Below are positions 1-34,847 of a stretch of 34,847 bases of DNA, piece by piece. The DNA is from Actinomycetota bacterium (lineage in GTDB: Bacteria; Actinomycetota; Thermoleophilia; UBA2241). The stretch spans positions 1-34,847 of the forward strand of contig JAPLCL010000190.1 of assembly GCA_026392265.1 (NCBI GenBank), read 5' to 3'. Both the position numbers and the translations under genes were made by a program. Positions within the stretch are counted from its first letter, which is position 1. Each line of letters begins with the position of its first letter. Below the pieces are notes generated by a model, which was given only the letters and a program-made list of their open reading frames with translations, was not told where the DNA came from and ran no database searches.

Positions 1-878
1 GCGCCCTGCTCGGGCAGGCAGAAGCTGAACATCTCCAGCTTGTCGAACTGGTGCACGCGCAGGATGCCGCGCGTGTCGCGCCCGGCGGCGCCGGCCTCGC
101 GGCGGAAGCAGCTGGAATAGCCCGCGTAGCGCAGCGGCAGCTTCTCGGCCTCCAGGAACTCCTGCATGTGCATGGCGGCCAGCGGCACCTCGCTGGTGCC
201 CACCAGGCAGTCGCCGTCGACGGTCTCGTACACCTGGGCGCGGTCGGTGGGGAAGAAGCCCGTGCCGAACATGGCTTCCTCACGCACGAGCACCGGCGGC
301 ATGACGGGGCGGAAGCCCTTGGCGCCGACGATGTCGAGGCCGTACCGGACGAGGGCGAACTGCAGCAGCACGAGGTCGCCCTTGAGGTAGGCGAAACGCG
401 AGCCGCTCACCTTGGCACCGCGCTCCATGTCGATCATGTCGAGGGCGCTGCCCAGGTCGAGGTGGTCCTTGACCGCGAAGTCGAACTCGCGGGGCGTGCC
501 CACGTGGCGCAGCACGACCGAATCCTCTTCGCCGCCGTCGGGGACACCGGGGAGGATCATGTTGGGGATCTCGAGGAGCATCGCCTTGAGCTGCTCCTCG
601 ACCTCGCCCAGCGAGGCCTCGCGCTCCTTGATGGTCTCGCCCAGCGAGCGCATGGCGGCGATCGCCTGTTCGGCGTCACCGCCGGCCTTCTTGACCACGG
701 CGATCTCGTCGCTGGCGCGCTTGCGCGCGGCGCGCATGCTTTCGACGTCGGTGAGCAGCCGGCGGCGCTCCTCTTCGAGGGTGAGGAACTCGTCGAGAGA
801 CGACGTGGAGTCGCCGCGCCGCTCGAGGGCCCGGCGGACCTCGTCAGGATTCGCGCGCACCATCTTCACGTCGAGCAT
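1..878 (-). CDS. serS: Seryl-tRNA synthetase, N-terminal ~292 codons; the 3' end lies beyond the window
   Basis: My own reverse-complement translation from the ATG at 878-876 gives MLDVKMVRANPDEVRRALERRG..., a typical SerS coiled-coil N-terminus. It stays open to position 1 and reaches ...RVHQFDKLEMFSFCLPEQG, a class II aaRS core motif. GAGGAG sits 5 nt upstream of the ATG. It is absent from the ORF track because no stop falls inside the window. Confidence 0.9.
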   Translation of the reverse strand, partial: MLDVKMVRANPDEVRRALERRGDSTSSLDEFLTLEEERRRLLTDVESMRAARKRASDEIAVVKKAGGDAEQAIAAMRSLGETIKEREASLGEVEEQLKAMLLEIPNMILPGVPDGGEEDSVVLRHVGTPREFDFAVKDHLDLGSALDMIDMERGAKVSGSRFAYLKGDLVLLQFALVRYGLDIVGAKGFRPVMPPVLVREEAMFGTGFFPTDRAQVYETVDGDCLVGTSEVPLAAMHMQEFLEAEKLPLRYAGYSSCFRREAGAAGRDTRGILRVHQFDKLEMFSFCLPEQG

Positions 879-1005
879 CGTGACTCCTCGCGGTAGTGGT
901 CAGCGGGTCTCATGGTATCGCACCGGCTCGACCGCCGCGCGCAGTCCGTGCTACCCTCCCCGGACGATCAGCCACGCGCCCCCGCGCGAGACCAGGAGCC
1001 TACGT

Positions 1006-2259
1006 ATGCGCCAGAGCACTCTTCGTCCCCGTGCCCGCCATCGCCGCGGTCTGCTGGCCGCGGCCGTCCTCGTCGCGCTCTGCGCGACGCTGCTGCCCGC
1101 GGCAGACGCCGCGGCGGCGGCGTCGCCCGAGCCATCGCCGACCACGACCCCGACTCCGGAGCCTTCGCCGGCGTCCAGTATCACCTGCGTGATCACGCCG
1201 GCGACCGTCGTCTTCGGCGACGTCGTCACGGTCTCGGGCGTGGTCACGCCGGCCGTCGCCGGTCAGGACGTGGCCGTGGCGCTGGCCGGCGTGCGCGCGG
1301 CCACGGCGGTGACCGATGGCTCCGGCGCCTTCAGCGTCCAGATCACGCCGCGGGGCAGCGGCGACATCGTCGCCCGCCTGCTCGCCGATGGTACGCAGAG
1401 CGCGGCGCGGCGCCTGGTGGTCAAGCCCAAGGTCACCGTCACGCACGGCACGGCGGTCCCGTTTCTCAGCCTCCAGTATGCGGTCAAGGTCGAGCCGGCC
1501 ACCTACGCCGGCGTCATCACCGCCGTCGTCGAGCACCGTGGCGCGGCCGTCGCGACGGTCAAGGCCGCGGTGCGCGCCGGCAAAGCCGTGTTGCAGGTTC
1601 CGCTCCGCGGCGTCGACAAGTTCATCGTGACGCTGTCCTTGCCGGGCGCCGACGGCTTCGGCGCGCGCCGCCTCGAGTCGACCGTGCGGGCGAAGGGGGA
1701 GCGGGTCGCGACCGGCTCGTCGGGGTCCCGCGTGCGCGGGCTTCTCACGGCGCTGTCGCGTCTCCATATCCGCGTGCCGTATATCGGCACCACCTTCAAT
1801 GCGCAGTGCGCCGACGCCGTCATGGCGTTCCAGAAGGCGTATGGCCTGTCGCGTACCTACGTGTTCGACAGCGACGACTGGCGCAAGCTCGACGGCGCCA
1901 AGCCGGTCAAGCCGCGCCACTCGGGGCCGTCCACTCACCTCGAGGTGGACAAGGGCCGGCAGATCCTGATGGTGGTCAAGAACGGCGCCGTCTACGGCCT
2001 CATCGCGGTGTCCACGGGGGCCACGGGCAACACGCCGGAGGGCAGTTTCCACATCCAGCAGAAACACCCGTACACCACCTCGGGGTTCGGCGGGATCCTG
2101 CTGCGCACGATGGGCTTCGTCGGCGACTTCGCCATCCACGGGTATGCGCCGGTGCCGCCGTATCCGGCCAGCCACGGCTGCATCCGCGAGCCGCTGTGGG
2201 TGGCCGACTGGACCTACAACCAGTCCTGGGTGGGCGAGCAGCTCTACGTCTATCACTGA
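1006..2259 (+). CDS. Secreted L,D-transpeptidase (YkuD domain) with signal peptide, Pro/Thr linker, Ig-like region and a peptidoglycan-binding-like segment
   Basis: Internal ATG of track ORF 412..2259, with AGGAG 7 nt upstream. N-terminus is MRQSTLRPRARHRRGLLAAAVLVALCATLLPAADA (signal-like), followed by PEPSPTTTPTPEPSP. The C-terminus carries the YkuD catalytic signature HGYAPVPPYPASHGCIREP. AVMAFQKAYGLSRTYVFDSDDWRKL resembles a PG-binding repeat. Confidence 0.85.
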   Translation: MRQSTLRPRARHRRGLLAAAVLVALCATLLPAADAAAAASPEPSPTTTPTPEPSPASSITCVITPATVVFGDVVTVSGVVTPAVAGQDVAVALAGVRAATAVTDGSGAFSVQITPRGSGDIVARLLADGTQSAARRLVVKPKVTVTHGTAVPFLSLQYAVKVEPATYAGVITAVVEHRGAAVATVKAAVRAGKAVLQVPLRGVDKFIVTLSLPGADGFGARRLESTVRAKGERVATGSSGSRVRGLLTALSRLHIRVPYIGTTFNAQCADAVMAFQKAYGLSRTYVFDSDDWRKLDGAKPVKPRHSGPSTHLEVDKGRQILMVVKNGAVYGLIAVSTGATGNTPEGSFHIQQKHPYTTSGFGGILLRTMGFVGDFAIHGYAPVPPYPASHGCIREPLWVADWTYNQSWVGEQLYVYH

Positions 2260-2294
2260 CGCGTGACGGGCGGGACTGACGCGTGACGGGCGGG
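2255..2294. repeat. Perfect tandem duplication, 2 x 20 nt (ACTGACGCGTGACGGGCGGG), spanning the L,D-transpeptidase stop codon
   Basis: Read directly: 2255-2274 and 2275-2294 are identical. The first copy contains the TGA stop (2257-2259). Confidence 0.85.
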
Positions 2295-2332
2295 GCGGGC
2301 GGCGGCCGGAAGGGCCGCCGCCCGCCCCGCCC
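2288..2332. terminator. Perfect 20-bp G/C stem with a 5-nt loop between convergent genes; likely a bidirectional terminator
   Basis: GGGCGGGGCGGGCGGCGGCC (2288-2307), loop GGAAG, then GGCCGCCGCCCGCCCCGCCC (2313-2332). It lies between stop codons at 2259 (+) and 2339 (-). There is no U-tract, which is common in high-GC actinobacteria. Confidence 0.6.
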
Positions 2333-2338
2333 GCGGGT

Positions 2339-3256
2339 TCAGCGTCGCGTGGCGGCCGGAAGGCGGGCAGCGACCTCAGCCGCGGCCGCCAGGACGGTGA
2401 TGCCGCACTCCAGCGTGCTCCCGCCGACGGCGCTCTCGGGGGCAAAGGACGTCAGCGAGAGCGCCCGCAGCTCGAAACGCGCGCCGGTCATCTCGAGCGC
2501 CGCCAGCAGCTCGGCCAGCGTGAGACCGCCGAGCGACGGGAAGCCGACGGCCGGCGCCACCGATGGATCGAGCACGTCGATGTCGACGTGCAGGTACGCC
2601 GGCGGGCGGCCCGTCCCGGCATGCCCGGCGAGCTCGTCGAGCGCCGGCGCGAGCGCCTCGCCCAGGCCGCGCGCGCGCACCTCGGCGCCGCTCACCACCG
2701 TGACGCGCGATGCCGCCAGGGCGTCGGCTTCCGCCGGATCCAGGTCACGACCGCCGGCGTGCAACGTCAGCGTCTCGCTTTGCGGCTGGCCGCCGAGGCT
2801 CACCCAGGTCTCTGGGAAGGCGCGCCCCGTGAGCATCGCCAGGGGCATGCCGTCCAGGTAGCCGGTCGCGGTGGTCTCCGGGGTGTTGAAGTCTCCGTGG
2901 GCGTCGAGCCAGATGGTGGTCAAGCGTCCCTGAGCAGGGTCGCCGTCGACTCCGGCGGCCAGCAATCCGGCGCGCACCCCAAGGGTGACGTTGCAGTTGC
3001 CTGCCAGCACCAGTGGGAGGCGGCCGTCCGCTGCGGCGACGGCCACCAAAGCCGCGACGGCGGCGTCGACGTCGAGCACGGCCTCGAGCTCGCTGCCGAA
3101 GGGGGCGCTGCGCCGGGCGGTCACGACCTCAACGTCGTGACCGCGGGCGCGCAGCGCCTCCGCGGCTCCGCCCTTGAGATACGCGGCGGGCCCGCGGCCG
3201 CTGCCCACGCCCTCGCGCCCGAGGTCATACGGGACGGCTACGAGCGTGAGGTCCAC
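2339..3256 (-). CDS. Arginase/agmatinase/formiminoglutamase-family (ureohydrolase fold) protein, divergent active site
   Basis: C-terminal 305 codons of track ORF 2339..3388. The GTG start at 3256 was chosen because the upstream GNAT gene stops at 3264. Arginase-fold motifs are present: WLDAHGDFNTPETT (DxHxD) and HVDIDVLDP (DxD). The usual GGDHS motif reads AGNCN, and the GN(L/I)HG histidine reads YLDG. Confidence 0.8.
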   Translation of the reverse strand: MDLTLVAVPYDLGREGVGSGRGPAAYLKGGAAEALRARGHDVEVVTARRSAPFGSELEAVLDVDAAVAALVAVAAADGRLPLVLAGNCNVTLGVRAGLLAAGVDGDPAQGRLTTIWLDAHGDFNTPETTATGYLDGMPLAMLTGRAFPETWVSLGGQPQSETLTLHAGGRDLDPAEADALAASRVTVVSGAEVRARGLGEALAPALDELAGHAGTGRPPAYLHVDIDVLDPSVAPAVGFPSLGGLTLAELLAALEMTGARFELRALSLTSFAPESAVGGSTLECGITVLAAAAEVAARLPAATRR

Positions 3257-3263
3257 GCCGCTC

Positions 3264-3731
3264 TCAGTCCTCGAGCGCGGGCAGGCGCTTCTCGAGGAGC
3301 ACCATCTCAGGCTGCTCGGGGGTCGCGGCCCGCACGAAGTCGTGGCCGCGGTACAAACGCAGAGAGGGGTGATCGCCGGCGGGCACAAACGCCGTGAGCC
3401 GGAGCAGACGGCGATCGATGGCCACGCCCTCGGCCCAGTCGACGAGCTGATTGGCCACGCCGCGGGCCTCGAACGCCGGGCTCACGCACACGCAGCGCAA
3501 GGCCAGCGCATCGTCCTCAGCCTCGACGGCGACGAAGCCGGCCATCTCGCCCTCCGCCTCCGCGACGAACACGTCGGCCCGCTCCAGCAGCTCGAGCAGC
3601 TCGGCGGTGCGGTAGCGCTCCGGGTGGCCGGAGCCTTCGGCCAGCGGATGCAGGGTCTCTTCGGCGAGCAAGACGAGCATGCCGCGGTCGTCGGCGCTCA
3701 CGTTTCGCACACAGCACTTCACGCGTTCCAT
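3264..3731 (-). CDS. GNAT-family N-acetyltransferase
   Basis: Track ORF 3264..3737. ATG at 3731 is preferred (GGAGG 5 nt upstream); GTG at 3737 is the alternative. ~155 aa with a GNAT-like core: FVAVEAEDDALALRCVCVSPAFEARGVANQLVDWAE. Confidence 0.7.
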   Translation of the reverse strand: MERVKCCVRNVSADDRGMLVLLAEETLHPLAEGSGHPERYRTAELLELLERADVFVAEAEGEMAGFVAVEAEDDALALRCVCVSPAFEARGVANQLVDWAEGVAIDRRLLRLTAFVPAGDHPSLRLYRGHDFVRAATPEQPEMVLLEKRLPALED

Positions 3732-3748
3732 GAGCACCTCCGTACGGG

Positions 3749-4795
3749 TCAGTCTGAGGCCAGCCTCTCCGCCTGCTTCTTCTGCTCCTCGCCGATCATA
3801 TAGCGGATGGTGATGAAGGTGAGCAGCAGGATCAGCAGGCCGACAAGCGCGCCGAGCTGGTTCTCGTAGAACTCGAAGAACTCCCCGACAAGGATGCTGA
3901 CGAGCACGGCGCGCTCGAACCAGGTATAGGCCACCAGGTGCGAGTGCCTGCCGCGGACGATGCCGATCACCACGAGGACCCCGACCACGAGGCCGGTGAT
4001 CGTGAACCCGGCCTCCACGAAGGTGACGTTGGCCGGGTCCAGGTACACACCGAGGCCGCCGAGCAGACCGGCGAGGCTGATGACCACGAACCAGCCCACG
4101 ACCAGGAGTCTGAACCAGCGGCGGGCGACCAGCCGGCCGTAGAGAGCCGAGAGCCAGCGCTTCGCCGTCTGCAGCGGCGACGGATTGGGCTTCTCCGGCA
4201 TCTCGAGCGAGCGCAGCATGTCGCCGAGGGCGATGACCACGGGATCCGCCTGGTCGGCGCGGCTCAGCAGGACGAGGGCGTCGGTTCGTTCACCTTCGTC
4301 CATGTCGCGCAGCACGGCCTCCTTCGCCAGGTCGAACGCGTTGACGAGCGCTGTCTGCGGGGAGAGGTGCTTGATGCTGCCCAGCCAGCGGAAGAGGAAG
4401 AAGAGCCCCACGAAGATGACGTAGATGATGGCGATGACCGGCCGGAAGAAGTAGTCGTTGTCCGACGTGATGAACTTGCCCAGCTCGTCGATGAAGAGAC
4501 CGAAGCCGATGCCCGCGGCGAGCGCCCCCAGGGTCGTCCAGAGCCTTCCTTCGAGAGCGAGGAAGAGGATGATGGCGATGAGCATGCCGAGGCCGCCCCA
4601 GAGCAGGTGGGCGAAGTGGATCTTGCCGCCGCCGAGCTGCGGCCACCCGGTGGCCGCGAGGATCGCGCGCACCAGGATGATAGTCGCGACCGCCGACACA
4701 AAGAAGACCTCGAACTGGACCGTGGCCTCGACGCGACGCACGAAGAACGAGCGCTTGGGCGTGGCGGCGACCGCTGCGTCTGAGCGCTCTGCCAC
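3749..4795 (-). CDS. Polytopic membrane protein of unknown function: two hydrophobic blocks separated by a ~90-aa soluble segment
   Basis: 348-aa ORF with strong G/C third-position bias and multiple hydrophobic helices (e.g. FFVSAVATIILVRAILA, LWGGLGMLIAIILFLAL, IIYVIFVGLFFLF, LVVGWFVVISLAGLLGGLGV, LVGLLILLLTFITI). I recognise no family signature. Confidence 0.7.
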   Translation of the reverse strand: MAERSDAAVAATPKRSFFVRRVEATVQFEVFFVSAVATIILVRAILAATGWPQLGGGKIHFAHLLWGGLGMLIAIILFLALEGRLWTTLGALAAGIGFGLFIDELGKFITSDNDYFFRPVIAIIYVIFVGLFFLFRWLGSIKHLSPQTALVNAFDLAKEAVLRDMDEGERTDALVLLSRADQADPVVIALGDMLRSLEMPEKPNPSPLQTAKRWLSALYGRLVARRWFRLLVVGWFVVISLAGLLGGLGVYLDPANVTFVEAGFTITGLVVGVLVVIGIVRGRHSHLVAYTWFERAVLVSILVGEFFEFYENQLGALVGLLILLLTFITIRYMIGEEQKKQAERLASD

Positions 4796-4799
4796 AGGC

Positions 4800-5642
4800 T
4801 CAGGCGGGGTAGGAGCCCAGCACTTTGACCCACGGCAACTTGCAGGCGAGGCACGAGAGCGCCTGCTCGATCGGCGGGTCGCTGCGCCTGCCCTCCATGT
4901 CGATGAGGAAGATGTAGTCGCCGAGGCCTTGTTTGGAGGGGCGAGATTCGATCTTCGTGAGGTTCACGTAGCGATGCGCGAACTCGCTGAGGATGAGCAG
5001 CAGAGCGCCGGGTTGATCGGCGCCGATGCCGCAGACGATGCTGGTCTTGTAGGGAGCCTCCAGATCCTGCGGCGCCGGGGTGCGTGCCAGGTAGACGAAG
5101 CGCGTGCGGTTGTCGAGCGAGTCCTCGATATCGTCGCGGACCACGGTGCACTCGTAGAGGTCGGCGGCGAGCCGCGTGCCGATGGCCACCCAAGGGCGGT
5201 CGACGCGGCTCACGCGGCGCACGGCCTCTGCGGTGGAATCGGTGGCCTCGTGCTCGACGGTGGCGAGATGCTCCTGGATGAACTTGCGGCACTGCCCGTA
5301 GGCGATGGGGATACTGACCACCTTGGTGACCTCGTCCAGGCGCACCTCGGCGCGAGCGATGAGCTGGTGGCGGATCGCGTGGGTGACCTCGCGCACGATC
5401 GTCAGCTCGTCGAAGCCGAAGGCGAGCAGATCGATTGTCCGGGTGACAGAACCCTCGAGCGAGTTCTCGATGGGCACGATGCCGAGCTCGGCCTCGCCGC
5501 TCGCCACCGCCTGCATCACCTCTTGGATGGAGGGATAGGGGAACGGTGCGAGCTCGCCCGCCGGCGGGTCGGCCAGCAGCGCCTCTTCCGTGAACGTGCC
5601 CTCGGGCCCCAGAAACGCGACCCGGCTGCTTTCGTTGGCCAC
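4800..5642 (-). CDS. pheA: Prephenate dehydratase
   Basis: 280 aa. N-terminus is VAFLGPEGTFTEEA (PDT domain start), with IVPIENSLEGSV further in. The C-terminal ACT domain contains NLTKIESRPSK (ESRP motif). GTG start with GAGGAG 6 nt upstream. Confidence 0.9.
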   Translation of the reverse strand: MANESSRVAFLGPEGTFTEEALLADPPAGELAPFPYPSIQEVMQAVASGEAELGIVPIENSLEGSVTRTIDLLAFGFDELTIVREVTHAIRHQLIARAEVRLDEVTKVVSIPIAYGQCRKFIQEHLATVEHEATDSTAEAVRRVSRVDRPWVAIGTRLAADLYECTVVRDDIEDSLDNRTRFVYLARTPAPQDLEAPYKTSIVCGIGADQPGALLLILSEFAHRYVNLTKIESRPSKQGLGDYIFLIDMEGRRSDPPIEQALSCLACKLPWVKVLGSYPA

Positions 5643-5686
5643 TCTCGTCTCCTCGCGTGGTGGGCCCGTGAAGCCCGGGTGCGTCG

Positions 5687-6415
5687 TCAGGCGCCCGAGG
5701 ACGGCTCGGGGCCGGCCGGGCGGTCGTGGCCGGCGTCCCAGGTGAACGGCTCGTCGTTAGGCGCCGGCTCCAGCGCCGGGCCGGAGGGCGGCGGGTCGCC
5801 GAGCTCCGCGAGCGCATCGAAAGCCTTGCGCTCCGCGTCACCGGGGGGAAGGCCGCCGGCGGGCGGCCGCGGCTCGTCGGCGAGGCGTGGAGCCCGCGCG
5901 GCGCGGGGGCCGTCCTCGCCGGCCGCCAGCGGCCGCGGCACGGCGGCGACCACGGCTCGCTGCTCCTCCGGCGAGAGGTCGCGGTCGGCGACGCCGTCGC
6001 GCAGGTGCTTGACGTAGATACGCGCGAAGTCGCGGGCTGCGATCGCGCTGAACACCACGCCCGAGCGGTGGTTGTCGAGCAGGGCGAACGACGCGCTCTG
6101 TTCGCCGCCGGCGTCGCGGAAGGCGTCGTAGCGCACGATCGCGCGGTTGGTCAGGGCGCGGTCCAGGTGCCGCTTCTGCTCGTCGAGCTGGTCGGTGAGG
6201 ATCTCGACAGCCTCGCGCAGGTTGTGCACCTGCGAATCGAGGCTCTCCACGTGCGCGACGATATCGCGCTGCTCGTGGTGACCCATGACCACGAGCTGCG
6301 CGCGGCGCACGCGGCGCACGGAGCGCCAGAGGATGAAGACCAGGACGAGGAGCGCCAGCGAGAGGACGACCGCAGCCAGCGCCGCGTAGGGTGCGATGTC
6401 GCGCAGCGTCTGCAT
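5687..6415 (-). CDS. DUF4446-like membrane-anchored protein with a Pro/Ala-rich C-terminal tail
   Basis: 242 aa with an N-terminal TM helix (YAALAAVVLSLALLVLVFILW), a coiled-coil segment, then IVRYDAFRDAGGEQSASFALLDNHRSGVVFSAI. As I recall, that stretch matches the DUF4446 core found near serS/pheA in actinobacteria. Confidence 0.7.
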   Translation of the reverse strand: MQTLRDIAPYAALAAVVLSLALLVLVFILWRSVRRVRRAQLVVMGHHEQRDIVAHVESLDSQVHNLREAVEILTDQLDEQKRHLDRALTNRAIVRYDAFRDAGGEQSASFALLDNHRSGVVFSAIAARDFARIYVKHLRDGVADRDLSPEEQRAVVAAVPRPLAAGEDGPRAARAPRLADEPRPPAGGLPPGDAERKAFDALAELGDPPPSGPALEPAPNDEPFTWDAGHDRPAGPEPSSGA

Positions 6416-6421
6416 GGTCGT

Positions 6422-7507
6422 CTACTGGAGCTGCAGGAGGATCTTGAACTGCCCGACGTTGTTGGTCTTCACCCGCTCCCCGGGCACCGGGCCGGCCGTG
6501 ACCGTGAGCGTGGAGACCTTGCTGAGCGCCTCGGCAGGTATGGCGAATCCCTGGATCGTGACGGTCTGCGTCTGGCCGGAGGCGATGGTGGCGATGGTGC
6601 CGCCCTTCGTGAGCACGCTCCCGCCGGGCAGCTTGAGCTCCGCCGTGACGGCGACGTTCTCCTCGGCGACGTCGCCCTGGTTCTGGACCTTGACGTCGAA
6701 CGAGAGACCGGCCGAGGCCGGGACATCGGTGGTGGCGGCCTTGGTGAGCGCGATGTCGCCGGGCTGGGCGGTCACGCTTATGAGGCCCACGCCGTGGATA
6801 CCGGCGAGCTTGGTGGAGCTGCCCATGCTGTTCAGCATCTGCTCCAGGCGCGCCGTGTCGAAGGTCTTGGCGTTGAGGTAGAAGGTCGCGGTGGGCACGA
6901 GCACGTCGGTGACGCCTTGCTGGCTGAGGGTGTTGCGCGCCGGGAGGTACACGCGGCTTGTGTAGTACGCATCTGGGCCGCTGAAGTAGCCGGCGAGGGC
7001 GGCGAGCTTGGCGGGGTTCACCTTCTTCTTGCCGAGGGTGCCGAGCATGGTCGTCTCGAAGAGCTTGTAGCCGTCGGCGCGGACCTTCATACCTTCGGCG
7101 AAGACGGACTGCTCGGAGCTGAGGGTATCGGGCGGCTCGAGGCGATCGGCGCGCACGGCGATCTCGTTCTGTTTCGCGCTGAGCTCGGCGAGCTTGGCCG
7201 TGAGCTCTTTGCGCGAGAACTTGGTGGGGCTGGCGACGATCTGGTCGAGCTGCTTGCCCAGGGCGGCGGAGTCGCTGATGGCGGCCGCGACGCCCTCGAA
7301 GTAGGTGCGGTAGGACGCGACCTTGCGGCTCTGCTGGCAGCTGCGCGCCCACCAGGCCAGCGCGAAGACGATAATGAAGAGGATCGCGGCGAGGATGAGG
7401 ATGCGCTGGATGCGGGTGCGACGAGGGTTGGAACGGCGGCGCGACGGCGAAGAGGAACGCTCTCGCACTGGGGCTTGGCTGGTCGCGTCGTCGTCGAAGA
7501 AATCCAC
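6422..7507 (-). CDS. Membrane-anchored protein of unknown function with a C-terminal CARDB-like beta-sandwich
   Basis: Track ORF 6422..7567 overlaps the tRNA-Leu gene, so I trimmed it to the GTG at 7507 (VDFFDDDATS...). It has a basic disordered N-terminus and one TM helix (ILILAAILFIIVFALAWWA). The C-terminus FDVKVQNQGDVAEENVAVTAELKLPGG...ASGQTQTVTIQGF resembles CARDB. Confidence 0.65.
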   Translation of the reverse strand: MDFFDDDATSQAPVRERSSSPSRRRSNPRRTRIQRILILAAILFIIVFALAWWARSCQQSRKVASYRTYFEGVAAAISDSAALGKQLDQIVASPTKFSRKELTAKLAELSAKQNEIAVRADRLEPPDTLSSEQSVFAEGMKVRADGYKLFETTMLGTLGKKKVNPAKLAALAGYFSGPDAYYTSRVYLPARNTLSQQGVTDVLVPTATFYLNAKTFDTARLEQMLNSMGSSTKLAGIHGVGLISVTAQPGDIALTKAATTDVPASAGLSFDVKVQNQGDVAEENVAVTAELKLPGGSVLTKGGTIATIASGQTQTVTIQGFAIPAEALSKVSTLTVTAGPVPGERVKTNNVGQFKILLQLQ

Positions 7508-7533
7508 TGCGCGACCCCCGTTCGTCAGGCGGT

Positions 7534-7620
7534 TGGTGGGCGAGGCGGGACTTGAACCCGCACGCACGTAAGTGCACTAGACCCTGAACCTAGCGCGTCT
7601 GCCAATTCCGCCACTCGCCC
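7534..7620 (-). tRNA. tRNA-Leu (anticodon CAG), type II with a long variable arm and encoded CCA
   Basis: Reverse complement: GGGCGAGTGGCGGAATTGGCAGACGCGCTAGGTTCAGGGTCTAGTGCACTTACGTGCGTGCGGGTTCAAGTCCCGCCTCGCCCACCA. Acceptor stem is 7 bp (GGGCGAG/CTCGCCC). Anticodon stem is CTAGG/TCTAG with loop TTCAGGG. Variable arm is GCAC-TTAC-GTGC. T arm is GCGGG-TTCAAGT-CCCGC. Confidence 0.92.
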
Positions 7621-7641
7621 AGCAGCTCTTACAGGGTTCGG

Positions 7642-7647
7642 ATTGTA
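7642..7647 (-). promoter_or_regulatory. Candidate -10 box (TACAAT, preceded by TGG) for tRNA-Leu and the downstream minus-strand array
   Basis: The minus strand reads ...GGTATGGTACAATCCGAACCCTGTAAGAGCTGCT followed by the tRNA 5' end. The hexamer ends 21 nt upstream of the mature 5' end. The -35 region is weak. Confidence 0.35.
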
Positions 7648-7688
7648 CCATACCGAATACCGTCCCAAACGGAGGATTCCCCACCCCC

Positions 7689-9392
7689 ATGTCCGTCGCG
7701 GCACACACTATGACACCCCTGTACACCGACTGGCGCGACCGCTATCAGCTGGTCGGCAAGATCGGCAGCGGTGGTTTCGCCGACGTCTACGAGGCGCTCG
7801 ACGTCACCCTCGACCAGGCCGTTGCGCTCAAGATCGTCGCCGACGGGCGTAGCATGTCCGGCCGCCTCATCCGTGAAGTCGAGGCCGCCGCGGCTCTCAC
7901 TCACCCCAACATCGTGGCGCTCTACGACTGGTTCGGCGATGGCGAGCGCAGCATCCTGGTGTGGGAGCTCGTGCGTGGCGAGTCGCTGGACAAGTTGGCC
8001 GGCGAGCTCCGCGACGGGGACGTAGCAGCGCTCGGCGTGGAGCTGCTCGACGCGCTCGCGTGCGCGCATAGCCAAGGCATCATCCACCGCGACATCAAGC
8101 CGCAGAACGTGATGCTGGACTCCGTCGGCCACGTCAAGGTGATGGACTTCGGTATCGCCCGGCTCATGGACGCCGATACGCTCACCCAGGACGGCGACGT
8201 CATCGGCACGGTCGCCTACATGTCGCCGGAGCAGGCCGCCGGGCGCCGCGTAGGGCCCTCGAGTGATGTGTACTCCGCCGGCATGGTGCTGTACGAGCTG
8301 CTGGCCGGCGAGCACCCTCTGCGCGGGCAGACGCCGGCCGAGACGCTGTCTAACGTGGCCGCCGGCCGGCTGCCGTCGCTGGGCACGCTGCGGCCCGACC
8401 TCACGGAGGATCTGGTAGGGCTCATCGACGACGCCTGCGCGCCCAAGCCGGGCGAGCGGCCGACGGCCGCCGAGCTCAGCGAGGCGCTCGACGAGCTGCT
8501 GCGCAGCGGACGCCTGCGCACGCAGCGGCTGCTGCGCGTCCGCCGGCTGGTGTCTCCCTTGGCGCGCGCCGGCGTCATCGCCGAGCGCGCCGCCGGCGCC
8601 GCCCTTGCGGCTGTCACCAGCGGCGTCGTGCTCGGCGCGCTGCCGGCCTATCCCCAGAGCTGGACACTGCCGCTGGTCGCGGTCTGTGCTGCGGTGTGGG
8701 CCGTGGTACCCCAGGGCGGGCTCGCCTTTCTGCTTGGCGCCCTGGCGTTTCCCGTCTTCAACGTGTCGCTGAGCCTGGGAGCGGCGTATCTGGCCTTCGC
8801 CGTCGCCCTGTTCCTGCTGACCCGCGCCAGGCCTATCGTGGCTCTCTGGCCCACGCTGGCGCTGGTGCTCACGCCCGTGTATCTCACTCTGCTGGCACCG
8901 GCGGGGGCGGCCCTGCTGGGCCGCGTGCGCGGCCCGCTGGCCGCCGCCTGGGCCGCCGCCGGCACGCTCGTCTACCTGGTGCTGCTGCGCGCCCCGCGCG
9001 GGCCGTTCACGCTCTTCCAGCCGCGCTGGCGCCTCGCCGGCGAAGCCGCAGCCGCCGGCGACCCTTTCACCGTGGCGACGCGTGTCCTGGGCGTGGCCCT
9101 GGCGCCCGCCGGCGTGCTCCAGATGCTCCTGTGGGCAGGCCTCGCGGTGGCTCTCGGCTTCGCCTTGACGCGCCGCCGCCTGGAGCTTCGCCGGTGGGTC
9201 TGGGCGCTGGCGTTCGCGACGACGTTCGCCGTGTACCGCATCGTACCGATCGCCGTCTGGGGATACCCCGCGGCGCTCGCGCCCCTGGTGTGGAATGTGG
9301 CTCTGGCGGCCGGCGTGATACTCTTGCCGTTGATTTTCACGACCGGTGACGGGCCGGAGGAACGCGCCGATGGGCATCTTCAAGAAAGCTGA
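7689..9392 (+). CDS. Hanks-type Ser/Thr protein kinase with a polytopic (~8 helix) membrane C-terminal domain
   Basis: 567 aa. Kinase motifs: GSGGFADVY (G-loop), AVALKIV (Lys), HRDIKPQNVML, DFGIA, YMSPEQ. From about aa 290 there are repeated hydrophobic helices (LAFLLGALAFPVF, AAYLAFAVALFLL, LALVLTPVYLTLL, TLVYLVLL, LLWAGLAVALGFAL, WALAFATTFAVY, VALAAGVILLPLIF). The start could instead be the ATG at 7710. Confidence 0.85.
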   Translation: MSVAAHTMTPLYTDWRDRYQLVGKIGSGGFADVYEALDVTLDQAVALKIVADGRSMSGRLIREVEAAAALTHPNIVALYDWFGDGERSILVWELVRGESLDKLAGELRDGDVAALGVELLDALACAHSQGIIHRDIKPQNVMLDSVGHVKVMDFGIARLMDADTLTQDGDVIGTVAYMSPEQAAGRRVGPSSDVYSAGMVLYELLAGEHPLRGQTPAETLSNVAAGRLPSLGTLRPDLTEDLVGLIDDACAPKPGERPTAAELSEALDELLRSGRLRTQRLLRVRRLVSPLARAGVIAERAAGAALAAVTSGVVLGALPAYPQSWTLPLVAVCAAVWAVVPQGGLAFLLGALAFPVFNVSLSLGAAYLAFAVALFLLTRARPIVALWPTLALVLTPVYLTLLAPAGAALLGRVRGPLAAAWAAAGTLVYLVLLRAPRGPFTLFQPRWRLAGEAAAAGDPFTVATRVLGVALAPAGVLQMLLWAGLAVALGFALTRRRLELRRWVWALAFATTFAVYRIVPIAVWGYPAALAPLVWNVALAAGVILLPLIFTTGDGPEERADGHLQES

Positions 9393-10173
9393 AAAGAAGC
9401 TCGAGGGCCTGGTCGAGGGCGGCTTTGGCCGCGCCTTCAAGGCCAGCGTGCAGCCGGTCGAGCTGGCGCACAAGCTCGCCAAGGAGATGGGCGATCACAA
9501 GACCGTCGGGGTCTCCAACGTGTACGTGCCCAACGAGTTCGACATCTACCTGGGCGAGGCCGACTTCGAGCATCTGTCGTCGCTGTCGGAGTCGCTCAAG
9601 GCGGAGCTCGCCAACTACGTGACCGCCTTTGCGCGTCGCGAGGGCTGGACGCTCGTGGCGCCGCCGCGCATCGACCTCCACCGCGACGACGATCTACGCG
9701 TCGGCGAGTTCGGCATCGCCACGCGCACCGTCAACGCGCCGGCCGAGGCGCCGGGGCCGGCGTTCGTGCCGGCAGCTGCCACGCCGCCGGCAGCGGCCGC
9801 CCCGGGCGCGCTTCTCGACCACACCGTGCTCTACCAGGAGCAGGCCCCCGCGCCCGTGCCGGCGGTCGCGCCGCCCGTGGCGCGGGCGAGCGCCCCGCGT
9901 GCGTCCCTGCGCGGCCAGCAGGGCGAGTGGGAGCTGCGCGAGGCGGTCACCGTGATCGGGCGCAGCCGCCGCTGCGACATCGTGCTCACCGACCCCAACG
10001 TGTCGCGCCAGCACGCCGAGATCAGGCGCCAGAACGATGGCTTTATGGCGCTCGACCTTGGGTCCACCAACGGCATACGCGTCAACCGCCGCGACGTCAA
10101 ACAGGCTGTGCTGCAGCACGGCGACCGCATCGAACTGGGCACCACGGAGCTCGTGTTCGAGAGGCTGCCGTGA
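9370..10173 (+). CDS. fhaA: FHA-domain protein FhaA (DUF3662 N-domain plus C-terminal FHA)
   Basis: ATG at 9370 has GGAGG upstream and overlaps the kinase 3' end by 23 nt. N-terminus MGIFKKAEKKLEGLVEGGFGRAFKASVQPVELAHKLAKEM is DUF3662-like, followed by an Ala/Pro linker. FHA core: VTVIGRSRRCDIVLTDPNVSRQHAEI...LGSTNGIRVN. Confidence 0.85.
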   Translation: MGIFKKAEKKLEGLVEGGFGRAFKASVQPVELAHKLAKEMGDHKTVGVSNVYVPNEFDIYLGEADFEHLSSLSESLKAELANYVTAFARREGWTLVAPPRIDLHRDDDLRVGEFGIATRTVNAPAEAPGPAFVPAAATPPAAAAPGALLDHTVLYQEQAPAPVPAVAPPVARASAPRASLRGQQGEWELREAVTVIGRSRRCDIVLTDPNVSRQHAEIRRQNDGFMALDLGSTNGIRVNRRDVKQAVLQHGDRIELGTTELVFERLP

Positions 10174-10236
10174 TGCCGGCGCTCAGGTGAAGGCGACCGC
10201 CGTGTTTCGCGGCCGTGCGGGCTGCGGGAGACTGCC

Positions 10237-10782
10237 ATGATCGACATCGTCCTCCTCGTCCTCAAGATCGGCATCCTCGTCCTGCTCTACTTGTTCATCT
10301 GGCAGGTCGTGAAGACGGCCGTCGCCACCGTGCGCGCTCCCGCCGGTGCGGCTGCGGCCCCTGACGTCGCGCTTCCCGAGGGCTCGCGCCCCGTGGCCGT
10401 GTTCACGCCGGCCGAGCGGGAATCCCGCCGCGAGGACCGGCTGAGCGAACGCACGATGGCCGGCGACAAGCTCGACTTCACCGGTCACATCGATCCGCGT
10501 CTCATCGTCGAACAGAGCCCCATCGTGCCGACCGGCGTCGTGTTCCCCCTGCACGGCTGGATCACCGTGGGCCGCGCCTCGTCGAGCGACGTCGTGCTCG
10601 ACGAGCACTTCGTCTCGAGCACGCACGCGCGCTTTGTGCCGCGCGGCTCCTTCTACTTCGTGGAGGACCTGGGCAGTACCAACGGCACGTTCGTGAACGA
10701 GAAGCAGGTGAGCGGCGAGGCGCAGCTCAAGCTCGACAGCCGGGTGCGCATCGGCGAGACCGTCTTCCGCTACGAGGAGTGA
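10237..10782 (+). CDS. fhaB: Membrane-anchored FHA-domain protein (FhaB/FipA-like)
   Basis: 181 aa with an N-terminal TM helix (IVLLVLKIGILVLLYLFIW). C-terminal FHA: ITVGRASSSDVVLDEHFVSSTHARF...DLGSTNGTFVNEK. GGGAG lies 7 nt upstream of the ATG. Confidence 0.85.
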   Translation: MIDIVLLVLKIGILVLLYLFIWQVVKTAVATVRAPAGAAAAPDVALPEGSRPVAVFTPAERESRREDRLSERTMAGDKLDFTGHIDPRLIVEQSPIVPTGVVFPLHGWITVGRASSSDVVLDEHFVSSTHARFVPRGSFYFVEDLGSTNGTFVNEKQVSGEAQLKLDSRVRIGETVFRYEE

Positions 10783-10789
10783 CTCGCCG

Positions 10790-11986
10790 GTGACTCTCGT
10801 CGCCCGTCCCGGTGCCCTCACCGACATCGGCCTGCACCGCAAGACCAACGAGGACACCTTCGTCGTGGCCCCGCCGCTGTTCGCGGTCTGCGACGGCATG
10901 GGCGGCGCCCAGGCCGGCGAGGTCGCCAGCGGGCTCGCCGCCGAGACTCTCGTCGCCGCCGTCGCCGCCGGTCAGCCGCTGCTCGCGGCCGCCGAGCAAG
11001 CCAACGCGGCCGTCTTCGGGCGCGCCTGCGACGACAGCGATCATAAGGGCATGGGCACCACGCTCACGGCCGTCGTGCTCGCCGGCGACACCGGGCATTT
11101 CGTGCACATCGGCGACAGCCGTGCCTACCTGCTGCGGGGCGGCGCGCTGGAGCAGCTCAGCGACGATCAGTCCCTGGTCGGCGAGATGGTGCGCGACGGG
11201 CGCCTCAGCGCGGCAGAGGCGGTCTCGCACCCCCACCGCAGCATCCTCAGTCGCGCCCTGGGTACCGAAGCGCTGGCGAAGATCGACGAGTTCGAGGTCG
11301 ACCTGCAGGCCGGTGACGTGCTGCTGCTCTGCAGCGACGGGCTCAGCGGAGCCGTTCCGGCCGAGGACATCAGAAGGGCGCTCGGCCGTGCCGACCCCGG
11401 CGACGCGGCCGCCAAGCTCATCGCCGAAGCCCGCAAACAGGGCGGCCCCGACAACATCACCGCCGTCGTCGTGCGTCTTGACGAGCCGCGCGCCGCCGAC
11501 GAAGAGGTCACGCTCGCCGTCCCCGCCGACGAGGCGGCCACGGTGGTACTCACGGCCGCCGTCTTGCCGCCGACGCCGCGCGCCGCCCTCGCCGCGGCCG
11601 AGGGCAGCGGCGACGGCGGCGCAGCAGACGCCATACCAGTGGCGTCGGAGACTGTGTCCGAGGGCCCAGCGCCGGTACCGTCGCGCAGGTCCAAGCGGCG
11701 CCTCGGCTTCTTCGCCGTGGTGCTCGCGCTGCTCGTGGTGGTCGCCTTCGCCGGCGCCCTCACGGTCAGCACCGTCTTCTACGTGGGCGTCGACGACGGT
11801 CGCTTGGCCGTCTACAGCGGCGTGCCGGCGGCCCTCGGCCCGCTGCAGCTGCATGCCGTCTACCGGCGGAGCTCGCGCACCTACGAGTCGCTCGGCTCTG
11901 CCGAGCGCCGCCTTGTCGACGAGCAGGGCCTGCACACCAGGAGCAACATCATGGCTCTGGCCGAGATGCTGGGGATGTGGCCGTGA
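10790..11986 (+). CDS. pstP: PP2C-family Ser/Thr phosphatase with a C-terminal TM helix and extracytoplasmic tail (PstP-like)
   Basis: 398 aa. Motifs: TDIGLHRKTNEDTF, AVCDGMGGAQAGEVAS, LLCSDGL, GGPDNITAVVV. Then a Pro/Ala linker and the TM helix LGFFAVVLALLVVVAFAGAL. GTG start 7 nt after the fhaB stop. Confidence 0.9.
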   Translation: MTLVARPGALTDIGLHRKTNEDTFVVAPPLFAVCDGMGGAQAGEVASGLAAETLVAAVAAGQPLLAAAEQANAAVFGRACDDSDHKGMGTTLTAVVLAGDTGHFVHIGDSRAYLLRGGALEQLSDDQSLVGEMVRDGRLSAAEAVSHPHRSILSRALGTEALAKIDEFEVDLQAGDVLLLCSDGLSGAVPAEDIRRALGRADPGDAAAKLIAEARKQGGPDNITAVVVRLDEPRAADEEVTLAVPADEAATVVLTAAVLPPTPRAALAAAEGSGDGGAADAIPVASETVSEGPAPVPSRRSKRRLGFFAVVLALLVVVAFAGALTVSTVFYVGVDDGRLAVYSGVPAALGPLQLHAVYRRSSRTYESLGSAERRLVDEQGLHTRSNIMALAEMLGMWP

Positions 11987-13305
11987 GCCGGCGCAGTATC
12001 GAGCTGCTCTTCCTCGTGATCGCCGGCGCCGTGAGCACCATGGCGTACGTGTCCGTGTACGCGGGCCGTTTTCGCGAGATCAACCGCGTCTCCATCATCT
12101 ACGGCCTGGTCTTCGTGAGCATCTTCTTTCTGCTGCACCTTCTGGTGCGCTTCGTGCTCCCCCAGGCCGACCCGTTCCTGCTGCCCATCACCGCACTGCT
12201 GGCCGCGATCGGGCTCACGGAGATCTTCCGCATCCGCCCCGCTCTCGCGCTCACGCAGGGGCAGTGGCTGCTGGTCGGAGCCGGCCTCTTCGTTCTCACC
12301 GTGTTCATCGTGCGCGATCACATGAAGCTCGACCACTATCGTTACATCATGGGGGCCATCGGCCTGGGGTTGCTGGTGGCGACCATCGTGCTCGGCACGA
12401 CGGTCAACGGCGCCAAGCTGTGGATCCATGCCTTCGGCTTTTCGATCCAGCCGTCCGAGTTCGCCAAGCTCGCGATCGTCATCTTCCTGGCCGGCTACCT
12501 CAACGACAAGAAGGCACTGCTCTCCGTGCCCACGCACCACGTCCTCGGCATCCCGCTGCCGGCGGCCAAGTACTTCGGCCCGCTGCTCATCATGTGGGTA
12601 CTCTCGCTCGCCATGCTCATCTTCATGAAGGACTTCGGCATGGCGCTGCTCTTCATGTCGATCTTCGTGGCGCTCATGTACATGGCCACCACGCGGATCG
12701 TCTACGTGGTGCTGGGCGGCGGCCTCTTCGCCGCCGCCGCCGCGATCGCCGTCGCCGTCGTGCCACACGTCCAGGACCGCTTCACCACCTGGCTCGACCC
12801 CTGGCCCTATGCAAGTACGAGCGGCTACCAGCTGCTGCAGTCCCTGTTCACGATCGCCGACGGCGGCGTCCTGGGCGCCGGCTTCGGGCGCGGCTTTCTT
12901 CTGTACGCCAACCGTCAGCCGGTGGTCCCCGATCTGCAGACTGACTTCATCTTCGCCGCCATCGCCAACGAGACGGGTCTCCTCGGCGCGGCCGGCGTGA
13001 TCCTCCTCTACGTCCTCTTCATGTGGCGCGGCTTCCGCATCGCCGTGTGGGCGCCGGACGGCTTCTCCAAGCTGCTCGCCGCCGGCCTCGCCTTCGCCTT
13101 CGGCCTGCAGACCTTCATCATCATCGGCGGTGTCACGCGGCTCATCCCGCTGACCGGTATCACGCTGCCGTTCGTCAGCTACGGCGGCAGCTCCATCACC
13201 GCCAATCTCATGCTGGTCGCGCTGCTGCTCATGGTCTCGCACCGCACCAATGTGGTGCGCGAGGGCAGCGACCTCGAGCGCCGCCGCCTGGCGGAGCGCG
13301 GGTAG
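11977..13305 (+). CDS. rodA: SEDS-family peptidoglycan glycosyltransferase (FtsW/RodA/SpoVE)
   Basis: 442 aa and polytopic. SEDS-like segments: FSIQPSEFAKLAIVIFLAGYL, LQTDFIFAAIANETGLLGA, TGITLPFVSYGGSS. It overlaps the pstP stop by 10 nt and sits between pstP and pbpA, as in mycobacteria. Confidence 0.9.
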   Translation: MAVSRRSIELLFLVIAGAVSTMAYVSVYAGRFREINRVSIIYGLVFVSIFFLLHLLVRFVLPQADPFLLPITALLAAIGLTEIFRIRPALALTQGQWLLVGAGLFVLTVFIVRDHMKLDHYRYIMGAIGLGLLVATIVLGTTVNGAKLWIHAFGFSIQPSEFAKLAIVIFLAGYLNDKKALLSVPTHHVLGIPLPAAKYFGPLLIMWVLSLAMLIFMKDFGMALLFMSIFVALMYMATTRIVYVVLGGGLFAAAAAIAVAVVPHVQDRFTTWLDPWPYASTSGYQLLQSLFTIADGGVLGAGFGRGFLLYANRQPVVPDLQTDFIFAAIANETGLLGAAGVILLYVLFMWRGFRIAVWAPDGFSKLLAAGLAFAFGLQTFIIIGGVTRLIPLTGITLPFVSYGGSSITANLMLVALLLMVSHRTNVVREGSDLERRRLAERG

Positions 13306-13314
13306 GAGGCGGCG

Positions 13315-14754
13315 ATGAACAAGGCCATCTCCCGCATCTTCATCGTCGGCGTCATCCTTTTCGTCGCCCTGATCCTCAACCTCACCTGGATCATGGCCGG
13401 CCGCGCCCAGTGGTTCGCCGACCGCCCCGAGAACAAGCGCGGTATCGCCAAGGAGATGAAGATCAAGCGCGGCGACATCCTGGGCTACGACGGCTCCACC
13501 ATCGCGGGCTCGCTGCGACGCTCCGGTTACTACTACCGCGAGTACCCGCAGGGTACGGTGGCGCCCCAGCTGGTCGGCTACGACAGCGTGCGCTACGGGC
13601 GCAGCGGCATCGAGGACGAGCTCAACGACGAGCTCACCGGGCAGTCCACCGACCTCGGCGTGCAGAGCTGGATCGACCGGATCCTGGGACGCAAGCCCAA
13701 GGGCGCCAGCGTCCAGCTCACGCTGGTGCCGGCGGTGCAGAAGGAGGCCCAGAAGGCGCTCAGCGGCCTGAAAGGCGCCATCGTGGTCCTCGACCCCAAG
13801 ACGGGCGCCCTCATCGCCTCGGCCTCGGCGCCGACCTACGACCCCGCCAACCTCGAGGACGACTGGGCGCGGCTCAGCAACGACCCGGGGGCGCCGTTGC
13901 TCAACCGGCCCACGCAGGGTCTCTACCCGCCGGGCTCGGCTTTCAAGGTCGTAACGGCTACGTCGGGACTCGACAACGGCAAGGTCACGCCCGACACCGA
14001 GTTCATCGACACGGGCACCTACGTCGTGTTCGGTGGCAAGGTCACCAACTACGGGGGCGCCGTGTTCGGCCCCAACGACTTCACCACGGCGCTGACCTAC
14101 TCGATCAACACCACCTTCGGCAAGGTCGGCAACCTGCTGGGACGCAAACGGCTCATCTCGTCGATGCAGCGCTTCGGCTTCTACCAGACCCCGCCGCTGC
14201 CGCTGCCACGGGGCACGGTCGTTCCCAGCGGGCGCTACAGCAAGAACGGCTTGCTTTCGCCGGACGCCTTCATGGACCCGCTGGCCGTGGCCTGGGCGGC
14301 CGTCGGCCAGGAGCAGATCCTGTCGACGCCCTTACAGATGGCCCTGGTCGCCGCGGGCGTCGCCAATGGCGGCCGCGTCATGAAGCCGTACTACACGCAG
14401 CAAGTGGTGGCGGCCTCGGGCGCTGTGGTCCAGAAGGCACAGCCGGCGCAGTGGCTGGTCGCCATGAAGCCCGCCACCGCTTCTGAGCTCAACATCATGA
14501 TGCAGCGCGTCGTCAACGCCGGCACCGGCACGGCCGCGGCGCTCGAGGGCATCCAGGTCGCCGGCAAGACCGGCACCGCCGAGCGCGGTGACGGCAGCAA
14601 CCTGGCCTGGTTCATCGCCTTCGCGCCGGCGGAAGACCCGCAGGTGGCGATCGCGGTCATCATCGAAGACACCCAGTCGACCGGCGGCGAGGCGGCGGCG
14701 CCGCTCGCCGCCGCCGTGATCAAGACGGCTCTGGCGCAGCCGTCCTTGCCCTGA
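13315..14754 (+). CDS. pbpA: Class B penicillin-binding protein (transpeptidase), PbpA-like
   Basis: 479 aa with an N-terminal TM anchor. Motifs: SxxK (PPGSAFKVVTA), SxN (YSINTTF), KTG (GKTGTAE). Confidence 0.9.
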   Translation: MNKAISRIFIVGVILFVALILNLTWIMAGRAQWFADRPENKRGIAKEMKIKRGDILGYDGSTIAGSLRRSGYYYREYPQGTVAPQLVGYDSVRYGRSGIEDELNDELTGQSTDLGVQSWIDRILGRKPKGASVQLTLVPAVQKEAQKALSGLKGAIVVLDPKTGALIASASAPTYDPANLEDDWARLSNDPGAPLLNRPTQGLYPPGSAFKVVTATSGLDNGKVTPDTEFIDTGTYVVFGGKVTNYGGAVFGPNDFTTALTYSINTTFGKVGNLLGRKRLISSMQRFGFYQTPPLPLPRGTVVPSGRYSKNGLLSPDAFMDPLAVAWAAVGQEQILSTPLQMALVAAGVANGGRVMKPYYTQQVVAASGAVVQKAQPAQWLVAMKPATASELNIMMQRVVNAGTGTAAALEGIQVAGKTGTAERGDGSNLAWFIAFAPAEDPQVAIAVIIEDTQSTGGEAAAPLAAAVIKTALAQPSLP

Positions 14755-14814
14755 CGGGGCAGGGAGCCGGCGCCCGGACCCGTATCTGTCAGCAAAGGAG
14801 CGAGGTAACCAGAC

Positions 14815-16698
14815 GTGAGTGACGTGTTCCAGCCAGAGCAGGTGCTGAGCGGCCGCTACCGCGTGCTGCGCAAGATCGGCGGCGGCGGTATGGCCGACGT
14901 CTATCTTTGCGAGGATCTCAGCCTGGGCCGCCGTGTGGCGCTCAAGGTGCTGCTGCAGCGGTTCCTCGACGACCCCAACTTCGTCGAGCGCTTCCGCCGC
15001 GAGGCGAAGGCCGCGGCCGGTCTGAACCAGGCCAATCTTGTCAGCATCTACGACTGGGGCGAGGTCGACGGCACGTACTTCATCGTAATGGAGTACGTGG
15101 AGGGCGAGACGCTCAAGGATCTGGTGCGCCGGAAGGGCCGCCTCAGCGGCAACGAGGCCGTGCGCATCTCGCTGCAGCTCCTGGCGGCCCTCGAGTTCGC
15201 GCACCGCACGGGCATCGTGCATCGCGACATCAAGCCGCAGAACGTGATGCTCGACCGCGACGGCAACGCCAAGGTCACCGACTTCGGCATCGCGCGCGCC
15301 GCCGACTCCGGTATGACCGAGGCCGGCTCCATCCTCGGGACGGCCCAGTACCTGGCCCCCGAACAGGCAAGGGGCCACCGCGTCGACGAGCGTTCCGATC
15401 TGTACTCCGTCGGCATCGTTCTCTACGAGATGCTCACCGGCACGGTGCCGTTCAAGGGAGACAGCGCCGTCACCGTGGCTCTCAAGCACGTCAACGAGAT
15501 GGCCGCCGAGCCGGCGCAGATCGTGCCGGGCCTGCCCTACGCGCTCAACCAGATCGTCCTCAAGGCCATCGCCAAGGACCCCGGCCAGCGCTACCAGACG
15601 GCCGATCAGTTCGCCCGCGACCTGCGCTCCGCGCAGGTAGGCGGGCCCGTGGCCGCCGCCACGTTCGACCCCGGCGCCGAGGCCACCAGACTGATGAGCG
15701 CCGGCGTTCCCGCCGGCGCCACCTCGGTGATGACGGGCGGCCCGCTCGACCAGGCTGCGGGCGACCGTGGCCGCAGACGTCGCCGCTGGCCGTGGGTACT
15801 GGTCATCGTCCTGCTCCTGCTCGTGATCGCCGCCGCCGCTTACGGGTTGGTACGGGCGATGGGCGCAGGCGGCGTGGCCGTGCCCACCGTGGTGGGCAAG
15901 AGCCAGGCGGCAGCGCTTACCAAGCTCGAAGAGGCAGGCTTCAAAGCCGGCGTCCAGGAGGAGTACTCCGACAACTACGATGTGGGCTTCGTCAGCCGTC
16001 AGGCGCCCGCGGGCGGCACCAAGCTGCGCAAGGGCGATACGGTCGATATCTGGGTGAGCAATGGCAGCGAGACGGTCACGCTTGCGGACTTCAAGGGCTG
16101 GACGTCCGGCGACGTGCGCGACTGGCTCAGCCAGAACGGGCTCAGCCCCCTCGAGAAGTCCGGCAAGTCGAGCTCCGTCCCATCGGGCAGGGTGTTCAAA
16201 CAGGACCCGCCGGCCGGCGACCCGGTGAAGCGCGGCGACACGATCACCTACTGGGTGAGCAGCGGCAAGCCGCAGGCGACCGTCCCCGATCTCAGTGGCC
16301 TGACCCAGGACGAGGCGCAGACGGCCCTGGCCGGCGCCGGTCTGCTGCTTGGCGTGGTCACGCCCGAGCCGAGCAGTACGGTGCCGAGCGGCCAGGTCAT
16401 TCGCCAGGACCCCGCCGCTCTCGTCAAGATGGCAAAGGGATCCGCCGTGAACATCGTCGTGTCGAGCGGTTCGCCGTCGCCCTCTCCCAGCCCCACGGCG
16501 TCCACGGTGAGCGTCCCCAACGTGTACGGCATGGATTCGACGAGTGCGACGGACAAGCTCACGGCGGACGGATTCGGCGTCACCGTGCGACAGAAGGTCG
16601 GCACCGGCCAGCCTCCGGGCACGGTGGTCAGGATGGTGCCGGATGCCGGCACCGAGGTGGCCAGTGGATCGACCGTACTCCTGATCATCGCCAAGTAG
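14815..16698 (+). CDS. pknB: Ser/Thr protein kinase PknB with four extracellular PASTA repeats
   Basis: 627 aa. Kinase motifs: GGGGMADVY, VALKVL, HRDIKPQNVML, DFGIA, YLAPEQ. One TM helix (WPWVLVIVLLLLVIAAAAYGLV). Four PASTA-like units then begin at VPTVVGKS, VTLADFKG, TVPDLSGL and SVPNVYGM. Confidence 0.92.
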   Translation: MSDVFQPEQVLSGRYRVLRKIGGGGMADVYLCEDLSLGRRVALKVLLQRFLDDPNFVERFRREAKAAAGLNQANLVSIYDWGEVDGTYFIVMEYVEGETLKDLVRRKGRLSGNEAVRISLQLLAALEFAHRTGIVHRDIKPQNVMLDRDGNAKVTDFGIARAADSGMTEAGSILGTAQYLAPEQARGHRVDERSDLYSVGIVLYEMLTGTVPFKGDSAVTVALKHVNEMAAEPAQIVPGLPYALNQIVLKAIAKDPGQRYQTADQFARDLRSAQVGGPVAAATFDPGAEATRLMSAGVPAGATSVMTGGPLDQAAGDRGRRRRRWPWVLVIVLLLLVIAAAAYGLVRAMGAGGVAVPTVVGKSQAAALTKLEEAGFKAGVQEEYSDNYDVGFVSRQAPAGGTKLRKGDTVDIWVSNGSETVTLADFKGWTSGDVRDWLSQNGLSPLEKSGKSSSVPSGRVFKQDPPAGDPVKRGDTITYWVSSGKPQATVPDLSGLTQDEAQTALAGAGLLLGVVTPEPSSTVPSGQVIRQDPAALVKMAKGSAVNIVVSSGSPSPSPSPTASTVSVPNVYGMDSTSATDKLTADGFGVTVRQKVGTGQPPGTVVRMVPDAGTEVASGSTVLLIIAK

Positions 16699-16725
16699 GC
16701 GGCCCGCGACCGCCGCGGCGCCCGT

Positions 16726-17718
16726 TTACTTGGCGAAGCCGAACACGTACACCAGATAGGCGAAGTACACCGATCCGGCGCCGCCCAACGACCACCACGT
16801 GAGCCTGTGCCTGATGCGCAGCGTGAGGTAGAAGACCGTGCCGCTGGTCAGCGCCAGCAGGCCGCTCACGAGAGCGTCGGTGGTCAGCTGCCACGTCGTG
16901 AAGAGCAGGCCCACCGTCACGGGGAAAGTAGACTGGAACACCATCGCCCCGGTGATGTTGCCGAGTGCCAGGGCGTCTTTGCGCTGGCGGATCCACAGCA
17001 CGGAGTTGAACTTCTCCGGCAGCTCAGTGGCGATGGGCGTGATGAGGAGGGACACGATGAGGGGGGCCGCGCCCAGTGTCTCGCTCAGGGTCGTGATCTC
17101 TTTGACGAAGATCTCGGCGCCGAGCACGATGCCGAGGAGGGCCACCCCGATCTGCAAGAAGATGCGGTAACGATGCGGCATCTCCGGGTGCCGGTGGAAG
17201 TACAGAGGCCTGGTCTCGCCCTCGAGGTCACCCTCGGCGCGCAGCGTCTCCCAGACGTAGTAGCCGTAGAAGGCGATGAGCCCGGCGGCGAGCGCATAGT
17301 GCAGCGGGCGCACTTGGATCAGGCCGGCGCCCATGGCCAGCGCGTAGGCGATGAGAAAGTGGCTGAGGTCGCGGCGCATGACCTCCTCGTTCACGGCGAC
17401 CGCGAGCTCGCGACGGCCGCGCCACGTGAAGATCACGACGGCCGCGGCGGTGACGACCATCGCCAGGCTGGCGAGCATGAACGGCGCCCCCAGGATGGCG
17501 CCCACGCCGATGTCGTCGGCGGCCTGCCCGCCCGTGAACACGATGGCGATGATCGGCACGAGGGTCTCGGGGAGGGCCGTGCCGACCGCCGCAAGGACGC
17601 TGCCCACGGCCCCTTCGCCGAGCTCGTAGCGGCGGCCGAACCACTCGACGCCGTTGGTGAACAGCTCGGCCGAGGCGAGGATGATACCGAGGGCGATGAT
17701 CAGCAGGACTTCGGACAT
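16726..17718 (-). CDS. Na+/Ca2+ exchanger (CaCA) family membrane protein
   Basis: 330 aa and polytopic. It has two alpha-repeat-like signatures, GTALPETLV and IATELPEKF. Confidence 0.8.
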   Translation of the reverse strand: MSEVLLIIALGIILASAELFTNGVEWFGRRYELGEGAVGSVLAAVGTALPETLVPIIAIVFTGGQAADDIGVGAILGAPFMLASLAMVVTAAAVVIFTWRGRRELAVAVNEEVMRRDLSHFLIAYALAMGAGLIQVRPLHYALAAGLIAFYGYYVWETLRAEGDLEGETRPLYFHRHPEMPHRYRIFLQIGVALLGIVLGAEIFVKEITTLSETLGAAPLIVSLLITPIATELPEKFNSVLWIRQRKDALALGNITGAMVFQSTFPVTVGLLFTTWQLTTDALVSGLLALTSGTVFYLTLRIRHRLTWWSLGGAGSVYFAYLVYVFGFAK

Positions 17719-17733
17719 GGCGGCGGCAAGGAT

Positions 17734-17775
17734 AGCAGAAGGGCCGGGCCGCCTGCGGCGGCCCGGCCCTTCTGC
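17734..17775 (-). terminator. Perfect 19-bp hairpin downstream of the permease gene and 16 nt upstream of the CaCA start
   Basis: AGCAGAAGGGCCGGGCCGC (17734-17752), loop CTGC, then GCGGCCCGGCCCTTCTGCT (17757-17775). It lies between the permease stop (17803) and the CaCA start (17718). There is no clear U-tract. Confidence 0.6.
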
Positions 17776-17802
17776 TAATGATCTAGTGGATGAGCCTGCG
17801 TA

Positions 17803-19239
17803 TCAGACCCAGCCCTTGACCTGGAGCAGCGGGATAAGGAAGTACAGGATGAAGCCCGCGGAGGCCAGCCACAGCATCCAGCTCACCTCGCGCGCCTTGC
17901 CTTGCGTGATGCGGATGAGCGTGTAGGCGATGAAGCCGAAGCCGATGCCGTTGGTGATGCTGTAGGTGAGCGGCATGATGGTCATGATGAGGATGGCCGG
18001 CAGGCCGAAGGCGACGTTGGCGAAGTTGATCGACGCCTGGCAGGCGCCGGTGTCGTGCTCGGCCTCGCTCTCGCCCTTGGTGAGCGTGGCCATCATCAGG
18101 TAGCCCACGATGATGAGCGCCGGTGCGGTGGCCGCCGCGGGAACGACCGCGGCGATCGGCGAGAAGAACATCGCCAGCAGGAACAGCACGCCGACGATGA
18201 CGGCGACCCAGCCGGTGCGGCCGCCCTGCGCCACGCCGGCGCCGGATTCGATGTAGGTGGTCGCCGACGAAGCGCTCACGGCGCCGCCGGCCACGGCGGC
18301 CAGCGAGTCGACGAGGAGCGGCCGGTTGACCTGTGGCAGGTCGCCGTCATCGTCGAGGTAGCCGGCCTGGCCACCGACGCCGACGAGCGTGCCCATGGTG
18401 TCGAAGAAGTCGCTCAGCATGAGGCTGAAGATCCAGAGGATGGCGGCGGTCACGCCGAGTTTGGCAAAGGCGCCGAAGTCGAAGGCGCCCACCAGGCTGA
18501 AGTCGGGCGCCGCGAAGACCTTGCTGGGGATGACGGCGGTGCCCTCCATGAACGAGGTCTTGTCGTAGGCGTAGTTGAGGATGATCGCGAGGATCGTGGA
18601 GAAGAGGATCCCGAGGATGATGGCACCGCGCCATTTGCGCGTGAACATGATGATGGTGATCACGAGGCCAAAGAGGGTGACCGCCACCGGCACGCCGACG
18701 AAGGTCCCCAGCGACAGCGGCGTGCCGCCCCCACCCACGACGAGGCCGCCGTCGACGAGGCCGATGAATAGGATGAAGAAGCCGATGCCGACGACGATAG
18801 CCTTCTTAAGCTCGAGCGGTATAGCCTTGAAGATAGCCTCGCGGAAGCCGGTGAGCACGAGGATCGTGATGGCTACGCCTTCGAGCACGACGAGGCCCAT
18901 GGCACTCTTGAAGGTGAGGCCTTGGCCCAATACGAGGCTGAAGGCGACGACCGCGTTGAGGCCCATACCGGGGGCGATGGCGTAGGCCCGGTTGGTGAAG
19001 AGGCCCATGACGATGGTCAGCACGCCGGCCACAAGGCAGGTCGAGGTGAGCGCGGCCGCGAACGGCAGGCCCTTGCCCTCCAGACCGAGGATGCTCGGGT
19101 TCACGAAGATGATGTACGACATGACGATGAACGTCGTGAGCCCGGCGAGGGTGTCGCGCTTGAGCGACGTGTTCCACTGCTTGAACTTGAAAAAGCGCTC
19201 CAGCGCGTTGTTCGGGCCGACGTCGGCGGCGGCTTCCAT
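17803..19239 (-). CDS. NCS2-family purine permease (AzgA-type adenine/guanine/hypoxanthine transporter)
   Basis: 478 aa. The N-terminus LERFFKFKQWNTSLKRDTLAGLTTFIVMSYIIFVNPSIL is characteristic of AzgA/PbuG-type permeases. About 12-13 hydrophobic helices. GAAGGAGG lies upstream of the ATG. Confidence 0.85.
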   Translation of the reverse strand: MEAAADVGPNNALERFFKFKQWNTSLKRDTLAGLTTFIVMSYIIFVNPSILGLEGKGLPFAAALTSTCLVAGVLTIVMGLFTNRAYAIAPGMGLNAVVAFSLVLGQGLTFKSAMGLVVLEGVAITILVLTGFREAIFKAIPLELKKAIVVGIGFFILFIGLVDGGLVVGGGGTPLSLGTFVGVPVAVTLFGLVITIIMFTRKWRGAIILGILFSTILAIILNYAYDKTSFMEGTAVIPSKVFAAPDFSLVGAFDFGAFAKLGVTAAILWIFSLMLSDFFDTMGTLVGVGGQAGYLDDDGDLPQVNRPLLVDSLAAVAGGAVSASSATTYIESGAGVAQGGRTGWVAVIVGVLFLLAMFFSPIAAVVPAAATAPALIIVGYLMMATLTKGESEAEHDTGACQASINFANVAFGLPAILIMTIMPLTYSITNGIGFGFIAYTLIRITQGKAREVSWMLWLASAGFILYFLIPLLQVKGWV

Positions 19240-19340
19240 AGACCTCGTCCTCCTTCAGGGTGATGATGCGGGGGCAAGAACTGGCAGAGTGTATCGCACG
19301 AGGACAGGGTGACGATACGGGAATGTAACAGCGTGGATCA

Positions 19341-19370
19341 TTGACGCCATGCGTGGCACCCGGGTATCCT
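19341..19370 (+). promoter_or_regulatory. Candidate sigma-A-type promoter for the MgtE-N/CBS gene
   Basis: TTGACG (19341-19346), an 18-nt spacer, then TATCCT (19365-19370). It is about 50 nt upstream of the GTG at 19421, in the locally less GC-rich divergent intergenic region. Confidence 0.35.
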
Positions 19371-19420
19371 CGCCGCGTCCCGCGGGGTCCCCCGCAGGCG
19401 AAAGGATGTGAATCTTCTCC

Positions 19421-20683
19421 GTGGACGACGACCCAGGTTCGCTGGCCCTCTCCGAGCTCGAAGACATGACCGTTGTCGACGCCGCCGGCACGCCCATCGG
19501 CGAGCTGCTCGATGTCGTCGCCCTGTGCGCCTCCGAGACCGCGGTGGTCACCGGCTTCTTCGTCGAACGTGACGACGACAAGTACCGCGCCTCCTGGGCG
19601 CAGGTCGCCGTGATCGACGTCGACGCCGAGAGGCTGCACCTCTCGTGCCTCGCCGCCGACCTCGAGCCTGCCTCGATCCGCGGTGACGAGCTCGCCCTCG
19701 TCGATGCCGTGCTCGATAACCAGGTGCTCGACATGCGGCGCCGCGTGTTCGTGCGTGTGCAGGACGTGCTGCTCGAAGCCCGCGATGGCGGGCTCGTCGT
19801 GGGTGGTGTGGACGCGAGCTCCGGCGCGCTGGCGCGACGCTTCGGTCTCGGCTTCCTCTCGCGTCGTCTGCCGCGACGCAGCGGCGATTTCGTGCCGTGG
19901 GCCGATGTCAATCTCATCGCCCTGCGGCTGTCGCAGCTCAACTTCTTCGAGGCGTTCGCCGAGCTCGCCGAGCTGCACCCGGTCGACATCGCCGACGTGA
20001 TCAGCCAGGTGGGCCCGCGGGAGCGCGCGGCCGTGCTGGCCGCGCTCAACACGGGCCTCGCCGCCGACACCCTCCAGGAGATGGAAGAGGAGCTGCGCAC
20101 GGCGGCGCTGCAGGATATGCCGCTGGAGCGCGCCGTGGCGGTGCTCGAGCAGATCGAGACCGACGAAGCCGCCGATATCCTCAGCGACCTGCCCGACGAG
20201 CTCTCACAGCAGCTCCTTGCGCGTCTCCCCGACGACCGCGAAGAAGACCTGCGTGAGCTGGCCAGCCATCCCGAGCATACGGCCGGGTCACTCATGACCA
20301 CCGATTTTGTGGCCTTGCCTGTCGGCTTCACGGCCGGCGCGGCTCTCGCCTGGATCCGCACCGAACGACCCGAGCAGCACGCGATGACCTACCTGTACTT
20401 CACGCTTGCGGACGGTCGGCTCATCGGTGTCGCGAGCCTCAGGGACCTGGTACTCGCCGAGCCCGACCGGCCCGTCGCCGAGCTCATGGAGGACGACGTC
20501 GTCGAGATCGCCGCCGACGTGGACGAAGAGGAGGTCGGCCGCATCATGACCAAGTACGATCTCCTCGCCATCCCGGTCGTCGACGAGGAGCGCCGGCTCG
20601 TGGGCATCGTCACGCTCGATGATGCGCTCGACGCGGTACTCCCCGACGACTGGAAGCAGCGGCTGCCGCGCCTGTTCCGCTAG
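19421..20683 (+). CDS. PRC-barrel + MgtE N-terminal domain + CBS-pair protein with no MgtE transmembrane domain
   Basis: 420 aa. Two PRC-barrel-like segments (VVDAAGTPIGELLDVV; VLDNQVLDMRRRVFVRVQDVLL). MgtE_N-like: LHPVDIADVISQVGPRERAAVLAAL...DEAADILSDLPDE. CBS pair: LMTTDFVALP...RLIGVASLRDL and DLLAIPVVDEERRLVGIVTLDD. The ORF ends without any hydrophobic helices. Confidence 0.8.
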   Translation: MDDDPGSLALSELEDMTVVDAAGTPIGELLDVVALCASETAVVTGFFVERDDDKYRASWAQVAVIDVDAERLHLSCLAADLEPASIRGDELALVDAVLDNQVLDMRRRVFVRVQDVLLEARDGGLVVGGVDASSGALARRFGLGFLSRRLPRRSGDFVPWADVNLIALRLSQLNFFEAFAELAELHPVDIADVISQVGPRERAAVLAALNTGLAADTLQEMEEELRTAALQDMPLERAVAVLEQIETDEAADILSDLPDELSQQLLARLPDDREEDLRELASHPEHTAGSLMTTDFVALPVGFTAGAALAWIRTERPEQHAMTYLYFTLADGRLIGVASLRDLVLAEPDRPVAELMEDDVVEIAADVDEEEVGRIMTKYDLLAIPVVDEERRLVGIVTLDDALDAVLPDDWKQRLPRLFR

Positions 20684-20699
20684 GCCGTCGCGCCGCCGT

Positions 20700-21299
20700 T
20701 CAGACGGGCTGCGCCGCCGCCGGCGCCTCCACTCTCTCCCAGGCGACGCTGTGGCGCGGCGCGGCGACGAGCGTGGCGAGGTCAAGGCGAAAGCGGGCGA
20801 TCTCGCCCTTGGACTGGACTTTGCGAAAGCCGCCGCCTTCGAGCACCTCGGGGTGGAACAGGTTGAGCTCGCGGATGTAGCCGCGAAACGGGTCTCCGGG
20901 GCGCGCCCGTGTCAGGCCGAAGGCTTCGAGTGCCGCGACGCGGCGGTGCTTGAGCGACGCCTCGATCTCCTGGAGCAGGAACTGGAAGCCGCGCAGGTAC
21001 TCCTCGTCATAGAAGTACGAACAGGTGAGGACGTAGGCGTCGGGTGAGGGTGGACCGGCGGGCAGGCAATGCGCCCGCGGCAGCAAGCGCGCTGCGGCGG
21101 TGTGCATCCAGCCGACGACCGCGCCGCCTTCGAGCAGCGCACGGCCGAAGAAGCCGGCTTCGGCTTCGGCCTCCTGTTCCCAGACCTGACGCAGATCGGG
21201 CGCCGGGATCGCGGCGGGCAGCGTCTGCCACCAGACGCAGCCTTGGCACGCCGGCGCCAGCAGGTCGCGGGTGCCGGCGCTGAGGTCGATCGCCCTCAC
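20700..21299 (-). CDS. Hypothetical protein with an N-terminal CxxCxWW motif and a possible degenerate GNAT fold
   Basis: C-terminal 199 codons of the spurious 829-aa track ORF. The GTG at 21299 overlaps the Asp23 stop (GTGA). Strong G/C third-position bias in this frame. Sequence: RAIDLSAGTRDLLAPACQGCVWWQT...VVGWMH...YFYDEEYLRGFQFLLQEIEASLKHRRVAALEAFG. Confidence 0.6.
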   Translation of the reverse strand: MRAIDLSAGTRDLLAPACQGCVWWQTLPAAIPAPDLRQVWEQEAEAEAGFFGRALLEGGAVVGWMHTAAARLLPRAHCLPAGPPSPDAYVLTCSYFYDEEYLRGFQFLLQEIEASLKHRRVAALEAFGLTRARPGDPFRGYIRELNLFHPEVLEGGGFRKVQSKGEIARFRLDLATLVAAPRHSVAWERVEAPAAAQPV

Positions 21300-21637
21300 T
21301 CGTCGGCGGCGGCAGCGATGTCGTCCACGTACACCTCGACATGGGTGATCGGCGTGCCGGTGGTGCGCTCGAGGTAGGTCGCACCGGCGCGCGCGACGGC
21401 CTCGCACACGGTCGGGATGCCGGCGTCTTGGTCGACGATGAGGTGTACTTCGAGCACCGGCCCGGCGTCGTCCTCCTCGAGGCGCACCGGGCCGTGGCGC
21501 TCCAGGTGCACGCGTTCGCCCAGGGTCTGCAGGGGGTTGCGGTGGAGGTCCGCCACACCGGGGATGCCCTTGATCGCGTCCCACACGGTGCTGGTGATGA
21601 CTTCGGCCGAGAAGCTGGGCCCGGGTCGTTCGCGCAC
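21296..21637 (-). CDS. Asp23/Gls24-family envelope stress protein
   Basis: 113 aa. EVITSTVWDAIKGIPGVADLH...VLEVHLIVDQDAGIPTVCEAVARAGATYLERTTGTPITHVEVYVDDI matches the Asp23 pattern (surface-loop region followed by V.V.V.di). Confidence 0.8.
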   Translation of the reverse strand: MRERPGPSFSAEVITSTVWDAIKGIPGVADLHRNPLQTLGERVHLERHGPVRLEEDDAGPVLEVHLIVDQDAGIPTVCEAVARAGATYLERTTGTPITHVEVYVDDIAAAADE

Positions 21638-21845
21638 GTCGCCCCTTCCGTCGCTGGTGGCGCGAGTATACCGCCGCCGCGAGGCGCGCGGGGATCACGG
21701 ATCCACCGCTGTTTGCCACTGTGCGAGGCGCTCCCCTATACTCCTTGCGCACCAACGGGGCCCGACCCCGTGTCCTGGTGTACCCTGAGCGACGATCGGG
21801 GCGGTCATCACGAGCGACGACATCACGATCTACCGTGCGGACTGG

Positions 21846-23252
21846 GTGCTGCCCGTGGCGGCGCCGGTGCTGGCCGACGGAGGGCTCGCCGTGAACGGCG
21901 AGCGCATCGTCGGCGTGGGCCCGGCGCCCGACCTCACGGCCGCTCATCCGGAGGCGCGGGTCGTCGATCTCGGGCGCGCCGTCATCATGCCCGGCTTCGT
22001 CAACTGTCACAGCCATATCGAATACACGTCCTTCCGCGGAATCCTCGACGATGCCGCCTTCGGTGACTGGATCATCAGCCTCGTGGACGTGAAAGCCGCG
22101 CTGACCCCCGACGAGTACCTGGCCAGCGCTAAGCTCGGCGCCCTCGAGGCTATCTCGTCCGGCATCACCACCATCGCCGACACGAGTTACGGCGCCGCCA
22201 CGCTCGAGGCGGGCGCCGCGGCCGGCCTCCGCGGCCGCCTGTATCTCGAGGTCTTCGGCGTCGACGACAAGCGGCTCGACGAGACCATGGCGGATGTCGA
22301 GCGGCGTCTCGGCGAGGCGCAGGCGGCCGCGCCGCCGCGCTTCGACGTCGGCCTGGCGCCTCACGCGCCCTACACGGTCTCCAGCCGTCTCTATCAGGCG
22401 ATCTCGGGGCTGGCCCGTGAGCGTGGCCTCAAGGTCATGAGTCACGTCGCCGAGAGCAAAGAGGAGCTCACCTACATCCGCTCCGGATCGGGCAAGTTCG
22501 CCCACGACTACCGCGAGAAGATGGGCTGGGAGAGGATGCTCGTACAGCCCTTCGGCGTGAGCCCTATCAAGTACCTGCAACAGTGGGCCGTCTTCGACGC
22601 GGATTTCCTCGCCGTCCATTGCGTACAGGTGAGCCGCGACGATATTCGCATCCTCAAGGCCAAGAACGTTGCCGTCGCTCACTGCCCCAAGGGCAACGCG
22701 AAGCTGGGCTGTGGCGTCATGCCCCTGGCCGACCTGCTGCACGAGGGCGTGCGCGTCGGCTTGGGCACCGACAGCCCGGCGTCCAGCAACATCATGGACA
22801 TGTTCGACGAGATGCGCACGATGCTCTTCCTGCACCGCGCGGTCGAGCGCGACGTCACGGTGCTCGACGCGCCGAAGTGCGTGCGCATCGCCACGCTGGG
22901 CGGCGCCGAGGCGCTGGGCATGCAGGACGACATCGGCAGTCTCGAGCCGGGTAAGTTCGCCGATTTCATCGCCGTCGACGTCTCCAAGTCGCACTTCGCA
23001 CCCATCGACGAGCCGTACTCGGCGCTCGTCTACGGCGCCAATCAGGATGACGTACTGCTCACGGTGGTCGGCGGTGACGTGCTCTTCCACGAGCGCGGGT
23101 ACACGGGCCTCGACGCGGAGGCTATCAGGCGCGCCGCCGTCGGAGTGCGCGTGAAGCTGCGCGACCGCGTGCGCGCCGGAGGCGTCCATGTGGGCGCCGC
23201 TGAATCAGGCTGGTGGCAGACTGCCACGGCTCCAGGAGAGGGGACCCCCTAA
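21846..23252 (+). CDS. Metal-dependent amidohydrolase, deaminase/chlorohydrolase subgroup (MtaD/SsnA-like)
   Basis: 468 aa from the first canonical start (GTG). Motifs: PGFVNCHSHIEYT (HxH), SHVAESKEE, VAVAHCP, LGTDSPASSN (Asp ligand). Homology-like sequence continues upstream of this start (see findings). Confidence 0.8.
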   Translation: MLPVAAPVLADGGLAVNGERIVGVGPAPDLTAAHPEARVVDLGRAVIMPGFVNCHSHIEYTSFRGILDDAAFGDWIISLVDVKAALTPDEYLASAKLGALEAISSGITTIADTSYGAATLEAGAAAGLRGRLYLEVFGVDDKRLDETMADVERRLGEAQAAAPPRFDVGLAPHAPYTVSSRLYQAISGLARERGLKVMSHVAESKEELTYIRSGSGKFAHDYREKMGWERMLVQPFGVSPIKYLQQWAVFDADFLAVHCVQVSRDDIRILKAKNVAVAHCPKGNAKLGCGVMPLADLLHEGVRVGLGTDSPASSNIMDMFDEMRTMLFLHRAVERDVTVLDAPKCVRIATLGGAEALGMQDDIGSLEPGKFADFIAVDVSKSHFAPIDEPYSALVYGANQDDVLLTVVGGDVLFHERGYTGLDAEAIRRAAVGVRVKLRDRVRAGGVHVGAAESGWWQTATAPGEGTP

Positions 23253-23918
23253 GTGCTGCTCGACCGTCAACGAGTGAAATTCTGGCAGAAGTGGGTGTTC
23301 GGGTTCATGGCCATCATCATGGCCGGCTTCCTGATCATGATCCCGCTGAGCAAAGAAACGGGCTGCGGCGGCGGCAGCACTACCTCCGCCATCACGCAGC
23401 TGAACAAGGACATCGCCAAGTACCAGGCGGCCGTCGAAGCCGATCCCAAGAATGTCGAGGCCTGGCGGAGTCTGGCCGAGAACTACGTGCTGCGCGCCAA
23501 CGTGCAGACGCAGGGCTCCGCCGCCCAAGAGGCCGACTGGCGCATCGCGGCGCAGAACTACGAGCGCGCCGTCAAGCTGCTCGGCAAGCAGAAGGGCGCC
23601 GCCGCCAAGCAGCTGCGCCTCGACACGCTGCAGCAGCTGGTGAGCGTCTATCTGTTCCTGCAGGACCCCCAGATGGCACTCAACGTCTACGGGCAGATCA
23701 CCGCGCTCAAGCCGAAGGACGCGCAGTCGTTCTACGAAATGGCGACCATGGCCATACAGGCCAAAGACACCAGCACGGCACTGCTCGCCTTCACCACGTT
23801 CCTCAAGCTCGCTCCGGACTCGGCCGACGCGCCGGCGGTCAGAGAGTGGATCGCCGCCAACTCTGGCACGCCTACGCCGACCCCGTCACCGTCGTCAAGC
23901 GCGGGAGGCGGGCAATGA
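23253..23918 (+). CDS. Membrane-anchored TPR-like repeat protein with a Thr/Pro/Ser tail
   Basis: 221 aa. The GTG start directly abuts the amidohydrolase TAA. TM helix: WVFGFMAIIMAGFLIMIPL. TPR-like helices: DPKNVEAWRSLAENYVL, NYERAVKLL, ALNVYGQITALKPKDAQSFYEMA, ALLAFTTFLKLAPD. Confidence 0.65.
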   Translation: MLLDRQRVKFWQKWVFGFMAIIMAGFLIMIPLSKETGCGGGSTTSAITQLNKDIAKYQAAVEADPKNVEAWRSLAENYVLRANVQTQGSAAQEADWRIAAQNYERAVKLLGKQKGAAAKQLRLDTLQQLVSVYLFLQDPQMALNVYGQITALKPKDAQSFYEMATMAIQAKDTSTALLAFTTFLKLAPDSADAPAVREWIAANSGTPTPTPSPSSSAGGGQ

Positions 23919-24265
23919 GCGATTCCTTCCGCGTCTCGGGCGAGCGGGCCGGCGACGGACTCGGTGTGGTCGCCCTGTCCGGCGAGGTCGACATCTACAC
24001 CGCGCCTCAGTTCAAGGAGTGCATGGTGGGGCTCCTCGACGTCGGTGTCGACAGCCTGGTCGTCGACCTGAGCGACGTCACCTTCATCGACTCCACGGCG
24101 CTCGGCGTGCTCATCGGCGGAGTGCGCCGTGTGCACACCGCCGGAGGGGCCATGGCCCTGGTCGTCACCAACCGCGCCGTGGAGCGCGTTCTTTCGATCA
24201 CAGGCCTGGACCGCATCTTCACGATCCACGCCACCCGCGAGGCCGCGCTCGAGTCGCTCGCCTGA
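23915..24265 (+). CDS. STAS-domain anti-sigma-factor antagonist (BldG/RsfB-like)
   Basis: Last 116 codons of track ORF 23213..24265. The ATG overlaps the TPR stop (ATGA), and GGGAGG lies upstream. VVALSGEVDIYTAPQFKE...LVVDLSDVTFIDSTALGVLIGG...LVVTNRAVERVLSITGLDRIFTIH contains the phosphorylatable DST(A/G)LG motif. Confidence 0.85.
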   Translation: MSDSFRVSGERAGDGLGVVALSGEVDIYTAPQFKECMVGLLDVGVDSLVVDLSDVTFIDSTALGVLIGGVRRVHTAGGAMALVVTNRAVERVLSITGLDRIFTIHATREAALESLA

Positions 24266-24360
24266 CCGCGCGGCCATCGTCATCTCGACACCGGGGTCCG
24301 CGCGGTGGTATTAACTCCCATTGTCCGGGGCTGCCCGGTCACAGCGACTGAGGTAGGTCC

Positions 24361-26631
24361 GTGAGGCTCATCGTCACAGAGAAGGATTCCGCCGCCCGCA
24401 AGATCGCCGACATCCTCGGCGGCAAAGTCACGGTCAAAGAGCACGGCCGCGGGCGCCAGAAGGTCAGGTCGTACCATTTCGTCTACAAGGACGACGACGC
24501 CGTCGCCATCGGCCTGCGCGGTCACGTCATGGAGACCGTGTTCCCCAATACGTACCGGCGCTGGAGCCTCAAGTACCTGGGCGACATGATCGAGACACCA
24601 AACCTTGCCTGGGTGGTCGACGGCGGCGCCGCCGGCACGCTCGCGGCGCTGCGCAGCGTGGCCAAGGGCGCCACCGAGGTCGTGATCGCCACCGACTTCG
24701 ACCGCGAGGGGGAGCTCATCGGCCACGAGGCCCTCGAGATCCTCCGTGGCGACGCCCTCAAGCGTCACCCGCACGACAAGCCCGAGAAAAAGAAGGCCGG
24801 CGCCGCCGGCCGCGGTAAGGCCGCGGCCGCCCCTCCGGCCGATCCGCCGGCGGACGGTGGCGATCCGCACGTCAAGGCCATGCTTCCGGCCGCCGCCGTC
24901 GACCGTCACGTCCGAGTGCGCTACTCCGCGCTCACCCGCGAAGAGGTCGAGGCGGCCTTCGCCAAGCCGTCGACCGTCGACTTCAACCTCGCCGAGGCAG
25001 CGCATTCGCGCCAGGACATCGACCTCATCTGGGGAGCGGTGCTCACGCGCTTCATGTCGCTGGCTTCGTATCGTTACGGCTCCGACTACCTGTCGGTCGG
25101 TCGCGTGCAATCGCCCACCTTGCGCCTCGTCGTCGATCGCGAGCTGGAGCGGCGCGCCTTCGTACCCGTTCCCTACTGGGAGATCAAGGCCACGCTGACG
25201 CACGGCGACGACACCGTCGAGGTGGCGCACGCCAAGGGACGCTTCGATTCTCTCGAGGCCATGGAGGCCGCGTTCGCGCGCGCCCAGTCCGAGACCGCCG
25301 AGGTCACCGCCTATAAGGCGGAGCCGCGCAAGGTCGCGCCGCCGGCGCCGTTCAACACGACGGCGCTCATGAGCGCCGCCTCCGCCGGCGGCGTGTCGCC
25401 GGCGCGCGCCATGCGCGCCGCCGAGTCGCTGTACCTCGACGGCATCATCAGCTACCCACGCACCGACAACACGGTGTACCCGCCGTCGCTCGACTTGCGC
25501 GGCAGTTGTGAGGCTCTGGCCGGCTGGCAGCCCGTCGCCACCGCCGCCGCGCGCCTGGCCAAGCAAGGCAAGTACACGCCCACCCGGGGCAAGAAGCTCA
25601 CCACCGATCACCCACCTATCTACCCGGTGGGGGTGCCCAAGAAAGTGCTCACCGGCGACCAGGCCAAGGTCTACGATCTCGTCGTGCGCCGCTTTCTTGC
25701 CACGCTGCTCCCGGCCGCGGTGATCGAAGGCCAGCGCGTCGACATCCGCATCGGCCACGAGCCCTTCCTCGCGCGCGGCAGCCGCGTCGCCTCGGCGGGC
25801 TTCCTCGAGGTCTACGAGAAGTTCGCCGCCAAGCGCGACCGGCCGCTACCCGCGCTGCAGCCGGGCGATGTCCTCGAGGTGCGCGACCTGCGCAGCGAGA
25901 GCAAGGAGACGCAGCCTCCGGCGCGCTACGGTCAGGGTCCGCTCATCGAGAAGATGGAGGATCTCGGCCTGGGCACCAAAGCCACGCGCGCCGACATCAT
26001 CCAGCACCTCTACGACCGCAATTACGTGCGCGACAACCCTATCGAGCCCACGGAGCTCGGCGTTGCCCTGATCACGGCGTTCGACGCCGCCATGGAGAAG
26101 GCGCCCGTCGACATCTCGTCATGGCAGATGACGGCCAAGCTCGACGAAGAGATGGACCGCATCAGCGAGGGCGAACTGCGGCGCGACCAGGTGGTGGCCG
26201 AGAGCCAGGACATGCTGGAGCAGGCCTGGAAGCTCCTCGACGGCCACATCGCCGACATCCGCGCGCGTATCAAGAGCGGGGTGCGCGAAGATCTCACGCT
26301 GGGGGAATGCAAGAACTGCGGCGGCCAGCTGCGCGTGTTGCGCGGCAAGACCGGCAAGCGTTTCGCCGCCTGCGTCGGCAAAGAGGGCGAGGAGCCCAAG
26401 CCGGCCGCCGAAGGCGAGCGTCCGCGGCGCGGCTGCGGGCAGACCTTCCCGCTGCCGCAGCGCGGCACCATCACCCCCACCGGCAAGTCCTGCGGCGAGT
26501 GCGGCTGGCCCGAGATCAAAGTCGTGGGCGCCGGCGGCCGCGGACGTCCGTGGGTCCTCTGCGTCGACATCGATTGCCCGAGCAAAGAGAAGTACCGCGC
26601 GCGCGCCAGCGCCAAGAAGAAGGATGCCTGA
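24361..26631 (+). CDS. topA: Type IA DNA topoisomerase (topoisomerase I position) with two C-terminal zinc ribbons
   Basis: 756 aa. TOPRIM: MRLIVTEKDSAARKIA and VIATDFDREGELIG. Active-site Tyr context: GIISYPRTDN. C-terminal Cys clusters: CKNCGG...AAC...GCG and CGECGW...LCVDIDC. It sits upstream of tmk-holB. Confidence 0.9.
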   Translation: MRLIVTEKDSAARKIADILGGKVTVKEHGRGRQKVRSYHFVYKDDDAVAIGLRGHVMETVFPNTYRRWSLKYLGDMIETPNLAWVVDGGAAGTLAALRSVAKGATEVVIATDFDREGELIGHEALEILRGDALKRHPHDKPEKKKAGAAGRGKAAAAPPADPPADGGDPHVKAMLPAAAVDRHVRVRYSALTREEVEAAFAKPSTVDFNLAEAAHSRQDIDLIWGAVLTRFMSLASYRYGSDYLSVGRVQSPTLRLVVDRELERRAFVPVPYWEIKATLTHGDDTVEVAHAKGRFDSLEAMEAAFARAQSETAEVTAYKAEPRKVAPPAPFNTTALMSAASAGGVSPARAMRAAESLYLDGIISYPRTDNTVYPPSLDLRGSCEALAGWQPVATAAARLAKQGKYTPTRGKKLTTDHPPIYPVGVPKKVLTGDQAKVYDLVVRRFLATLLPAAVIEGQRVDIRIGHEPFLARGSRVASAGFLEVYEKFAAKRDRPLPALQPGDVLEVRDLRSESKETQPPARYGQGPLIEKMEDLGLGTKATRADIIQHLYDRNYVRDNPIEPTELGVALITAFDAAMEKAPVDISSWQMTAKLDEEMDRISEGELRRDQVVAESQDMLEQAWKLLDGHIADIRARIKSGVREDLTLGECKNCGGQLRVLRGKTGKRFAACVGKEGEEPKPAAEGERPRRGCGQTFPLPQRGTITPTGKSCGECGWPEIKVVGAGGRGRPWVLCVDIDCPSKEKYRARASAKKKDA

Positions 26632-26671
26632 GCGCGAGCGGGTCCCCAGGCACGCGGCGACGGAGACCAGT

Positions 26672-27337
26672 GTGAGCGAACAGACTGGCGTGCTGATCTC
26701 GCTCGAGGGCGGCGACGGCTGTGGCAAGAGTACGCAGGCGGCGCTGCTCTGCGAGCGCCTCGCCGCCTGCGGGCTTCCCGTCGGCCCGTCGAGCGACCAG
26801 GGCGCCGTGATCCGCGAACCCGGCGGCACCGCGGCCGGCGAGGCCATCCGCGACGTCCTTCTGCACGGTCCCCAGACGCTGGCGCCCTGGGCCGAGGCCC
26901 TGCTGTACGCCGCGGCCCGCGCCGAGCTCGTGGAGCGCGTGCTGCTGCCCGAGCTCCGCGCCGGCCGCGTGCTCATCCTCGACCGCTTTGTCGACTCCTC
27001 ACTCGCGTATCAGGGCTTCGCCCGCGGACTGGGCATCGACGCGGTCCTTGCCGTCAACCAGCCGGGCCTGCGCGGCCTGCTGCCCGACCTCACGATCGTC
27101 CTCGACGTCGATCCGCTCGTAGGACTGGCGCGCACCGGCGGCGCGCCCGACCGCATCGAAGCCGAGGGTCTCGATCTTCAGCAGCGAGTCGCTGCCGGCT
27201 TCGCCGTGGTGGCGCGGCGCTTCCCGGAGCGCGTACGTCTCATCGACGGCTCCCGCGACATCGACATCGTTGCCGCCGCCGTGGTGGCGGCGGCGCTCGA
27301 GGCGGTCGCCGACGTCGGCCTGCGGCTCGGGGGCTGA
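26672..27337 (+). CDS. tmk: Thymidylate kinase
   Basis: P-loop ISLEGGDGCGKSTQ, DRFVDSSLAYQG (DR(Y/F) motif), and a lid region. GTG at 26672 (GGAG 6 nt upstream) is preferred. The longest ORF starts at ATG 26624 and overlaps the topA stop. Confidence 0.85.
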   Translation: MSEQTGVLISLEGGDGCGKSTQAALLCERLAACGLPVGPSSDQGAVIREPGGTAAGEAIRDVLLHGPQTLAPWAEALLYAAARAELVERVLLPELRAGRVLILDRFVDSSLAYQGFARGLGIDAVLAVNQPGLRGLLPDLTIVLDVDPLVGLARTGGAPDRIEAEGLDLQQRVAAGFAVVARRFPERVRLIDGSRDIDIVAAAVVAAALEAVADVGLRLGG

Positions 27338-27344
27338 GGGCGCC

Positions 27345-28469
27345 GTGTTCAACGACGTCCCCGGCCAGGAGAAAGTCAAAGACCTGTTCGCTCGCGCCCT
27401 GCGCGAACGCACTCTCAGCCATGCCTACCTGCTGAGCGGCCCCGAGGGTCTGGCCAAGACGGCCTTCGCCCGTGAGCTCGCCGTCGCGCTCGTCAGCACC
27501 TGCGGCGGTTGCGGGATCTGCCCTGAGTGCGATCGTGCCCGTCGTGGCGTCCACCCCGACCTGCACGTAGTGGAGCGCGAGGGCGATCTCATCCGCTTCG
27601 AGCAGGTCGAGCCGGTGATCGCCGACCTCGGGCTCAAGCCGTTCTCCGGGAGTCGACGCGTTTGGATCATCCCCGAAGTCGAGTACCTGCATTCAGCAGC
27701 GGCCAACAAGCTGCTCAAGAGCATCGAGGAGCCGCCGGACTACGTGTACTTCCTGCTGGTCACCGACCGTCTTGAGCGCGTACTCCCGACCATCGTGTCC
27801 CGCTGCCAACTGGTCGAGTTTCGACCCCTGAGCGACACCGTCGTCGCGTCGTACTTGCGCGAGAGCCACGGCCTCGACGGCGTCGCCGCCGAAGCGCTCG
27901 CGCGTCTCTCGGGCGGCGCCGTGGAGCGCGCCGAGCGGCTGGCGGGCGACGCACAACGACGCGCCGACTACTTGCGTCACGCCTCAGCGGTCGCCGGCCT
28001 CGCGCCCGGCGTCTCCGACCCAGATTCGCCGGCGGCCTTCATCGGCGTCCTCGAACGTCATCAGAAGCAGATCACGGACGAGGCGCAGGAGAAGCTCAAG
28101 GCTCGCGTCGGCGAGCTCGAGCGCCAGTTCCAGGACAAGCGCGACCTCAACTGGTACACGAAGAAGGCCGAGGAGCGCGCCAGGCGCGAGGAGTCGCGCC
28201 TGCGGCGCGTCGCGGCGCAGGATGCGGTGGACCTCCTCGGCGCCTGGGTACGCGACCTCTGGGTGGTCGCCTGCGGGGCATCCGATGTACTCTGGAACTG
28301 CGATCGCGCCGGCGATTTGGCCGTGGCGGCCGTGGCGACACCCGACTACTACGCGCGCCTCATGGCCGTCGTGGCCCGGACGCGCAAGGACCTGTATCTC
28401 AACATCGACCAGAAGCTCGCGCTGCAAGCGCTGTTCGCACGCTTCGAGGAGGTCGCAGAAAGTGCCTAG
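27345..28469 (+). CDS. holB: DNA polymerase III delta-prime subunit
   Basis: The GTG at 27345 lies just after the tmk stop (27337). Sequence: QEKVKDLFARALRERTLSHAYLLSGPEGLAKTAFA, Zn module CGGCGICPEC, AANKLLKSIEEPP, and TIVSRCQ (sensor/SRC motif). Confidence 0.85.
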   Translation: MFNDVPGQEKVKDLFARALRERTLSHAYLLSGPEGLAKTAFARELAVALVSTCGGCGICPECDRARRGVHPDLHVVEREGDLIRFEQVEPVIADLGLKPFSGSRRVWIIPEVEYLHSAAANKLLKSIEEPPDYVYFLLVTDRLERVLPTIVSRCQLVEFRPLSDTVVASYLRESHGLDGVAAEALARLSGGAVERAERLAGDAQRRADYLRHASAVAGLAPGVSDPDSPAAFIGVLERHQKQITDEAQEKLKARVGELERQFQDKRDLNWYTKKAEERARREESRLRRVAAQDAVDLLGAWVRDLWVVACGASDVLWNCDRAGDLAVAAVATPDYYARLMAVVARTRKDLYLNIDQKLALQALFARFEEVAESA

Positions 28470-29280
28470 GATCGCCAGCGTCGTGTTCCGTGGCGGCGGC
28501 AAGGTCTACCAGTTCGACGCCGGCTCTCTCGAAGTCGTGCCGGGCGATCGCGTGGTCGTCGACACGAACCGGGGTGCCGATTTCGGGCGGCTCGTCAAAG
28601 GGCCCGATGAGGTGCCGCCCGAACAGGCGCCGCGTGGCCTCAAGCGGATCCGCCGCAAGGCCTCGCAGGACGACCTCGACGCCGTCGCTTCCCACCGCGA
28701 CGACGAGCTCGAGGCCAAGCGCGTCTGCCGGCAGCTCGTCGTCGAGCTCGGTCTCGACATGAAGGTCGTCGAGGCGCGCCAGGCCTTCGAAGGCGGCAAG
28801 CTCCTGGTCACCTTCTTCGCCGAGGAGCGCGTCGACTTTCGCGAGCTCGTGGGCAAGCTCAACGAACGCCTCAATCAGCGTATCGAGCTCAAGCAGGTGA
28901 GCGCCCGCGACGAGTCGCGCATCGTCGGCGGCTACGGCCCGTGCGGTCGCAGCCTGTGCTGCGCGACCTTCGCCGGCGATCAGGAGCCCGTGTCTATCCG
29001 CATGGCAAAAGACCAGAATCTGCCGCTCAACCCCACCAAGATCTCCGGCTGCTGCGGCCGCCTCATGTGCTGTCTCAAGTACGAGCATCACGTCTACGTG
29101 TCGTTCCGTAAGCGCGCCCCCAAGCGCGGCGCGATCATCGCGACGCCGGGCGGCGAGGGCAAGGTCATCGAGCTGCTGGCGCCGCTCGACAGCGTGACCG
29201 TAGTCCACGGAGAGGGCCACACCGTCACGTACAAACTGGCGGAGCTCGGCACACCCGCCGACGTAGAGGGGTCATCATGA
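28462..29280 (+). CDS. ricT: PSP1-domain protein (YaaT/RicT-like)
   Basis: GTG at 28462, with GAGGAGG upstream, overlaps the holB stop by 8 nt. VVFRGGGKVYQFDAG...GDRVVVDT..GADFG, VDFRELVGKL, and the Cys-rich PSP1 C-terminus CGRSLCCATF...GCCGRLMCCLKYEH. Confidence 0.85.
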   Translation: MPRIASVVFRGGGKVYQFDAGSLEVVPGDRVVVDTNRGADFGRLVKGPDEVPPEQAPRGLKRIRRKASQDDLDAVASHRDDELEAKRVCRQLVVELGLDMKVVEARQAFEGGKLLVTFFAEERVDFRELVGKLNERLNQRIELKQVSARDESRIVGGYGPCGRSLCCATFAGDQEPVSIRMAKDQNLPLNPTKISGCCGRLMCCLKYEHHVYVSFRKRAPKRGAIIATPGGEGKVIELLAPLDSVTVVHGEGHTVTYKLAELGTPADVEGSS

Positions 29281-29510
29281 GCGAGACACAGGCAGTACTC
29301 AACGTCCCGAGCATCTCCTGCAATCACTGCAGGATGGCGATCGAAGGTGCCGTGGGCGCCTTGGCCGGTGTGCGCTCGGTGGCCGTGGACGTCGACGCCA
29401 AGAGCGTGACCATCGCTTTCGAGTCCGTCGACGTGACCCTCGAGACGATCGCGGCGGCCGTCGAGGAAGAAGGCTACGAGGTCGCCGGCCGCCACGTGTT
29501 CGGCAATTGA
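29277..29510 (+). CDS. Heavy-metal-associated (HMA) domain protein, CopZ-like
   Basis: 77 aa. The ATG overlaps the ricT stop (ATGA). SISCNHCRMAIEGAVGALAGVRSVAVDVDAKSVTI has the CxxC metal-binding loop in a ferredoxin-like betaalphabetabetaalphabeta pattern. Confidence 0.8.
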   Translation: MSETQAVLNVPSISCNHCRMAIEGAVGALAGVRSVAVDVDAKSVTIAFESVDVTLETIAAAVEEEGYEVAGRHVFGN

Positions 29511-29530
29511 CGGCCGCTTCCGGCCGGTTT
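29511..29530 (+). terminator. Small hairpin plus short T-run directly after the HMA gene
   Basis: CGGCCG-CTTC-CGGCCG (29511-29526) followed by GTTTGG. The stem is only 6 bp. Confidence 0.35.
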
Positions 29531-29574
29531 GGCAAGACGACGGACGGCTGGTACCATATCGCCTCGCTAGCCGT

Positions 29575-29650
29575 GGGCCGTTAGCTTAGTTGGTAGAGCA
29601 GGGGACTCTTAATCCCAAGGTCGAAGGTTCGAATCCTTCACGGCCCACCA
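29575..29650 (+). tRNA. tRNA-Lys (anticodon CTT), CCA encoded
   Basis: GGGCCGTTAGCTTAGTTGGTAGAGCAGGGGACTCTTAATCCCAAGGTCGAAGGTTCGAATCCTTCACGGCCCACCA. Acceptor stem is GGGCCGT/ACGGCCC. Anticodon loop is CTCTTAA. T arm is GAAGG-TTCGAAT-CCTTC. Confidence 0.92.
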
Positions 29651-29769
29651 GCCTTCCCCCGGCGGCACGGGCCGCCTCCAGAACAGTTGCCCAGGCGCGC
29701 GCCGCTCTGCTATCGTTGTCTCTATATGGGCCACTGTGACGCACTTCGCCTGACGGGAGCCCCGACAAC

Positions 29770-30564
29770 GTGAACGGCCGCATGAAGCCCTCCGTGGGCC
29801 GCCTCTTGGATGACGCCCGCTTCTCGATCGCCCCTCGCGGCGGCGAGGACGTCTTGCGCCAAGGCCTCATCATGCTCGCCTGCTACGCGGTCTACGATGT
29901 CTCCAGGGCCGTCGTTGTCGGTCGAGAGGCCGTCGCCATGGCCAACGGCCTCTTCTTCATGAACCTCGAGAAAGCCATGGGCATGTTCTGGGAGCCGTGG
30001 GTCCAAGGCCGCGTCAGCGCCTTTCCGCCGCTCATGGACTTCCTCGTATGGTCGTACGGCGCCCTGCATCTGCCGCTTATCATGGGTGTCACGGTGTGGA
30101 TCTTCACGCAGCGCCGCAGCCGCTGGAAGCAGTTTCGTAACTGGTTCCTCGCCATGAACTTCATGGCGGTCCTGCTCTACTTCCTGCTGCCCACGGCGCC
30201 GCCGCGCATGATCTTCACCTCGGGCGTCGCCGACATCAGCTACCTGCAGGGCAAACGCTCGGCGATCTTCGAGGACGGCTTCCTCGCCAATCCCTTCGCG
30301 GCCATGCCCAGCCTCCATTTCGCCTATGCGCTCTTTGTGGCGCTCGCCCTCTTCATGCTCGCGCGCCAGACCTGGCTGCGGTGGGGCGGCTTCGCGTATC
30401 CGGCGCTGGTGCTCCTCGCTATCGTCGCCACCGGCAACCACTTCTTCGTCGACGCCGTCGGCAGTGTGCTCGTGCTGCTGGCTGCCTACGTCTTCGCAGT
30501 GAGTCTCCAGACGAGCGACGCCACCGGCGCGCGCGCCGTGACGGTGCGCGAGCGCGACGGCTGA
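29770..30564 (+). CDS. PAP2-superfamily membrane protein of the IPC-synthase/PAP2_3-like type
   Basis: 264 aa and polytopic. Motifs: LLPTAPPRM, AMPSLHFAYALF and TGNHFFVDAVG (the S-x-H ... H-x3-D part of the PAP2 signature). I see no obvious K-x6-R-P motif. GTG start; the ATG at 29782 is an alternative. Confidence 0.75.
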   Translation: MNGRMKPSVGRLLDDARFSIAPRGGEDVLRQGLIMLACYAVYDVSRAVVVGREAVAMANGLFFMNLEKAMGMFWEPWVQGRVSAFPPLMDFLVWSYGALHLPLIMGVTVWIFTQRRSRWKQFRNWFLAMNFMAVLLYFLLPTAPPRMIFTSGVADISYLQGKRSAIFEDGFLANPFAAMPSLHFAYALFVALALFMLARQTWLRWGGFAYPALVLLAIVATGNHFFVDAVGSVLVLLAAYVFAVSLQTSDATGARAVTVRERDG

Positions 30565-30565
30565 C

Positions 30566-31180
30566 GTGACGAACCTCAAGACCCGCTACACCGACGGAGC
30601 GCGCCGTGGCTTCTTCAGAATCGGCGTCGTGCTCGCCCGTCTCGGCCTCACCGCTGACATGCTCACTGTCTTCGGCCTGCTGCTGCACGTCGGCCTGGTG
30701 CCGCTCGTCCTTACGGGTCACTTCGTGTGGGCGGTGCCTCTGGGGATCATCGCGGGGTTTTGCGACGCCCTCGACGGGGCTGTGGCTCGCGCCGGCGTCG
30801 GTCCCACGAAGGCCGGCGCTTTCCTCGATTCGACGACCGACCGTATCTCCGAGCTTCTGGTGTCCGGGGCGCTTGTCATGTATTTCGCGGGCAAGGCGCA
30901 GTGGTGGCCCACGGCCGCCGTCCTGGTGTTCATGGGGGCGGCCCAGATGGTCTCGTATTCGCGGGCCCGCGCCGAGGCGCTCGGCGTGGAGTGCAAGGTG
31001 GGGTTCATGTCGCGCCCGGAGCGCCTCGTCGGGCTCGGCCTGGGCTTCCTTTTCTCCGGCTGGTCTCCGGGCGGCACGAGCTTCCTCGTCTGGATGTTGT
31101 ATCTGCTGGCGGTGTTGACCTCCCTGACCGTGGTACATCGCATGGTCCACGTGATGCGCAAGCTCCGCGCTGCCGCGTGA
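30566..31180 (+). CDS. pgsA1: CDP-alcohol phosphatidyltransferase, most likely phosphatidylinositol-phosphate synthase
   Basis: 204 aa. Signature D-x2-DG-x2-AR-x8-G-x3-D-x3-D appears as CDALDGAVARAGVGPTKAGAFLDSTTDRISE. LGLTADMLTVFG and QMVSYSRARAEALG...SRPERL line up with my recollection of M. tuberculosis PgsA1. The GTG start lies 1 nt after the PAP2 stop. ino1 is adjacent. Confidence 0.8.
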   Translation: MTNLKTRYTDGARRGFFRIGVVLARLGLTADMLTVFGLLLHVGLVPLVLTGHFVWAVPLGIIAGFCDALDGAVARAGVGPTKAGAFLDSTTDRISELLVSGALVMYFAGKAQWWPTAAVLVFMGAAQMVSYSRARAEALGVECKVGFMSRPERLVGLGLGFLFSGWSPGGTSFLVWMLYLLAVLTSLTVVHRMVHVMRKLRAAA

Positions 31181-31291
31181 TATACTCTCGCGCGTTATCG
31201 TTGAGCCCGCGGGGAGCGTGGCGTACGCCCGCGGGCGGTGCGCATCGAGGCGGCCGCGGGCGCGGCCGCTGCAAGTGGAGGTAGACCGATC

Positions 31292-32395
31292 TTGGGTAAT
31301 CCGGTACGCGTTGCCATCATAGGCGTGGGTAACTGCGCCTCATCCTTCGTACAGGGCGTGGAGTTCTACAAGAACGCCAAGAAGTCAGACTTCGTCCCCG
31401 GCCTCATGCACCCCGTGCTCGGCGGCTACCACATTCGTGACATCGAGTTCGTGGCGGCCATCGACATCGACAAGAACAAGGTGGGCAAGGATCTCAGCGA
31501 GGCCGTCTTCACGAAGCCCAACAACACCGTGAAGTTCGCGGAGGTGCCCAAGAAGGACGTCAAGGTCGTGCGCGGTATGACCCACGACGGCCTCGGCAAG
31601 TATCTCTCGCAGATCATCGAAAAGGCGCCCGGCGCCACCGCCGACATCGTCGGCATCCTTAAGGAGACGCAGGCGGACGTGGTGGTCAACTACCTGCCGG
31701 TGGGCAGCGAAGAGGCCACTAAATGGTACGCCGAGCAGATCCTCACGGCAGGCTGTGCCATGGTGAACTGTATCCCCGTGTTCCTCGCCCGCGAGCCCTA
31801 CTGGCAGAAGCGTTTCGTCGAGGCGGGCGTGCCGATAATCGGCGACGACATCAAGAGCCAGGTCGGCGCCACCATCGTGCACCGCGTGCTCACGCGTCTC
31901 ATGCGCGAGCGCGGCGTCAAGCTCGAGCGCACCAGCCAGCTCAACGTGGGCGGCAACACCGACTTTCTCAACATGCTCGAGCGCGAGCGTCTCGAGTCGA
32001 AGAAGATCAGCAAGACCAACGCCGTCACCAGCCAGCTCGACTACGATATGGGCGCCAAGAACGTGCACATCGGTCCGAGCGACTATGTGGAGTGGCTGGA
32101 AGACCGCAAGTGGGCCTACATCCGCATGGAGGGCCGCACCTTCGGCGACGTGCCCCTCAACATCGAGCTCAAGCTTGAGGTCGTCGACTCACCGAACTCG
32201 GCGGGCATCGTCATCGACGCTGTGCGCTGCGCCAAGATAGGCCTCGACCGCGGCCTGGCCGGATCGCTCGAGGGCCCCAGCAGCTACTTCATGAAGTCGC
32301 CGCCGGTGCAGCACCCCGACGATCAGTGCCGCCGCATGACCGAGGAGTTCATCGCCGGCGAGGGCTCCGGCGCCACCGCTGTCTGCCAAGGATGA
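31292..32395 (+). CDS. ino1: myo-Inositol-3-phosphate (1L-myo-inositol-1-phosphate) synthase
   Basis: TTG at 31292, with GGAGG 10 nt upstream, inside track ORF 31238..32395. [23 protein letters not shown] (NAD-binding), [42 protein letters not shown] and [16 protein letters not shown] are typical of the bacterial/archaeal-type MIPS. Confidence 0.92.
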
Positions 32396-32411
32396 CCGCC
32401 GTAGGTGGGTG

Positions 32412-32444
32412 ATCGAGGGGTGCGCCGAAGGGACACCCCTCGAT
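32412..32444 (+). other. Perfect 11-bp hairpin 17 nt after the ino1 stop
   Basis: ATCGAGGGGTG (32412-32422), an 11-nt loop, then CACCCCTCGAT (32434-32444). Confidence 0.5.
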
Positions 32445-32534
32445 AGCCTGCGAAGTGTCGCCGGCGAGCGGGGCGCCGTAGGCACACCGCTCATTTACGC
32501 GCGCAGCGGCGAGCATCACGGCCGGTGTTCCTTC

Positions 32535-32570
32535 CGGGCGGGCCGGGGCCGAAAGGCCCCGGCCCGCCCG
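32535..32570 (+). terminator. Perfect 16-bp G/C hairpin with a GAAA tetraloop followed by TCGTTTG
   Basis: CGGGCGGGCCGGGGCC (32535-32550), loop GAAA, then GGCCCCGGCCCGCCCG (32555-32570), followed by a short T-run. It lies 140 nt after ino1 and 57 nt before the next start. Confidence 0.6.
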
Positions 32571-32626
32571 TCGTTTGAGCCGCCGCGGCGCGCCCCGGCG
32601 ACGCCGGCCCGGCTGCGTGCGGTACC

Positions 32627-34531
32627 ATGAGCGTCATGAGCCACAAGATCGGTATCCTCACGCCGTTTCTCTGGACGGCGCCGTCGGGCGTGAACCGCCA
32701 GGTGGAGGCGCTTGTCGAGCGACTTACGGCGCACGGTCATCGGGTCACGGTGATCGCCCCCAGCGACGACCTGCAGGCGGTCGGCGAGGCGGAGCGCCGC
32801 GTGCAGGCCGTGCTCACCGGCGAGCGGCCGACGGTCTTCCTGCCCGACGAGCCACACCCGCGCTTCTTCTTCGCCGGCGCCACCTACGCGGTGCGCGAAA
32901 GTCGCTCACTCAAGCTCATCGCCGCTCCGGCGGACCTCATCGCCAATGTCGACGTGCTGCTCGAGGCCGAGGATCTCGACGTGCTGCACCTCAACGAGCC
33001 GTTCGTCCCCGGCCTCGGATGGACGGCGCTGCGTCACGCCGGTTGCCCCCTGGTGGCGACCTTCCACGCCAACCCCGAGCGGATGGCGCCCTTCTGGGCC
33101 ACGCGGCCGCAACTTCGCCGCCTCTTCGACTCGCTCGACGCCGCCATTGCCTCGTCGCGGGCGACGAGGGACACGGCGGCGCTCACCTTTCCCGGCGCCT
33201 ATCGCGTCATCCCGCCGGGCGTCGATCTGCAACGGTTCAAGGCCGGCGACGGCAGGGAGCCCGGCCCGCTGCGGATCCTGTTCGCGGGCGTGGAGTCGCG
33301 GCGTAAGGGGCTCGGTGTGCTGCTGCGCGCGCTGCGCTACCTCGACGACCGTGCCGCCGAGCTGACGCTCGATGTCTGCGGTGCCGCTCGGCAGGAGCGG
33401 AGGTACGCGCGACTGGTCCCGCCGGCGTTCGCAGGCCGCGTGCGCTTTCTCGGGCGCGTGGCCGACGCCGCCATGCCGGACCTGTACCGGCGCGCCGACG
33501 TGTTCTGCGCGCCCTCCCTGGGCCCCGAGACCGCAGGGGTGGCGCTGCTCGAGGCCATGGCCTGCGGCGCGGCCGTGGTCGCCTCGCGGCTGCCAGGCTA
33601 CGACGAGGTCGTTTACGACGGCACCGACGGATTGCTGGTGCCGCCGCGCCGGCCGCGGGAGCTCGCTGCCGCCCTGCGGGGCCTTCTCGACGACCCGACC
33701 CTGGCGGTTCGCCTGGCGCAGGAGGGGCTGCGCACCGTGCGCCGTTTCGACTGGGAGCGCGTCGCCGGCGAGATCGAGGGCGTCTATGAGCAGGTGGCGG
33801 GGAGGCGGCGGCAGCCGCTGCCGCGTCGCCGCCGCCAGCAGCGCGAGCTGTTCGCCGATTTTCACATCCACACGCACCACAGCAAGGATTGCACGATGCC
33901 GGTCGCCGACATCCTCGAGCGCGCCCGCGAGGTCGGCCTCGATGTCGTCGCCATCACCGACCACGACAGCGCCGCCGGCGGCCTCGAAGCTCGCGAGATC
34001 GCCGACCGCTACGGCGTGCGTGTGATCGTCGGCGAGGAGGTCAAGTCCAGCGAGGGCGAGGTCATCGGGCTGTTCCTGGAGCGCACGATCCCCGGCGGCA
34101 TGACGTTCGCCGAGACGATCGCCGCCATCAAGGAGCAAGGTGGTATCGTGTACGTGCCGCACCCCTTCGACCGCCTCCACACTATCCCCAGCCCGCAGGT
34201 GCTGCGCGCCAACGTCGCCGACGTCGACGTGCTGGAGGTGTTCAACTCGCGCCTCGCCTTCCCGGGGTTCAACGAGCTCGCCGAGCGATTTGCGCAGCGC
34301 TATCGCATCCCGGCGGCCGCGGGCAGCGACTCGCACGTGCTCCCCGGTATCGGTACGGCCCTGTGCGGCATCGACGACTTCTCCGGGCCTGAGGACTTCG
34401 TCGCGGCCCTCGCCGAGAGCCGCATCGTGCGCCGCCCCAGGAGCCTCATTTACCTGCAGTCGCTCAAGTTCCTCCAGACCACCATCGGCGGGCCGTCGCG
34501 GGGCGCAGGGCAGGAGGATTCCCCTGCATAA
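32627..34531 (+). CDS. Fusion protein: PimA-like GT4 glycosyltransferase (aa 1-~385), Arg-rich linker, PHP-family phosphoesterase (aa ~409-620)
   Basis: A single uninterrupted 634-codon ORF. GT4 part: KIGILTPFLWTAPSGVNRQVEALVERLTAHGHRVTVIAP, LRILFAGVESRRKG, and GPETAGVALLEAMACGAAVVAS (E-x7-E). Linker: GRRRQPLPRRRRQQRE. PHP part: DFHIHTHHSKDC, VAITDHD, VGEEV, VYVPHPFD, AAGSDSH. Confidence 0.85.
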   Translation: MSVMSHKIGILTPFLWTAPSGVNRQVEALVERLTAHGHRVTVIAPSDDLQAVGEAERRVQAVLTGERPTVFLPDEPHPRFFFAGATYAVRESRSLKLIAAPADLIANVDVLLEAEDLDVLHLNEPFVPGLGWTALRHAGCPLVATFHANPERMAPFWATRPQLRRLFDSLDAAIASSRATRDTAALTFPGAYRVIPPGVDLQRFKAGDGREPGPLRILFAGVESRRKGLGVLLRALRYLDDRAAELTLDVCGAARQERRYARLVPPAFAGRVRFLGRVADAAMPDLYRRADVFCAPSLGPETAGVALLEAMACGAAVVASRLPGYDEVVYDGTDGLLVPPRRPRELAAALRGLLDDPTLAVRLAQEGLRTVRRFDWERVAGEIEGVYEQVAGRRRQPLPRRRRQQRELFADFHIHTHHSKDCTMPVADILERAREVGLDVVAITDHDSAAGGLEAREIADRYGVRVIVGEEVKSSEGEVIGLFLERTIPGGMTFAETIAAIKEQGGIVYVPHPFDRLHTIPSPQVLRANVADVDVLEVFNSRLAFPGFNELAERFAQRYRIPAAAGSDSHVLPGIGTALCGIDDFSGPEDFVAALAESRIVRRPRSLIYLQSLKFLQTTIGGPSRGAGQEDSPA

Positions 34532-34632
34532 CGCGCGGATAATCCCTCCCGTCCCGGATTTGCGGAGCGGCTGCGAGGAGTTGGCGGGAGCGGCGCGAAC
34601 TACCTAGCGGACACCCCGAACCGAGGTACCGC

Positions 34633-34847
34633 GTGGCGCAACCCAATGAGATCTATGACAAGTACCTGACCCGGGCGATCTCCGAGATCAACGAGCTCAC
34701 CGGCGAGATCCTCAGGTGCTCCAGATGCAGCCACGCGCGCACCATGCCGGTGATCGGCTCCGGCCACCCGATGGCCGACATCTTCATGCTCAAGTACCAG
34801 GCGCGCCCGTCCGAGCTGCACGAAGGCGTGGCGTTCTTCGGGCGCGC
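34633..34847 (+). CDS. Uracil-DNA glycosylase superfamily protein (family-4-like, Fe-S type), N-terminal fragment running off the window
   Basis: My own translation from the GTG at 34633 (GAGG 7 nt upstream; in-frame TAA at 34540) gives VAQPNEIYDKYLTRAISEINELTGEILRCSRCSHARTMPVIGSGHPMADIFMLKYQARPSELHEGVAFFGR. CxxC...R..PV.G.G.P.A..M follows the family-4 UDG N-terminal pattern. The frame is open to the window end. Confidence 0.6.
   Translation, partial: MAQPNEIYDKYLTRAISEINELTGEILRCSRCSHARTMPVIGSGHPMADIFMLKYQARPSELHEGVAFFGR

Follow-up and report, generated by a model that had tools for sequence, protein, structure and literature searches.

A GT4 glycosyltransferase–PHP phosphoesterase fusion conserved beside inositol-lipid genes in Thermoleophilia: a candidate phosphatidylinositol-phosphate phosphatase

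Results

Gene neighborhood

The window analyzed here is the whole 34,847-nt stretch of contig JAPLCL010000190.1 (assembly GCA_026392265.1, Thermoleophilia). All features discussed are located on its forward (+) strand. A gene for a 264-aa integral membrane protein of the PAP2_3 family (29770..30564; Pfam PAP2_3, 147.7 bits, full model) lies directly 5' of a gene for a 204-aa PIP synthase-type CDP-alcohol phosphatidyltransferase (PIPS, 30566..31180; Pfam CDP-OH_P_transf), with a gap of 1 nt between the two. The ino1 gene (31238..32395) encodes a myo-inositol-3-phosphate synthase of 385 aa (MIPS; Pfam Inos-1-P_synth), which is 67-97% identical across related loci and scores 549 bits with TIGR03450 (cut-off 638). 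For PIPS, the best NCBIfam matches are AIP synthase (140.5 bits, cut-off 180) and PIP synthase (119.7 bits, cut-off 170), and among solved structures it is closest to M. tuberculosis PgsA1 (6h53, 1.3e-18) and PIPS 5d91/6wm5.

The PAP2_3 protein reaches 22.9 bits with the classical PAP2 model, i.e., less than the respective cut-off, and weakly matches the model of the Bacteroides phosphoinositol-dihydroceramide synthase (BT_1522; 30 bits vs. a cut-off of 480). From hydropathy and the positive-inside rule, its SLH (181-183) and H233/D237 motifs are predicted to lie on the outside of the membrane. The protein could be either a rival candidate for the PIP phosphatase or a phosphoinositol transferase. 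No PgpA, HAD or IMPase genes were found in the window, and the PgpA-family domain has no match in the fusion or its neighbors.

A spacer of 231 nt (32396..32626) separates ino1 from the fusion gene. It is highly structured (MFE of -159.5 kcal/mol, z = -6.98 vs. shuffles) and contains hairpins at 32412-32444 and 32535-32570, the latter with a perfect stem of 16 bp and a GAAA loop; its inverted repeats are I2 and I4. A GC-rich hairpin is present at the equivalent position in four other loci (L003, L010, L004 and L006), and the motif TGCnnTAnCATGnnnnnCATG is invariant. At the transition from spacer to fusion (32623-32628) we find the -10-like TACCAT, and the spacer probably provides a separate promoter for the fusion gene. 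An Rfam scan of the window reported two tRNAs and no other known RNA element, and a promoter/terminator scan of 29300-34847 gave no signal near the fusion gene. Since the hairpin-rich spacer and the probable separate promoter intervene, the fusion gene may not be strictly co-transcribed with ino1.

Downstream, the 5' part of a UDG-superfamily gene (34633..34847; ORF call with Pfam UDG match) leaves the window. Its family is found 3' of the fusion in 52/80 loci and is probably unrelated to it in function. The original prediction had placed the fusion gene directly downstream of ino1 and a PgsA1-type PIP synthase. Both genes are indeed upstream on the same strand, but "directly" does not hold given the structured spacer after ino1. 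The description also named MIPS and PIPS correctly but left out the adjoining PAP2_3 gene and thereby a rival phosphatase candidate.

Domain architecture of the fusion

The fusion is encoded by one ORF (32627..34531) of 634 codons with no internal stop, i.e., 634 aa with the stop codon inside the coordinates, as expected from the earlier description and confirmed by the ORF list, the domain scan and full-length homologues. Given the conservation of the start region, translation probably begins at the second ATG (32636), which gives 631 aa. The Pfam domain matches all exceed their curated cut-offs. The N-terminal acceptor-side Rossmann domain of the GT4 glycosyltransferase (32627..33241, aa 1-205) is matched by Glyco_transf_4 at aa 20-203, and the C-terminal donor-side domain (33242..33799, aa 206-391) by Glycos_transf_1 / Glyco_trans_1_4 at aa 210-367 (102 bits for Glycos_transf_1). 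The phosphoesterase domain (33848..34426, aa 408-600) consists of PHP (aa 411-475) and PHP_C (aa 548-599). In the JGI annotation the fusion is labeled TrpH.

The two halves are joined by an Arg-rich linker (RRRQPLPRRRRQQRE; 33800..33847, aa ~392-407), which had been noted before and turns out to be kept in homologues with the consensus RRRxPxxRRRRxQREL, where R393 and R401 are invariant (alignment A1). Behind the PHP domain, a conserved basic segment and helix (RRPRSLIYLQSLKFLQT) is followed by a variable tail (34427..34528). Within the basic segment, S606, Y609, L610, S612, L613, K614, Q617 and T618 are invariant in the same alignment. The helix is predicted at residues 202-215 of the PHP-only AF2 model with a pLDDT of about 60, while the overall pLDDT of this model is 91.9 for a domain of about 215 aa. 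The full-length AF2 model (pLDDT 74.5 from a 13-sequence alignment) shows aa 398-411 as disordered. Its linker and C-terminus are modeled poorly, so we relied on the PHP-only model in its place. No transmembrane segment is predicted for the fusion.

GT half

In sequence comparisons, PimA is the best match of the GT half (156 bits, 1.2e-44), with the next best at 67.7 bits; weaker matches include MshA (67 bits, 1e-17) and PimB' (4e-12). This is also reflected in the fold matches, i.e., PimA (4n9w/2gej) ranks best in Foldseek with a TMt of 0.82-0.84 and 31-32% identity. A distant fusion of 40% identity matches PimA alone. Sucrose-phosphate synthase (6kih) and MshA are also among the sequence and fold matches, but the MshA equivalog TIGR03449 yields 83.2 bits vs. 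a cut-off of 462.5 and covers the C-terminal domain only. By pairwise score the GT half thus groups with the inositol-directed PimA among its GT4 relatives and appears closer to it than to MshA, PimB', BshA and GlgA. The resemblance to PimA over MshA, formerly stated from the N-terminus, is borne out.

The donor and catalytic residues of the window's protein are intact (R225/K227/G228 and the EX7E motif E301...E309). According to the match line, PimA has the same residues at H121, E124, K227, G228, E301 and E309 of the HxxEP, R/K-G and EX7E motifs. The N-terminal domain aligns with PimA at aa 7-47 and from aa 113 onward only. The segment between, aa 48-112, is about 25 residues longer than and unaligned to PimA residues ~47-87, which form the PI/membrane-binding segment, and AF2 confidence is low at aa 87-100. 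As this segment does not align to its PimA counterpart, PI is a putative acceptor of the GT half.

PHP half

The predicted metal ligands of the PHP half are H413, H415, D421, H446, E470, H512, N540, D568 and H570, and they align with those of 3e0f and 2yb1. The original prediction held that every metal-ligand motif is kept. All five motifs it named are found (DFHIH 411, TDHD 444, GEEV 469, PHPF 511, GSDSH 566), but one canonical His ligand of TrpH-type PHPs (the "EVWH" His in 3e0f) is replaced by the invariant Asn N540.

The best Foldseek matches are the PHP of RNase AM (7ug9), TM0559 (2anu), BAD_1165 (3e0f), PsfC (7rty) and Cv1693 (2yb1). Identity to the nearest characterized relatives, i.e., RNase AM and the pAp phosphatase Cv1693, is 16-25%. 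The TrpH-type insertion of ~85-100 residues between the E470 and H512 strands is absent, such that PHP-half residues 87-102 are the counterpart of residues 83-185 in 3e0f. The NCBIfam equivalogs score far under their cut-offs, with 38.7 (cut-off 375) for RNase RNM (NF047791) and 42.6 (cut-off 400) for pAp phosphatase (NF041577). Judged by these comparisons, the PHP half is a compact PHP subfamily without a characterized close relative.

Distribution and synteny

The fusion is found in more than 120 protein clusters (90% identity) with full-length matches at 60-95% identity, and the genome loci that match it number at least 591. Of these, 80 were retrieved, almost all of them labeled Thermoleophilia, Solirubrobacterales or Thermoleophilaceae, and soil metagenome contigs carry the same gene cluster around the fusion. 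The junction of GT, linker and PHP recurs in more than 200 homologues, without frameshift in the linker. An origin in a single genome or by artefact is ruled out, and the GT4-PHP fusion is confirmed as genuine and widespread.

For the 69 loci with at least 3.5 kb of upstream DNA, we counted same-strand upstream neighbors: MIPS is present in 69/69, PIPS in 67/69 and PAP2_3 in 54/69. The median gap between MIPS and the fusion is 171 bp, and in a divergent fusion PIPS directly adjoins the fusion gene. Synteny with PIPS and MIPS persists class-wide at fusion identities of 39-95%. The proposed Rosetta-stone link is therefore maintained beyond this genome, i.e., fusion and neighborhood together point to a genuine, class-wide conserved link of a PHP phosphoesterase to a PimA-like GT4 in a PIPS-MIPS cluster.

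Residue conservation

We performed a residue census over 202 fusions, including 82 distant ones. Each of the nine predicted PHP ligands as well as R542 is replaced or missing in at most 2/202 fusions. The GT donor and catalytic residues, on the other hand, are kept only in the window's clade and are replaced in 70-90% of the distant fusions. In the majority of these, K227, E301 and E309 carry substitutions, and E309 is R or K in 56/82. The difference also manifests in the median identity to the window's protein, which is 56% for the PHP half vs. 35-36% for the GT domains. Constraint on the fusion is by this measure strongest in the PHP half.

An invariant PHP where the GT catalytic residues are gone indicates that the PHP is the selected activity, independent of the reaction of the attached GT. 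It also implies that, in most of the family, the PHP must act on something other than what the attached GT makes. The decayed GT modules are probably kept as a scaffold that binds PI(P) or targets the phosphatase to the membrane.

Stand-alone PHP relatives

The closest stand-alone relatives are 37-50% identical to the fused PHP and mostly carry Chloroflexota names. We inspected four of their contexts (three Chloroflexota-type matches and one metagenome contig, L141). They consist of housekeeping genes, with inositol genes in 0/4 and the order M24 peptidase-PHP-Formyl_trans_N in 3/4. Because these four contexts are without inositol genes, we take the PHP subfamily to be not intrinsically inositol-linked. 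In several of the stand-alone proteins, the 18-mer with the strongest amphipathic character is that of the C-terminal tail.

A metagenome scan with the stand-alone PHP alignment retrieved fusion loci almost exclusively, with just L129 and L141 as apparent stand-alone genes. The near-fusion stand-alone representatives P0162 and P0160 are on contigs of less than 1 kb, and their contexts are uninformative. Close relatives of the window carry a stand-alone PHP gene a few kb 3' of the fusion, beyond the window's end (L001 16940-17599). We rejected this paralogue as a recent source of the fused PHP, as it is only about 24% identical and belongs to a different subfamily.

Discussion

Proposed function

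In actinobacteria, PI anchors PIMs, lipomannan and lipoarabinomannan. The pathway was revised in 2010, and the gap at the phosphatase converting PIP to PI has been known since. We consider the fused PHP the best candidate so far for this dephosphorylation step, which is without an assigned actinobacterial gene. Papers from 2019 and 2020 call the phosphatase unidentified (PMC6506517, PMC7502851), and cultured Thermoleophilia contain PI and reportedly PIM (PMC3035278, PMC10722151). Within the openly accessible literature to 2026, we found no assigned actinobacterial or archaeal PIP/AIP phosphatase, with BT_1525 as the sole relevant match, and neither an identified MshA2 nor a link between PimA and PHP.

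Our main reading is that the PHP half is a cytoplasmic PIP 3-phosphatase tethered to a PimA-like module. We assign this proposal a probability of roughly 0.5. The fusion would work in phosphatidylinositol metabolism as a two-module enzyme that is cytoplasmic and peripheral to the membrane. MIPS would provide inositol-3-phosphate, which the PIP synthase would join with CDP-diacylglycerol to phosphatidylinositol 3-phosphate (PIP). The PHP module, as a metal-dependent phosphomonoesterase, would then take off the 3-phosphate and yield PI. In the window's clade only, the intact PimA-like GT4 would glycosylate PI, most likely by mannosylation to PIM1, while in most other Thermoleophilia the GT module would be a scaffold that provides the phosphatase with PI(P) binding or membrane targeting.

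We base the proposed PIP-phosphatase activity on the fusion, on synteny and on the pattern of conservation; the substrate PIP, the reaction order, the membrane association and the scaffold role of decayed GT modules are likewise inferred. The predicted topology fits the proposal, i.e., the fusion has a cytoplasmic-type GT and no transmembrane segment while the PAP2_3 motifs are predicted outward. Against it speaks that the nearest characterized PHP relatives, at 16-25% identity, act on nucleotides or RNA. More tentative is the extended reading in which this PIP 3-phosphatase has a fold new to the PIP-to-PI step, non-homologous to the Bacteroides PgpA-type enzyme, and the GT half in most of Thermoleophilia is a pseudo-glycosyltransferase scaffold whose catalytic Glu became a conserved Arg/Lys.

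Alternative explanations

The main rival, which we consider unlikely, assigns the PIP phosphatase to the PAP2_3 protein. The PHP would then have another task at the membrane, e.g., hydrolysis of a nucleotide formed as by-product or of a different lipid head group that carries phosphate. The PAP2_3 gene is positioned immediately 5' of PIPS and is found upstream in 54/69 loci, the PAP2 superfamily includes lipid phosphate phosphatases, and E. coli PgpB exemplifies a PAP2 that faces outward yet acts on a lipid synthesized inside the cell. The nucleotide/RNA phosphoesterases among the PHP's nearest characterized relatives fit this rival too. However, the match of the protein is strong for PAP2_3 (147.7 bits) and only sub-cut-off for classical PAP2, and the PAP2_3 members characterized to date act as phosphoinositol transferases (AUR1-type IPC synthases). 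An outward orientation is predicted for its catalytic motifs, and it is missing near about a fifth of the loci while PIPS, MIPS and the fusion stay. A PHP that clears the nucleotide product of the GT is furthermore hard to reconcile with an invariant PHP where the GT site is lost. Relatives acting on nucleotides or RNA also motivate an explanation that we regard as improbable, namely that the PHP is a TrpH/RNase AM-like phosphoesterase and its PimA-like fusion a lineage-specific accident without inositol role. BAD_1165, Cv1693 and RNase AM are the best sequence and fold matches, the JGI label is TrpH, and the stand-alone relatives reside among housekeeping genes. Yet the PHP half is without the ~85-100-residue TrpH-type insertion, the equivalog scores are low (38.7 vs. 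375 for RNase RNM, 42.6 vs. 400 for pAp phosphatase), and an accidental fusion is not expected to hold the synteny with PIPS and MIPS across the class at 39-95% identity.

The remaining two alternatives keep an inositol substrate. In one, the PHP is a soluble inositol-monophosphate phosphatase, i.e., a non-homologous IMPase replacement that turns the MIPS product into free inositol and is not lipid-directed. MIPS is upstream in 69/69 loci, the PHP relatives include a pAp phosphatase, and pAp and inositol-phosphate substrates overlap in the IMPase family. We nevertheless hold it to be very improbable: the PimA-like peripheral-membrane module, the polybasic linker and the basic C-terminal helix point to an interfacial substrate, and destruction of Ins-3-P would compete with the co-encoded PIP synthase. 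The other is a pair of MshA/MshA2 type, where the GT glycosylates inositol-3-phosphate (or PIP) and the PHP removes the phosphate from what the GT has made, a scheme known from sucrose-phosphate synthase/phosphatase fusions. Pathways that form a glycoside phosphate and dephosphorylate it in a second step use such GT-phosphatase fusions as a rule, and the matches by sequence and fold include both sucrose-phosphate synthase (6kih) and MshA. MshA2 has so far been named merely as "a phosphatase" (PMC13156731), and the original prediction had suggested it as a second option. This suggestion is not supported by the comparison with the MshA equivalog (83 vs. a cut-off of 462.5 bits). As the nearest relative of the GT half is clearly PimA and the PHP site is invariant where GT catalytic residues are lost, we rate this pair the least probable of the explanations considered.

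Significance

If the PIP-phosphatase reading is true, the PHP, a fold unassigned to the PIP-to-PI step before, fills this step at least in Thermoleophilia. The fusion provides a concrete, class-wide candidate of new fold that is open to direct test. An invariant phosphatase next to a decaying GT would furthermore be a clear case of an enzyme domain turned targeting scaffold. The mycobacterial PIP phosphatase is not identified by the fusion, nor do our data support extending the role to actinobacteria at large, as the nearest stand-alone relatives are mostly from Chloroflexota and the four contexts inspected are without inositol genes.

Comparison with known systems

With PimA (GDP-mannose:phosphatidylinositol alpha-1,2-mannosyltransferase; M. 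smegmatis 2gej/4n9w) the fusion shares the GT-B GT4 fold and identical residues in HxxEP, RKG and EX7E. As is the case for mycobacterial pimA, a PIP synthase gene is found near the fusion gene. In contrast to PimA, the fusion, 31-32% identical, has the longer, unaligned segment at aa 48-112 (about 25 extra residues) and an additional C-terminal PHP.

For the proposed reaction from PIP to PI, the counterpart is BT_1525, a genetically supported PgpA-family PIP phosphatase from the inositol-lipid cluster of B. thetaiotaomicron (PMC9246714). In this Bacteroides cluster, the genes for a PAP2-type synthase, PIPS and MIPS are accompanied by one for a dedicated PIP phosphatase whose fold is not PHP (PMC9246714), and the fusion likewise lies in a cluster with a PAP2-type enzyme, PIP synthase and MIPS. 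BT_1525 differs in its fold (PgpA vs. PHP), is a separate protein not fused to a GT, and has an activity supported by genetics, whereas that of the fusion is inferred. Any equivalence of the two would be functional, not homologous.

Among PHP proteins, TrpH/YciV (RNase AM) and Cv1693 (7ug9, 9etk, 2yb1, 3e0f) show the same barrel with HxH / D / H / E / H / DxH ligands. They differ by an identity of 16-25%, TM-scores of 0.6-0.7, the insertion absent from the fusion and the one His that is an invariant Asn in the fusion. TM0559 (2anu) and the stand-alone PHP+PHP_C proteins of Chloroflexota are as compact as the fused domain (~215-230 aa), and the latter have invariant ligands and a basic C-terminal helix in common with it. 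Unlike the fused PHP, these proteins are unfused, uncharacterized and located among housekeeping genes (with a Formyl_trans_N neighbor in 3/4 contexts).

Finally, sucrose-phosphate synthase-SPP and trehalose-6-P synthase-TPP are retaining GT-B enzymes fused to a HAD phosphatase that acts after the GT, on its product. Like these, the fusion combines a retaining GT-B glycosyltransferase and a phosphatase of one short pathway. Its phosphatase, in contrast, has a PHP fold; it most likely precedes the GT in the pathway and is retained in fusions with an inactive GT.

Fusion gene and neighbourhood

The fusion is encoded by one open frame at 32627..34531 on the forward strand, 634 aa long and, according to the ORF list, free of internal stop codons. 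Pfam models above their curated cut-offs assign Glyco_transf_4 to aa 20-203, Glycos_transf_1/Glyco_trans_1_4 to aa 210-367, PHP to aa 411-475 and PHP_C to aa 548-599. All five PHP motifs named in the original prediction were located, i.e., DFHIH (aa 411), TDHD (444), GEEV (469), PHPF (511) and GSDSH (566).

Upstream, on the same strand, lie the genes of a PAP2_3 membrane protein (29770-30564), a CDP-alcohol phosphatidyltransferase of the PIP synthase (PIPS) type (30566-31180) and the inositol-3-phosphate synthase MIPS (ino1, 31238-32395). The PAP2_3 gene, which ends 1 nt before the PIPS gene, had been overlooked in the original prediction. For the product of 30566-31180, the top NCBIfam models are archaetidylinositol-phosphate and phosphatidylinositol-phosphate synthases, both below cut-off, and among solved structures M. 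tuberculosis PgsA1 is closest. Beginning 100 nt past the fusion gene, a UDG-superfamily gene (34633-34847) continues beyond the window end; it is the conserved downstream neighbour in 52/80 related loci. Elsewhere, the window has the content of an ordinary actinobacterial core chromosome (fhaA-fhaB-PP2C-rodA-pbpA-pknB, topA, tmk, holB, PSP1), a setting confirmed by the canonical actinobacterial cell-division signalling cluster at 7689-16698 (Ser/Thr kinase, FhaA, FHA protein, PP2C phosphatase, RodA/FtsW, PBP transpeptidase, PASTA kinase). No PgpA-, HAD- or IMPase-type phosphatase candidate was found elsewhere in the window.

Between ino1 and the fusion lies a strongly structured spacer of 231 nt (32396-32626; MFE -159.5 kcal/mol, z = -6.98), which holds an 11-bp hairpin (32412-32444) as well as a perfect 16-bp GC hairpin with GAAA loop (32535-32570). 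A GC-rich hairpin of different sequence occupies the equivalent position in the related loci L003, L010, L004 and L006. The element may be a terminator, an attenuator or mRNA-stabilising. The motif TGCnnTAnCATGnnnnnCATG (32618-32640) is invariant in six related loci. Its TACCAT (32623-32628) resembles a -10 hexamer and lies 7 nt ahead of the second ATG (32636), which suggests a -10 element with a leaderless start at 32636 and a product of 631 aa with the N-terminus MSHKIGIL. Given the structured spacer and the -10-like motif, the fusion gene may therefore be a separate transcription unit.

Distribution and synteny

More than 120 full-length cluster representatives of the fusion share 60-95% identity and an identical Pfam set. 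Scanning a collection with one genome per species yielded at least 591 stretches matching the fusion, from which 80 loci were retrieved. Their labels are nearly all Thermoleophilia, Thermoleophilaceae, Solirubrobacterales/-aceae or Paraconexibacteraceae, with identity down to 39%; the same gene cluster is also found on soil metagenome contigs. When counting only loci whose upstream sequence extends for at least 3.5 kb (69 in total), the same-strand upstream neighbours comprise MIPS in 69/69 (median gap to the fusion 171 bp), PIPS in 67/69 and PAP2_3 in 54/69. The UDG-like gene also follows three still more divergent fusions, one of which has PIPS immediately upstream. Since the fusion recurs class-wide with conserved synteny, and its Arg-rich linker is conserved as well, the linker cannot stem from an assembly join or a frameshift, a concern of the original prediction. 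That is, the fusion is real and found across the class.

In 33/80 loci (e.g., L025, 3316-4986), a gene for a membrane protein of about 556 aa without any Pfam match abuts PAP2_3 upstream and is itself often preceded by an alpha/beta hydrolase gene. The inositol-lipid cluster of Solirubrobacterales and Thermoleophilaceae may also include this membrane protein.

Glycosyltransferase half

The original prediction had placed the GT half closer to PimA than to MshA, which holds at both sequence and fold level. Among all PDB sequences, two PimA sequences come out on top (1.2e-44, 156 bits), followed by a sucrose-phosphate synthase and MshA at about 1e-17 and by PimB' at 4e-12. Foldseek with the AF2 model also returns PimA first (4n9w/2gej; target-normalised TM 0.82-0.84, 31-32% identity), and for a Solirubrobacterales-type fusion of 40% identity PimA is the sole match below 1e-5. 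The PimA-alignable part of the GT half covers only aa 7-47 and aa 113 onward, while aa 48-112 exceed the PimA counterpart region by about 25 residues and are not alignable. Residues shared with PimA include H121/E124 (HxxEP), K227/G228 and the EX7E glutamates E301 and E309. For the window's clade, sequence-level membership tests place the GT half with PimA, and the glycosyltransferase is intact.

We tabulated key positions in an alignment of 202 fusions, i.e., 120 with at least 58% identity to the window and 82 more distant ones. On the PHP side, H413, H415, D421, H446, E470/E471, H512, N540, R542, D568 and H570 are (near-)invariant, each being replaced or missing in at most 2/202. For the GT half, the 120 closer fusions retain E309 throughout, E301 in 114 and K227 in 96. 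Among the 82 distant fusions, E309 is replaced by R in 49 and by K in 7 and is still E in only 10; E301 has become R (34) or A (24), K227 has become G (31) or A (28), and 74 have R225 deleted. Around EX7E, the alignment is free of gaps and unambiguous. Measured against the window, the PHP half has a median identity of 56%, compared with 35-36% for each GT domain. The GT4 fold is retained in the distant fusions with weak Pfam scores (Glycos_transf_1 25-40 bits vs. 102 in the window).

Retaining GT4 enzymes need the EX7E glutamates and the phosphate-binding Lys for transferase activity, such that halves without them would have lost it. An invariant PHP site alongside a lost GT site argues that constant selection acts on the PHP phosphoesterase activity, and that this activity cannot, in most of the family, be directed at the attached glycosyltransferase's product or nucleotide by-product. 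At the positions equivalent to window aa 225-228, 301 and 309, fusions of the Solirubrobacterales and Thermoleophilaceae types mostly carry a conserved Arg/Lys in place of E309 and have lost the RKG phosphate-binding motif. The distant GT halves look like a pseudo-glycosyltransferase rather than random decay and may have acquired a new function.

PHP half and its relatives

The PHP half, modelled from a 61-sequence alignment, gave a confident structure (pLDDT 91.9). Among solved structures, it is nearest to the RNase AM PHP domain, TM0559, BAD_1165, PsfC and Cv1693, with TM 0.60-0.70 and 16-25% identity. According to sequence alignments, TrpH-type proteins carry an insertion of about 85-100 residues that is absent here, and the His of their 'EVWH' strand is Asn in the PHP half. 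Scores against the NCBIfam equivalog models for RNase RNM and bisphosphonucleotide phosphatase fall about tenfold short of the cut-offs. We thus place the PHP half outside the TrpH/RNase AM family, whose defining features were tested for and not found. It thus forms a compact PHP subfamily, and homology does not reveal its substrate.

Searching 1.8 billion representatives gave 283 relatives of the PHP half below 1e-30, many of them fusions of 580-700 aa. The same search returned a stand-alone PHP family of 215-230 aa with 37-50% identity, whose named members are labelled as Chloroflexota or its classes Anaerolineae and Dehalococcoidia. Neighbour-joining places the fused PHPs in what is essentially a single clade. 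None of the four stand-alone contexts examined has inositol genes nearby, i.e., the stand-alone relatives lend no support to a general inositol role of the subfamily. Three of the four show the order M24 peptidase-(efp)-PHP-Formyl_trans_N (L163 7001-8495, with efp present; L165 7001-8468; L141 8001-9516), a conserved pairing of the stand-alone PHP with M24 peptidase and Formyl_trans_N genes.

A second PHP+PHP_C protein, stand-alone and 216-219 aa long, is encoded by close relatives of the window's organism (L001, 16940-17599, reverse strand; same gene family in L003, L004, L006, L007 and L010). Where observed, its gene follows the fusion at a distance of about 5-6 kb, past the window end. With only about 24% identity to the fused PHP, it was ruled out as a member of the same subfamily and therefore belongs to a different one.

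Proposed role

PIPS would produce phosphatidylinositol phosphate (PIP) on the cytoplasmic face. The main polar lipid of Conexibacter woesei is phosphatidylinositol (PI; PMC3035278), and PI and PIM were detected by TLC in a Solirubrobacter strain (PMC10722151), i.e., the lipid found in cultured Thermoleophilia is PI, not PIP (PMC3035278, PMC10722151). PIPS making PIP while cultured members contain PI implies that a PIP phosphatase must exist there; the actinobacterial enzyme is described as unidentified (PMC6506517, PMC7502851). The PHP domain always adjoins PIPS and MIPS and is the only invariant cytoplasmic catalytic module tethered to a PimA-type module. The absence of any transmembrane segment in the fusion protein, its conserved polybasic linker and its conserved basic C-terminal helix would fit an interfacial enzyme. 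We therefore give a probability of roughly one half to the PHP domain being a PIP phosphatase tethered to a PimA-type module and bifunctional in the window's clade.

Dephosphorylation of PIP could also be assigned to the PAP2_3 protein, whose gene adjoins PIPS. We consider this unlikely: the protein matches the PAP2_3 model, which we take to be of the AUR1/IPC-synthase type, and not classical PAP2; its catalytic motifs are predicted to face outwards, and about one fifth of the loci lack it in the neighbourhood. The lineage that carries this AUR1/IPC-synthase-like protein is not known to make sphingolipids. Clearly less probable is that the PHP domain acts as a TrpH-like nucleotide/RNA enzyme with a function unrelated to inositol, a reading weakened by the missing insertion and the class-wide synteny. 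An IMPase-like soluble enzyme ranks slightly lower still. Least probable is the MshA/MshA2-like route raised in the original prediction: the MshA equivalog model scores 83 bits vs. a cut-off of 462.5, and the PHP is invariant where GT residues are lost. The rest of the probability is assigned to none of these readings.

Following the preferred PIP phosphatase reading, the PHP module would dephosphorylate PIP to PI. Since the glycosyltransferase is intact in the window's clade, the protein there plausibly has both activities (PIP to PI to glycosyl-PI).

Public annotation names the fusion proteins only 'glycosyltransferase' or 'TrpH', and no paper tying a PHP domain to PimA or PIP was found in the literature searched. 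If the PIP reading is true, the reaction is a known one, carried out by a fold and in an architecture that are new for it. The PHP half is unrelated to the PgpA-type PIP phosphatase; the B. thetaiotaomicron enzyme of this type is BT_1525, whose deletion causes PIP-DAG to build up (PMC9246714). A Bacteroides cluster combines a PAP2-type phosphoinositol transferase, PIPS and MIPS with a PIP phosphatase dedicated to this step, which has a different fold (PMC9246714); by analogy, PHP would fill the phosphatase slot in the cluster of Thermoleophilia.
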